Virus record (IMG/VR): IMGVR_UViG_3300022602_000031
Coordinates: 1 to 64,000 of that record
From: a virus
DNA length: 64,000 bases
Strand: one strand, 5' to 3'
The position numbers and the translations under genes were made by a program. Numbering within the stretch: the first letter of the stretch is position 1; each line of letters begins with the position of its first letter. Shown here one piece after another: positions 1 to 64,000 of this stretch. Below the pieces are notes generated by a model that searched no databases, was not told where the DNA came from, and worked only from the letters and a program-made list of their open reading frames with translations.

Positions 1-1004
1 ATGAGTCCATCGAGCGCGGCGTTAACTGGATATGGACCGGGAATACAGTATCCGAGATATGCATTGTCAAACTGTATTCGGCCTCCGTATACCAAAGCGG
101 CCGCGCCAAGGCTACTACCAGCATCACCGGGGTTAGGCATAATCCATATTTTTTCAAAGTAATCACCGAGATTTCTATTAGCGAGGCAGTTTAGGGCTAC
201 CCCTCCCATGTAAACCAAATTACGGCTCCACCCAAAGTCTTTTGCGCGGCGCATAACATTATATATCAAATTTTCACAAAAAGCCTGAGCAGAACTGGCA
301 ATATCCATAATATCGTAATGTTGGGCATAATCCCAGTTAAGGCCAGCGTGTAGGTTTTCTTTAAATGTACAGTTCCACTCGTCATCAATCAACTGCATTT
401 TCATTAGTACACTGGCGTGTTTACTTCCGTAGGCAGCCATACCCATAGTAATATACTCATCTTCCATTGGCTTTAGACCAATTTCTTGTGTCATTGCTGT
501 ATAGAACAAACCTATGCTATGTGGATATCGTTGACGCCATAGTCTGTGATACTTGGCCTGCCCATTGACATAGTGAGCACCCCATATACTAATCGTGTCC
601 CACTCCCCAATAGCATCAATAACTACTACTGTGGCCCGATCAAATGGGCTAGTTTGAAATCCAGCTGCCGCGTGACTTAGATGATGATTGTGTGTTGTAA
701 CAGGAACATTATCAAAAAAGCCGCCCAGCTGTTGCTTGAGTACCTGACGAGTTGTTAGTTTATTCCACTCAATGCCTTGCCCACTATACAGTTGACGTAA
801 CTGTTTCTTCCAAGGAGTTTCATAATAAGCAATATGATCAATATGTCTACCGCGACTAAACTCCCAAAGCATATCTTCGTGTAAATTGGGGTCATTCTTA
901 ATCTTGCTGTAACGCTCTGCGTGTCCAGCATATACTATCTCACCGTTGTTGATTACTGCGGCGGCGGCATCATGAAAGCCAGCCGAGATTCCTAATATGT
1001 TCAT
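1..1004 (-). CDS. Carbamoyltransferase, NodU/CmcH/TobZ family (3' end runs off the window)
   Basis: Translated by hand; not in the ORF track because it has no stop. ATG at 1004 gives MNILGISAGFHDAAAA..ERYSKIKND..HHLSHAA..DAIGE..SIGLFY..MGMAAYG..GGVALNCLAN..PNPGDAGSSLGAA, the typical motifs of this family. Confidence 0.93.
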   Translation of the reverse strand, partial: MNILGISAGFHDAAAAVINNGEIVYAGHAERYSKIKNDPNLHEDMLWEFSRGRHIDHIAYYETPWKKQLRQLYSGQGIEWNKLTTRQVLKQQLGGFFDNVPVTTHNHHLSHAAAGFQTSPFDRATVVVIDAIGEWDTISIWGAHYVNGQAKYHRLWRQRYPHSIGLFYTAMTQEIGLKPMEDEYITMGMAAYGSKHASVLMKMQLIDDEWNCTFKENLHAGLNWDYAQHYDIMDIASSAQAFCENLIYNVMRRAKDFGWSRNLVYMGGVALNCLANRNLGDYFEKIWIMPNPGDAGSSLGAAALVYGGRIQFDNAYLGYCIPGPYPVNAALDGL

Positions 1005-1614
1005 TGATCTTTTCTGCTATTCTTTTGTGTCCTAATTCCAATGGATGTCCTCCGGGACCTTTAGGGCAATCACCTTGCCAGTCTATCATTCCCCACCTAG
1101 GCCACTCTACATAATATCGTGGATCTACCTGCATAATTAAGTCAACTAGTTTAGCTGAGTATTCATCATACAGCTCTTGTCTTAGGTCACTCCACATACC
1201 AAACGTACTACAAAATATGTAAGGTTTTTCTAATTGTTTAAGGTAACTTTGTAGCATAATGATTTGTCTAAACCATTTTTTATAACTATAAAGTCTATCG
1301 TAGTGTAAACTGTAATACTCGTCTACCCATTTAATATTTCTTTTACGTGCTGTATTAACATTAATGTCTAATAGGTCATTATCGTAAGGAACTTCAAACC
1401 TGTCAGGTTGTGTCCAGGCTACTACAATTAAATCGTACCGATTAACCTCTTCAAAAACAATTCGAATATTACGGTCGTTACTACCTCCGCCTTTGCCCAA
1501 ATTAGTAACGGACCAATTGTTAGTGACAGCCAACAAAGCAGGCCAGGCCTGTGTAGCAGGATCTGGTAATTCCTCTCCGGCGGTAAAGCTACAACCTACT
1601 GTTAGTACTTTCAT
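970..1614 (-). CDS. SGNH/GDSL-like hydrolase-fold protein
   Basis: N-terminal GCSFT (Ser block), WP..LA, N.G.GG.SN oxyanion block and C-terminal GHP. Confidence 0.6.
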   Translation of the reverse strand: MKVLTVGCSFTAGEELPDPATQAWPALLAVTNNWSVTNLGKGGGSNDRNIRIVFEEVNRYDLIVVAWTQPDRFEVPYDNDLLDINVNTARKRNIKWVDEYYSLHYDRLYSYKKWFRQIIMLQSYLKQLEKPYIFCSTFGMWSDLRQELYDEYSAKLVDLIMQVDPRYYVEWPRWGMIDWQGDCPKGPGGHPLELGHKRIAEKINEHIRNLGWLS

Positions 1615-1712
1615 TTATAGATAAATGGGTCGCGTTTACGTAGCTCTTTTAATTTTTTACGATATTTGATTTCTAGCTTAATTCTATTGTATATGTTTTT
1701 TAACCAATTCAT
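1611..1712 (-). CDS. 33-aa basic microprotein MNWLKNIYNRIKLEIKYRKKLKELRKRDPFIYK
   Basis: Hand translation. It fills the 1614-1684 gap, and its TGA overlaps the next ATG (ATGA at 1611-1614). Confidence 0.6.
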   Translation of the reverse strand: MNWLKNIYNRIKLEIKYRKKLKELRKRDPFIYK

Positions 1713-2238
1713 TGAATTTCTCCTGCATTAAATTTGCGGCGTCTATGTGTGCTTGTTCTAAGGGGTGATTGTCTGGACCTACTGTATACTTATTCTCAAC
1801 AGCCCACTGGTAAAATCCTCTCGGACTTGTTGTTTCGTGTGCTAGTGTACCAGCCGGAAATAAAAACCAATTATCATTAATGCTATCCAATAATGGAATT
1901 AGACAATTATCAGCACAGGTAAACATATAAGGAAAATTATGATATTCACAATAGTGTTGAAATTCTCTAATAACTCTAGGGCTGGTATAAACGGTATCTC
2001 TACTAGGCCAGGTCCAACACACAATAATAAATGGTTGCCCTGGAACTTTTTCTAGTGTAGTTTTTAGTCTAACAACAATATCATGATTTGAGTATCCTGG
2101 GTAAGCGGCACAAAAATACTTATTACCACCTAGTAATGCTGTAAAAGTATTTCGGCTATGACTACCGGGACGGCCATCTGGGCAGTCTGCTAGTTCGCTA
2201 CCAAATACAAAACTATCACCCCCGGCTACTGTAATCAT
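1684..2238 (-). CDS. SGNH-like protein (paralogue of 970..1614)
   Basis: GDSFVFG block, PGYSN and C-terminal DNHP. Confidence 0.55.
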   Translation of the reverse strand: MITVAGGDSFVFGSELADCPDGRPGSHSRNTFTALLGGNKYFCAAYPGYSNHDIVVRLKTTLEKVPGQPFIIVCWTWPSRDTVYTSPRVIREFQHYCEYHNFPYMFTCADNCLIPLLDSINDNWFLFPAGTLAHETTSPRGFYQWAVENKYTVGPDNHPLEQAHIDAANLMQEKFNELVKKHIQ

Positions 2239-3295
2239 ATCCTGGCTTCATCATATCTATCTGCATTTGTTTGTAATCAGGATCAGTCCAACAATAGTCA
2301 TATGTCCTGCGTACTCCGTCTATTTCAATACTGTGTACGTCTAAGTGACTGGCTAGTACGTCCCAAATTTGTTTGTAATTTGTAGTACCAAAGCTGGCTA
2401 GTAGATCTACTTGTCCTAATGGCAAATACCCTAAACTTAAATTAGGGTCAGCAGGGTCTCGGTTGTTGTCTATTAACCATTCCTTAAACGCCGCTTGCTC
2501 TTTGTCGTGCCAGAAATGTCCACCACCTAAGGTAACATTGTTACCCCATTCTATGTCAAACTCGCCCGAGTAGTATTGTAATTCTGTAATTGCTTCGCAT
2601 ACTGTTGCTGTAAGCTCAGGTGCATTCTCATCACGATAAACTTCAAATAGTGTCTTGCCTATCTGTGTCCAGTGCATATATACTCCGCCAAACACACGAT
2701 CATATCCATTGGCAACAAAGCCTTGTCTATGCTCGGGCTTTAAGTCGTAGCGTTGTGCTTGTAGGAATGTAGTAATCTGGCTAGGACGTACCCAATAAGG
2801 ATCTGTTGCTAGTTTACGTCTACTTAAGATAAGTGTTTCTAGCTCATGACATAAATTGTTTAGTTGACGTATAGCATACTTTGTTTCATAATCGGCGTTT
2901 CGATAATAAACACTTAGTCCACCGACAGTACCTTGTAGTCTCTCAAAGTGATTATGTAGCCGATTCATCATGTCGTGGTTAATGCCATTTTCAGCGTAGT
3001 CAAAGCCCACTACATTGTCGGGAGTAAATATTTCCCATATAAAATATTCGTTGTCAAAAAATCGATTAATGACACTGATATTTTGATTTAATTGGGCACA
3101 TAGATATTCTATAGTACGTGCTGTCTTGGGAAAACCCATAAAACAAAAGTTTTTCTCTAATAGGTTACCCGACTGTAATATGCCTTTTAAGGCCTGTTGC
3201 CAATCTTGTGCCAGCAGAGTGTCGTTAGGAATGATTGTGTAATCAACAAAATCATTTCTAAGTAAAGGGTTACGTAATATTACTTTAATTGCCAA
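2216..3295 (-). CDS. Hypothetical protein, 359 aa (TTG start)
   Basis: Long ORF overlapping both neighbours; no recognised motif. Confidence 0.7.
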   Translation of the reverse strand: MAIKVILRNPLLRNDFVDYTIIPNDTLLAQDWQQALKGILQSGNLLEKNFCFMGFPKTARTIEYLCAQLNQNISVINRFFDNEYFIWEIFTPDNVVGFDYAENGINHDMMNRLHNHFERLQGTVGGLSVYYRNADYETKYAIRQLNNLCHELETLILSRRKLATDPYWVRPSQITTFLQAQRYDLKPEHRQGFVANGYDRVFGGVYMHWTQIGKTLFEVYRDENAPELTATVCEAITELQYYSGEFDIEWGNNVTLGGGHFWHDKEQAAFKEWLIDNNRDPADPNLSLGYLPLGQVDLLASFGTTNYKQIWDVLASHLDVHSIEIDGVRRTYDYCWTDPDYKQMQIDMMKPGYDYSSRG

Positions 3296-4583
3296 TTGAA
3301 TCCCACCAAGCTAGTGCGTCTGGACGTTCTGCCAAGATGTCACGCATAGTATACTTGTCATTTCGAATTTTTTCAATCTCTAAAGTTCTTAGTTTGCCCT
3401 TTAGAGCCATTTGCCGATATGTATCAGGCCATTGTTCAGCAAATGTGGGTCTAGTTTTTAGCTGGATAAGTATGTCCTTCATGGACCCACTTGATGTAGT
3501 TAATAATTCGTCTATCCAAGGATGTAATACGTCTTTGGGTAGTGCCAAGGGGGACATTACTATGTCCGGGCTAAAACTAAAAATTACTTTGGCTAATATG
3601 TCTACGCCGAGTTCTTTGGCGAGCGATTGTATCGCTTGTACTTCAAAGAGTCCTGGTGTAGTAAGAGTGAAGTCCATACGGACTTGGCGCCGGTTACGGC
3701 TGTACGTAATTCCTTCACGGAAGTTCTCAAGCCAGTGATTAAAATCAAGACCTGATCGAATATACTCTCCAATTCTGCCCGTGCCATCGATGCTTGCGCA
3801 GATTTGCCAGTCTCGTAGCCCAGATAAAATATCCCTATACAGATTGATACCGCGATAATTGACACGACTAAGATTTGTGTTATACCTAGCGTAAACATTT
3901 TTTCCATCTCCAAGTTCTATGATGCGCCGCATATACTTCCAATGCTGTTCGTACATCAGCGGCTCACCCCCCACCCAATACACCTCTTCAACGCGGTGCT
4001 CCTCAACAGCAGTAGCAAACTCTTGCTCCACCTGGGTGTCTTGAAACTTCGTAATTTGCTCTTTGACTTCAGGTTTCATCCAATGTGTATTTGGATCCTT
4101 CCAGTCGATCATATTGTTTTGCCGTTGCTCAGTTTCCCAAGCACTGGACAACATATCTCCACACATCCTACATTTGAAGTTGCAGAGATTACTAAATCTA
4201 TAATCCCAACTTACAGGCTTCATTGTGGTATAGCCTGTACTGTCTGTACTCGCCATTGCGTCTAAGTACTTATGTCCAAATAGTCTATCAAAATAACTAC
4301 GGTAAACGTCTGTGTTTAGTAGCCGGTCGTTACATACTTCGCACTCGGGTAATGTCTCTCCGGACATCATACGGCGACGTACAGATTTCATATGATCTGA
4401 GTTCCAATGTTCATCCAAGGCGATAGGTATGTAACGACCAGTACCAGAAGATGTATCTATGTACTGTTGAAAATTCTGCGCAGGTTCACGTGACGCACAA
4501 CACATACGTCTTTCAGTTTGAGGACTTAGATACGTGTGTACCCAAGGCGCAAGGCAAAGTGTTTCAGGCTTTTTCATTGGCAA
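3285..4583 (-). CDS. Radical SAM protein with N-terminal Cys-rich (twitch-like) domain
   Basis: CNFKCRMC (CxxxCxxC), GGEP and NTN motifs; N-terminal CLAPWVH..MCC..C..C. Confidence 0.92.
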   Translation of the reverse strand: MPMKKPETLCLAPWVHTYLSPQTERRMCCASREPAQNFQQYIDTSSGTGRYIPIALDEHWNSDHMKSVRRRMMSGETLPECEVCNDRLLNTDVYRSYFDRLFGHKYLDAMASTDSTGYTTMKPVSWDYRFSNLCNFKCRMCGDMLSSAWETEQRQNNMIDWKDPNTHWMKPEVKEQITKFQDTQVEQEFATAVEEHRVEEVYWVGGEPLMYEQHWKYMRRIIELGDGKNVYARYNTNLSRVNYRGINLYRDILSGLRDWQICASIDGTGRIGEYIRSGLDFNHWLENFREGITYSRNRRQVRMDFTLTTPGLFEVQAIQSLAKELGVDILAKVIFSFSPDIVMSPLALPKDVLHPWIDELLTTSSGSMKDILIQLKTRPTFAEQWPDTYRQMALKGKLRTLEIEKIRNDKYTMRDILAERPDALAWWDSIGN

Positions 4584-5526
4584 ATTCTAATATTGGGTAT
4601 ACTATATCCTGTGTAAATCGTTTATCGACTAATGCTCTATTATAAAATCTTTGATAGTTATATTCAACCTTTTCTTTGGTTAAATGAGAGTAGTCTTGAT
4701 GATCGTAAGCAACAACCTGTCGCCAAACTAGTTCTATTCTGCGTTCATCATCAGACACCAGATCGTAGTGCTCATCAAATAAATTACCAAAAGTTTCAAA
4801 TCCACCTTCGCGTATAAAATGTAGTGTAGTTGGGCAAGCAATAGTTATAAACGGGTGCCGTAGTGCCAATGGCTTCATTGTTTTTTCTGTTACAAAAACT
4901 TCTAAACGACCGCGGCTAACGGCTGTTTCTACTACTATGCTAAACTGTGTGCGATTATACCAATCGGGATTAATGTACCTATCCCAATGTTTTGTACTGC
5001 GTTCAATGTCGCCTTCTAGTCTGATTCCTCTGTCGACATAACTATACAGGCCTTGATCTGCAATGCCCTGGAACGCTTCGTGTATGTAATCTCTAAAGGA
5101 TCTTTGGTAATTCATCATCAACAAAAATTTACGATCAAATTTTGATTCTCGTACAAGATGTTGGTAATTAAATAAACGACTTTCTCTATACCAAAAGAAC
5201 CACGGAACTGTAATATAGGATTCGGGCAATCTACGATCATTAACACAGATCATATATCGTACCAACGGAGAACTATTTACGTAAGGTATACTGTTCTCTT
5301 GTAAATTTTCTACTAAAACTTTATACCCGGCACTTACTAAACTATTAAGATACATATCCTGGGCAGTATTTAATACAAACACCGTGCTGGCTTTATCATA
5401 GTCACGCTCAGCAGAATACTGTTCTAGTTCAAAATGGGGATCAAAGCATTCGCGAAACGCTGGATAGATGACGCGACCAAAGTCGTTGTCTAGGTGTATG
5501 AGTTTAATCTTCATAGCCCATAGCAA
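4564..5526 (-). CDS. Glycosyltransferase-like protein (GT10/fucosyltransferase-like C-terminal motif); likely start MKIKL at 5514
   Basis: FSIVVET..FVTEKTMKPL...HPF..GFETF resembles the GT10 nucleotide-sugar-binding motif. Confidence 0.5.
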   Translation of the reverse strand: MLWAMKIKLIHLDNDFGRVIYPAFRECFDPHFELEQYSAERDYDKASTVFVLNTAQDMYLNSLVSAGYKVLVENLQENSIPYVNSSPLVRYMICVNDRRLPESYITVPWFFWYRESRLFNYQHLVRESKFDRKFLLMMNYQRSFRDYIHEAFQGIADQGLYSYVDRGIRLEGDIERSTKHWDRYINPDWYNRTQFSIVVETAVSRGRLEVFVTEKTMKPLALRHPFITIACPTTLHFIREGGFETFGNLFDEHYDLVSDDERRIELVWRQVVAYDHQDYSHLTKEKVEYNYQRFYNRALVDKRFTQDIVYPILEFANEKA

Positions 5527-6751
5527 TAGCTATTTCACGATGTGTGTCACGAAAATCTTGTTGGCGGTATTGATCTGTTTGTTTCATTTTACGTAAAAAC
5601 TCAGACCCATCACTACCCGGACCGGCAGTGATAAAATTAATAACACTATCAATTTCTTCTTGGTAAACGTGGCTAGACCAAAATGTTGTTTTTAATTTAT
5701 CAAGTACAAGTTCCTGTGCTCGAGGAGTCATACGCTGTATGCTCATATGATCTGGACTATGTAGCATATTAAAGTAAATGCTACCAAAGTTTTTTGTATC
5801 AGCCCAGGCTAGTAATTCATCTAAGTAATAGACATTTTGTATATTAATCGTAAAACATAGCTGTGTAGTAATGTTACCGTGGCTAGGGTGATTGGTCATA
5901 TTATTAACTACATCAACGATTTCGTTAGCACGATCCCACTTAGCACCATAACGTTCATACTCAAAGCGATCGCCTACGTTGTCAATACTAAAAGCAACAT
6001 CAACACGACCAAACTCTGCCCATAGATCAAACAAGTTTGTGTCCCATTGAGTAGCATTGGTATTGTAATGAATGTCTATGTGTTTTGCATGGCCCGTTTG
6101 GCAAGCAAACTTTAATAAGTCTTTATGTTCTTCAATCATCCAAGGCTCGCCACCAGTGAATTCAAAGTAGCGTATGTTGGGAATTATATCACGCATATTA
6201 TCCCAAAAGGTTGTTGTCTTGCGCGGCCAGGCACCTTGCTTTAACCAGGTGTAGGCAATATGTTCTTTTTTATTACGCCCTGGCTCTAAGTAATTCATTT
6301 CTTCTTCAGCCCACTTACTACTAGACCACGATCCACATATACGACATTTAAGATTACAAATGTTACCCAACTTCAGATCAACAAACCATAGTTGATCAGG
6401 GTCATCATTTGCCCAGTCTACCTGTTTATACAATTCTTTAAGTCGAACCTGACTGTGAATTCGCTTACTATCGCGACCGGCTGCTTCTTCTTCCCAACAA
6501 CGGCTACAGGTGCTTGGCTTAACCCCGGCCCTAAATTGACGACGCAAATCTTGCATATATTCACTGTGGTACGCTTCTTCAATCGTGGTTTCATTTAGAT
6601 CATATTTCTTGCCATTGGCATCGGTTATTTCGTCGTGCGCCATACAGCACGGACGTACTGTGCCCATTGGACTAGTTTCAATACTCATCCAAGGTAGCAT
6701 ACAAATTGTTTTAGGTAGCTGTTTTAATTCCACAGGTTTGATTACACTCAT
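5504..6751 (-). CDS. Radical SAM protein with N-terminal twitch-like domain
   Basis: CNLKCRIC, GGEP and YNTNAT; N-terminal CMLPW..G.VRPCC..C.RC. Confidence 0.92.
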   Translation of the reverse strand: MSVIKPVELKQLPKTICMLPWMSIETSPMGTVRPCCMAHDEITDANGKKYDLNETTIEEAYHSEYMQDLRRQFRAGVKPSTCSRCWEEEAAGRDSKRIHSQVRLKELYKQVDWANDDPDQLWFVDLKLGNICNLKCRICGSWSSSKWAEEEMNYLEPGRNKKEHIAYTWLKQGAWPRKTTTFWDNMRDIIPNIRYFEFTGGEPWMIEEHKDLLKFACQTGHAKHIDIHYNTNATQWDTNLFDLWAEFGRVDVAFSIDNVGDRFEYERYGAKWDRANEIVDVVNNMTNHPSHGNITTQLCFTINIQNVYYLDELLAWADTKNFGSIYFNMLHSPDHMSIQRMTPRAQELVLDKLKTTFWSSHVYQEEIDSVINFITAGPGSDGSEFLRKMKQTDQYRQQDFRDTHREIAIAMGYED

Positions 6752-7712
6752 ATATTTTTCCGTTTGGTACAGTATCGATTGCCCAGGTTTTTTCTATTTC
6801 GTTAAACCATTCAATAGCCTGTACTAATCCGTATTCGATGGCATTATTGTTTTTAATTAAAGGTTGTAGTTGTGCGTTGCTAGGACGACTACAACTGTGT
6901 GTCGGATAGTTACCTAACCAACAACAAGGATATACTTCTCCATTGGCGCATACATAGACTTCTTGACTGCGTTTTGAATAACAATCAATTGGGCGACTAG
7001 TAGTTTCGGCTCGTACAGCAACATTAGGATCTATTTTATAATAATTGTAAGTTTCAAATAATTGTTTAAAATCTGTGCTACCACGATAGTCTCCAATCAC
7101 GTGACTCAATCGACCATCATTGGTAAACACCGGCATAATGTCACGCCCAGCATATACTTCATCAAATTCACAAAATCCCAGATCTTTACTCATTTGTCGT
7201 GCTTCGGCAACCTGATGACGATTATGATCAAACACAATCATTGACCAAACTGCTTCGCCACCAGCGGCAATAAACTTACCGGCATTTTTTAATATAAAAT
7301 CAAAGTCAGTACCTTGGCGATATAAATGATGTGTATCCTTTAGTCCATCTAATCTAAAATACACACGAGCACCGGTACGTGCCAGTGGTTCCCATAAGTT
7401 AGGCTGAGCACTACCATTGGTGCTGATTTCTATGCGTAGCCCGGGATTACTAGATCTAAAGTATTCAACAATAGCAAGCCCATCACGTGCGGTAACAAAA
7501 TCTCCGTAGTTACCATTTATAGTAATATGATCTAACTGTTCTAAGAACGCAGGAGAAAATACTCGCTTCGCATCTTTAAGACTCATATCTACTACGGGGT
7601 AAGTGTCTATTACATTGGCACCGCGAAAGTTACGCGGACAATCAGGACAGGTACTATTACATCTAGTACTAATCTCAAAATGTACCGAACGTATATCTTG
7701 GTAGTCTATCAT
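6711..7712 (-). CDS. Radical SAM/SPASM-twitch protein (C-terminal auxiliary cluster)
   Basis: CNSTCPDC, GNYGD and STNGS; C-terminal C..NGEVYPCCW..C...C. Confidence 0.9.
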   Translation of the reverse strand: MIDYQDIRSVHFEISTRCNSTCPDCPRNFRGANVIDTYPVVDMSLKDAKRVFSPAFLEQLDHITINGNYGDFVTARDGLAIVEYFRSSNPGLRIEISTNGSAQPNLWEPLARTGARVYFRLDGLKDTHHLYRQGTDFDFILKNAGKFIAAGGEAVWSMIVFDHNRHQVAEARQMSKDLGFCEFDEVYAGRDIMPVFTNDGRLSHVIGDYRGSTDFKQLFETYNYYKIDPNVAVRAETTSRPIDCYSKRSQEVYVCANGEVYPCCWLGNYPTHSCSRPSNAQLQPLIKNNNAIEYGLVQAIEWFNEIEKTWAIDTVPNGKIYECNQTCGIKTAT

Positions 7713-9025
7713 TTTAGGCTGTCAAACTCCGGGAACGTTGCCCAAAAGTCTTCTCCACGTATACGATCTAATTTAGCACACTCTTCTACAAAACGTGGCC
7801 AATGTTGATGTTGGTCGTTGGCCTGTATAAAGTTTAACGCTGACTTAAATCCATTTGTAGCACGACGTAGTTTGTCTTGTGGCTCTAACCAAGCAATATG
7901 TTGTTCATATGCTGGAACAATAACATTTTTCTTAAACTCTTCTGGAAATATATCAACGCGATACCATTCAGGACTTTGGCAAATGTTTACATTAAAGTCC
8001 TGTGCTCTAATTAATCCTAATTCTGTCCACTCTCTATGGAAGTCTAATACGTGTAAGATATTCATTGCGCTAACCGTGGCGCTAATGTAAAAGTCTACGT
8101 GCGGGACTTCTTGAATCATGCGTTGACGATTATCTACAGCCTGTGCCCAGTCAGTTCCTTTACGCATCAGCTCCGCTCTAGCTCCACTGGCATCTAAACT
8201 AGCACCCACACTGACATTTTTAAATTTGCGCCAGTAGTCAAATACGTGTTTGTCTTTATAGCGTAGTTCACTGAAGTTAGTATTGTATTGAATACGCACG
8301 TCTGTTTTATCAAGTTCTTCTAACTTTTCTAGCAGGAAGTAATGCTCTTTCATGATTAGTGGCTCGCCACCGGCAAAGTATACCTGCTCCAGATGCGGAA
8401 CGTGTGGCATCATTTGACGTATCATATCATCTTCATCACCTGCGGCATACTCTACACGTAGCATATCGCGGCCCAATACATCGGGTTTACGATTATATAA
8501 CTTTACGTGATCGTTATACCAATTTGAACTAAAAATAGGACCACAGCTACGGCAACTAAAATTACATAAGTTGCTAAACCTGACGTCCCAATAACGTATT
8601 TTAAATTCGGGGTTTGTTCCATCTTCTTCTGTTCTTTCTGCTTCGGCTATGTGATGTCCGTAATTACGATTGGCGTCGTTACGCATACTAAAGAAACCAT
8701 TGGCTTCCTGCTCATAGCATTTTGTACACTCTTTACACTCACGTTCAGTAAGCATATTCTTACGCATTGTTTTGTATGGATCTTGATTCCATACTTCTTC
8801 CATGGTATTTTTACGTAGGTCTCCTACTGGATGCCAATAGTCACTTAAACAACAAGGATAAGCACGACCATCCGGAAAGGCGTGTAAATGTACCCACGGC
8901 AACATACAAAAACGATCGCTTTCGGTCAACAACTGCCATTGGCGTGGAGTTAAATCTTCACGTTCAATGAAATATGGCTTACGAGCCATATAGTCATAAC
9001 CTTTGTTATAAAAGTCTTTGCTCAT
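7709..9025 (-). CDS. Radical SAM protein with N-terminal twitch-like domain
   Basis: CNFSCRSC, GGEP and YNTN; N-terminal CMLPWVH..GRAYPCC..C..C. Start placed at the ATGA overlap at 9022-9025 (ORF track start 9040). Confidence 0.92.
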   Translation of the reverse strand: MSKDFYNKGYDYMARKPYFIEREDLTPRQWQLLTESDRFCMLPWVHLHAFPDGRAYPCCLSDYWHPVGDLRKNTMEEVWNQDPYKTMRKNMLTERECKECTKCYEQEANGFFSMRNDANRNYGHHIAEAERTEEDGTNPEFKIRYWDVRFSNLCNFSCRSCGPIFSSNWYNDHVKLYNRKPDVLGRDMLRVEYAAGDEDDMIRQMMPHVPHLEQVYFAGGEPLIMKEHYFLLEKLEELDKTDVRIQYNTNFSELRYKDKHVFDYWRKFKNVSVGASLDASGARAELMRKGTDWAQAVDNRQRMIQEVPHVDFYISATVSAMNILHVLDFHREWTELGLIRAQDFNVNICQSPEWYRVDIFPEEFKKNVIVPAYEQHIAWLEPQDKLRRATNGFKSALNFIQANDQHQHWPRFVEECAKLDRIRGEDFWATFPEFDSLK

Positions 9026-10386
9026 AGTGTTGTGTACCAATTGGCCAATGCCGGAAATGCTTCTGTAAAGTTTTTACCTCTGCGTTGGTCGTATTGTGTA
9101 TAAAACTTTTTAAAGTCTTGTTGTAGTACTGATTGTTCTGCGGCGCCCATATGCGGAGTTTTAACTACATCAAGATAGTCAATTAATCTTTGTAGTTGAT
9201 TGATTTCAAATTGATGTAACATCGGATCATCGCGATTAGCATCTAACCAATCTTGTAGTCTAATTTTATAGTGTGTACGCAAATTATCAGGTAGAACCAA
9301 TGGGCTCTGAAAACTAGGGAAGCGCAGGATATTCAAACTAAAGGTTGGGAAGTCTCGTCCGTATTCACGTTTCCAATTTAAACAGCAGTCTAAGAAGCTG
9401 TCTAGCGTATCTAGACACAAGGCATTAATAGTACACATCATATGGAAGCCTTCTAACTTGCCATTGGTTAGTACTTTTTCTACGTTGTTAGCCCAATCGT
9501 CCCAGACTAACCCATCACGTATGTATTCGCTTTGTTGGCTTATTGATTCATTACTGGTATACAAATGAAAATGCTTGATGCTGTGTGTAGCATCTATTAG
9601 TCGATCAATTAGATCGTCCTTGGCGCCAAGATTGCTGTTCATAGCAAACTTTATGTCTGTATTGTTGTTTTTAAACCAGTCTAGTAATCGCCAGGTATCA
9701 CCACTCATAAGAGGCTCACCGCCGGTTAGTCTGAGTTCTTTTAGTGTTCTGTGGAGGTCTGATTCCCACCATTTAAAGAAGGCATCAACATAAGGATTCT
9801 GTTGATTAAACTTGTAAAGCTGACTGCTAGAATGATTGTGAGTAAAATGATTTCTGCCATCACTAACCAATTCCACATAAGGGCCGTTGCGATCCAAATC
9901 ATTAACCCAAGTTGAGCTGAAAGCAGGGTTACAGTAGGAACAAGCAAAATTACAGGTACGATCGAATGCGATTTCCAAAGTTTGTAAATCAACGTCTGCA
10001 TTTGAATCCAATTGGTATGCGCTATCCAGGTCTTCGTCTGAATAGATAACTGTTTTATATACTCTGTCGCTGATGTTATCACGGCCTATGTCCTCTATTT
10101 TCCAGCAGTACTCGCAACCGCCTGGGCGTTCGCCTTGTTGCATTTGTTTGCGTTCGGCTTTTTTCTTTGGCGTATTATGTAGTGCTTTAGGATTATTTAT
10201 TACGTCCTCAACACTGACCTGATGTGGTAGTGGGTGATGACAACTAGTAGTTTGTCCCGATCCTAACCATATAGTAGCGTTATACCATTTTGCGCCGCAG
10301 AACGACTCTGACTTAATGTCAATTACACGGCGTTTGTATTCTAAATCTGTCTCGTTATTAGTTCTGGGCATGGTATCTACATTCAT
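9022..10386 (-). CDS. Radical SAM protein
   Basis: CNFACSYC and TGGEP; N-terminal CGAKW..G..TSCHHP..CEYCW. Confidence 0.92.
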   Translation of the reverse strand: MNVDTMPRTNNETDLEYKRRVIDIKSESFCGAKWYNATIWLGSGQTTSCHHPLPHQVSVEDVINNPKALHNTPKKKAERKQMQQGERPGGCEYCWKIEDIGRDNISDRVYKTVIYSDEDLDSAYQLDSNADVDLQTLEIAFDRTCNFACSYCNPAFSSTWVNDLDRNGPYVELVSDGRNHFTHNHSSSQLYKFNQQNPYVDAFFKWWESDLHRTLKELRLTGGEPLMSGDTWRLLDWFKNNNTDIKFAMNSNLGAKDDLIDRLIDATHSIKHFHLYTSNESISQQSEYIRDGLVWDDWANNVEKVLTNGKLEGFHMMCTINALCLDTLDSFLDCCLNWKREYGRDFPTFSLNILRFPSFQSPLVLPDNLRTHYKIRLQDWLDANRDDPMLHQFEINQLQRLIDYLDVVKTPHMGAAEQSVLQQDFKKFYTQYDQRRGKNFTEAFPALANWYTTL

Positions 10387-11743
10387 CCCAAAATTCTTTC
10401 ATTTCAGGAAAGGTTGCTAAAAAATCAGTTTGTCGACGAGTATCGTGAGCATTAAAGAAACGATAAAAGTCAGCTCGTTGTAGTTTAACATATTTTGGAT
10501 CTAAATTACAACCTTCTCGCATCCAATCTATATCACGACGCATACGTTGTACTTCGTAGTCTTTGAATCCGTGGAATGGATCGTCTGGTGTTTCTAAATT
10601 AAGTTCCATCCAGTCAGCTACACGTTCTAATACACCCGCATACACAGGTGGCAATATTTGTAGACTTTGCCAGGTCGGTGTGCGTAGTAGCGGAGTATCA
10701 AACCAAACACGTTGATATGTAGTGCTGTACTTTTTACGTAATTCAAGAATCCAATTTAATTGTCGTTGTAGTCCGAGTACACTTAGATTATTCATAGTAA
10801 TAATAAATGTAAGACTATTACGGTGCGGAATTTCTGTTAAGAATCTATTGACATTCTCGTGTAGTCGATTCATATTGAGTCCGTGCCGTATATACTCAGC
10901 GTGTCGTATGTCGCCAGAGTCTACACTAACATACTGCATAAAATGTTCAATTTGTGTAGAACATAATTGTTTTACATAGTCAAGATACTTGTTCATTAAG
11001 TTATCTTCTACACTAAAGTTACTGGTAACATTCAAATGTAATTCTGGATTAGGTAGTGCTAGTACATAGTCAAATACTCTATAGGTATTCTTGTCCATTA
11101 GTGGCTCACCACCAGTCATACGGAAATGTTTTAGTTGTGGATAAAGGGTTGGCCACCATTCCCAAAATGCATCGACATAAGGATTATCTTGGGAAGCAGG
11201 TATAGGGCGCCGATTGCCAACAAAATGGCGGGGATCATTATGTATCGTACTGGTTGGGTATCCGCCCCATCGATCCACTTCCTCCATCCACTTACTACTA
11301 AACTGAGGGCTACAATAACTACATCGCAGATTACACGCATGGTTGAAGTTAACCTCGACGTACGACGGAATAACATCCGTTTCATTTCCGGTACTTGTTC
11401 TAATTTTATCATAGTCTTCGGCCGCCCATGGCTCTCCCGATCTGTAGTGTCTGTCACTTAGGTTTCCTAAATCCTCTTGTGTCCAGCAATAACTACATTC
11501 GCCGGGACGTTCATTCTTAAGCATAATAACACGTTGCTGTTTCTTATGCTCGGTGTTGTGTAGTGCGCCAGGATTGTCTTTTAATACACTGGCGTCAATT
11601 GGATGCAATGGTGGATGGTAACAGCTATTATTTAACCCTGTGGCTAAATGTAGGCTAACCTGTTTCCACTTAGCCAAACATAAAGCAGTTCCTAGTTTTT
11701 CTTGCATCTGCTCTGCGGCAGACATAAAGTCTGATTTACTCAC
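10358..11743 (-). CDS. Radical SAM protein (paralogue of 9022..10386)
   Basis: CNLRCSYC and TGGEP; N-terminal CLAKW..G..NSCYHP..CSYCW. Confidence 0.92.
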   Translation of the reverse strand: MSKSDFMSAAEQMQEKLGTALCLAKWKQVSLHLATGLNNSCYHPPLHPIDASVLKDNPGALHNTEHKKQQRVIMLKNERPGECSYCWTQEDLGNLSDRHYRSGEPWAAEDYDKIRTSTGNETDVIPSYVEVNFNHACNLRCSYCSPQFSSKWMEEVDRWGGYPTSTIHNDPRHFVGNRRPIPASQDNPYVDAFWEWWPTLYPQLKHFRMTGGEPLMDKNTYRVFDYVLALPNPELHLNVTSNFSVEDNLMNKYLDYVKQLCSTQIEHFMQYVSVDSGDIRHAEYIRHGLNMNRLHENVNRFLTEIPHRNSLTFIITMNNLSVLGLQRQLNWILELRKKYSTTYQRVWFDTPLLRTPTWQSLQILPPVYAGVLERVADWMELNLETPDDPFHGFKDYEVQRMRRDIDWMREGCNLDPKYVKLQRADFYRFFNAHDTRRQTDFLATFPEMKEFWDECRYHAQN

Positions 11744-12629
11744 GAACCATCGGCCCTTGATTTTTAAATGTTGATTTATAATGATGTTTGAAGAATCTGC
11801 TTTCTTCTGGATCCATATCTACTATAGATAAACTTAAACGCTTACGTAGTATATCACCAACGCTACGGCATTCATCTGCGCCATCTTTACTAAAACTTTC
11901 CCATAGTCTAGCCAGCACATCAAAATCTTGTACGTCTCGATAGTTCCAACCTTCTATCATAGTCATAAACGTACCAAGACGTGCTCCATATATTGCCCAA
12001 AAGCCGTTGTCGGCATCTGCGCCTACACTTTGCCATATACAAAGATTATCATAGTTACGATTGTTTACACGCGATTCAAATTCTGTCATATTAGGAAGAC
12101 TGCCGCGATCTAAACACATCTTAACACCTTCACGGAACCCGGCACGCCAGGCCTGAAATGGAGTAGCATTAGGATATGTTACACTATAGCAATCAGCCAT
12201 TGCCCAGTAGTTAGGATAAAAACAAAACTCTACATCATTTTCTGCCGTACCATCTGAGTTTTCGTGTGTACGCATACTGTAGATAAAATCTCTAGTCCAA
12301 CAGCTAAGTCCGCCGTTGCCATACATCAGTCCGTTAATAGCGTTGCGAGCCCGCCAGCGAAATACGCAATCGCGATTGGTATTGTCAAGAACCAATTGCA
12401 GGTTGAAAAAATTACTATCTGGAATGTTATCGCCATCAATAAGCACAAACCGGTCTGTATCACTAGCATCGGCAGCCGCTTTGTGAGCGGCATCACTACC
12501 TTTAACTCCATCGACTCGTTTGGCCCAGGGCACCATGTTTTGGATCTGTATCCAGTGTTCTTCTTTTTTAGGTTCATCGTATGTTAAGTATATACAATCT
12601 AAATCTGCTACGTCAATTAATTCGTTCAT
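11736..12629 (-). CDS. GT-A-fold glycosyltransferase-like protein
   Basis: Hydrophobic strand followed by DGD (FVLIDGDN), then NGLMYGNGG; located in a glycosyltransferase cluster. Confidence 0.5.
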   Translation of the reverse strand: MNELIDVADLDCIYLTYDEPKKEEHWIQIQNMVPWAKRVDGVKGSDAAHKAAADASDTDRFVLIDGDNIPDSNFFNLQLVLDNTNRDCVFRWRARNAINGLMYGNGGLSCWTRDFIYSMRTHENSDGTAENDVEFCFYPNYWAMADCYSVTYPNATPFQAWRAGFREGVKMCLDRGSLPNMTEFESRVNNRNYDNLCIWQSVGADADNGFWAIYGARLGTFMTMIEGWNYRDVQDFDVLARLWESFSKDGADECRSVGDILRKRLSLSIVDMDPEESRFFKHHYKSTFKNQGPMVRE

Positions 12630-12963
12630 AATATTCTATATCTTGGTATTCATCGCCAGACTCTAGTATAATGCCGGCATGATTTTTTACAACTGCTAGT
12701 CCTTGTGTAGACTTGCGTAATTTTACTCGGTACTGTGCGTCAGATTCAAACTTTTTTAATTTTCCATCTACTACAGTATATCGAAAATAATTATCGTACG
12801 TTTCTTTATCAACCACAATATAAGATCCAATTATAGCAGGATCTTCTATCATTGTACAGGCCGTAATGTTGCCATCCTCATTATAGTAAAGCCTATATTC
12901 AATCGCAGGTGGCCGAATTGGTTCCAATAACCGTTCGATTTCAAGTTCAAATTCTTGATTCAT
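12613..12963 (-). CDS. Hypothetical protein, 116 aa
   Basis: ORF overlapping both neighbours. Confidence 0.65.
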   Translation of the reverse strand: MNQEFELEIERLLEPIRPPAIEYRLYYNEDGNITACTMIEDPAIIGSYIVVDKETYDNYFRYTVVDGKLKKFESDAQYRVKLRKSTQGLAVVKNHAGIILESGDEYQDIEYYERIN

Positions 12964-13798
12964 AGTACTCGATTAATTCTTTAGTAGCAAAATTTTTATC
13001 ATAGTAGTGTACTGGGCTTAACTGATTTAAATTGTTTATGCGAATAACATCACCTTCTTGTTCATATAAAACTGTATCCACCCAACTACGAGCATCTAAC
13101 CACCCATTGAATTCTGATTTCATATGTACAAAATTAATAAAATCCATCCCGGGCATTGTACAGGTTTCAACTCCCACTATCATTGCGGCCAGCGCATACA
13201 GTACATCAGTGCTGGGATTATCTTCTCTACAGTTTACTAAGATTTCATTTTTTATATGATGCCAGTTACGGTGTAATACTTCGGCTACTTTAAAAAAGTT
13301 AGCGCCATCACGACTGTATCTAAAATACATCAGTCCGTTATATACGTCTGGCAATTCATTGTCGTCAAACACACGCCGATATTTTCTTACACCGGATATT
13401 AAATCTCTATAGTTTCTAGCGTGTGTGCTTAAACATAAATCTTTTAATCTAAAGGCTGTCCACCAATGGTCAATACTGCGAGTAAACAGTAAGTCACTTT
13501 CTAATTTAATAGTTTCTTTAAACGGTGTGAGATTAAAAACCTGATATTCATTGCCCAGCTTCCAATTAGAGGAAGCATTATTATTGTCATAGGGAACACG
13601 AATAATATAATCAAAAACACGACGATGGCTATCATTAATTTTCTCCTCAGTTGCTGTGTCAACAATTACTGCGTATTGGTTATTCTTTTGTGTTGCTTTA
13701 ACATTAAGAGCCTGCAGATATGCCAGCTCCAAATAATCTACTGTGTCTGTGTTTTGTGCGAAAGTAACAAAACCCTGTTGTTCTTTATGTTGGCTCAA
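12947..13798 (-). CDS. GT8-like glycosyltransferase
   Basis: TPFKETIKLESD (DxD-like), YNGLMYF and STDVLYALA; paralogue of the next gene. Confidence 0.6.
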   Translation of the reverse strand: MSQHKEQQGFVTFAQNTDTVDYLELAYLQALNVKATQKNNQYAVIVDTATEEKINDSHRRVFDYIIRVPYDNNNASSNWKLGNEYQVFNLTPFKETIKLESDLLFTRSIDHWWTAFRLKDLCLSTHARNYRDLISGVRKYRRVFDDNELPDVYNGLMYFRYSRDGANFFKVAEVLHRNWHHIKNEILVNCREDNPSTDVLYALAAMIVGVETCTMPGMDFINFVHMKSEFNGWLDARSWVDTVLYEQEGDVIRINNLNQLSPVHYYDKNFATKELIEYYESRI

Positions 13799-14603
13799 CT
13801 ATTGCCTCCACTACCTGTCGAAAGTTATCACTTTGTAAATACTCTTTGTCGATTACGTGTATATTCATACGTGGTACTACTGTAGCTGATTTATCGTAAT
13901 AGATTCTAACCTGAGTAGCAGTCGTTACAATACGTTCTATCTTTTGATCTGCTGTGTACATAGGCCACGGAATACTCTGTGATTCATTTAAGTTGTATCC
14001 ACTGAGAATATTGTTAGCAATAGCAAATGCGTAGTCATTGCGATAATTGCCTTCACGTATATTATATAATTCTCTATAGTAGTGATAATTACGTTGTATC
14101 TTTCCTACTAGATTAAACAACATTTGACTGCGTTCAGTTTTTTTAAATACAACTACTGTAGCCCATACAAATGGTAAACTAGTTTCGCCCATTTCTTCAT
14201 AGGCCGGCCCAATGTCTGTGGTGTTGTGATGCATTAATCTATAGTCTTGAACTGTGTCTGCTATTTTTAATAGACTATTGTCTAACATTAGATAGTCAAC
14301 ATCAAGCAATATAGTTGTGTCGTATGGACTTAGTTCATAGGCATTGTATCTTCCCCGATTGCGCCAGGCTATTTCTTTACCATCGTTGATTCTAAAAGTC
14401 GCACGTTCAGGATTGATACGAATTATTTGATCATAGGCAAACGTGGGCGTAGTAGTATCATCTGTTACTAAGGTAATTGGTAATTGGAGATTGTGTGCAG
14501 CCAAACGACTTGTTAGGTCAGCTATAGACACGTAGTCTACCTGCGTATTGAAGGCAAATATAATGATGCCTTTAGATTTTGCGGAGACGTTTGAGTTCGC
14601 CAT
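13785..14603 (-). CDS. GT8-like glycosyltransferase
   Basis: SPYDTTILLDVDY (DxD), WATVVVF and YRNDYAF. Confidence 0.62.
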   Translation of the reverse strand: MANSNVSAKSKGIIIFAFNTQVDYVSIADLTSRLAAHNLQLPITLVTDDTTTPTFAYDQIIRINPERATFRINDGKEIAWRNRGRYNAYELSPYDTTILLDVDYLMLDNSLLKIADTVQDYRLMHHNTTDIGPAYEEMGETSLPFVWATVVVFKKTERSQMLFNLVGKIQRNYHYYRELYNIREGNYRNDYAFAIANNILSGYNLNESQSIPWPMYTADQKIERIVTTATQVRIYYDKSATVVPRMNIHVIDKEYLQSDNFRQVVEAIVEPT

Positions 14604-14892
14604 GTTCTTGATGCCAACGATTCATTACTTGTTGATAATGTTCTTTACATTGTGTTGCAAAGAATTCTGGATCTATAATATGTATAGGGTTTTGGTATGT
14701 GTCTTCTAGATAAAGTGGCTCGTGTTTTGGCCAACTTGAACTGAACATTAATAACTCTGGAGTAACTTTAAACAGGCCACCATTATAAGCAAAATGCAAA
14801 TCTGTTTGGATTTTTTCACGCAAGATGCGTTTGTTAATTTGGTAATCAGTTGCCCGACGTATTTCGGCAGTGAGTTGTTCGATTTCGCTCAT
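14572..14892 (-). CDS. Hypothetical protein, 106 aa (possibly tail-assembly/DUF4376-like)
   Basis: ORF at the head of the modification cluster; the family guess is a weak by-eye resemblance. Confidence 0.45.
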   Translation of the reverse strand: MSEIEQLTAEIRRATDYQINKRILREKIQTDLHFAYNGGLFKVTPELLMFSSSWPKHEPLYLEDTYQNPIHIIDPEFFATQCKEHYQQVMNRWHQEHGELKRLRKI

Positions 14893-14902
14893 AATAGAAT
14901 AT

Positions 14903-14935
14903 AGGTGTAGACAGCTAGTATACTAGTCTACACCT
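14903..14935 (-). terminator. Stem-loop between the structural and modification gene blocks
   Basis: Inverted repeat aggtgtagac..gtctacacct with inner ctag-tata-ctag, in the only sizeable intergenic gap; no strong U tract, so it may attenuate or be a processing site. Confidence 0.45.
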
Positions 14936-14955
14936 GGAATGTCAACTACTTTGGA

Positions 14956-15975
14956 TTAAGAGATTGTTACAGTACCCCAAGTATTACTTAGGTTTGTAGT
15001 TTCTGGATAAACAATATCAACGCGATGATTGATAGTGATGTTAGTACTATCGTTAAAGTACCAATAGTTGCTGTAGTTTACACCACCGGTTTCTTTTTGT
15101 GAACCTTGTGAACCTTGTGGGTTACTGGTTGTGTAGTCACCGTCGGCACGTGTAGCAGATACATAGGTAAAGGTAAAGTACAGTACGCTTCCGCGGTCTT
15201 GGTTTAGACCCTGTGTACCATTGCTGGATACCTGTAGAGTACAATAGTCTCCAGAGTATGTGCTGTTGGTACTAGTAATTTGTGATAGTGTTTGTGGACT
15301 AGTAGTCATTTCGTAATAGCCAACGTTGGTAGTATTGGTATTAACTGTGCCACCGCTACCTTGACGTCCTGCATTGGTATGTGCTCGAAATGTTGTAAAG
15401 CTACCAAAGTTTGTACCAATTAGAGTTACTAAGTCGCCTGAACGGCTTGTACCGTCACCGTTTGATACTGAGGTGATAACAAAGTTAATCTGGCCGCCGG
15501 CATTAAAGAAATAACGAGCCTGATCAGCAGAAGCAAATGTTATAGTACGAGTAAATGAGTCTGAATATTGAGTTGGAGCATTGCCGTGTACATAGTTTGG
15601 GCTGTAGGTGCTACCTGTAGTTGTTGTACCTTGGGTACTATTAAACAACAAACGATTGTTCCAGGCAGTAGTCAAACTGCTTTGTAATGTGCTTAGATAG
15701 TTAATAGTCTGACCAGATGTAACAGCACTAATACCAGATCCACTACCGCCTTGGTGTGTGTAAACTGAATTTAATGTATTAATCAATTGTGCCCATTGTG
15801 TAGCAGTAACAGTACCGGTTTGACTAACTGTAGGAATTAAAGTTTGACCGTAACCGTTATCATACTGTCCGCCAGCCCAGATAGCATTAAGAGTATTTGC
15901 TGCCGTGCTATTCTGAACGTCGACTAGTGTGTTATAGTCGCTTGCCTGAATTAGGCCTAATTGTTGGTACGCCAT
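14956..15975 (-). CDS. Virion structural protein (Ser/Thr/Asn-rich, tail-fibre associated)
   Basis: 339 aa with beta-rich composition, in the fibre cluster. Confidence 0.6.
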   Translation of the reverse strand: MAYQQLGLIQASDYNTLVDVQNSTAANTLNAIWAGGQYDNGYGQTLIPTVSQTGTVTATQWAQLINTLNSVYTHQGGSGSGISAVTSGQTINYLSTLQSSLTTAWNNRLLFNSTQGTTTTGSTYSPNYVHGNAPTQYSDSFTRTITFASADQARYFFNAGGQINFVITSVSNGDGTSRSGDLVTLIGTNFGSFTTFRAHTNAGRQGSGGTVNTNTTNVGYYEMTTSPQTLSQITSTNSTYSGDYCTLQVSSNGTQGLNQDRGSVLYFTFTYVSATRADGDYTTSNPQGSQGSQKETGGVNYSNYWYFNDSTNITINHRVDIVYPETTNLSNTWGTVTIS

Positions 15976-15987
15976 ATTTCTTATTTC

Positions 15988-17835
15988 CTATGAATTTATC
16001 TTTACAATAGCTTCAATTGTACATTCTTCTTCGCTATGCTTGTCAACCAAACTGCGTCCAATGACATTGAATGCTGTAATTTCTGATGTTTTTCCTGCTC
16101 TTGCACGACCTTGCCCGGCACTGACCAAACGATCGCCTTTGGCAACAAACCCAATTACTCTAACTGGAACACGTCCGCTCATTGCTACAGGTGGGTGAGT
16201 TAAATTGTCGCCAGCCCCAGAATTCATCAAATAGGCTGCATTAGTACTTATGACACCAAAAACTTTATCACTTAATTCCTCAACCACTTGAGTAATTTCG
16301 TATAGTCCGCCCATTTCTACAACGGTACCTGGAGCATACTCTGCGTCTGCATGGAAGCGTTCTGCCAAGTCGGCGTATTGTGCGTGAATAGCAGTACCGT
16401 AAATGTTGTTGAACCAATTTGACACACTACCTAGGTTACTTGCTAAGTTAGCACTTGGTGTAACGTTACCAGTTACCACAGTATTGAATACTGTTAGTGT
16501 AGCTGTGTTGTTTAAGAATAGATTTGATGTAACGTTTACGTTTGCGGCATTAACAGTAGGAGATGTAGTAATCGATCTTGATACTAGATTGCCGGCCGCA
16601 ACGTTTGATACTACACTTAAATTAGCGCCAGCGGTAATATTACCAGATGTAATTACCTGGTTAACGATAGCGGCATTGGCATACATACCGTTCCAGAACG
16701 CTGTACTAGAACCTAGGTTAATAACTGCGTTTGATGCCGGAATAATACCAGGACTGACACCAGTTGCTCCAACTGTTACTGTTGTAAATGTTGCTGAACT
16801 TGGTGTGTTAAAACCAATTACTGTGCTGTCTAGGTAACCAAACGTGATACTTGCGTTAGCACCAGTGGTTGCAATTTCTGCGCCATTGTAGTAGGCTCTT
16901 CCATACAAATTGGTTGTACCGTTTGTGCTTAAATTGTAAATGTTACCAAGTTGTGTAATATTTTGTTGTGCGGAAGTTAATAGTGTTCCGTTAAATCCAG
17001 TGCTGGTTGTAATACCACCTGCGGCTGTAATTGTTGTGGCATTTAGTGTGCCAACTGTGGCCAACGTAGCACTAACGTTACCAGTTAACGAACCAGTGAT
17101 ACCACCAGTTGCTGAAATAGGACCAGTAATAGTTGCTGAACTACCAGCAATAGCGCCTGCTTGTATACCACCGTTGTTGTCACGTAATACTAGGTTACCA
17201 GCAAGAGGAGCAACACTTTGATTGCTTAGACCCATAGCCGGAACGTTTGTACTGTTCCAGTTCATACCGGCAACAATAGTGGTAAATCCAGGAGTAACTG
17301 TACTAAAGTTTTCATACGCAAAAATAGCGTAAACTAAACCTTTAATTCTAAATTGAATAATTGTGTGAACCTGACCTGCTGTGTCAGTTAATAAACTAGG
17401 AACTACACCAGAGTCGCCTGTTGCTGTAGTTGCGGCTGGTCCGATTGTAACAAACTTGCTACCGTCATATACTTTTAACTGTCCGTTTGTGTTATCAAAC
17501 CATAAGTCGCCGCCGCCTTTAGTTAAATCAGATGGGGGTGCACTAGCAGGAGCACTTGTAGCACCTGTTGAAATTTTCCAACTTGAGCCAGTGTATACTT
17601 TTAATACATTATTTGTAGTGTCCCACCATAATTGTCCTGCTAAAGGATTACTTGGACTTTGGCTAAACGCAAAGTTCTCTAATAATTTTACAAAGTTATC
17701 GTTTAAAAACTGGCCATAACCAGCGTAATTTTTACCAATTAAAACTAGGCTGGAATGGGTGGTATCTACTGTACCATCGCTAAGACCGCCTGGGATTAAT
17801 GATGTACCAGAGGTTAGGTTAATTGTGTATGACAT
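15988..17835 (-). CDS. Tail fibre with C-terminal intramolecular chaperone (peptidase G2-like)
   Basis: Shared fibre N-terminal domain (LIGKNYAGYG..NFVKLLENFA); C-terminal AQYADLAE..GTVV..GVIS..GRVPV..KGDRL. Confidence 0.7.
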   Translation of the reverse strand: MSYTINLTSGTSLIPGGLSDGTVDTTHSSLVLIGKNYAGYGQFLNDNFVKLLENFAFSQSPSNPLAGQLWWDTTNNVLKVYTGSSWKISTGATSAPASAPPSDLTKGGGDLWFDNTNGQLKVYDGSKFVTIGPAATTATGDSGVVPSLLTDTAGQVHTIIQFRIKGLVYAIFAYENFSTVTPGFTTIVAGMNWNSTNVPAMGLSNQSVAPLAGNLVLRDNNGGIQAGAIAGSSATITGPISATGGITGSLTGNVSATLATVGTLNATTITAAGGITTSTGFNGTLLTSAQQNITQLGNIYNLSTNGTTNLYGRAYYNGAEIATTGANASITFGYLDSTVIGFNTPSSATFTTVTVGATGVSPGIIPASNAVINLGSSTAFWNGMYANAAIVNQVITSGNITAGANLSVVSNVAAGNLVSRSITTSPTVNAANVNVTSNLFLNNTATLTVFNTVVTGNVTPSANLASNLGSVSNWFNNIYGTAIHAQYADLAERFHADAEYAPGTVVEMGGLYEITQVVEELSDKVFGVISTNAAYLMNSGAGDNLTHPPVAMSGRVPVRVIGFVAKGDRLVSAGQGRARAGKTSEITAFNVIGRSLVDKHSEEECTIEAIVKINS

Positions 17836-18408
17836 TTATAGTCCTTGATTGCTTGTTATATTTATGCCTTTTTTAACAATGCCTACACCATCGTATGTTA
17901 GCCACGATACTATTACTTCCCTGGCTTCTGTGCTAGGGGTTGTATAATGGCTGAACATACCATATGGAGGGAAAATTACTACTTTTCCAGCACGTGTTGT
18001 TACCGTTTGGTTTTGTGCTGGAAAAACCAATTCCCCACCATTGTTAATTGTGCTTAAATGAAGAACCACGCTGGCATAGCGTAATTCATTCACACCTGCT
18101 ACTATTTCGCTATCACTGTGTAGTTCGCATACATCGCCGGGTTCGTACAAGTGATATTCGTATCCTGTGTCGCTGTTACCGCTGTAACTGGGTCTGTAAT
18201 ACTCGCGTACAGTTTGCTTAATTTTACCAAAAATTTTGCTGAGTTGGTTGTTAACTTCAGCTAACTCTGGGATTTTACTAATTGTTACAGTAACACCCTG
18301 TCTATGATACTCGTTTGCTTCACCGTAAATGCTTTTAGATTCACGTAATTTGCCGCTTAAATAATTTACAATATCTGGACTAACAAAATTGTCCAACTCT
18401 ATAATCAT
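17836..18408 (-). CDS. 2OG-Fe(II) dioxygenase (prolyl-4-hydroxylase-like)
   Basis: HSD...H facial triad, GGELVFP and terminal R (REVIVSW); start placed at the TAATG overlap at 18406-18410. Confidence 0.85.
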   Translation of the reverse strand: MIIELDNFVSPDIVNYLSGKLRESKSIYGEANEYHRQGVTVTISKIPELAEVNNQLSKIFGKIKQTVREYYRPSYSGNSDTGYEYHLYEPGDVCELHSDSEIVAGVNELRYASVVLHLSTINNGGELVFPAQNQTVTTRAGKVVIFPPYGMFSHYTTPSTEAREVIVSWLTYDGVGIVKKGINITSNQGL

Positions 18409-20366
18409 TAATAGACTTTCTGTAAAAAGCAAAGTGCGTAGTAAGGTGGGCGATTATCAAATGCTGTACCAGCACCAGTTGACGCAGTATTTCCAGAAAT
18501 AGTTAACGAATGTAAGTGGTCATTGGCAGTATTAATGCTGACGCCAATACCAGTGCTAGCAGTTGTTGTATTCCATAATCTTCCACCGCCACTGGCTACA
18601 CTGGTAGCATCGTATCCAAAACTGTCAACTGATGATCCACTCCAGTTAGCACGGCCGGCAGCAAATGCTAGCTGATCGTCACCCGGCATAACGTGTGCGT
18701 GTCCATTGTCAGTTATTGCCACTCCGTGTGAGTGACTACCAGCAGTATTTGTATTGCCAGTTAATGTTACAAAGTGGTTATGGCTTGGTAACATAGCAGT
18801 AGTTAGTGTAGTGGTGTTTTGACCAGCTGAGTCGCCAACATTATAATTGTTTCCAGCGCCTACAATAAATCTATCTTGTAAATCTGGTGTACCACCAGTG
18901 CCATCACATAAATGCCAGCCACTTGGAATATTAGAAACTAAACCGCCCCACATAATAATCATACCAGTTGGCATAACATTATGAACAAAAGCGGTAGTAG
19001 CTACGTTGGCAGTACGATCATTAGTTGCTGGAGTATTTGCAATAGCATTTACTAAGTTTGCTCGAGTAACAACAGGAGTAGTTATTGATACATTTGCTAG
19101 CGTACCGCCGGTGACCTGTGCGTTGCCAGTGCTAAAGTTTGTAATAGTAGCATTACCAGAACCTAAGTTAGTTAAACCAGCGATACTACCACTGCTGATA
19201 CTAATAGAAGTTGTAGTTAAATTTTGGAAGGATGCGGTTGCCGCACTTAAATTAGTAAGGCCATTAACGTTACCGCCGGTGATAAGAGCATTACCAGTAC
19301 TAAAGTTTGTAGCGGTTTCATTTACCGATGTTGCATTTGTTACAGATGAGTTACCACCAGTAATTTGTGCGTTGCCTGTACGTAAATTAGCAACAATTTC
19401 TGTTGTTACGTTAATGGTAGAAAAAGAACCAGTTGTAGCTGAAATGTTAGCAAGGCCTGTTGCTGTGCCTCCTGTGATTACAGCATTGGCTGTACTGAGA
19501 TTTGTAGCTGTTAATGTTAGGGTTGTTACATTTGATACTGTAATATATCCGCCAGCAATCACAGCGTTAGCTGTACTAAAGTTTGTTATTTGCCCACGAC
19601 TACTTTGTACGTTACCAGTCAATGACCCAACTAGTGTAGTTGCTACAACGTTACCAGTTAAGTTACCAACTACGTCACCAGTTAAGTTACCAAACACTGG
19701 TCCAGTTAATGTGCCAGATATAGACTGAGCAACTACGTTACCGGTTAGGGTACCAACAATGTTGGTATTAATCGAAGCAGTCATTGAACTGTTAAATGTA
19801 ATACCAGGTTTTACTAAGGTAAAACCAGATAATCCTGAAGCAGGAGCAAACGTTGGATCTCCGCTGACTGTAGCAATAACTACATTACCATACTGTAGTT
19901 GAAGAATATTATGTACAGTACCTAGCGTATCAACTACCGGAACAGGTACTGCACCGCTGATACCTTGTGCTCTAGTGTATGCTGGCCCAATTAAATTCCA
20001 ATCAGTTCCATCAAACAAATAAAACTGACTTGTACCAGTATTAAACCAAGTATCGCCGGGTTTAGTACCAGCTGGTTGTAGATTACTTACAATAACACCA
20101 GATACTGGAACATATCCAGCACTTGTAAATACGTTTAATGTTTGTTGTTGTGTGTTAAACCAAAGTTGTCCAGGTACATTTTGACCGCCGGGTGCTGTGT
20201 TTCCCGCAAAATTCTCTAGTAGATATACTAAGTTTTGGTTAAGATACTGCCCATAGCCTACATAATTTGGGCCAGGGAAAGTCAGCGAGGTTGAATTGTC
20301 TGCAAACCCGTCGTTAATTGTTTGTATTAATACGTTGCCGTTATAATGATTAATTGTGTATGGCAT
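18408..20366 (-). CDS. Tail fibre with C-terminal tail-collar/tip domain
   Basis: Shared N-terminal domain, low-complexity shaft, and MPTGMIIMWGG..PSGWHLCDGTGGTPDLQDRFIVGAG..PSHNH..PPYYAL. Confidence 0.85.
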   Translation of the reverse strand: MPYTINHYNGNVLIQTINDGFADNSTSLTFPGPNYVGYGQYLNQNLVYLLENFAGNTAPGGQNVPGQLWFNTQQQTLNVFTSAGYVPVSGVIVSNLQPAGTKPGDTWFNTGTSQFYLFDGTDWNLIGPAYTRAQGISGAVPVPVVDTLGTVHNILQLQYGNVVIATVSGDPTFAPASGLSGFTLVKPGITFNSSMTASINTNIVGTLTGNVVAQSISGTLTGPVFGNLTGDVVGNLTGNVVATTLVGSLTGNVQSSRGQITNFSTANAVIAGGYITVSNVTTLTLTATNLSTANAVITGGTATGLANISATTGSFSTINVTTEIVANLRTGNAQITGGNSSVTNATSVNETATNFSTGNALITGGNVNGLTNLSAATASFQNLTTTSISISSGSIAGLTNLGSGNATITNFSTGNAQVTGGTLANVSITTPVVTRANLVNAIANTPATNDRTANVATTAFVHNVMPTGMIIMWGGLVSNIPSGWHLCDGTGGTPDLQDRFIVGAGNNYNVGDSAGQNTTTLTTAMLPSHNHFVTLTGNTNTAGSHSHGVAITDNGHAHVMPGDDQLAFAAGRANWSGSSVDSFGYDATSVASGGGRLWNTTTASTGIGVSINTANDHLHSLTISGNTASTGAGTAFDNRPPYYALCFLQKVY

Positions 20367-20400
20367 ATTTTATTCCGTTATACTGTACTTATCAAAATTA

Positions 20401-20712
20401 TTACTTTGGTACTGTAGTGTAATTTGGGTCTTGTTGTGGCCCCCAATAAATTCTTACTAGCCCCGGCGCACCTGCGCCTCCGCCCCAGTTAAGTGGACCG
20501 GTTCTATCTGTAAATCCTGCTCCACCGCCGCCGGCTCCATAGCCTTGGCCGTCTTTGCCGGTGCTATCCCCAGGGACGCCGCCAGCGCCACCTGTGCCAA
20601 AAGGTGTACTGCCACCTGCACCGCCGGATCCTGAACTGCTATCTCCGCTACCGCCTTGCCCGTCAGCACCTGGGCTGCCGTTTGGGGTTCCACCTGCTCC
20701 ACCGCCTGCCAT
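20401..20712 (-). CDS. Gly-rich 103-aa protein; resembles the C-terminal half of a Gly-rich tail domain
   Basis: MAGGGAGG..STPFGTGG..YGAGGGG..GAPGLVRIYW; ATG lies 1 nt after the upstream TAA. Confidence 0.65.
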   Translation of the reverse strand: MAGGGAGGTPNGSPGADGQGGSGDSSSGSGGAGGSTPFGTGGAGGVPGDSTGKDGQGYGAGGGGAGFTDRTGPLNWGGGAGAPGLVRIYWGPQQDPNYTTVPK

Positions 20713-20713
20713 A

Positions 20714-22480
20714 TTATTTGCCCTTTCCTATTAGTACAATAGCTCTTAATAATACAAATACCGCAATAAGAGCTAGCCCTTTAACAAATCCTGCTGGTTT
20801 ACGTGCTGGCCCAAATATCCGACGCCATACTCCTACAGCATAACTGATTGGTGTACCTACAATCATCAGTGCTAATCCTGTACGATCGTTTTTGTGTGCC
20901 ATCCAATTGGCCCACGGTGTTGCTATTGCCTGTGCCCATCGAGTGGACCACTGTTGTGCCGCTGTGCTAAATTCATCATCTGACATCCAAGGCATCATCT
21001 TAGGACCTTGCCCGTTCATCCAATCAACTACAATTTCAGCCCAGGCACGATATCCGTTATAAATGTCTGGGTAACTTTCAACTAAACGAGCGCCAAACGC
21101 TTGGTCGGCTTCGTAAATATCTTTGGGTAGTAGTCCAAGTTCATAGAGCTTAGTACAGATGATCTTGCCGCCACCACCCCCACCGGTATCTGCGCTGGCT
21201 CCACCGCCGCCTCCACGTCCACCTGTAACCACAATATGTCCGTCTAAACCTGTAATTGCTGTGCTTGAGCCAGGTGCTCCGCCAGGTGCTCCGGTTGTTC
21301 TTCCGACTACTGGTGCTCCACCGCCGCCTTGACCAATAGTAATAGTCAGTTGCTCGCCAGGACTTACTGTCATAGTTTGTCCTTGTACGTAGCCAGCTCC
21401 ACCACCACCGCCTCCAGCATCACCTACACCTACTTCTTCTCCACCTCCGCCGCCACCTCCGCCAGCAACGGCATCTATGGTAACCTGGAAAATTCCAGGT
21501 GGAACTGTAAATGTATAGGTATTAGTAGTGCCAGACAAACTGTTATTAACAGCCTGTACATACTCGGCAGCCTGTATACAACTTATAAAACTATTTTGTT
21601 GTGCTTCATTGCCGCCGTCTAGTGTTGGGTCAAACACGTAATTTAAGAATGTACCAATTGGATCGCTAGAATCAGCTATGTCTACTGGATTTCCATTTTT
21701 ATCAATTACTACTACTGCGCCGGAGCTGAATGCGTTTGGTGCTATAACATTGTTGGCAGTAATAGGATAAGGTGTAACCTGGCTTAGATAAAATAATTGG
21801 TTGGACGCACGAACACTACTTGCGTAATCTAGCTGTCCGGCGTTGGTGTTGTTTACACCTTGTGCTAACTTTGCCGCATCGGCAGGTAAAACCCCAGACA
21901 GGACTCCTTGAGATGTTGTTAAATCTAGTGTACCATCTGGGTTAAATGTAATTTTACCAGTGCTCGGAAAGAATTGTTTCCATTCTCCGTTGATCTTTGT
22001 CCACCCTTGTGCTACTTCAACAAAAGGACCAAACCCGCTTGGGGCGCCTTTGGTTGTAAATATAGATTCTGATGCTGGTGTATCTGTAGTATAAGTATGT
22101 GTCCAGGTATATCCATCAAAAGATATATCCCCGCCACTGAATAAACGTGATGGGCTAACATAACTTATTATTACTTTACCATCAGCACTGGCACCCAAGC
22201 CTGAATCTGTTTCAACACATCCAGACGGTACTAGACTTCCGCCATTACTTCCGCTATAAGCACCATCGTTTTCGCCGTATTGGTTTCCGCCAACACCACC
22301 GCCGTAGCCTCCACCTCCACCACCACCTCCCCCGCCCTGGGGTCCTGTGTTGTGTCCACCACCTCCCCCGCCACCACCACCTCCGTAGATACGGCCGCCT
22401 CCCACTTTAGTCTGGGTAGCACTATCTCCTAGGGGTTCACCTAGAGAATATAATTGGCGTCGGCTATAGTATTGGCTCAT
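20714..22480 (-). CDS. Gly-rich tail-associated protein with N-terminal leader and C-terminal KIICT domain
   Basis: Leader MSQYYSRRQLYSLGEPLGDS..GGRIY-G10, Gly-rich segments and GGGGGG-KIICTKLY domain (20714-21166). Confidence 0.7.
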   Translation of the reverse strand: MSQYYSRRQLYSLGEPLGDSATQTKVGGGRIYGGGGGGGGGGHNTGPQGGGGGGGGGGYGGGVGGNQYGENDGAYSGSNGGSLVPSGCVETDSGLGASADGKVIISYVSPSRLFSGGDISFDGYTWTHTYTTDTPASESIFTTKGAPSGFGPFVEVAQGWTKINGEWKQFFPSTGKITFNPDGTLDLTTSQGVLSGVLPADAAKLAQGVNNTNAGQLDYASSVRASNQLFYLSQVTPYPITANNVIAPNAFSSGAVVVIDKNGNPVDIADSSDPIGTFLNYVFDPTLDGGNEAQQNSFISCIQAAEYVQAVNNSLSGTTNTYTFTVPPGIFQVTIDAVAGGGGGGGGEEVGVGDAGGGGGGAGYVQGQTMTVSPGEQLTITIGQGGGGAPVVGRTTGAPGGAPGSSTAITGLDGHIVVTGGRGGGGGASADTGGGGGGKIICTKLYELGLLPKDIYEADQAFGARLVESYPDIYNGYRAWAEIVVDWMNGQGPKMMPWMSDDEFSTAAQQWSTRWAQAIATPWANWMAHKNDRTGLALMIVGTPISYAVGVWRRIFGPARKPAGFVKGLALIAVFVLLRAIVLIGKGK

Positions 22481-22911
22481 AATTTAGTTTCTACAACAAT
22501 TCCTCGTTCACGGTATCCAAACATTCTGGCATATCGCGCCATACTTTTTCTAACAAACCCTTGTATTTTAGTAGCACCATATGATTTTAATATACGTTCT
22601 AATTGAGCATTTGTAGCAGGGTTGCTAACTAAGTGCCCACCTATATAAGTCATAAATGCTACCTTATCGTTGGGATATTCAATAAAAGTAAATGTTGCGG
22701 CTCCGTGTATTTCCTTATTTTCATCTTCTGCTATTAGCAGTATCCATCTATCTGTTACTATCAATTCTAATTTAATCTGCTCAATAGTATGATCACCATA
22801 CCCCCAAGGTTGAGCTCGACCAATGTATTCCTCTACTTTAGGCCATAACGCTGTTAGCTCTGGCCCAATGACTCGGCGTACTGTTAGGCCTGTGATTGGT
22901 TTGTTTTCCAT
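22477..22911 (-). CDS. GNAT-like acyltransferase
   Basis: 144-aa alpha/beta pattern (W.LLIAED..IHGAATF..VAFMTYIGG..YGATKIQG..R..GY) resembling phage GNATs that precede internal virion proteins. Confidence 0.55.
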   Translation of the reverse strand: MENKPITGLTVRRVIGPELTALWPKVEEYIGRAQPWGYGDHTIEQIKLELIVTDRWILLIAEDENKEIHGAATFTFIEYPNDKVAFMTYIGGHLVSNPATNAQLERILKSYGATKIQGFVRKSMARYARMFGYRERGIVVETKL

Positions 22912-23102
22912 GCTTCAAAATTAGCAATAACTGGATGAGCAATATTTCTATCTTGACCGCTGATATGTAGTAACAAAGGTAAATTTGGCATTAACTTTAA
23001 CATTAATCCAGTATTGTTTACCAGTATGTTGTACAGTTGATCGCGTTCAGCATCACTTAAACTATTGATAACCTGTTCACTTAAACTATCTATTGTATAC
23101 AT
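22884..23102 (-). CDS. Hypothetical protein, 72 aa
   Basis: Translationally coupled ORF with the motif HISGQDR..HPV..FEAWK. Confidence 0.6.
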   Translation of the reverse strand: MYTIDSLSEQVINSLSDAERDQLYNILVNNTGLMLKLMPNLPLLLHISGQDRNIAHPVIANFEAWKTNQSQA

Positions 23103-23103
23103 T

Positions 23104-24129
23104 TTATTTTCCTAACAATTTTCCAATGGTTACTACAGTTCGTAGTAGCGTAAATACACCAATTAAGGCTAGCCCTTTAACAAATCCAGCTGGCTTTTTG
23201 CTGGCACCAAATACTCGACGCCATACACCTACCCCGTAACTAATTGGAGTACCAACTACCATTAAGGCAAATCCAGTACGGCTGTTGCGATTAGCCATCC
23301 AATTGGCCCAAGGAGTTGCTATTGCCTGTGCCCACCGAGTGGACCAGTTAATTTGTGCCTGCCGACGTTGCTCTGTGTCACGTATCCAGAACATCATTTG
23401 TGGGCCATCACCCGACATCCAATCGACTACTATTTCTGCCCAAGCTCTATAGCCATTATATACATCTGGGTAACGTTCAACTAAGCGAGCACCAAATGCT
23501 TGGTCTGCCGCATAAATGTCTTCAGGCAATAATCCCAACTGATATAGTTTGGTACAGATGATCTTGCCACCACCGCCACCCCCAACATATTGATTACCAC
23601 CAGATGTTTTGTCTTGTCCGGGTAATCCATATTGGTGTCCGTCGCTAGTATAGCCTTGATTTGCTCGACCATCAGAGCTGGCTCCGCCGCCACCTCCACC
23701 TCCGCCGCCTCCGGCAACGATTTTTAATTGTTTGTTTAGCAATAGTACGGTTGCTCCACCACCACCGCCTCCAGAGTTACCACCACCGGATCCAGCCGAT
23801 CCACCATTGGCTCCATTGAATCCTAGATTGTTTGCGCCACCACTGCCACCTCCAGCTCCGGCGCCTCCTGAACCTGCTCCGCCACCTGCGCCAATAGCTA
23901 CAGTAATTTGATCGCTATAGCCTAGTGTAAGATTGCCAGTGACCTGACGCCCGTTATAACCAGGGTATCCATTGCCGCCACCAGATCCACCACTGCCGCC
24001 AATAATTGTAACGCTAACAACAACAGTATTACCAGTATTACTGGCCAGTGGATTATTGTGGTCGGCTACCCTCGGAGTAGTTTCGACCCAAAGTCCGTTC
24101 TTTTTAACAAATATTCCACGTCCGTACAT
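23104..24129 (-). CDS. Gly-rich tail-associated protein with C-terminal KIICT domain
   Basis: Gly-rich domain that breaks off at GQDKTSGG.., then GGGGGG-KIICTKLY domain (23104-23565). Confidence 0.7.
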   Translation of the reverse strand: MYGRGIFVKKNGLWVETTPRVADHNNPLASNTGNTVVVSVTIIGGSGGSGGGNGYPGYNGRQVTGNLTLGYSDQITVAIGAGGGAGSGGAGAGGGSGGANNLGFNGANGGSAGSGGGNSGGGGGGATVLLLNKQLKIVAGGGGGGGGGGASSDGRANQGYTSDGHQYGLPGQDKTSGGNQYVGGGGGGKIICTKLYQLGLLPEDIYAADQAFGARLVERYPDVYNGYRAWAEIVVDWMSGDGPQMMFWIRDTEQRRQAQINWSTRWAQAIATPWANWMANRNSRTGFALMVVGTPISYGVGVWRRVFGASKKPAGFVKGLALIGVFTLLRTVVTIGKLLGK

Positions 24130-24132
24130 GAC

Positions 24133-26205
24133 TTAGCTTACTTGGAACCAGAAGTCGCCATCATTACCACCGCTTGGTGGCTGGCTACTTACTGTATAGT
24201 TGAATTTCTGACCCTGGATACTTTGAGCAACATAGGCTGTAGTTGCTATGCGTGTTGTACTATCTCCACTTAGTGGTGTTCCAACATTTGACTGCCAGGT
24301 TAAACTTGACAGCGTAGGAGCTGCCGCGTTGCCTGTTAGTGTTGGACTGTCAATGTTTGCTTTGAGAGCATTTAACTGTGCTATTTGTGTATTCAAATAG
24401 TTTGTTAATGTAGTTACACGATTAACATAATCGCCATAGACTAAATTTGCTGTAGCATCAACATAAGCCGTAGTAGCGATGTTAGCACTATTATCACCAA
24501 GTCCAGGATATTGTAAACCTGTACTGTATAATTGTATGCCAGTAATCGCGTTGTTTAAATTAATGCCGTTAACAGCCATTATACTTGGCTGTGCTACGTT
24601 TAATGATCCACTTACTACAGATACATTAACTTGGGTAGCACCATTTACCGCATCTTGAACAGCAAAATTAGCTGTGGTATGTGTTCGGCCTGTGTACAAA
24701 TATTGAATATTGTTGGGGTCAATGTAACTAAATGAATTAGCGTAGACATTACCGTAGACAATATAACTATTACCTGTAGCTGTATTTTCAATCAAACTGT
24801 TTAGTGAATAGTTTGTATTTGGTTGCCAGGTTTGGGCAACTAATATCTGTGTTAGGTAATCGCCTTCGTTGAATACACCCGATGGACTTTCTAGAGTAAT
24901 TACGTATTCACTGCCTTGTAGACTAGAAATATAATTGTTCATAGTCTGTACGTTTGGTGCTGTTGGTATGCCAGTAAACGCAGGGCTATCAGTAGTTGCC
25001 AAATATGACAAATAATTATCTATAGAATTGATTTCAGTCTGTACAATGCCAAATTCAATATTGGCAAAATTAAATCTAGAATCAGTTGAAGAACTTAATG
25101 TAGAAACATTTGAATTAATCAATGCCTGTGCGGTTGTAAGGTTAGCTGTTGCTTGAGCAATAATAACCTGTAGCTCTGAGCCAATGCTAGTTGAAAAATC
25201 TGATAATGTATTATTAACCTGTCCAGTTAATGTTGTAACATTGGCATTGATACCAGATTGAATACTGTCAACATAATTTTTAGTAGCAATACCTTTTGAT
25301 GTTACAGGATCACCATAAACAGTTGCTAAACCAGTTACACCATCAATGTGTAAAGTATTGATATTGCCCAGGCCTGAATTTACATAAAAATTAACATTGC
25401 CTTGGTAAGCGTTGTTGTGTACAGCAATATTATTGTTACTAGTAAAGCGTATGTTAGCGTAACCAAATGTAATGTTTCCTGCAACACTAATGTCTGACGC
25501 AAACGCATTATATTGATCTCTGCGAGCAAATTGTGCAGGAGTGATGTTGGCCAATAAAGTACTGTTGGTAGCAGTACCATTATATAAACTATTATTGTTT
25601 GTGTTAAGATTAATTCCTGGCTTGATAGTTGTAAAACCAGCAATAGGAGTTAATGGAGTAAAAGTAGAATCGTAATTTGTAACACTAATTAAATTGCCAC
25701 TACTGTAGGCATTTACTACGACATGGTATATACCAGCTGGATCTAATATTGTTTCTACAAAACTACCGCTCTTGCCATAGGTAGAGCTAGCCTGCGGGCC
25801 AATCAACTGCCACTGAGTACCGTCCCAGGTATTAAGTTGGTTGTTGACGTTGTCGTACCATTGATCACCGGCGTGTAGTGTGATGTTGCCGGATGCTAGT
25901 GGAGCAGAACTAGCAATAATGCGTCCTGTTGAATAATTCCAATTGGAGCCATCATATACACGCAGTACCTGATTGGTAGTATCATACCAAACTGTACCTG
26001 TTTGTGTGTTTAATGCCGCTACTGTCTGACTAGGCGGTAGCGTGTCGGCAAAGTTTTCTAATAGACGAACAAAGTTTTGATTTTGTGCGTCGCCGTAAGA
26101 TGGGGTATTGCGGCCAATAAGATTAACGCCGGTACTGGAATCAATGTATCCATCGCCTAGGTTAATTAATACGGTTCCGTCTGTTCTGGTTAAGTTATAG
26201 GCCAT
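24133..26205 (-). CDS. Tail fibre/baseplate-attached structural protein
   Basis: Third copy of the shared N-terminal domain (LIGRNTPSYG..NFVRLLENFA), a coiled segment and C-terminal PSGGNDGDFW. Confidence 0.7.
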   Translation of the reverse strand: MAYNLTRTDGTVLINLGDGYIDSSTGVNLIGRNTPSYGDAQNQNFVRLLENFADTLPPSQTVAALNTQTGTVWYDTTNQVLRVYDGSNWNYSTGRIIASSAPLASGNITLHAGDQWYDNVNNQLNTWDGTQWQLIGPQASSTYGKSGSFVETILDPAGIYHVVVNAYSSGNLISVTNYDSTFTPLTPIAGFTTIKPGINLNTNNNSLYNGTATNSTLLANITPAQFARRDQYNAFASDISVAGNITFGYANIRFTSNNNIAVHNNAYQGNVNFYVNSGLGNINTLHIDGVTGLATVYGDPVTSKGIATKNYVDSIQSGINANVTTLTGQVNNTLSDFSTSIGSELQVIIAQATANLTTAQALINSNVSTLSSSTDSRFNFANIEFGIVQTEINSIDNYLSYLATTDSPAFTGIPTAPNVQTMNNYISSLQGSEYVITLESPSGVFNEGDYLTQILVAQTWQPNTNYSLNSLIENTATGNSYIVYGNVYANSFSYIDPNNIQYLYTGRTHTTANFAVQDAVNGATQVNVSVVSGSLNVAQPSIMAVNGINLNNAITGIQLYSTGLQYPGLGDNSANIATTAYVDATANLVYGDYVNRVTTLTNYLNTQIAQLNALKANIDSPTLTGNAAAPTLSSLTWQSNVGTPLSGDSTTRIATTAYVAQSIQGQKFNYTVSSQPPSGGNDGDFWFQVS

Positions 26206-26211
26206 ATTCTA

Positions 26212-26910
26212 TTATCCGTTTGAACTTAAATTTGTTAAGGTTTGAATACGCACGGTGTAATCGATTTGAATTAAGCGGTTTAGTGCTTTTTGTACAGGGT
26301 GAAAAATTACGTGTGTTAATAGCAAACCAGTTGATGTTAGTCCGCTTGTATCATCAGTACTACGACCGCGTAGGCCTAGTTCATCAAATACATACTCGCT
26401 GTTTAGACTTTGGCTGTTATCAAACAAACTTTGGCCACTTGGCTCACCGTAGTCCAACAAGCAACTAACTAAAATATCTGTGTAAACTGTACCGGGAATA
26501 TGTGTTACAGTCATTTTATTGTTTAAAGGGTTAAGATTATTAACCGCAGTATCATCAACAATCTTACTATAGGTTGGATTGTATAAGTTACTATTTTGTC
26601 CAATGGTATTGGTGGGCAAATAGGTAATAATACCAGTGGTATCTACACTAGTGCCGCCGTTACCAAAGTTCATTTCATAGATAAAATTCTGCCCTTTATT
26701 GGCAATACTGCTGGCCAACGCAACACTAAGATTTTCATAGTGAATAGCGTTTGATTTATCTACAAAAACTTCATTGGTTTCTGGATCAAAAATCTTAATG
26801 TGCCCACGAGCATATATTCCTGACTGCTCATCTGGCTTCTTTTGTGTATTTTCCACTGTTTCTTCCTTTAAATCTTGATGTTGATTATTATTGTATTCAG
26901 TATTTATCAT
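26212..26910 (-). CDS. Virion structural protein (true start possibly GTG at 26856)
   Basis: 232-aa ORF between baseplate and fibre genes; a late-promoter motif overlaps the listed ATG, and an SD-like AAGGAAG precedes the GTG. Confidence 0.6.
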   Translation of the reverse strand: MINTEYNNNQHQDLKEETVENTQKKPDEQSGIYARGHIKIFDPETNEVFVDKSNAIHYENLSVALASSIANKGQNFIYEMNFGNGGTSVDTTGIITYLPTNTIGQNSNLYNPTYSKIVDDTAVNNLNPLNNKMTVTHIPGTVYTDILVSCLLDYGEPSGQSLFDNSQSLNSEYVFDELGLRGRSTDDTSGLTSTGLLLTHVIFHPVQKALNRLIQIDYTVRIQTLTNLSSNG

Positions 26911-29900
26911 GGGGTTGTTCCTGGTACTGGAGTAAATCCTCTGCTGGCTTTTAAGAAGTTGGCCTGTGGTGTTGCGCTATTAATTAAACCTCTTCCATTT
27001 GTTGCTGTAACTGGGCCTGGGGTGTACCAGGTACGTGTGCTGGTAATTGTCGAATTTGCTTTAACTGCGGCATAACCAGTGATGTCAACTTCTCCCAATA
27101 TTGAAGCACTACGTACAAAACTGTAGGCATTTATAGGTATTGGTTGATTTGGGCCCTGAATGTACAACGCACCGGGTGTGTTATCAAAAGCTTCAACGTC
27201 AAATCCAGTACCATCAAAAATTTCTGGTAAGTTAGTGATACTACCATTTGTAATTACAATTGGTATTATGGTTGAATTACTGATTGTATCCATTGCTCGC
27301 ATAGTTACACTGGTAATTGTGTTTCCAGCAAAAGCAAATGATACATTACCTGATGTTAAAATCTTTTCAAACTTACTGTGCCCTGTTGCTACGTTAGCAA
27401 TAATGTTGGCAAAGTTGCTGGCATAGACATTACCAGTTGTTAGATAGGTAACATTACCATTACTGATAAATGTTGCGTTGGCAAATACAGTATTTGGCGT
27501 CCAAGGTACTGTTGGGATCAGAATGTTACCAGTAGTCAAATAAGTACTGCCGTTATAGTAAACATATCTATTTGATTCGTAGTCTGCGTCAGTCCAAGGA
27601 TCAATAGTAACTTTTTGTGTTAAAATATCTCCAACGTTGGCACTAATTGGCGCTGTTAATTTTAAAGCAAACGTAATAGCACTTGAATCTGTTACTTTGT
27701 AGCTGGTATTTGATGTTAGTTTTGTTTGTATTTCAAATATACCCGGGATTGCCTGATCAACACTGGCATCAATAGCAAGACTACCGGCAGCATGAACAGT
27801 CTGTGGACTTGTGCCGTCTACTGCACGACGTAATTGTGTAATAGTATTAAAATTAGTAACACGGCTAGTATTTGCTTGAATGTTAGCCCAGTTTCCATAA
27901 ATGTCGTAGATATTACCAGTAGTCACGTAAGTGTTGCTGTTGTGGCTAACCAATTCACCCACTGAAATATTTAAATTAGCCTGCCAGGTAAATGGAGTTT
28001 CTAATGCGTAGTTTCTCCAGTAAACAATTTTTTCTCCGTTAACAAATATCACGCCTGGAATATTTAATTGTCTGTCAGGCAAAGGCAATTTGGTAGCATC
28101 ATTGACCTGTATAGCTGTATCTGTTAGTGCCAAAGATCTAGTTAATGTCACAGAATTGTTTGAAGCAATTCTGTAATAGTTAACTGATTGATTCATATTG
28201 TTAAAAATACGATATGATAATGCATCTTTGTCGTATACTGTTAGATTTAAACTATCATACATACGACCTGGAACTAATTCTTGAGGTGCGTGTGTGCTGA
28301 ATGTACTAATGTAAGCACCGCCGTCAATGTTAATATCGCCAGGATTTACTCCTACACTATCTGTAAACGCACTTTGTACAACAGCATCGTACTCTGTGCC
28401 AACATAGGTATTGCCATCGACTATAACCCCTGGATAGCTCATACCATCTGTTGTTGTAGTTAGATCAATATTTCCATTGAACGCAATAATACGGTCATTG
28501 GCGTTGTTAAAATCTCCAGCCTTAAGTGGTATTAAGTTTACAATTGGTAAAGCAAGACTGCTGGTTACACTATAAGCACGTTGTCCTGCCACTGACAAAT
28601 TAGCATTGGCCTGGATACTTGAAAATACAGGACCCTCGACATTACCAGTTACAGTATAGGTGTTGCCATTATAGTAAATTAATGTACCAACGTTGGCCGC
28701 TGTATTGGCCTGCCAATCGGTTACAGTTAATTTGTATAAATCTTCACCGTTTACAACAATAGTATTAGCCAAAATAACATTGTTAGCACTGACCTGATCC
28801 CAGAATACAAAAGTGTTGGCATTTGTATACGTGGTACGATCAAACTTTATAGTTGTTCCAATGCTACGAACTAGGTTATATGAATTAGCTGTAAATCCAG
28901 TATAGACGTTGCGTAAGATTGGGCTAGCAACTGCGCCAGTTCCTGACCCATTGATTGTGATATTTGGAGTAGTAGTTAAACCAGTACCAGGAGTTGTTAC
29001 AATAATTTCTCCGACACCACCTACACCATTTAATACAGCATAGGCATTGGCATTTGGGATTACTGGAGATTTTGGATCATCGGAATATCTTAGAACAATC
29101 TGTGGTGGGAAAATATAATTTTGTCCTGGGTTATCAACTGTAATTCCAACTAGGCTATAGCTGTGATTGTTGGCCCAAGATTGGTATTGGCCATTGTTGC
29201 TGAGTAATCCATCGTCATATGATTGTTCACCACTTGGACTGCGATACACACCAAGCGAGGCGTCCCAATATGCTGGCAAGTCAAAGTCTGTGACATCGCC
29301 TGAGTATTGATCGTTGCCTAGATAGTCAACAACAAACTCACGTAAAATTGTTCGGTAAGGCTTAACTTCGTTGATGTATTGCTGATAATAAGTTTGATTG
29401 TCCGCAATATAGCTAGGGAATTGTTCAAGTTTACGTAAGTACTGTGTAGCACTTAAGAAACTGGTTTTAAATACCCAATCAAGATTTTTTTGTTCTGTCA
29501 ACGCATATTTGATCATTGAGAAGAAAATTTGATTTCCGTCTGCTGATAAATCATCGATGAATATTTCGTCTTTTAACGCAATTAGAATTTGACGCAATTC
29601 AGGACCAGGAATAGAACCTGTACTAATCTGAATAGTTCCGTTTTCTATACCAACAAGAGTTTTATTCAAACTGCTGTCAACGTAGTAGATTTCAAATAGT
29701 CCATCGCCAGCATCATTTACCTTGACATAGGTGTTTGGTGTCAGTGTAATTTTACCTAGATCAAGCGTGGTAGCAACTGTTATATTTGGAGCCACAGTCG
29801 AATCGTAGCCAGTAGCATACCAGTTTATGTAGTGCCAGTAAATTCCTAGGCCGTTACTGTCTACTGCATTTGTTTTATATTTCTGTGTGCGGCCTAGAAC

Positions 29901-32900
29901 CCAGGTTGTGCCAGTCCAGGTATAGATTGCCCATTTACTATTTTGTGTAGTATCGCTTACAACTAATGCACTGTCGCCTGTTGATAATTGTGTGGTATCA
30001 ACATAAGTTAATTCTGTATTGTCAGCTACACTAACAACATATTGCCCCGAACTAGAATTAGGTGCGGCCTCGCTACTGTTTAATGTGGTTAGAACTTTAC
30101 GACGTGTAACCTGATATACTGCCAATTTGGTGTTGACAATATCAATATAATTTGCCAGTGCTGTAGTTCTGTTAACAAATACACTTTGGCGTGGGCGTAT
30201 ATTAATACCATATGCCTGTGCCGCAGTTAAGTTTGGATCAGGAACTACGTTGCCAGCTGAATCAATACCAGCTAGACTATCTGTAATTTTGTTCTGGATT
30301 GTGCGAGGTAATACGCTACTTGGATTGCCTTCTTGTACTAGTGCGTATTCGCTGTGTATCAATCCTGCGTCAACGGCACGGCTTGATAGATGCAGTACGC
30401 TGTTTGTTCCAACCAATCGATTGGTAACATTGTACAATGCTACTGCGTCGTTGCGTAGTACAGTAGAATACGCAACACCTTGGCTAAATGGATTTTCAAT
30501 AGCGGCCGCAATACTGTAAACGCTATTTTGTTTTCCAGCGGCTGTGTTAATTGTTGATTTGTTTAATACCCAGAAGTAATATTTTATTTTAACATTACCG
30601 GCCTGATCAACATAACCATATGTAGAGTAATAGCTATCGTCTGGATACAAAGGTGTGCCGTCGGTACTGGACATAGCATATTGACTTGGCAACATTGAAC
30701 TTTCTACCCACTCGTAGACTAAAATTTCACTGCCTGGAAAACGTTCACCCCAATGATTTAGTCTGTAGTCTAGAGTATCTTGCTCGTAGTCTATGTATCG
30801 TACAGCATCAAGGTTCCACCAAATTTTTCCAACCTGATCCGGTCCCCAGTGGTAATCTGTGCTAGTTCCTTGTCCGGCATTGTAGATAGCCGGATCTTCT
30901 ACACGTTGATAGTCGATGTCAGCGGCTACAGCATTTAGTACTTTGCCTTTTAACGGATCAACATAGTCAATAGTAGTTAAAATATTATTGTCTTTTTTAT
31001 TGTAGATAAACGTACGATTAATACTATTAATATCAACTTTAAGTTCTTGACAACGTGTTAGTGTCCAGCCAATGCTGGAATCTGGATTTGCGTACACGTG
31101 TACTTCTCCAGCATTGGCCAAAGAAGATACTGTTGTACCGGGTGCGCCAGCAACTACCAAAGTACGGGAAGCAAACACACCTGTGCCAAATTGGTCTCCG
31201 GCGTGTAGTTGACTGCTTAGTTCTTGTATATAAGTGTACTTGCCTAAATCGTTTGGAGTACCATAATCAAATACTGGCTCAAATGTATAAACGGTGCCGC
31301 TGTTGAGTATGAAATCAATAAACTTAGTGCTCTGTGCGTCAATGACTGTAGTGTTGTTGTCAAACGTAGTATCTTCTTCGCCAGTACTACCTGAACTACC
31401 AACTGCTAATACCTGCCCATCACTGCTGACACTCATACTAGTGCCAAGCGAGCCAATGGCTTCATTAGGATGAACAATGTTTGAATTAAACACGTATTGT
31501 CCACCAGTGTATACCCAACGTTCGACTAAGCCGTCGGCACTTTTGCTGATAGTACTGTAAGGTACACCAACAAATAAATTACCGCCGGTAGCATCTACAG
31601 CAAGGCTAGTACCAAATCCAGCATTAGAATTTTTGTATTGGCTAGTAATTGTTTGTGCGACTCCAAATGCTGTTCCATTGAATGAGTAGATATAGACATT
31701 ACCATTTTGTACGTATCCATTATTGTCAGTAGGTGCGCCAACAAATAATCGATCGCCACAGGCAGTTGTTGCGATACTAGCCACATTGGCTGTTACTTTT
31801 GCTCGCCAAGACCAATGGTTAGTCTGTAGGTTGCCTGCAAATGCGTGTACTGATCGTGTAGTAGGATCTGACACATATAATACATTACCTAGGCTATTAA
31901 AGGCGACCTGGCTACCAAAGGCAACATTTGCGTTTGGTGAGTGTAGTGTTTGTACGCTACTGATTCCGTTGCTGGTTGAGTAGATATGTACTGTGCTAGC
32001 ACCAGGGGCACCAACTGCTATCAAATTACCGGCTGTGGCAATACTGGTACCAAATTTTGAATCAGTGTTGGCTATTGTTCCAACAGCAGTATAACTGCCA
32101 GCAGAGTTAGCAAATATTTGTACAGAGTTTGATCCAGGAGCGCCAACATAAATTTTGTTTAGGTCTGGACTAGCCGCAACTGTTGATCCAAGTAAGGCAT
32201 TACTTGACGCAGAGTTAGCTGTTAATCTTTGTACGCTGTTTGCCGCCCAAGGACGGTTAAATGTATAAACACCCCATCCAATGTCGGTAGCATTATTAAC
32301 CCATACGTGCTCGTTGGCTATAAAGTCATTGATTGGACGTACACTTTCAACATCTTTAATACTGTCAATTACGTAAGATGTTAGTGTGTAGACCTGTCCA
32401 GAACCATAGGCAGGGCTTACGCTAATTAGATATCCCAACTTGGTTTTATCTTGTATCTGTATAGTAATGCTTAACTGATTTGGTATAGCAGTAACCTGGT
32501 ATATACCATCCCAGTGCGGATTAAAGTTTTTAACTATAACAAACTCACCAACACTAAATGAGTGCGGATTGTTGAAAGTAAGTCTTGCATAGTTGTCTAG
32601 AGAATATGTCAACTGTGTTGCTAATAAGTTTGTTTCGCTGACACGATATACGTTCCAGGCTTTATTAACATCCTTGGCTACCCAAATTTTATTGCCTGCT
32701 ACTAGATTAAACACCTGACCATAATTAATTACATCAAAGATAGTGCCGTCAATGTCGTTGACGTTTACGTATCCTGCGTAAGGCATATCGTTTATATAAA
32801 CAGAATTAAGTTCTCTGTTAGAGTATATGCTGGTACTTGTACTTTGAATGTTACTTGAGTTATAGACATTTGATGTTACAGTATTTCCTGTAACTGCTAA

Positions 32901-35900
32901 ATTAACAACTATATTAGTAGGATCATAGTTGTCGGTTAATAATAAGCTAACTGGGTTAGTAGTGAATACACTTTGATCTAAAACTACTTCGGTAAATTTA
33001 TTATTGTCAATGTCGCCATAAGTACCAGAACGGAATGCCCATTCTTCATAGATACTGATGTTACCGGTTACGTTGTTAAAACTAGCACGAGTCAAGGCGT
33101 CAATACTATTCTTAGTACCTTTTTGTCGGATGTAGCCTTGATAGAACTTGGTTTGATTAGAGATGTTTACACCCAGGTCTGTCAAATATGAACGCTCGCG
33201 GAATCCTAGTAATCCAGCACTGAACTTTTGTAACATCTCATCTTGTGGCGGATTATCAATATCATAAATCTGTTCAAACACTTTGGCATTAGTACCAAAA
33301 CTTGGCAACAGTCCAGTCTGAATATTGCTTGATTTAATTTGTGTCCAATTGCCTGCGCCGAATAACTGACTGGCTGGAATATCTACCGCGGCCAGGAAAT
33401 AATTATTGTTAAATTTAACAATGTCTCCTAGTTTATAGTCAACACCTTCACTCCAATTTGATATCACTGGATTACTATAAACATAACCCGGCGCAGTTAG
33501 TCCGCCGTTCCAGTTACCAGTAATGGATCCTTTAATACCCAAACGATATTGACGGTTACCTAACTTAGGAACATATATAATATCACCAAAGTCATCTACG
33601 TTGTCAAATATTAATACGTGTTCGAGTTGTACTAGATTAAATTTACCATAGGCAATATTACTTCCATCAACAGTCGAAACCACTGTTTGATTTAATGTTG
33701 GAGTTTTAGAAGCTCTAACAATGTTAAATCTGTTGCTCTTAATAGGTACAAAATTTTGATCAAGTAAACGGCTACCGCCTGGTAGATTTGTAATTTCATC
33801 TACTACAGAATACGTAGAATTTAAAGTGATAGTATCAACAACTGGATTCAATACAATAATTGATCCAGTTGGGAAACCTTGCTGTATCCAATAGGCAAAT
33901 TCTTGTGCGCTTAGTTTAAAATCTCTTTGTAATTGTAAATCTTGATCGTATTGGTCAAATACAAATCCAGCACTACGTAAATATCTTTCGTAGCTGATTA
34001 AAAAATCTACTACCTGTTGGCTAGTTGAAAATACAGTTCCGTAAGGAATATTAATTGATGTTGCCTGAGCATCTTTGTAAAAATTAAGAGTGCTGTCATT
34101 TACAGAAATTGTAGTTTTATTATTATTAGCAATACTTGGTGTAATAGTAAAAAACGGTGTAGTGGTATCATATCCTTTTACCATGTATCCAGTACTGGTT
34201 TTTTCAACCAACACCGCACTATAATTTACAGTGGTTGTAGTATTAGATTTGTTTAAGTAGACCTGATAGTTTTCATCTGGTATCAATACTGACGCATTTG
34301 TGCTACCGGGACTTGTTTGTTCTGCTGTTACACTAATTAATTTTTGATCAGTAAATCCAGCTGTTCTATAGGCCAATTGAACCGATAAGTTACTAAAATA
34401 GTCGTTGAGTTTAGTTACTGGATCAATACCCAAGTTCTTAATACTGTCGGCTATCCAATTGATATATCCGCTAGTACGCAATACGGTGCCAGATGTTGTG
34501 TCGCCATTAACTGCTAGTAAACTAGGATTAATTTTTTGATTATTAACGTTGCTTATATGCCCAGTCACTGGATTTACATAGAACCGGCTAATATCAAGTT
34601 GTGTGCCAAAGTATTCAGCTGGTTTGCTTAGAGCCAGTGCTACCTGTAGAGCATACGGGAAGTCACTGCTACGGCGCCAGGCCGTTTCAACTGGTCCTTG
34701 TTGTCCTACCGCATAGTCGCCGGCGGCGTCTCGAGTATTGTACTGTGTAGACAATGGAATATCTGTTGGTGGCAATAAATTACCATTGCGGTCCACTGGT
34801 ATAAATTTTGTTAGACCCGGACGAGCAAAACGTAGGTCTGTGTAATCATTGCCGTTGCCGCCGTTCCATACATAACCGGCTGCCAGGTCTTCCCACAATG
34901 TGGTATTGCCATTGGTATACGGCGCAGGACCATAATGTTCTTCCCACCAGGTTGGTTTTGAAGAAAGCCCTAACATTTCCCAAGGTGTCAAATCAGGAGT
35001 ATCTGTATCAAACCAATATTCGTATATTGCTCTCCAGCTACCCTGCAGTGGCGATCCATCGACTACATCAGAGAATCCTATTGCGTAGTTCCAGGTCCAA
35101 GGATTGTCTTGTTGATACCAACTGTTACTTGTATAATCTAAATTGTTATTGCCGACCCAACTCAAGAAATTCTGGCTTAATAATTTTGTTATACTTTCTA
35201 TAGTATATTCAGTTTTACGAAAACGACCAGGTATAATATCATAGAAGTCAATGATATTATTATTGTTGTCGGCTTTGATATTATTATAGATACGACGTTC
35301 AAGTTCTAGTAGATACTGGTCCCTGAAGTCACCAAACGCCGGGGTAATCGAGCCATCGTGGCCGCGAATAACCGACTGTGCAGTTTGATATGTGATGTCG
35401 GTATAAATTTCCGGTACGTACTTTGGAAATAATCCCAACTTAGTTGGTGTTTCAGGAATATAGTTACCGTCGGTAGTTGAGTAGTCACGTAAGGTAATTG
35501 TATCGTTGTTTTGTAGTGCAGTTAAAAATGTAATAGCTGGACTATTTAAACTAAACTCATAGTCTACCCCAACTGTTAATTGAGTGGTTACTCCAGCTCT
35601 AGTTAAATAAACTAGTATCGCACGATTACTTAATTCAGTATTGTTAAAAATTGTACTGATTTCATATTTGGTCTGACGAGAGTTTAATACGGTGTAGGTA
35701 ATTGTAGTATAGTTCTCGCCTTGTGGTACCATATCACTATAATACCAAGGATAGCTGTTATTTTTAATACTATTGATATTGGCTAAAATTGTGTCTACAC
35801 CAGACACTGGATCTTTATAATCAATGGTAGTTAATGTACCGCATAAACTTAAAAATTTATTTTTAAATTTAGTGTATTCTTTTCTTGCCAAATCAACTGC

Positions 35901-38765
35901 GTTGATAAAATTAACACTAGGGTCATTTAAGAACGCAGTAGCATATACTACTGGACTGCTTTGTTGTAATAATGTACCACCTTGTGCTTTAATGTAACTA
36001 TCATGCAGTGGTCGGTTTCCTGTTACTGTTGCCGCTGTGTTTTCTATTAATTTAGTATAGTGATTTCTAATTTGACCTAGAGTTACTGTATCAAAATTTT
36101 CGTTTAATGGATTGTAATTTAGGTTATCGGGAACTTCATAATATGCGATTGTGCTGGCATTATTACTATAGATTTTAATGTCTATTTTATCGTGGACTGC
36201 AGGAATACTAGTAAACAACAACACATCATACACACCATATTTGGTTATTTGATAATCTGTTGTAGCTGTCAACAGTTTGTTATTTAGGTAAACTTTTACA
36301 TAAGGAATAGTTGCTTGGTCGGCGGGTAATATATCAAGTTGTAAAAACGCATATTCAACATTGTTGATGGTTACTACGTGTCCGTCAAAGAAACGTGTAA
36401 ACACCTGATACTGATGTGTTGGTTCAACACCAACAATCCAGTTATTGAATTTTTCGCTTGACAATAAACCAGAATTCTTTTTAATATATCCGCTGTTACA
36501 GTCTTTGGCGCCACCGGTATAGGTAAATGAGTCTGTGTCATAGTAATTTTGGAATACAATATCGCCAATGTTGTTAAAGTTTTGATACTTTAAGGGAAAG
36601 CCTAATATGCTGTCATTGGTTCCTGTGGCAGTAGCGTAGCCAAAGAATTTTGTTCCAGCAAACGTGCTAGCAGGATACATTGTAGTGTCACCAAAGCTAT
36701 ATCCGTCAGCATCAACTAAATCAAATAGTGGTGCCTGATTAAAGGTTGTTTTTGCCTGGCATTCTAACCAACTTGCTGTCGCGCCAACGTAACTAAAAAT
36801 TTTATTTGCGTTGGCACCAGAGTTAACAAATATAGTTTCCCCGTCAAGTACAGGATCGTCCGCAGTTAGTACCAGTCGTATAAAGTTGCGACTATTAATA
36901 CTTTCAATGCTAACCGTATAGATATTGTTTGTTACGTTAATGTCGTAGTCATTGGAGAAAATAATACGTAGTCCTGGAGTTAATGTAACTCCATCTAAAG
37001 TATATGTAATTTGTCCTTCAATTTCAGCAAAGGCGTCAGTTGATGCTGTAATAAACAAATCAACTTTGGTTTTTGCCTGACGGCCAAATTGCCATAACTG
37101 AATGTCGGGCTCAAACTCAATGATAGGTCTACGGGCCTGTATTACTGGACCATAGTTGATAGTTGCCTGATTATTGTAACCAGCGGCGGCGGCTAAAACA
37201 TCTTTGTGGAACCAACGATTAGTAGCTGACCAACTGTTACCATCTTGGCTAGCACGATTGATAGTAATATAATCGCCTGTGCTAGAAACTAAACTACTTA
37301 GGCCCGGTGGAACTGTTAGTCCGGCAACAGGAACTAGAGTAATACTTTGTCCTACACCTTCTACATAATATTGTTTAAGAGCATAGGTGCTTGGAGTTAC
37401 AAGACTGTCAAATTGTATTAGTAGGCCATTGGTAAAAATAACACCGTTAGGACTGGTATAGCCAATTTGTCCAACGATATCATTGTCAACATCAATTGGT
37501 ACTGTAGAGTTGTCGACTATTTTGATTTCGCCGGTGAAATCACCAGTGTTAGCATCTTGATAGTAGAGATACTCTTTTACAGATGTGATAGGAGGAATAA
37601 CCTTGTACTGATAGGTGTTTTCTAACCAAAACGCAGTACTCGCATAAGTTTTGCCGCCTTTGACAAAGACCTTTTGTCTTGGTAGCACTGGACCGTATGG
37701 TTCAAGTTGTATTACAAAGTCGCCGGCCAAGGTTGGCACTAATATTAATTGCCAAATACCAGTACGTGTTGCTTGTGGCACAACGCCACCTGATGTTAGT
37801 GTAATCTGGCTGTTGGTAAATTCTGCTGGTAGATCGGGAGTAGTCCAATCATTGTCATCAATTAGATTGCCAACAAAAATAAAAGTTTTATTTTGTAGTA
37901 GATTGCTAACTCCATCGAGTCCGTCTGGGAACTCTACTAAGAAGTCACTGAGTAGTCTGTTTTGTATTTTTGTATAGCTGTAGGCAAAAGCAGTATCAAC
38001 CTGACCGGCCACTGGCATTAGAGTGTAAAAGTCTTGTGCTGTAGTCTGCGGAACACTAAATGTAATTGTTCCTTTGTCTGTGCCGTTGTTTTTAACTCCA
38101 AAAACATCTCGAGTAGTCAATGTTGGAACATTAGGATCTGTTCCTGTAATGCCAGGCTCACTTTGAATCCAAAATGGATTGCCTGGTTGGTCAACTATAA
38201 ATTTATAAGTGCCGCCGCGAGCCAGAGTAATTTGTGTATTAGGATGACCGCCAAGTGTACTAAATGTATATCCACCAACATCAGTATTGCGTGTTACTAT
38301 GTAGGTTGCTTCGTATGGTGTTGTGCCTGCTGTTACATTAACAGAGTCTGGACCATTGGGCATCCAATAGTAATCGCTGTAATTAATAAACTTATCGTAG
38401 TCAAAATGTCCGTCGTAGTTGTAATATTCTGATCCAAACAACTTTTGATGATCGGTAACTGATCCATTATTTGTTTGTACTGAGCGTAGTAAATCAATAT
38501 AGCCAGCATTAAAAACAATATTTTTATCAGAGTCCTTGATGACAACACTGGGCTCAAGTTGGTAATCTTGTCGTCCGCCTGACAATTCAGGAACATAGTT
38601 ATCGCCTAGTTTATATGTAGGAGCAAACTTGCGCCCAATGTAGCCACTGATAGGACGTTTTACTGGGTCTGCTATTAATTGATCAACTGTTGCGCCAAGG
38701 AAACGTTGGTTGGCAGAACTTCTGAATACTTCAGGTAAAAAATTAAGTGAACTAATTTGTGCCAT
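26907..38765 (-). CDS. Giant baseplate wedge protein (3952 aa) with FG-GAP beta-propeller and CBM-like repeats
   Basis: Uninterrupted ORF directly after gp6 (the gp7 position); seven [FL]G.S.A...VGAP-type repeats at about 31100-32200. Confidence 0.7.
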   Translation of the reverse strand: MAQISSLNFLPEVFRSSANQRFLGATVDQLIADPVKRPISGYIGRKFAPTYKLGDNYVPELSGGRQDYQLEPSVVIKDSDKNIVFNAGYIDLLRSVQTNNGSVTDHQKLFGSEYYNYDGHFDYDKFINYSDYYWMPNGPDSVNVTAGTTPYEATYIVTRNTDVGGYTFSTLGGHPNTQITLARGGTYKFIVDQPGNPFWIQSEPGITGTDPNVPTLTTRDVFGVKNNGTDKGTITFSVPQTTAQDFYTLMPVAGQVDTAFAYSYTKIQNRLLSDFLVEFPDGLDGVSNLLQNKTFIFVGNLIDDNDWTTPDLPAEFTNSQITLTSGGVVPQATRTGIWQLILVPTLAGDFVIQLEPYGPVLPRQKVFVKGGKTYASTAFWLENTYQYKVIPPITSVKEYLYYQDANTGDFTGEIKIVDNSTVPIDVDNDIVGQIGYTSPNGVIFTNGLLIQFDSLVTPSTYALKQYYVEGVGQSITLVPVAGLTVPPGLSSLVSSTGDYITINRASQDGNSWSATNRWFHKDVLAAAAGYNNQATINYGPVIQARRPIIEFEPDIQLWQFGRQAKTKVDLFITASTDAFAEIEGQITYTLDGVTLTPGLRIIFSNDYDINVTNNIYTVSIESINSRNFIRLVLTADDPVLDGETIFVNSGANANKIFSYVGATASWLECQAKTTFNQAPLFDLVDADGYSFGDTTMYPASTFAGTKFFGYATATGTNDSILGFPLKYQNFNNIGDIVFQNYYDTDSFTYTGGAKDCNSGYIKKNSGLLSSEKFNNWIVGVEPTHQYQVFTRFFDGHVVTINNVEYAFLQLDILPADQATIPYVKVYLNNKLLTATTDYQITKYGVYDVLLFTSIPAVHDKIDIKIYSNNASTIAYYEVPDNLNYNPLNENFDTVTLGQIRNHYTKLIENTAATVTGNRPLHDSYIKAQGGTLLQQSSPVVYATAFLNDPSVNFINAVDLARKEYTKFKNKFLSLCGTLTTIDYKDPVSGVDTILANINSIKNNSYPWYYSDMVPQGENYTTITYTVLNSRQTKYEISTIFNNTELSNRAILVYLTRAGVTTQLTVGVDYEFSLNSPAITFLTALQNNDTITLRDYSTTDGNYIPETPTKLGLFPKYVPEIYTDITYQTAQSVIRGHDGSITPAFGDFRDQYLLELERRIYNNIKADNNNNIIDFYDIIPGRFRKTEYTIESITKLLSQNFLSWVGNNNLDYTSNSWYQQDNPWTWNYAIGFSDVVDGSPLQGSWRAIYEYWFDTDTPDLTPWEMLGLSSKPTWWEEHYGPAPYTNGNTTLWEDLAAGYVWNGGNGNDYTDLRFARPGLTKFIPVDRNGNLLPPTDIPLSTQYNTRDAAGDYAVGQQGPVETAWRRSSDFPYALQVALALSKPAEYFGTQLDISRFYVNPVTGHISNVNNQKINPSLLAVNGDTTSGTVLRTSGYINWIADSIKNLGIDPVTKLNDYFSNLSVQLAYRTAGFTDQKLISVTAEQTSPGSTNASVLIPDENYQVYLNKSNTTTTVNYSAVLVEKTSTGYMVKGYDTTTPFFTITPSIANNNKTTISVNDSTLNFYKDAQATSINIPYGTVFSTSQQVVDFLISYERYLRSAGFVFDQYDQDLQLQRDFKLSAQEFAYWIQQGFPTGSIIVLNPVVDTITLNSTYSVVDEITNLPGGSRLLDQNFVPIKSNRFNIVRASKTPTLNQTVVSTVDGSNIAYGKFNLVQLEHVLIFDNVDDFGDIIYVPKLGNRQYRLGIKGSITGNWNGGLTAPGYVYSNPVISNWSEGVDYKLGDIVKFNNNYFLAAVDIPASQLFGAGNWTQIKSSNIQTGLLPSFGTNAKVFEQIYDIDNPPQDEMLQKFSAGLLGFRERSYLTDLGVNISNQTKFYQGYIRQKGTKNSIDALTRASFNNVTGNISIYEEWAFRSGTYGDIDNNKFTEVVLDQSVFTTNPVSLLLTDNYDPTNIVVNLAVTGNTVTSNVYNSSNIQSTSTSIYSNRELNSVYINDMPYAGYVNVNDIDGTIFDVINYGQVFNLVAGNKIWVAKDVNKAWNVYRVSETNLLATQLTYSLDNYARLTFNNPHSFSVGEFVIVKNFNPHWDGIYQVTAIPNQLSITIQIQDKTKLGYLISVSPAYGSGQVYTLTSYVIDSIKDVESVRPINDFIANEHVWVNNATDIGWGVYTFNRPWAANSVQRLTANSASSNALLGSTVAASPDLNKIYVGAPGSNSVQIFANSAGSYTAVGTIANTDSKFGTSIATAGNLIAVGAPGASTVHIYSTSNGISSVQTLHSPNANVAFGSQVAFNSLGNVLYVSDPTTRSVHAFAGNLQTNHWSWRAKVTANVASIATTACGDRLFVGAPTDNNGYVQNGNVYIYSFNGTAFGVAQTITSQYKNSNAGFGTSLAVDATGGNLFVGVPYSTISKSADGLVERWVYTGGQYVFNSNIVHPNEAIGSLGTSMSVSSDGQVLAVGSSGSTGEEDTTFDNNTTVIDAQSTKFIDFILNSGTVYTFEPVFDYGTPNDLGKYTYIQELSSQLHAGDQFGTGVFASRTLVVAGAPGTTVSSLANAGEVHVYANPDSSIGWTLTRCQELKVDINSINRTFIYNKKDNNILTTIDYVDPLKGKVLNAVAADIDYQRVEDPAIYNAGQGTSTDYHWGPDQVGKIWWNLDAVRYIDYEQDTLDYRLNHWGERFPGSEILVYEWVESSMLPSQYAMSSTDGTPLYPDDSYYSTYGYVDQAGNVKIKYYFWVLNKSTINTAAGKQNSVYSIAAAIENPFSQGVAYSTVLRNDAVALYNVTNRLVGTNSVLHLSSRAVDAGLIHSEYALVQEGNPSSVLPRTIQNKITDSLAGIDSAGNVVPDPNLTAAQAYGINIRPRQSVFVNRTTALANYIDIVNTKLAVYQVTRRKVLTTLNSSEAAPNSSSGQYVVSVADNTELTYVDTTQLSTGDSALVVSDTTQNSKWAIYTWTGTTWVLGRTQKYKTNAVDSNGLGIYWHYINWYATGYDSTVAPNITVATTLDLGKITLTPNTYVKVNDAGDGLFEIYYVDSSLNKTLVGIENGTIQISTGSIPGPELRQILIALKDEIFIDDLSADGNQIFFSMIKYALTEQKNLDWVFKTSFLSATQYLRKLEQFPSYIADNQTYYQQYINEVKPYRTILREFVVDYLGNDQYSGDVTDFDLPAYWDASLGVYRSPSGEQSYDDGLLSNNGQYQSWANNHSYSLVGITVDNPGQNYIFPPQIVLRYSDDPKSPVIPNANAYAVLNGVGGVGEIIVTTPGTGLTTTPNITINGSGTGAVASPILRNVYTGFTANSYNLVRSIGTTIKFDRTTYTNANTFVFWDQVSANNVILANTIVVNGEDLYKLTVTDWQANTAANVGTLIYYNGNTYTVTGNVEGPVFSSIQANANLSVAGQRAYSVTSSLALPIVNLIPLKAGDFNNANDRIIAFNGNIDLTTTTDGMSYPGVIVDGNTYVGTEYDAVVQSAFTDSVGVNPGDINIDGGAYISTFSTHAPQELVPGRMYDSLNLTVYDKDALSYRIFNNMNQSVNYYRIASNNSVTLTRSLALTDTAIQVNDATKLPLPDRQLNIPGVIFVNGEKIVYWRNYALETPFTWQANLNISVGELVSHNSNTYVTTGNIYDIYGNWANIQANTSRVTNFNTITQLRRAVDGTSPQTVHAAGSLAIDASVDQAIPGIFEIQTKLTSNTSYKVTDSSAITFALKLTAPISANVGDILTQKVTIDPWTDADYESNRYVYYNGSTYLTTGNILIPTVPWTPNTVFANATFISNGNVTYLTTGNVYASNFANIIANVATGHSKFEKILTSGNVSFAFAGNTITSVTMRAMDTISNSTIIPIVITNGSITNLPEIFDGTGFDVEAFDNTPGALYIQGPNQPIPINAYSFVRSASILGEVDITGYAAVKANSTITSTRTWYTPGPVTATNGRGLINSATPQANFLKASRGFTPVPGTTP

Positions 38766-41700
38766 TAACGAATTCCTATTAGAGGATTACCAAGATTTAG
38801 TGTTGCCGCTGTTACTGCGGATACTACTTCAATGTCATTTACTGTTGCGGCGCTGGTAATGATCTCCCAAGGCTCTGCGTCAATTTGGAAATAATTACCA
38901 AATACTAATGTAGCATCTGTAGGAACAATTAATACGCTGGCAATGTTTGGGGCCAGTGTTGCGTGTAAGTATCCAGCCAGTTCGCTAAAATAAAAAGTAT
39001 CGCCAAAGTCCCAATTAGCCACATCAAAATATTGATTAATTGCGGCAATAACCTGGCTCTTAACTTCGTTATCAGTAATCTGTACGCTTGGATTTACCAC
39101 TACCTGGAAGCGTGCCTGGAACGCAGGATTGGCCTTGGCACCAAACAATGGTTTAAATTGTGCGGCATTGTATATTAAGCTGTCGCTAACGGTTTTATAA
39201 TTGTCTAGCCCACTGTAGCTTAATTCAAGGCTAGCACTAGTTGGTGCTGTGGGTTTAGATACTTTACCAGTTAAATCACGTAACCAATTGATGTAACTTG
39301 TAGTGTAGTCAGCAGTTAAAATATATAAATCAATTAAGTTAACCGGTGTTGGGTCAATACGATTGCGACTTGGTGTATTGTGTTTGTATTGGAAATACAA
39401 ACTGCGGTTTGGTGCTGACGAATCGTATATTGTAGTAAATAGGTCAGGATTGTCTGGCACCTGTTCCATTTGGCTTTCGGGGCATTTTACTAAAACCTGT
39501 GCTGTATCAACATACCCATCTTCTTGTGTTACATTATTATAGATTACCCAGGTAGAGTCTGATCCCAACGGAGAACTACTGCCAGGCTGATTGTTAATTT
39601 TTAATATTTTAATAATGTCGTTAATATTTGTTCCAGTGGCACTACTGTAAACAGTACTGTTTGGATCATAATAGAATTTTGTAGCACCAGCTGATAAGAA
39701 ACTATAAGTTAGTTTTCTGTAGTCAACATAGTACAGGCCTTGGCGATAGCTGAAACGCAACATCCAATCTGTACTAGCACCAATGTCGGCTGTGGCTATG
39801 TTTTCCCAGGTCTGTGTGGTTTGATTGTAGCGTAGACCAAAATTAACTTTAGCTTTAGACTGTGCGGCCAACGTAGAAATAAGTGCGTTGCTTAGATCAT
39901 TTTTATAAGTTGGAATAATTGTTGTTACTACAGCACCAGTTGGCACTACTGTACCAAATGTAACCTGACTTGGGAGAACGCTATTGTTATTGCCCACTGT
40001 TGCGGTAACTGCGGCCCAGAATGTATAACTGTCTTCAGGAGTTTGTGGAGTACCACTGACAATTTGGTGTTGCTCATTAAAATAATGTCCAGCTGGGGCA
40101 GTAAATTTAATCAAACTTCCTACTGTGACATACTGTAGATTTGTGTTAATGCCGGCGCCAATTTGTTGTGTTAGTCCGCTGACCTGTAGGAACCCAGAAC
40201 TAGTTGATGTAGTACTAGTAGTAGATTGAGCAAACACAAGGTTAGCCGGTGCGGCGTATCGTGAGTAATTTTGATAATAGTAGTTACGCATTTCTGTGCT
40301 GGTCATTAGCGGAACAATATCATTGTATATTGTTGCGTAGATATCTGTTGCTGACAAGAAATCAAATGTGTAGGTACTGTAGTCGCTGGCGCCGCCGCCA
40401 GCGGCAATTAATTGTCCGTCATCACCAAAAATATTTGTAGTTGAATAGCTACCAGTTGGATCAATAGCATCAAGGTAAAGACTTACACCCGAGCTTGTAC
40501 GATTAACCGCTTTAATCTTTTGAATACTGTTATAGTTAGTCAGCGGGAAGATATTGTAATCTTCACCGGTGATCATACGATTTTGTGTGTAGTATTGTTG
40601 TGGTGCACTTGTTTTAATACTAGCCAATGTTTGGCTGGACGCGGCATTGGTTACTGTGTATTTTAAACTAGCAACAAATGTCAATGTTTCAACATTGTTA
40701 TTTCGTCCCACATAAGGAATAGCAACAATTACACTACTTAAATCATCAGGAGTAATACTATAGCTCAGTGCGTTACTAGTACGATAGTAAAAACGGAAAC
40801 CACCTTGTGGAATACTAGCAAATGATCCATCACCAAATATTAAATTAACTTGGTCATTGTTTAATGTGTTGACCTGATATAAATTTTTATTAGTCAATTG
40901 ATTGTAAATTACATTAACACCTGTGATTGTTGGGACTGCTGACCATTTTGTCTGCGGATTTCCGTTAACCCCAAGTTGGTATAACCAAAAGTCTGTATTG
41001 TTGATGTTACTGGTTGGAACAGTTACATAGTTATTTGGAATACTGTTTTGTACATTGAAGTTAGTGGCCTGTAGGCTACCTTGTTTGAAATATAAAAAGA
41101 ATCCAGTATTGTTACTACCATTACCGTTGTTGTCGTTGCGATACAGTATGTTAAACTTACCAATTGTAGTTGGGTCTGCTTCGTAGATATAACTTTCGCC
41201 TACTGTTGTTGCGCTTACTGCTTCAAATCCCATTGGTGTTCCGTTGATCGCGGCAGAAAAACTAGCAGTAGGAAGATTGGCGCTGTTTAGACTAACTGAG
41301 TATTCGTCAGTTTGTATACCATTGATAAGTTGGCTGTTGCCAGGTTTACCAATTGCCTGATTTGTGTTTAGTGTAGCATTTAGAATTGTGTTGAACTGTT
41401 CTAACCAATTGTCGTTGGTTAGGTCATTCCAATGTACGGTGTTGTTTGCCAGGTTATTGCCGTTGCTGTCGTAGACTGTTTCAGTAGTAGCAATACTGTC
41501 AATTTTTAATAAGCCACTGGCACTGGTACTGCGCTGTGGATTATAGGCCAGCATACGTGCTAGTTTAAGGATACTGTCACGGCGCTGTGCTGTATCAATA
41601 AAGTTTTCGCGAGCATTTAAATCTGTGCGGAAACTTAGGCTTTGTCCCAAAAAGCAAAGTACGTCAATCAATGCTAGAAACTCTGAGCTTTCTAAGAAGT

Positions 41701-41860
41701 CGTTAAATGTTTCTGGGTAATAGGTCTTGATATAATTTATCATGCTATTACGCAGAGTTTCAAAGTCGTAGCTGACAAAGTCAGCATTAGTAAATGCTTG
41801 ATAAACCTTAGTCCAATCTTGTTCTACTAGTAGATTGGTTTGACGTGTAGTTTGGGACAT
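38765..41860 (-). CDS. gp6: Baseplate wedge subunit, T4 gp6-like
   Basis: DFETLR..YI..YPETFNDFLESSE..LID..ENFIDTAQRRDSIL.LA.MLAY.P; later A..YY.QNRMIT.EDY. Confidence 0.88.
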   Translation of the reverse strand: MSQTTRQTNLLVEQDWTKVYQAFTNADFVSYDFETLRNSMINYIKTYYPETFNDFLESSEFLALIDVLCFLGQSLSFRTDLNARENFIDTAQRRDSILKLARMLAYNPQRSTSASGLLKIDSIATTETVYDSNGNNLANNTVHWNDLTNDNWLEQFNTILNATLNTNQAIGKPGNSQLINGIQTDEYSVSLNSANLPTASFSAAINGTPMGFEAVSATTVGESYIYEADPTTIGKFNILYRNDNNGNGSNNTGFFLYFKQGSLQATNFNVQNSIPNNYVTVPTSNINNTDFWLYQLGVNGNPQTKWSAVPTITGVNVIYNQLTNKNLYQVNTLNNDQVNLIFGDGSFASIPQGGFRFYYRTSNALSYSITPDDLSSVIVAIPYVGRNNNVETLTFVASLKYTVTNAASSQTLASIKTSAPQQYYTQNRMITGEDYNIFPLTNYNSIQKIKAVNRTSSGVSLYLDAIDPTGSYSTTNIFGDDGQLIAAGGGASDYSTYTFDFLSATDIYATIYNDIVPLMTSTEMRNYYYQNYSRYAAPANLVFAQSTTSTTSTSSGFLQVSGLTQQIGAGINTNLQYVTVGSLIKFTAPAGHYFNEQHQIVSGTPQTPEDSYTFWAAVTATVGNNNSVLPSQVTFGTVVPTGAVVTTIIPTYKNDLSNALISTLAAQSKAKVNFGLRYNQTTQTWENIATADIGASTDWMLRFSYRQGLYYVDYRKLTYSFLSAGATKFYYDPNSTVYSSATGTNINDIIKILKINNQPGSSSPLGSDSTWVIYNNVTQEDGYVDTAQVLVKCPESQMEQVPDNPDLFTTIYDSSAPNRSLYFQYKHNTPSRNRIDPTPVNLIDLYILTADYTTSYINWLRDLTGKVSKPTAPTSASLELSYSGLDNYKTVSDSLIYNAAQFKPLFGAKANPAFQARFQVVVNPSVQITDNEVKSQVIAAINQYFDVANWDFGDTFYFSELAGYLHATLAPNIASVLIVPTDATLVFGNYFQIDAEPWEIITSAATVNDIEVVSAVTAATLNLGNPLIGIR

Positions 41861-41909
41861 AATATTTTACCTATATTCAGTATTTATCAGGTAAAATTAT
41901 ATGGTATGT

Positions 41910-42299
41910 TTATTGTGTGGAGAAATTACTGAGTAGTTGTTGTGCTGACTTGTCAAAAGTCAAATTTAATACCGCTGTTTGGCTAGTAGGCACAAAAGTC
42001 AACGAAAGTTGTATCATATAGCCTTTGTCTTGTTGTGTAACCGAAACCTGGCCTACCTGTAGTCTAGGATCATAGCTGACAATACGTGTAATATCTTCGG
42101 TTATAGTAGCCTGAGTATCGTCGGTAAGTGGCTCAAACAACATATTCCAAATAATAGTACCAAATGTTGGCTGCATTAGGCGTTCGCCTTTGCGAGTTTG
42201 GAAATAATTTAATAAGTCTTGTCGTGCCAACTCAAAGTCAGTTAAACTGTACTTTTTTTGATTTTGGAGTGTACTAAATCCGCGATATGTAATAGGCAT
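41910..42299 (-). CDS. gp25: Baseplate wedge subunit, gp25-like
   Basis: D.ELARQDLLNYFQTRKGERLMQPTFGTIIW.MLFEP..YDPR. Confidence 0.92.
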   Translation of the reverse strand: MPITYRGFSTLQNQKKYSLTDFELARQDLLNYFQTRKGERLMQPTFGTIIWNMLFEPLTDDTQATITEDITRIVSYDPRLQVGQVSVTQQDKGYMIQLSLTFVPTSQTAVLNLTFDKSAQQLLSNFSTQ

Positions 42300-42306
42300 A
42301 TTGTAT

Positions 42307-42966
42307 TTATTGTGTTAAAACTGTTACAGCATAGCGGCCAGTATTATAGCTGTCGGCGCCTGCCCCTACATTAAAATATCTCCAGGCCCAGGCTCCTGTT
42401 CCGGTACCAGCCTGACTATTGCTCTGTGTGCCTATTCCCAATCCCAGTGTTACATATAGCATACCACCAACGATATCGGCAGAGTCTGTGTCAGTTATCA
42501 CGTTGATCTTTTTAGCATTTAAATAGGTTGTGTTTAAAATTTGATAGATCAAATGATCTTGTGCTGTAGAGTTATTTAAAAACTCGCCAAGACTGTTGAT
42601 ATTGTAAAAATATGTTGTTGCTGTGCCAGTGTTAATATATTTAGGACTCCAGCAATGGCGATAATTTACACAGGCATTGCCGTATTGTTTGTTGCTACCA
42701 CTGGCTAGTAGTCCGTAGTCTTCTAATACTTGTGGTGCTATTTGATAACGTCCAACTTCATTATTTGTGCCAATTTTTGTATAATCCCAGGCACTAGCAT
42801 CATATCCAATTTGTGCTACTAATGCTCGTGCCTGCCCGGGCGTTAATTGAGTTATAGCTGTATCCAACGGTTGTGCTATTGGCATTGTATTTTTGCCCAG
42901 CCAGGTTTGTGGTAGTGGGGTAGGTACAACACCACCGGCTGCCGCTTGAATACCAATGTCAGTCAT
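42307..42966 (-). CDS. Lysozyme-like fold protein, possibly catalytically degenerate
   Basis: GRYQI...LEDYG motif; DAS where ES would be expected; located beside gp5. Confidence 0.4.
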   Translation of the reverse strand: MTDIGIQAAAGGVVPTPLPQTWLGKNTMPIAQPLDTAITQLTPGQARALVAQIGYDASAWDYTKIGTNNEVGRYQIAPQVLEDYGLLASGSNKQYGNACVNYRHCWSPKYINTGTATTYFYNINSLGEFLNNSTAQDHLIYQILNTTYLNAKKINVITDTDSADIVGGMLYVTLGLGIGTQSNSQAGTGTGAWAWRYFNVGAGADSYNTGRYAVTVLTQ

Positions 42967-44498
42967 TATAATATTGCCCCTGCTATTGCGGCTGCAATGG
43001 CCACTTTACTTGGGTCTGGACGAGTTTTATAATCATCTTTGGTCCAAGGTTCGTGTGTTGGCACCAGTGTACATACACTTTGTAATACACCTTCGTTGAT
43101 GGCCCATCCTTTACTACCATCGTTGACTACGTCTTGGTGCGGACTAGTAACTATGTCAAGTGCTGGCGGCACCGGAATTGGCAAATACGGGCTATTTAAT
43201 AGTATAGTAGCGCCGTTAATTCTAGTACTTATTAATGAACTTAAATTTAAAATACCATTGGCACCTACGTTCATTACACCAGAGCCAATATTCATCATAA
43301 CTGTACTTCTAATAGATGCTGTTGTAACGGCTTTAATTTGTAGACTACCAGCACTTTGAATAGTAACATTATTGGATAGTCCCGACAATGCTCCACCTTG
43401 TGTGCCAGGTGCGCCACTGCTTTTTGCTGTGATGTTTACAGCGGCACCTTGTATGTTTACAGCACTATCGCTGTGCATATTAATTGGGCCACTGCTACGT
43501 AAGTTAAAGCCAGCGGCGCCATAGATATTGATTGATCCATCTGGACTAAATTCTAACCATTGATTACCACTGGCACTACCAATATAAAGTACGCCAGTTT
43601 TAAATGTGCCTTGATCATTGCTAAACTCAACGCTGTCATTCATTAGTATTTGATGCCCGGCACTGGTACGCAAACGTATTAGCTGATCGTTGCCGTCCTT
43701 GTCGCCATCGTCCATGACAAACTGATGACCGCCTTTACGGAATATTACTAAGTCAGGATTGTTAGGGATTTGATCTCCAGGCGTGCCTTTGGCTCCCGGT
43801 GTACTAATACCATATACATTACTTGGAGATTCGCGAAGGCTACTAGAACTAATTGCGCCGCGAACAGGATCTCTTTCTAGTCCTTGTGCTATTAGTTTTC
43901 CTGTTTGATATTCGTGTGGGAATCGTTTTGTTGTAACTAGGCCATCGGCAGTTTGTGCGTTAGTATCTTTTGACGAATACTCAATTACCGGAGTAAGTGT
44001 ATCTCCTGTCAACATTGATCCCAGTTGATCGCTTGGTGCTAGAGTATTATTTTGTCCGCCAATGTTACGTGCGATACCCGGAACCATATGATGGCTACCG
44101 CTGTCATAGACACAGGCAAACCAATAACCACGATTAATATCGCCAGCGGCAAACGTGACCAATACTTTATTCCCAATGTCTGGCGGCACAAACCACATAC
44201 CGTAGCTTTGTCCGGCTGTTACTGGACTGTCAGGAGTTGATTGTGTATCTGTTCCGTAGGTTGTTCCATAAAACGGACTTGCGTAACTAACTGGAACACC
44301 ATCGTCAGGCATTTCGTCTTGAGCACCCCAGTCTGGAATATAGACTTTTAGGCCGCCCATACGGCTGCCTTTAATGTGGCTAACCACTGTGCCTACATAC
44401 GGCCCAGCATCACGTACAAATCCTGATTTTTTATCGTTTGATATAGCATTAGGACCAGTACCAAATGTTGGTTTGAGATTATTTGTTCTATCCGTCAT
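42966..44498 (-). CDS. gp5: Baseplate hub/central spike, gp5/VgrG-like
   Basis: OB-fold motif YGMWFVPPDIGNKVLVTF..GYWF, GHQFVMDD..IRLRTSAGHQILMND, beta-helix repeats and C-terminal VPTHEPW. Confidence 0.8.
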   Translation of the reverse strand: MTDRTNNLKPTFGTGPNAISNDKKSGFVRDAGPYVGTVVSHIKGSRMGGLKVYIPDWGAQDEMPDDGVPVSYASPFYGTTYGTDTQSTPDSPVTAGQSYGMWFVPPDIGNKVLVTFAAGDINRGYWFACVYDSGSHHMVPGIARNIGGQNNTLAPSDQLGSMLTGDTLTPVIEYSSKDTNAQTADGLVTTKRFPHEYQTGKLIAQGLERDPVRGAISSSSLRESPSNVYGISTPGAKGTPGDQIPNNPDLVIFRKGGHQFVMDDGDKDGNDQLIRLRTSAGHQILMNDSVEFSNDQGTFKTGVLYIGSASGNQWLEFSPDGSINIYGAAGFNLRSSGPINMHSDSAVNIQGAAVNITAKSSGAPGTQGGALSGLSNNVTIQSAGSLQIKAVTTASIRSTVMMNIGSGVMNVGANGILNLSSLISTRINGATILLNSPYLPIPVPPALDIVTSPHQDVVNDGSKGWAINEGVLQSVCTLVPTHEPWTKDDYKTRPDPSKVAIAAAIAGAIL

Positions 44499-44511
44499 AA
44501 TTGATTATTCT

Positions 44512-46740
44512 CTATGTTCGTGCGTTGACACCTACTCCGTCAGTGCCTGCAGCCGACGGACCAGTAGTTAATTGTAGTGACGTAGGCACCAACGACAATT
44601 GAGGGGTTAGTTGTTGCGTACCCAATAGATTACTTGTGCTGGCATTTGTTGCGTTATTTACTATTGCTATTGTCGGCTGATTTGGAACTACCGTGGGAGT
44701 ATTAGTAGTAGAACTAATATTAGTACCACCAGTTTTAATAGTATTGTTGTTATTTGTGTTAACTGGATCTCTTGCCGAATCAACTAAAGATTTTTGATAT
44801 TTTCTAAAAGCATCCATTAACTTACTATTACTATAACGAGTCATTCTAATAACTTGTTCAAATTTACCATTGGCAAAATTACTTTTAACTGTTAGTATTC
44901 TATACTGACCATCAAATGTGCTGGGTCTAGTGCCCGGGGGTGGATAAATGTTACCTTGGTTACTAATATCAATATCGTTGTCAAGAGGACTGTTGATAGT
45001 TAACCGACAAACTACATCTCCATCGTCCATTCTAATAAATCCATATTTGTTACAAAAATCGGCCTGGCTTAAACTAGCATCTGTTTCTGCGCCACTATTT
45101 GGAGAAACATATAACCAATCGTCTTGTTTTAACAAGGTAGGGTCGCCGACAATTCGCATTTCAACGTACAACATATCCCCGTTAAGACGAGTATACAAAC
45201 TCGACATCACATCTAATCCTACCTGCGCTGCCGGGTTGGCAATGTTAGTAAAACCTTGTGTTAGCGTTGGTCTATTAACCTGTGGCAAATATTTCATTGG
45301 TGTATCATTACCGATTGTACCGAGCTGTGGGAAAAGTTGACTAACAAATCCTTGTGTTAATAATATGTCAGGACTATTAGTTGCTAATATATCTTTTAGT
45401 GTAACCCCTGTTGGCAGTTGACTAGCAAACTGGTTGGTAAATGACAGCACAGGAACAAAAAATGTACTGTCAAAATTCATTTTAAGTTCAACAATGTCTT
45501 TATTTTGGCCAGTATAGATATATTGATAATTTTTAACAGTATAGTCGTAGCTGTCTTTGAGTTGCGTGGTTCTTGGATGGTTAGTATTAAAACTTGTAAA
45601 TTTTTTAATAATAAAAGTAATATCTTTAGCTCGGTTACCTAACACCGGATCAAAAGCATCAACTGTTCCAGCATTGGGATCAGTGCTTAATATTTCTGCT
45701 GTTGATTTAAATCCTTTGTATTCTAACAACGTTTGAATTTTAAATGTATTAAGCAGTTGTGACTGATCAGTTTTGCTTGGATCTTTACCAAGCAGGCCAA
45801 GTTGATCCTGCATCCATTGGCTTTGTGCTAATACTTTAAATAAGATGTCTACGAGGTTTGTGCCAGCTGGTATAGTAAATTTCTTAGAATTAACATCTAA
45901 TGTTGTTTTAGTAGAATTAATTTCTGACAGCGGAGTGTTGTTGGAAGTTATTAATTTACTGCTGGCTATATCATCTTTAGGATCTGAAAAAGGAAAGGCA
46001 AATTTTAATCGGCTAGCATACGTTTGCGTTTTTTTTACTTCAACCAAATAAATTAACGCCGCGTTCCATTGTTTAGTTAGGTCATCAAAAAATTCTTTAA
46101 CTGTTGACGCCTGCACGGTAAAAATTTTAGGAGTTGCTATTGCACCTTGGTCGTATGCTTCGTGGCCCGATGCGGAAAACGATATAGTATATTGCGTTCC
46201 TTTATCGGTTAATTCAATTTTCATTTGAAGTAATCGTATAGGAAATCTTTTTCTGTATAACTTACTAGTCGATACCGGAATTGGATTTCCTTTTTCATCA
46301 AACCCAGTAAAGTCAACCTGTAGCATATATGGTCGATCTTGATAGTTTTTAAATGTTCCTGTTGCTGGATCAAAACTAGCACTAAGGAGAGTGTCAACTA
46401 GGCTAATACCATATGGTTCAACAATTATCATTTTACCATGTGTTATATTTCCGCTTTTGCTAGTGGCATTAAGACCAATGGTATTTTCCATTTCAACTTC
46501 TGTGATGTAGTAGTTAAGCCCAGCGGTACTAGGCAGTCTTTTATTGGCGTAAACTCCGCCGTCCTCGGCTAAAACATAACTGTTAGGCAAAAGTGCTGTT
46601 GCGCCAGCGCCAGGACTACGAGCATTTACTAGGTTATTGTAATCTGCTACGTCAAGCCACCAAAGACTAAAAGAATAAGTCCAGGTTGGAAACTGATGTA
46701 ACGGATTATCAATTGGTGTTGTTTTTGTTGGGTCAGCCAC
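44512..46740 (-). CDS. Baseplate hub protein (gp27-like position)
   Basis: NPLHQF..Y.FSL N-terminus, I.GDP.L and G.YRIL.V.S.FANGKFEQ C-terminus; directly upstream of gp5. Confidence 0.55.
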   Translation of the reverse strand: MADPTKTTPIDNPLHQFPTWTYSFSLWWLDVADYNNLVNARSPGAGATALLPNSYVLAEDGGVYANKRLPSTAGLNYYITEVEMENTIGLNATSKSGNITHGKMIIVEPYGISLVDTLLSASFDPATGTFKNYQDRPYMLQVDFTGFDEKGNPIPVSTSKLYRKRFPIRLLQMKIELTDKGTQYTISFSASGHEAYDQGAIATPKIFTVQASTVKEFFDDLTKQWNAALIYLVEVKKTQTYASRLKFAFPFSDPKDDIASSKLITSNNTPLSEINSTKTTLDVNSKKFTIPAGTNLVDILFKVLAQSQWMQDQLGLLGKDPSKTDQSQLLNTFKIQTLLEYKGFKSTAEILSTDPNAGTVDAFDPVLGNRAKDITFIIKKFTSFNTNHPRTTQLKDSYDYTVKNYQYIYTGQNKDIVELKMNFDSTFFVPVLSFTNQFASQLPTGVTLKDILATNSPDILLTQGFVSQLFPQLGTIGNDTPMKYLPQVNRPTLTQGFTNIANPAAQVGLDVMSSLYTRLNGDMLYVEMRIVGDPTLLKQDDWLYVSPNSGAETDASLSQADFCNKYGFIRMDDGDVVCRLTINSPLDNDIDISNQGNIYPPPGTRPSTFDGQYRILTVKSNFANGKFEQVIRMTRYSNSKLMDAFRKYQKSLVDSARDPVNTNNNNTIKTGGTNISSTTNTPTVVPNQPTIAIVNNATNASTSNLLGTQQLTPQLSLVPTSLQLTTGPSAAGTDGVGVNART

Positions 46741-46743
46741 GGC

Positions 46744-47046
46744 TTAATGTCCGATTGATGTAAGTATTGCGGATTTTGGAGGTAGAATTATAATTTTTGG
46801 TGCTACAAAATCAAAAGTAGGATCTTTAAGAACATCGGGATTGCGTACAGCAAATACCCACCAAAATGCCGAGTCGGCATAAAGGTCGTGTGCTAATAGA
46901 TCCGGTCTATAATTGTAGGGAGGATCAATTTGATACACTTTATCAGCTATGTCAGGTTGAATGTATTTGCCAGACCAGGTATCTAAAAATTGTCCCCATA
47001 GTTGTGTTCCTGCGTAGGGACTAGTAGAGTTATATGTTACTGACAT
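46744..47046 (-). CDS. gp53: Baseplate wedge subunit, gp53/LysM-like
   Basis: YRPDLLAHDLYADSAFWWVFAVRNP motif. Confidence 0.75.
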   Translation of the reverse strand: MSVTYNSTSPYAGTQLWGQFLDTWSGKYIQPDIADKVYQIDPPYNYRPDLLAHDLYADSAFWWVFAVRNPDVLKDPTFDFVAPKIIILPPKSAILTSIGH

Positions 47047-48041
47047 TATAAGAAACCTCCAACTGGTGGGGTTGTAACAACCTGGGTACCTCGCGTAGCT
47101 CCAAATGCGCTAGCAGGTCTGCCTAGACCAACCTGATTAATTAGTGCGCCATTGGCAAAGTCTTGTAGACTGAAGCTTTGGCTTTGTGATACACGACTGT
47201 ATACTGGCTGTACTGTTACTGTTACTGTGCTTGATGTTGGCAAGCGTGTGCTGGTTTTTCTTGGATTCTGTATAGCTGGGTAATAGGTAAACCCTGGTTC
47301 TGATACATCCATATAGTCAACGTCGCTAGGCATAGTATGACTAAAACTAGTTACTACTACAGGAACGTTGGGCAAGTAGTACTGGCCATACCCATTGAGA
47401 TACAGTATTGGCGGAGGATTACCGGCGGCTGGATTTTGATCTGCTCCAAAAAACATTTTTGTTGCCGCTCTTAAAAAATAAATTGTTGCTAGTAAATACT
47501 GGCCTTCAGTTAAATTTTGTACAGTAAATTCGCCAGCAATAGTAATAGCACTAACTTCACTGTTATTATAAAAATAACTAGCATAGTTTGTATGTGTTAA
47601 TTTTTGTGATTCGTAATTGGCAGTATGTGTAACGCTAAGTGTCGGAGTATAAGGAAATACTACCCCAATTCGTTGTTGTGCTGTGGTTTGCCCGCCAAGG
47701 CCTCCGGGCAATAAACTACCTACTACTGCGGTACCAGCATTGTCAGCACCGCCGCCTGCGCCAAATATCTCGCCCGACTGTTTCAATGGGGTTAGTAGAG
47801 TGTTGTTTGGATCGTTGTAAAAATAGTTAGCATAGTTAGGTAGTGTTAGTCTAACACGCCAATCTTCGGCAGCATCTGGATAAGAAATTTTAACCGACGG
47901 AGATTTTGAACCTGTAGCTTTTCCGTATAAAGTTGACAGATTGTCTCGTGTGGCCGCCTGACTAAACCCAAAAGGTTGTGTAAGAGCGTTAGCAATAGAG
48001 CCCGACATATTACTTGCTGAAGGATTAGATAGTATTGGCAT
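47046..48041 (-). CDS. Tail tube initiator/baseplate-tube junction protein (gp48/gp54-like)
   Basis: GVVFPYTP..Y..H.NY, GEFTVQN, PPPILYLNGYG..NVPVVVTSF..P.DVDY. Confidence 0.6.
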   Translation of the reverse strand: MPILSNPSASNMSGSIANALTQPFGFSQAATRDNLSTLYGKATGSKSPSVKISYPDAAEDWRVRLTLPNYANYFYNDPNNTLLTPLKQSGEIFGAGGGADNAGTAVVGSLLPGGLGGQTTAQQRIGVVFPYTPTLSVTHTANYESQKLTHTNYASYFYNNSEVSAITIAGEFTVQNLTEGQYLLATIYFLRAATKMFFGADQNPAAGNPPPILYLNGYGQYYLPNVPVVVTSFSHTMPSDVDYMDVSEPGFTYYPAIQNPRKTSTRLPTSSTVTVTVQPVYSRVSQSQSFSLQDFANGALINQVGLGRPASAFGATRGTQVVTTPPVGGFL

Positions 48042-48046
48042 ATGAG

Positions 48047-48054
48047 TATTTATC
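48047..48054 (-). promoter_or_regulatory. T4-type late promoter GATAAATA; the TAAATA core recurs at 17859, 26901, 41881 and 42304 (minus) and 59196, 60929 and 61233 (plus)
   Basis: The TAAATA core lies a few nt upstream of structural gene starts, matching the T4 gp55 consensus TATAAATA. Confidence 0.7.
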
Positions 48055-48098
48055 GGCTAGAATAAACGGCCCAGATAAAGACACTTATTTAGAAAAGG

Positions 48099-48127
48099 TT
48101 GACCTTGGCTATTAAATATGTTAGTAT
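48099..48127 (+). promoter_or_regulatory. Sigma70-type promoter for gp55
   Basis: TTGACC-17 nt-TAGTAT. Confidence 0.7.
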
Positions 48128-48154
48128 GTGCTTACTTTTATAAAGGACTAAGAG

Positions 48155-49039
48155 GTGCGCCATAATTATCTTAACAACAAAGACATTCTAAAAGAGATTC
48201 ACAAAAGCAAAAATACTTACTGTTACTATCAAAAACCCGAATACGGTGATTATGATATGATTCTTCCAGACGTAAGTAAAATTAATAAAAAGAACATTAA
48301 AGAAGCTAGACAAAACAGAGCAGACCGTTTAACTAAACTGGCACACGAAGCAGATTTAGCCGAAACAGGAGTTAAACGCAAATTAGATGAATTTGAAGTT
48401 AAGCTCAAAGATGTTCCGGACACCGATGTAGTATTCCGTGTAATGACCTGGGCTCATATACCAGTCGATGATGCCAAAAGCCGTAAGGCCGCTATCAAGC
48501 AAATGGAAGAAGATGGCGTACCACATTCCGAATACGACGACGATACCGAGATTGATATTTCCGGTAGTACTAAGTATGTTAAAGTAAATTTCCCACCATT
48601 TGAACACTACAAAGTTGACGAAACAGGCACACCAGTTTGTGTAGGACGTAGCCACTGGCAGGGTGGATTAAAAACTGGTAAATTTAATCGTGAGCACGGG
48701 AAAATGACTCCTAAGCTGGCTCATATGTTTATTAAGCTGTGTGAGCGGTATGCCACTCGCAGTAACTGGAGAGGATATACCTACAATGACGAAATGCGCT
48801 CACAGGCCTTGCTACAGCTCAGTCAAATTGGACTACAATTCGATGAATCAAAATCACAAAACCCTTTTGCTTATTATACTGCCGCTATTACTAATAGTTT
48901 TACTCGAGTACTTAATATTGAGAAGCGTAACCAGAATTTACGAGATGATATTTTAGAAATGAATAACCTAACACCTAGTTATACACGCCAGGGTATGGGC
49001 GCCGGACCAACATCATCCGAATCACATTATGATGAGTAA
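48155..49039 (+). CDS. gp55: Late-transcription sigma factor, gp55-like
   Basis: YLNNKDILKEI..SK; LCERYATRSNWRGYTYNDEM..FDESKSQNPFAYYT..F.R....EK. Confidence 0.9.
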   Translation: MRHNYLNNKDILKEIHKSKNTYCYYQKPEYGDYDMILPDVSKINKKNIKEARQNRADRLTKLAHEADLAETGVKRKLDEFEVKLKDVPDTDVVFRVMTWAHIPVDDAKSRKAAIKQMEEDGVPHSEYDDDTEIDISGSTKYVKVNFPPFEHYKVDETGTPVCVGRSHWQGGLKTGKFNREHGKMTPKLAHMFIKLCERYATRSNWRGYTYNDEMRSQALLQLSQIGLQFDESKSQNPFAYYTAAITNSFTRVLNIEKRNQNLRDDILEMNNLTPSYTRQGMGAGPTSSESHYDE

Positions 49040-49047
49040 ATAAGTCT

Positions 49048-49076
49048 TTGACTTTACTCATTTAATTCTCTATAGT
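49048..49076 (+). promoter_or_regulatory. Sigma70-type promoter for gp47/gp46
   Basis: TTGACT-17 nt-TATAGT. Confidence 0.72.
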
Positions 49077-49084
49077 AAGCTACT

Positions 49085-56610: not shown

Positions 56611-59190
56611 ATGGACTTTAGTAAAGATGATCTAAAACAAGCATTTATGGATGCTATGCGGGAATCGCGTGGTTCGTTTGGCGGACCAACCTTCAAGGGT
56701 GACCCTATTGAAGAAATGGCTAAGTTTGAAGCCGCATTAAAACGTAACAAAGCCAGCTTTGGAGATATCACTAAAGGAATGCTAGCTGGTAAAGCGGCGT
56801 TTAAAGATCTAACATATCAAATAAGTGACGTTGAAGATAAACTTGAAGAATTAGCTGATAAAACAGGTGAAGTGGCTGCCGAGCAACGTGAACAGTTGCA
56901 GGGAATGAAAAAAGAGTTAGAAATTACTCAAAAGTCTAATATAGCAAAAAAAGCCTTTATAGACACAGTATTAACTAGCACAAAAGCACTAGCAGGATTT
57001 GGTGTGTCGGCCGTTGGTATTGCCGCAAGGTCGATGGGCAATTTAGCCAACGGATTACAAAGCGGAGCAAGTGCTTTTAGTCTAGCCGGTGGTGTTATGA
57101 ATGGTGCTATGGATGTAGCCAATGCTGGTACACAGGCCCTGGCGGCTGGTATGAGCGCCGTTGGTATGGGAATGACCCAGGTATTACCAGGGTATTGGAA
57201 AATTCTTGGAGTAGCCACAACTGGTTTAGCAATGGCATTTGGCGGACTAGCAGATGCGGCAACGGCTACTGGTAAGTTCATTGTTAACTTTATGGTCAAG
57301 CAGTTAGAAATGACCATGGAATCGTTTAATAAATTAACAGCCGCAGGTGCTACATTTGCCAATGGCATGACTGGTATGTATGATGCCGCTGATAAAGCTG
57401 GATTAACAATTACACAGTTATCAAATGTTGTAGCCAAGAACACAGAAACTTTTGCTGCCTCTGGTATGAGTATTACAGAGACTGTTAAGATGGTTGGCAG
57501 AGTTGGTCAGGTTATGAAGGCAACTAACATGACTGACAATTTATTAAGACTTGGCTACGGATTTGAAGAGCAGGTTCAACTAGTAGCTGAGACTATCGCA
57601 GATATGCGAGCATCTAGATCGGATATGATAAAAGATCCGGCTGGCATAGCAAGAGCTACCGAAGAATACGCTAAAAATCTACGTGTGATATCATCTATCA
57701 CAGGCGAAGACGCACGTAAGAAAATGGAAGAAGTTAGAGGGTTAGCTACACAAGCGGCATTCCGGGCTAAGTTATTGGAATTAGAAAACCAGTTTCCTGG
57801 CACATATCAAAAGACATTGGCTGCAATGGCTACTATGACTCCGGTAATGCAAAAAAGCGTTATGGAAGGATTATTGCTTGGTCAGGTAATCAATACTGAA
57901 GGTGCGATAATGTCAAGTCAAAGTGCGGCAATATCAGAGCAAATATACGGAACAGTTGAAGCTATAAAATCTGGTAACCTAAGCACACAAAAACAATTAG
58001 AAGAAAATCAGCAACTACAAGGTAAAACTAACGATATGTTTATGAAACAAATCGATACATTTACACAAATTGGTATTGCTGGTCTTGCAGGCGGAATGTC
58101 AGAACTAAACAAAGCACTTAGCGACCAAATTAGAAAGTCTGATTTAATTTCTGAAGAAGGTGTTAGAAAAGCACAACAAAATGCTGAGAGTCTTAAAACA
58201 GCCAATGACGGCCTAACAACACAAATGGTTGAAGCCGCTCATACTGCACAGAACTTTGCTATAACTTTACAAAACCTGGCTAAAAACGAACTAGGACAGT
58301 TTGCTCTTTATACTACAGCAATCCTAGGAGCATTAGATAAAGCTCTCAGAGACTTTTATATAGAAATTGGCAAATACAAAGGTGAAGATGAGGGATTCTG
58401 GGAAGCCTACGGATTAGATATTGCCCAAGGTTTGCTTGGTGCTGTTATGATAGGTGTTGGTGCAATCGCCGAACCATTTACCTTAGGTGGTAGTACAGCA
58501 ATAATTGGCACTGGTGCCTTAGGTCTTGGAACTGCTAGTTATGATGCCTACGAAAAATATCAAAAAAGAAAAGATGGGGGATCTAGTAGAATCCCTAGTG
58601 TTAAGGATGGAAAAACTCCAGATTTCTCTGGAGTAAACACTAACGGTGCACAAGGATACGGACAAATCACTCCAGATCTACAGGCCGCAATCACTAACTT
58701 AGCAAAAGCACAAACTGATGCCAACAATCCTTTAAAAGGCGCAACGATATCATCAGCTAACGATGCTACAACATTTGCCCCACATCGCAATTCAAAGCAC
58801 GGCATTGGTCGTGCAATGGATATCACTATACCTGGCTATAACGCCAAGGTAAACGACACAGATCCAACAATATTAAAAAGATCCGAAGCAATTAAAGCCG
58901 CTATTATAGCACTTGGATTTAAAACAGTTGACGATGAATATATTAAACCGAGTGATGCTGCCATTGGCGGCCATTTCCACGCAGAACTTAAAGATGGCGC
59001 TATTGTTAGTTCCAAAACTGGCGGAGTGGGCGTTAACGTCGGCGAAGGCGGACGCGACGAATTAATTACACCTTTAAAAAATGGTATGTTGCCCGGAATG
59101 GCTGAATTAATCAATGAAGTTAAAGAATTAGTACGAGTTACTAAAGCGCACAAGGATGTTTCGGAAAATATTAGTATGTCTCTCATCTAA
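56611..59190 (+). CDS. Tape-measure/tail-length protein with C-terminal M15-type peptidase
   Basis: Helical Ala/Gly-rich body with hydrophobic segments; SKHGIGRAMD and HFH motifs; adjacent to the frameshifting chaperone. Confidence 0.7.
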   Translation: MDFSKDDLKQAFMDAMRESRGSFGGPTFKGDPIEEMAKFEAALKRNKASFGDITKGMLAGKAAFKDLTYQISDVEDKLEELADKTGEVAAEQREQLQGMKKELEITQKSNIAKKAFIDTVLTSTKALAGFGVSAVGIAARSMGNLANGLQSGASAFSLAGGVMNGAMDVANAGTQALAAGMSAVGMGMTQVLPGYWKILGVATTGLAMAFGGLADAATATGKFIVNFMVKQLEMTMESFNKLTAAGATFANGMTGMYDAADKAGLTITQLSNVVAKNTETFAASGMSITETVKMVGRVGQVMKATNMTDNLLRLGYGFEEQVQLVAETIADMRASRSDMIKDPAGIARATEEYAKNLRVISSITGEDARKKMEEVRGLATQAAFRAKLLELENQFPGTYQKTLAAMATMTPVMQKSVMEGLLLGQVINTEGAIMSSQSAAISEQIYGTVEAIKSGNLSTQKQLEENQQLQGKTNDMFMKQIDTFTQIGIAGLAGGMSELNKALSDQIRKSDLISEEGVRKAQQNAESLKTANDGLTTQMVEAAHTAQNFAITLQNLAKNELGQFALYTTAILGALDKALRDFYIEIGKYKGEDEGFWEAYGLDIAQGLLGAVMIGVGAIAEPFTLGGSTAIIGTGALGLGTASYDAYEKYQKRKDGGSSRIPSVKDGKTPDFSGVNTNGAQGYGQITPDLQAAITNLAKAQTDANNPLKGATISSANDATTFAPHRNSKHGIGRAMDITIPGYNAKVNDTDPTILKRSEAIKAAIIALGFKTVDDEYIKPSDAAIGGHFHAELKDGAIVSSKTGGVGVNVGEGGRDELITPLKNGMLPGMAELINEVKELVRVTKAHKDVSENISMSLI

Positions 59191-59223
59191 CTAGCGATAA
59201 ATACTGTATAAGAGAGAACATAT

Positions 59224-60915
59224 ATGGCCGGTTGGAAAAAATACTTTAAAACCAGTAACTTACCTAGCAACATCAGCCCCTTAGGTGGCGGACGATTAGC
59301 GGATCCTGGTTATCGCAACTATCAAAGTCAGTTACCTGAAGTGTATACTGGTCAACCAAATCGTGTTGAACGTTACAATCAGTACGAACAAATGGATATG
59401 GATTCAGAAGTTAATGCCGCACTAGACATTCTTGCTGAATTCTGTACACAAAAGAACTTAGAAAACCACACAGCGTTTACTGTCAAGTTCAAAGAACAAC
59501 CTAGTGATAACGAAGTTAAAATCATTAAAGAACAGCTACAACAATGGGTAGCACTTAATGAATTTAACAAGCGTATCTTTAAAATGGTACGCAACGTATT
59601 CAAATACGGAGACCAAGTGTTCCTACGTGATCCAGAAAACTTTAAATTATATTGGACAGAAATGTCTAAGGTTACTAAAGTTATTGTCAATGAAGGCGAA
59701 GGCAAAAAGCCCGAGCAGTACCTAGTTAAAGACCTAAATCCTAACTTTCAAAACTTAACAGTAACAGCAGTAGCTACAACAGACACATATATGAATCACC
59801 CACAGGTTGGTGGCCCAAGCGGTAGCTATACACAACCACAAAGCCCATTTGGCGGTGGTTCACGTTTTAGTCACAGTAAAAATGAAGCAGTTATTAATGC
59901 CGAACACGTGGTTCATATTAGCCTAACTGAAGGCTTAGACGTATATTGGCCATTTGGTAACTCTGTATTAGAAAACATCTTTAAGGTGTTTAAACAAAAA
60001 GAACTGTTAGAAGATAGTATTATTATCTATCGTGTACAACGTGCTCCAGAGCGTCGTGTGTTTACAATTGACGTAGGTAATATGCCAAGTCATATGGCCA
60101 TGGCATTTGTTGAACGTATTAAAAATGAAATTCATCAGCGTCGTATGCCTAGTGCTAATAACACCGGCGGACAAAGTATGATGGATTCTACATATAATCC
60201 TTTGAGCCAAAACGAAGACTACTTCTTTCCGGTAACAGCCGAAGGCCGTGGCAGTAAAGTGGACGTACTACAGGGTGGACAAAACCTAGGCGAAATTACA
60301 GACTTACGCTTCTTTACCAACAAGTTATTCCGTGGTTTGCGTATTCCTAGTAGCTACTTGCCTACTACAGCCGAAGACGGTAGCCAGGCCTACACAGACG
60401 GTCGTGTTGGTACAGCACTTATACAAGAATGGCGCTTTAACCAATATTGCCAGCGTTTACAGGCAATGATTGCCGACAAGTTAGACAGTGAGTTTAAGCT
60501 GTTTATGCGTTGGAGAGGCTTTAATATTGATGGATCATTATTTGATTTAACATTCAATGAACCGCAAAACTTTGCTCAATATCGCCAGGCTGATATTGAT
60601 GCCGCACGTATTACTAACTTCGCACAGTTAGAACAGGTTCCTTATTTGAGCAAACGTTTCTTAATGAAACGTTACTTAGGTATGAGTGAACAAGAGCTAA
60701 GTGAAAACGAAACAGCCTGGGCCGAAGAACGTGGCGATACTGAACTAGCTAAACCTGATGCTCCTAGCTTAGGTGGTGTAAACATTACCCCAGGTCGTGT
60801 TGATGCTGAACTAGATGGACTAGGACAAGACACAGGAGTAGGCGCTCCTGCCGGACAAGAAATGGCCGGAAGCCCAGCTGGCCCCGGTGCAGCCGCAGGT
60901 GGCGGTCCACTTTAA
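59224..60915 (+). CDS. gp20: Portal protein, T4 gp20-like
   Basis: LEDSIIIYRVQRAPERRVFTIDVGNMP, EDYFFP..EGRGSKV..L.GGQNLG and L.IPSS. Confidence 0.95.
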   Translation: MAGWKKYFKTSNLPSNISPLGGGRLADPGYRNYQSQLPEVYTGQPNRVERYNQYEQMDMDSEVNAALDILAEFCTQKNLENHTAFTVKFKEQPSDNEVKIIKEQLQQWVALNEFNKRIFKMVRNVFKYGDQVFLRDPENFKLYWTEMSKVTKVIVNEGEGKKPEQYLVKDLNPNFQNLTVTAVATTDTYMNHPQVGGPSGSYTQPQSPFGGGSRFSHSKNEAVINAEHVVHISLTEGLDVYWPFGNSVLENIFKVFKQKELLEDSIIIYRVQRAPERRVFTIDVGNMPSHMAMAFVERIKNEIHQRRMPSANNTGGQSMMDSTYNPLSQNEDYFFPVTAEGRGSKVDVLQGGQNLGEITDLRFFTNKLFRGLRIPSSYLPTTAEDGSQAYTDGRVGTALIQEWRFNQYCQRLQAMIADKLDSEFKLFMRWRGFNIDGSLFDLTFNEPQNFAQYRQADIDAARITNFAQLEQVPYLSKRFLMKRYLGMSEQELSENETAWAEERGDTELAKPDAPSLGGVNITPGRVDAELDGLGQDTGVGAPAGQEMAGSPAGPGAAAGGGPL

Positions 60916-60939
60916 ATTGAAAAAAGGTTAAATACTAAC

Positions 60940-61173
60940 ATGAATATAATGGAACTATTTGACCAATCACCCGACGGCTATCACGACGAAAAAGCCGATC
61001 AAAGCGTGGCTAAAATGTCTGATAGTCGCAAAACTCGCCTTACACTAGCACACCTAAACCAGCTACGTCAGAGTCACGATGTGCGTAAACTGGAACACGA
61101 AAAGAAGCTAGAAGCAGTAGCTAAACAGTACGCACCAGCACCGGAAGCAGGCGCAGGCCCGATGGGTCTGTAA
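60940..61173 (+). CDS. Small head-assembly region protein, 77 aa
   Basis: ORF with its own TAAATA promoter between portal and core genes; RKTRLTL.HLN.LR. Confidence 0.6.
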   Translation: MNIMELFDQSPDGYHDEKADQSVAKMSDSRKTRLTLAHLNQLRQSHDVRKLEHEKKLEAVAKQYAPAPEAGAGPMGL

Positions 61174-61270
61174 TTATTCCGTCAAAATCCTTCAAAAAAC
61201 ACCCATTTAACCCCAAAATATACGTAGTTTTGTAAATAATACTACAAAGCCACTTATATAAGGAGTTCTC

Positions 61271-62302
61271 ATGAACAAGTTTGAAAAATTAATTGAATAC
61301 ATCATTAATGATGAAGATCAAAAAGCACGTGAGTTGTTTCACGATATCGTAGTAGAAAAATCCCGCGACATCTATGAGTCCATTATGGACGAAGAGCAAA
61401 TGGAAGAAAACGTAGCCGGAAACCAGGTTGAAGATATGGTTGACGAAGTAGGCCACGAAGAAGCCATGGGCGAAGATGATGAAGAGGGTGAAGAATTTGA
61501 ACTCGGCGGTGATCACGACAGCGAAGAAGGCGGCGAAGAGCCAGCTTTCGGCGGTGAAGAAGAGCCAGCCGGTGAAGAAGGTCACGATGAAGTTGTAATG
61601 AACATCGACGCTAAGTTGGACGAGCTATTAGCTAAGTTTGACGAAATCATGGGCGGTGAAGAGCACAGCGAAGAGCCAGCTATGGACGACGAATTTGGTG
61701 GCGAAGAGCCAGCAATGGGCGACGAGCACGGCGAAGAAGCTTTTGCTGAACAAGGCATGATGGAAGGCGAGCAACCAGAGTGGTTGAAAAAAGGTTCTGG
61801 TAAATCAGGTTCAGCACAATCAGGTAAATCTGGTTCTGCCGCATCTGGCAAGTCTGGTAAGAGCGGTTCTGGTAAAACAGAAGGCAAAAAATCTACAAGC
61901 GAACTAATGCGCGAATACGTTGACAAGATTCAAGATATGAATCTAACAGGTGCTAGCGAAGGTGATGCTGTTGGTGCAGCCGGTAAAAAAGTTGCAGTTA
62001 ACACTAAGCCAGGTTCAGTAGGCCCAGGCGCAGACTTTGGTGGACACACAGCTACCCCTAAAGGTGGCGAGCAAAACCAAGACGGCACAAGCCCAACTAA
62101 AGCAAGCAACGAATATAACAAAGGCCAAGGCGAAATCAAATCTGGTAACCGTAATGTTCCAGGTGGCAAGGCTGACAAGTTAGAAACAACTGGCACAAAG
62201 TATGAAACAGAACACAAGCCAGAAGGTAAAACAGTTGGTAATGACGGTAGCGTTCCTGTAAACAGCAAGTCTGTACAGAAACAAAATGCTGGTAAGAAGT
62301 AA
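61271..62302 (+). CDS. Acidic prohead core protein
   Basis: Extremely Glu/Asp-rich; lies between portal and protease; SD AGGAG. Confidence 0.65.
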   Translation: MNKFEKLIEYIINDEDQKARELFHDIVVEKSRDIYESIMDEEQMEENVAGNQVEDMVDEVGHEEAMGEDDEEGEEFELGGDHDSEEGGEEPAFGGEEEPAGEEGHDEVVMNIDAKLDELLAKFDEIMGGEEHSEEPAMDDEFGGEEPAMGDEHGEEAFAEQGMMEGEQPEWLKKGSGKSGSAQSGKSGSAASGKSGKSGSGKTEGKKSTSELMREYVDKIQDMNLTGASEGDAVGAAGKKVAVNTKPGSVGPGADFGGHTATPKGGEQNQDGTSPTKASNEYNKGQGEIKSGNRNVPGGKADKLETTGTKYETEHKPEGKTVGNDGSVPVNSKSVQKQNAGKK

Positions 62303-62324
62303 TTAATAGATTAGGGAACATAAA

Positions 62325-62963
62325 ATGGCTTTGTACCTAAAAGAGAACTTGACGTTCGACCGGGCAAATATAGTAGTTGAATCTACTGAATCTGCCGACG
62401 GGAAGGGAAAAGATCTCTATATGAAAGGGATATTCATCGAAGGAGGCGTGAGAAACGCTAACGAACGTGTATATCCCGTTCACGAAATTGAAAAAGCTGT
62501 CTCTACTATTAATAATCAGGTCAAAGAAGGTTATTCTGTATTAGGTGAAGTTGACCACCCAGATGACCTAAAAATTAATCTTGATCGCGTAAGCCATATG
62601 ATCTGCGAAATGTGGATGGATGGTCCTTGCGGTCATGGTAAGTTAAAAATATTACCAACACCAATGGGCAAGCTAGTTGAAGCTATGATTACATCAGGCG
62701 TAAAACTAGGTGTTAGCTCACGTGGATCCGGTAACGTTAACGAAGGTTCTGGACACGTTAGTGATTTTGAAATCATTACCGTGGACATTGTAGCGCAACC
62801 TAGTGCTCCTCATGCTTATCCTAAGGCCATTTATGAAGGTCTGATGAATATGCGTGGAGGGATGCAGGTATTTGAAATGGCACGTGAAGCCGGAAGTAAT
62901 CAAAGAGTACAGAAGTATGTACAAGAAGGCATTACACGCCTAATCAAAGATTTAAAACTATAG
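62325..62963 (+). CDS. gp21: Prohead protease, T4 gp21-like
   Basis: GIF..NANERVYP, LGEVDHP, RVSH, GVSSRGSG and D.VAQPSAP.AY. Confidence 0.95.
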   Translation: MALYLKENLTFDRANIVVESTESADGKGKDLYMKGIFIEGGVRNANERVYPVHEIEKAVSTINNQVKEGYSVLGEVDHPDDLKINLDRVSHMICEMWMDGPCGHGKLKILPTPMGKLVEAMITSGVKLGVSSRGSGNVNEGSGHVSDFEIITVDIVAQPSAPHAYPKAIYEGLMNMRGGMQVFEMAREAGSNQRVQKYVQEGITRLIKDLKL

Positions 62964-62975
62964 GAGAAATATCCA

Positions 62976-64000
62976 ATGTTAGATGCTATCAAACCATTGT
63001 TGGATAACGGAATTATTAACGAAGAAACTCGCACAGCGATTTCTGAGGCTTGGGAAGCTCGTATTACTGAAGCCAAAGAACAAGTTCGTGCTGAACTACG
63101 TGAAGAATTCGCACAACGTTATTCACATGACAAGCAAGTTATGGTTGAAGCTCTAGACAAAATGGTAACAGAGTCTCTCACTGCTGAACTCAAAGAGTTT
63201 GCAGACGAAAAACAACAATTAGCAGAAGACCGTGTTAAATTTAAAACACATATGGTCGAAAGCGCAGAAAAGTTCAACAACTTTATGGTATCAAAATTAT
63301 CTGAAGAAATCCGTGAACTACGTAGCGATCGCAAAGTATACGAAGGTGCTGTAAGCAAACTAGAAAACTTTGTAATCCGTGCGCTGGCAGAAGAAATCAA
63401 AGAGTTTGAAGCAGATAAACAGGCCGTAGTGGAAACTAAGGTTCGTTTGGTTGCCGAAGGTAAAGCTAAATTAGCTGAACTACAACAAAAATTTGTTGCT
63501 CAATCTGCTGCCGCTGTTAAAGAGGCTGTAACCAGTTCGTTAGAGTCAGAATTGACTCAACTGAAAGAAGACATCCAACTCGCTCGCGAGAATATGTTTG
63601 GACGTCGTCTATTCGAAGCTTTTGCTAGTGAATTTGCTGGTACTCACTTAAATGAGAACAAAGAAATTCGCAAGCTACAAGATACTGTTGGTATCTTGTC
63701 TACTAAATTGTCTGAAGCAGTATCAGCAATTGAAGAGAAAAAAGCAATAGTTGAATCAAAAGAAACAGAAATCAAAATTATTAAGGAATCGGCAGAACGC
63801 AAGGAAAAACTTGCTGAAATGTTGAAGCCTTTGAACAAAGAAAAGTCAGCAATTATGCGTGACCTTCTTGAAAGTGTACAGACTGATCGTCTTCAGACTG
63901 CATACGAAAAGTATCTACCAGCAGTTCTAAACAACTCCCCTGTTGCTAAGCCAGCCGTTAAGGTTGCTTTAACAGAGAGCCGTGTAGAAGTTACTGGTGA
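62976..64000 (+). CDS. gp22: Prohead scaffold, gp22-like (runs off the window)
   Basis: Hand translation MLDAIKPLLDNGIINEETRTAISEAWEARITEAKEQVRAELREEFAQRY..; coiled-coil; SD AGGAG; follows gp21. Confidence 0.8.
   Translation, partial: MLDAIKPLLDNGIINEETRTAISEAWEARITEAKEQVRAELREEFAQRYSHDKQVMVEALDKMVTESLTAELKEFADEKQQLAEDRVKFKTHMVESAEKFNNFMVSKLSEEIRELRSDRKVYEGAVSKLENFVIRALAEEIKEFEADKQAVVETKVRLVAEGKAKLAELQQKFVAQSAAAVKEAVTSSLESELTQLKEDIQLARENMFGRRLFEAFASEFAGTHLNENKEIRKLQDTVGILSTKLSEAVSAIEEKKAIVESKETEIKIIKESAERKEKLAEMLKPLNKEKSAIMRDLLESVQTDRLQTAYEKYLPAVLNNSPVAKPAVKVALTESRVEVTG

Follow-up and report, generated by a model that had tools for sequence, protein, structure and literature searches.

The DNA analysed here, referred to as the window, comprises 64,000 nucleotides (positions 1-64,000 of IMGVR_UViG_3300022602_000031) of an uncultured lake phage, and five ORFs occupy positions 20401-24129 on its minus strand. 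Re-checking of the ORF list returned the coordinates of the initial annotation: ORF A (23104-24129, 341 aa), a 72-aa ORF (22884-23102), a 144-aa ORF (22477-22911), ORF B (20714-22480, 588 aa) and ORF C (20401-20712, 103 aa). The translational coupling proposed there is matched by the junctions, which are TAA-n-ATG or ATGA overlaps; A and the 72-aa ORF are coupled via TAA-A-ATG, while the 144-aa ORF overlaps both the 72-aa ORF and the start of B. The host part of A (aa 1-188, 23566-24129) holds the first, larger share of a glycine-rich domain and ends GQDKTSGGNQYVGGGGGG, after which a domain of about 150 residues starting with KIICT fills the C-terminus including the stop codon (copy 1, 23104-23565). 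ORF B opens with a leader (aa 1-32, 22385-22480) of sequence MSQYYSRRQLYSLGEPLGDSATQTKVGGGRIY and continues with G10 tracts and the end of A's glycine-rich domain (aa 33-110, 22151-22384, ..DGKVIISY), a middle part that is not glycine-rich (aa 111-318, 21527-22150), the first half of a second glycine-rich domain (aa 319-438, 21167-21526) and a second KIICT domain including the stop codon (copy 2, 20714-21166), such that one KIICT domain sits at each break. ORF C (MAGGGAGG...GAPGLVRIYW) then carries the second half of this PF21722-type domain. Both junction regions were recovered without differences in independent lake-metagenome contigs, and the breaks between A, B and C are real.

A, B and C had been read in the initial annotation as collinear pieces of two glycine-rich adhesin domains, and this reading is borne out by profile matches and by uninterrupted homologues, P0002 spanning A plus the start of B and P0158 spanning the middle of B plus C. 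At the break between B and C, positions 292-518 of the phrog_863 profile match B 198-438, which takes in the later part of the B middle, and positions 518-603 match C 3-90 (E 7e-9), making the two matches contiguous. The Gly_rich_2 profile (PF21722) matches B 319-438 over positions 3-111 of 226 with 26.9-27.4 bits, exceeding its curated cut-off of 24.3 bits. C by itself gave no Pfam match; PF21722 is covered by B and C jointly, the remaining profile being supplied by C via phrog_863 and P0158, and P0158 holds PF21722 complete (1-225) on one chain. With alignments scored as z against composition-preserving shuffles, B 307-437 aligned to P0158 267-400 (z 16.7) and C 3-90 to P0158 398-480 (z 13.1). 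Similarly, A 8-188 aligned to residues 2-177 of the single chain P0002 (z 13.4), and B 33-132 aligned to P0002 134-264, directly behind the A-like part (z 9.0); the host part of A also aligned to P0071 (z 18.0). The three-piece arrangement is orthologous in L011, L084 and the P0152 contig, with an identical break position in the A orthologues of L011 and L084 and with the piece corresponding to B aa 33-110 also present in L011 B'. The point at which the glycine-rich domain is broken varies by phage, the L003-type, the A-type, the B-type and P0002 being different from one another.

The KIICT family comprises 412 clusters, is distributed over hundreds of mostly uncultured aquatic phages and has no model in Pfam, NCBIfam or PHROG. 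The domain is C-terminal among all matches listed, on host proteins of 150-1859 aa, and is preceded by poly-Gly in 62% of 128 representative proteins and by poly-Pro, Arg runs, Cys-rich or hydrophobic stretches in the others. AF2 modelled copy 2 as an all-alpha domain of six helices and no strand (pLDDT 93); a Foldseek search for solved structures resembling it came back empty, and the best VIA-align rows (SlrP, Z 6.1; SspH1, Z 5.9; IpaH, Z 4.1) lie below the level that the tool regards as meaningful for helical bundles. An invariant Cys occupies residue 4, after the conserved K-I-I and directly behind the linker, and is adjoined by a near-invariant Thr-Lys (residues 4-6 being Cys-Thr-Lys), with no His among the invariant and near-invariant columns of the family and no conserved Ser to partner it either. 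Of the members, 90% have a hydrophobic last helix. Protein identity between the two copies in the window is 78% and DNA identity 72%, and the earlier remark that they differ largely at synonymous sites is right because dN/dS between them is 0.084 with dS of about 2. Their DNA homology begins in the GGN tract and stops at the stop/ATG.

A partner ORF lies directly downstream of 38 of the 58 distinct KIICT genes and belongs to the type 1 (72-aa) family in 34 of the 58. Because the other 20 have no recognisable partner and KIICT in some loci (L005, L010, L055-62) seems to terminate a complete protein that leaves nothing further downstream, KIICT is not only a break marker. This genome record has a single copy of the 72-aa family against two of KIICT. 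The partner family shows no conserved Cys, His or acidic motif, and KIICT, the 72-aa ORF and the type-2 partner gave no match at all in Pfam, PHROG or NCBIfam, homing endonucleases included. Both the 72-aa ORF and the GNAT that had been noted between A and B are present: the 144-aa ORF has no Pfam match by sequence, and its AF2 model (pLDDT 82) has 343 PDB matches in Foldseek at E<=1e-3, all of them, among the matches listed, GNAT-type acetyl/acyl-transferases such as NatD, Naa50, RimJ and SpeG. This ORF is present in L084 and the P0152 contig and absent from L011. The B leader is likewise absent from L011 and is conserved in the B orthologues P0151-P0153 and L084; it has no counterpart in the uninterrupted P0002.

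The same kind of split was found in another gene. KIICT also divides the unrelated giant tail protein phrog_358/phrog_877 exactly, the N piece extending to profile position 1415/776 and the next ORF resuming from 1422/779, and the phrog_358 C-pieces match the profile from residue 6-7. The cultured cyanophage SynMITS9220M01 has the same split as the window, in gp028-030.

Comparison between loci shows KIICT travelling from gene to gene as part of a block of DNA. In L035 and L037, whose host genes differ, nucleotide identity of about 85% is confined to the stretch that begins at the KIIC junction and closes with the small ORF. Between the window and the syntenic L084, the host part of B is 65% identical and the KIICT of A 80%, but the KIICT of B only 37%; L084 keeps the break between B and C but carries a different KIICT subtype. 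In a quick KIICT tree, copies from the same genome group with each other, whereas those at orthologous positions do not. The initial annotation had set aside old DNA insertions into GGN tracts as an explanation, but the transfer between L035 and L037, the replacement of KIICT at the same break point in L084 and a tree decoupled from the host genes make this the better supported reading. No mobility enzyme was found, and the term cassette is used here on the strength of these sequence patterns. As judged from dN/dS against L084 (0.08 for the KIICT of A, 0.30 for the 72-aa ORF and 0.14 for C, which is 71% identical, with dS near saturation), all pieces are kept under purifying selection.

On balance, we think it probable that these genes are in pieces because of a recombining cassette and that the separately translated fragments reassemble non-covalently, as in Aeh1 NrdA. 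The cassette would consist of a flexible linker, the 150-residue all-alpha KIICT domain with its stop codon and, in many cases, a small partner ORF coupled to it, and would have entered a tail adhesin gene by recombination at glycine tracts encoded by GGN codons. Each insertion would close the upstream frame with KIICT and the downstream remainder would be re-initiated through translational coupling, such that A, B and C would be made as three polypeptides. The split TNF-like/polyglycine-II domains may then be restored by non-covalent pairing of A with the start of B and of the B middle with C, and this pairing may also hold all three proteins together in a single tail-tip assembly. The partner ORF, the conserved B leader and KIICT itself could act as cassette-derived assembly, docking or anchoring elements, comparable to the tails that split NrdA carries in Aeh1. 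Later removal of KIICT is conceivable, and peptide ligation would not be needed. The invariant Cys at KIICT residue 4 has no role under a purely non-covalent model.

In the Aeromonas phage Aeh1, nrdA is split by mobE insertion, its halves are translated separately and assembly proceeds through element-derived tails (Crona et al. 2011, PMC3045599). The two cases are alike in that insertion of an element divides a phage gene into separate halves, their separate translation being predicted for the present locus. By contrast, the Aeh1 element is a free-standing homing endonuclease leaving short tails, whereas here a folded domain of 150 aa continues the reading frame of the upstream half, and no nuclease is recognisable; KIICT moreover recurs in many genes and at several positions, and its targets are tail proteins rather than an enzyme. 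The glycine-rich receptor-binding domains of Pam3 gp24 and S16 gp38, and the related ones of ALK/LTK, are TNF-like sandwiches whose strands extend into a glycine-rich hairpin lattice with variable tips (PMC9608196). B and C together encode a host domain of the same kind (PF21722); those proteins are single chains, whereas here the domain is divided over two chains and a foreign domain occupies the break. We suppose that a second chain could complete such a fold.

It is possible, although we consider it unlikely, that KIICT is instead a self-removing assembly domain that nucleates folding or oligomerisation of the tethered fragment, perhaps helped by the partner ORF, and is then cut off at K-I-I-C while the fragments stay together non-covalently. 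Autocleaving C-terminal intramolecular chaperone domains of the Peptidase_S74 type occur in endosialidases, tailspikes and fibres. Like them, KIICT spans about 150 aa at the extreme C-terminus of tail and fibre proteins, here behind a flexible linker, and has a conserved nucleophile-like residue among its first residues, the invariant Cys with Thr-Lys beside it, and it could assist assembly and then be lost; but it matches them in neither sequence nor fold, has Cys instead of Ser and breaks into domains where they terminate complete fibres. Pfam gave no match to Peptidase_S74 or to any other peptidase in A or B, Cys-Thr-Lys against the Ser-Lys dyad is a resemblance only, and the missing His or Ser partner for the Cys and the absence of a similar solved fold also speak against such a domain. 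Hint domains bear on this reading in both directions. They lie immediately upstream of KIICT in five representative proteins and locus L065, and true Hint domains are detectable by profile upstream of KIICT in P0002; the presence of inteins at the junction in some relatives shows that protein-level processing occurs in this neighbourhood, which counts against the main reading. The +1 residue is a non-nucleophilic Lys in all but P0117, and a Hint domain with +1 Lys would be limited to cleavage, in keeping with a mature protein that can do without KIICT. P0117, however, has a canonical intein (+1 Cys) that would splice and keep KIICT attached.

Less probable still would be a selfish or toxin-immunity-like cassette, in which KIICT and the small ORF spread to their own benefit or as an addiction pair and take the place of the 3' ends of tail genes, and the downstream pieces act alone or not at all with no domain being re-formed. 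The transfer of a two-gene unit between unrelated host genes agrees with this, as does a hydrophobic last helix compatible with membrane activity. In polymorphic toxin loci, C-terminal toxin/immunity cassettes displace "orphan" ends and pre-toxin Hint domains are found. KIICT loci resemble those of Rhs and CdiA in that a C-terminal module and a small gene directly after it move together, with an occasional Hint in front and the former 3' end left downstream. However, the constant C-terminal module and variable N-terminal hosts are the reverse of polymorphic toxins, and two KIICT copies accompany one partner ORF in the window. The displaced ends also stay under strong purifying selection (C above) and keep their start codons and coupling, and the breaks are exact, with no loss and no duplication.

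The initial annotation had proposed that KIICT is cleaved off and that A, B and C are either stitched or reassembled non-covalently. Under covalent stitching, the conserved Cys would form a thioester with the preceding residue; the following fragment, perhaps once its leader is gone, would resolve it with its N-terminal amine, joining A, B and C into continuous polyglycine domains and releasing KIICT. KIICT does lie exactly at the breaks of continuous domains in at least two unrelated families, the inserted domain has its invariant Cys close to its beginning, and in the window's acceptors Met is followed by a small residue and then by Gly runs. NEL ubiquitin-ligase domains (IpaH/SspH/SlrP) use a thioester-forming Cys, and two of them are the best structural neighbours of KIICT, although at Z 6.1 and 5.9 they fall under the stated noise level for helical bundles. 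Nonetheless, we regard this chemistry as quite improbable. Against the criteria for Hint domains (a first-residue nucleophile, a Thr-x-x-His block and a C-terminal His-Asn followed by Cys/Ser/Thr), KIICT has no horseshoe all-beta fold and no His conserved beside a Cys that is the fourth rather than the first residue; it ends at a stop and C starts MAGGG, and no Hint-family Pfam match appeared in A or B at E<=0.1. A sortase (a beta-barrel with TLxTC) is disfavoured too: the KIICT fold is all-alpha, none of the five ORFs matches a sortase in Pfam or NCBIfam, and the donors end in oligoGly-KIIC rather than LPXTG. Oligo-Gly had been taken as the start of each acceptor after loss of the leader or Met, but acceptor N-termini are heterogeneous: phrog_358 C-pieces start MASEFDLAQ.., the L003-type starts MAITDYYGG.., and B has its conserved 32-aa leader. 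Donor linkers can be long, and G10-KII, P6G10 or P33R8 would remain inside the joined domain, many KIICT proteins have no downstream acceptor, and the adjacent GNAT, whose model resembles N-terminal acetyltransferases, would block rather than free the amine if it acted on B.

Split-intein loci described in 2009 (PMC2677866) are similarly mostly phage or metagenomic and combine an N-part with an appended domain, a small ORF and a C-part around an exact break. Here, however, KIICT is all-alpha and not a Hint half, the acceptors have no C-intein segment at their N-termini and the intervening ORF has no endonuclease motif, and trans-splicing is therefore not indicated. Since C aligns to P0158 from residue 3 and the phrog_358 C-pieces match from residues 6-7, a C-intein of about 35 aa could not be accommodated.

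Introns and a bypass element are known from phages of this kind, and the cassette ORF is in frame with the upstream part, like some intron ORFs, but removal before or during translation (intron, ribosomal bypass or DNA excision) to give one continuous protein is barely credible, given that no group I/II intron or other RNA element matched Rfam at E<=1 on either strand of 19500-25000, that the insert between B and C is entirely coding with saturated synonymous change (dN/dS ~0.08) and so leaves no room for a ribozyme core, that the acceptors open with conserved start codons of their own in a different frame, and that lake-metagenome contigs gave no credible cassette-less joint, all joints having 20-27-nt sides in GGN tracts.

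The host range of phages is decided by receptor-binding tips, and KIICT is a widespread, hitherto unnamed domain that marks where tail adhesins and a giant tail protein are split into pieces. If the pieces reassemble, this would be a natural and repeated form of split-domain complementation for building and re-shuffling tail tips, and would extend the single precedent of Aeh1 NrdA to structural proteins. If the conserved Cys is catalytic, new protein chemistry would be involved, and if stitching were true, KIICT would be a self-processing domain of a new kind, and part of a natural protein-ligation system unrelated to inteins and sortases. SynMITS9220M01 gp028-030, being from a cultured phage, opens the question to direct testing.

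The five consecutive minus-strand ORFs described in the initial annotation, namely A (341 aa), a 72-aa ORF, a 144-aa ORF, B (588 aa) and C (103 aa), are all present in the ORF map of the window and are linked by TAA-n-ATG or ATGA overlaps, with the 72-aa and 144-aa ORFs lying between A and B. The window comes from lake water and belongs to a 180-kb IMG/VR virus record with an estimated completeness of about half, and several freshwater metagenome studies have yielded near-identical contigs; none of the public runs listed was from RNA. Independent assemblies covered C, the B/C junction and most of B with 0 differences, and also a region reaching from B's start to the KIICT domain of A with 0 differences, indicating that the five-ORF arrangement is not an assembly artefact. 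Also encoded in the surrounding minus-strand tail module are a 3952-aa protein, three fibre-like proteins whose N-termini are related, and a 2OG-Fe(II) oxygenase. The 3952-aa protein is a single ORF at 26907-38765 (-), upstream of the fibre genes, with a 3941-aa counterpart in the syntenic 267-kb contig L084. The oxygenase gene (PF13640; 17836-18432, minus strand) lies between two fibre genes and keeps this place in L084 and in the contig encoding P0152, so that it may modify a fibre protein. A fibre-like protein encoded at 15988-17835 (-) has, in its C-terminal part, a weak, sub-threshold match to the Peptidase_G2 autoproteolytic chaperone domain (E 0.005).

A, B and C had been proposed to carry pieces of two glycine-rich domains, broken between A and B and between B and C, and alignments to protein families and to unbroken homologues showed this proposal to be correct. 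In the match to PHROG family phrog_863, residues 198-438 of B covered profile positions 292-518 and residues 3-90 of C covered positions 518-603, while in Pfam B 319-438 matched the first half only of PF21722 (3-111 of 226). The search for uninterrupted homologues yielded, for the B/C break, the 480-aa metagenomic protein P0158, which holds the whole PF21722 profile in a single chain. Because composition-adjusted BLASTP of P0158 against B and C was weak or insignificant, local alignments judged by composition-preserving shuffles were used instead, and B 307-437 aligned with P0158 267-400 (z 16.7) and C 3-90 with P0158 398-480 (z 13.1). For the A/B break, residues 2-177 of P0002 (662 aa) aligned with A 8-188 (z 13.4, likewise judged by shuffling), and this protein runs on unbroken into the counterpart of B 33-132 (residues 134-264, z 9.0). 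MAFFT put the end of the B piece in the wrong place, and a word-based search of ORF C against longer proteins returned no match because glycine words swamp such a search. The middle of B had no close relatives in IMG/VR or cultured phages, and the only blastn hit of the whole region in cultured phages was a 90-nt match at chance level. In the structure of Pam3 gp24, a domain of this kind is a TNF-like sandwich whose strands extend into a glycine-rich hairpin lattice with variable, receptor-binding tips (PMC9608196).

Both A and B end in a KIICT domain (copies 1 and 2, respectively). The two copies share 78% protein and 72% DNA identity with a dN/dS of 0.084 at dS ~2 and, judged by these values, are old paralogues under strong constraint; their DNA similarity extends from the GGN tract just before AAG-ATC-ATC-TGT to the stop/ATG. 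An exhaustive HMMER search assigned 412 clusters to the family at E<=1e-3, and in all matches listed the domain sits at the extreme C-terminus, in proteins 150 to 1859 residues long. Among 128 representative proteins, it is preceded by poly-Gly in 62% and by poly-Pro, Cys-rich or hydrophobic stretches in the rest, with the residue before I-I-C being Lys in 113 cases and Ser in 15. Alignments show the Cys to be invariant and no His to be conserved. An AlphaFold2 model built from 46 sequences is a six-helix bundle of very high confidence (pLDDT 93). Hydrophobic in 90% of members, the last helix may be a membrane anchor, although in the model it packs into the bundle and it carries a conserved basic residue. 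Foldseek found no relative of the domain in the PDB. The best VIA-align rows were NEL ubiquitin-ligase domains at Z ~6, below the level that the tool takes as meaningful for helical bundles, and are probably noise. Matches in BFVD and the ESM Atlas were unnamed proteins of uncultured phages only, Pfam, NCBIfam and PHROGs hold no model of the domain, and tblastn of 50,697 cultured-phage records gave one match.

The domain behaves as a cassette, often together with a small partner ORF, in evidence drawn from 80 IMG/VR loci. Of 58 distinct KIICT genes, 34 are followed right at their stop by a member of the small ORF family to which the window's 72-aa ORF belongs, and 4 more by a member of a second (type-2) partner family of 109-140 aa; neither the 72-aa ORF nor the type-2 ORF had a family match. 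Type-2 members follow KIICT genes at L011:6167-6580, L028:4507-4929, L068:4453-4782, L038:1261-1587 and L083:5519-5860, those of L011 and L028 having several Cys near the N-terminus. Nucleotide identity between loci L035 and L037, in which the host genes preceding KIICT are unrelated, is ~85% over the segment bounded by the KIIC junction and the small ORF's end, and at random level on either side of it. The small ORF of L035, unlike its 61-aa counterpart in the near-identical cassette of L037, is no gene of its own: it forms the N-terminus of a 446-aa ORF (L035:4508-5848), and thus may be fused to the downstream piece. KIICT follows short Asn-Cys-rich cores (..NCNCS, then KIICT) in 24 of 63 distinct domains (L001, L013-L053), and these loci likewise have one or two partner-family ORFs downstream. 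The same arrangement as in the window exists in a cultured phage, Synechococcus phage SynMITS9220M01 (L083; MT408532.1 3669-7103), whose gp028, gp029 and gp030, all annotated as hypothetical, encode in this order an A-type glycine-rich domain followed by P33R8 (33 Pro, 8 Arg) and a KIICT-family domain starting SIICK, a type-2 partner of 113 aa, and a MAKAGGGGGG start followed by the end of the glycine-rich domain.

The break position in glycine-rich domains varies between phages: L003-type domains are interrupted once the first Gly tract has ended (second half 148 aa), A-type domains at '..DKTSGG', B-type domains at PF21722 position 111 and that of P0002 at position 31. KIICT also splits an unrelated family, the giant DUF4815/phrog_358 tail protein, in L069, L002, L066, L037 and L080, contigs with a gene order unlike the window's: the match of the N pieces, to which KIICT is appended, stops between profile positions 1291 and 1415 (phrog_877 776), and the next ORF picks up within its first ten residues at 1422-1424 (phrog_877 779). 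The split is exact in profile terms, the N piece reaching to ~1415 and the next ORF resuming from ~1422. Orthologues of the A/B/C arrangement itself exist in L011, L084 and the P0152 contig, the accessory ORFs in the gaps being different. L084 keeps the order A, 73 aa, 145 aa, B and C, and its protein identity to the window (dN/dS in brackets) is 61% (0.26) for the A host part, 80% (0.08) for the A KIICT, 49% (0.30) for the 72-aa ORF, 75% (0.15) for the 144-aa ORF, 65% (0.17) for the B host part, 37% (0.32) for the B KIICT and 71% (0.14) for C, indicating that the cassette at the B/C break was swapped in one lineage while the break itself was retained. In a quick maximum-likelihood tree, both KIICT copies of one genome pair together (window 96, L008 98), and those that occupy orthologous positions in the host genes are scattered over three parts of the tree. 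Each apparent cassette-less joint in contigs had sides of 20-27 nt lying within GGN tracts and was dismissed as a cross-match.

True, mini-intein-like Hint domains are inserted precisely between linker and KIICT in P0117, P0002, P0071, P0078, P0079 and locus L065 (about 3500-4000). In the P0117 domain the canonical His-Asn precedes a Cys at +1, so that it should splice, with KIICT staying attached, while all the others have Lys at +1 and thus would cleave at most. The P0002 and L065 Hint domains look very similar by eye, and their host proteins differ. In our reading these Hint domains are inteins that have homed to the site where the cassette's DNA is most conserved; they bear weakly, and in both directions, on removal of KIICT, and that KIICT is a chaperone-like domain removing itself seems to us possible but unlikely. 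The predicted fold of the 144-aa ORF product (22477-22911, minus strand) is that of a GNAT, and its structural neighbours include N-terminal acetyltransferases. B starts with a 32-residue leader (22385-22480, minus strand; MSxYYSRxxLYxLGEPxG..GRIY) that is conserved in relatives with a GNAT gene just upstream, and L011 has neither GNAT nor leader, a pattern from which the two may stand in an enzyme-substrate or docking relation.

A selfish cassette, with each piece working on its own, is less probable again than self-removal of KIICT. Thioester-based ligation, in line with one form of the initial annotation's proposal that KIICT is cleaved off and the pieces stitched or non-covalently reassembled, would assign a role to the invariant Cys but is distinctly doubtful: nothing supports it positively, the KIICT fold is not Hint-like, the N-termini of the acceptors are heterogeneous, linkers would stay within the domain, and an acceptor is missing for many KIICT proteins. 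Removal of the cassette at the RNA or DNA level is very unlikely in view of the dN/dS of 0.084 at dS ~2 between the KIICT copies, of the region (19500-25000) having no Rfam match at E<=1 and of the contig joints described above.

Taken together, the data fit genes in pieces that would have been made by a recombining cassette, and the most likely outcome, which we favour with some reserve, is that the two glycine-rich domains re-form non-covalently. The closest documented case is Aeh1 nrdA, where element-borne sequences form tails on both halves that are essential for enzyme assembly without splicing (PMC3045599), whereas split-intein 'fractured genes' have the gene order seen here but a different mechanism (PMC2677866). 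KIICT, the partner ORF and the B leader would then be cassette-derived helpers of this re-formation, a function that for KIICT we infer from position and context.
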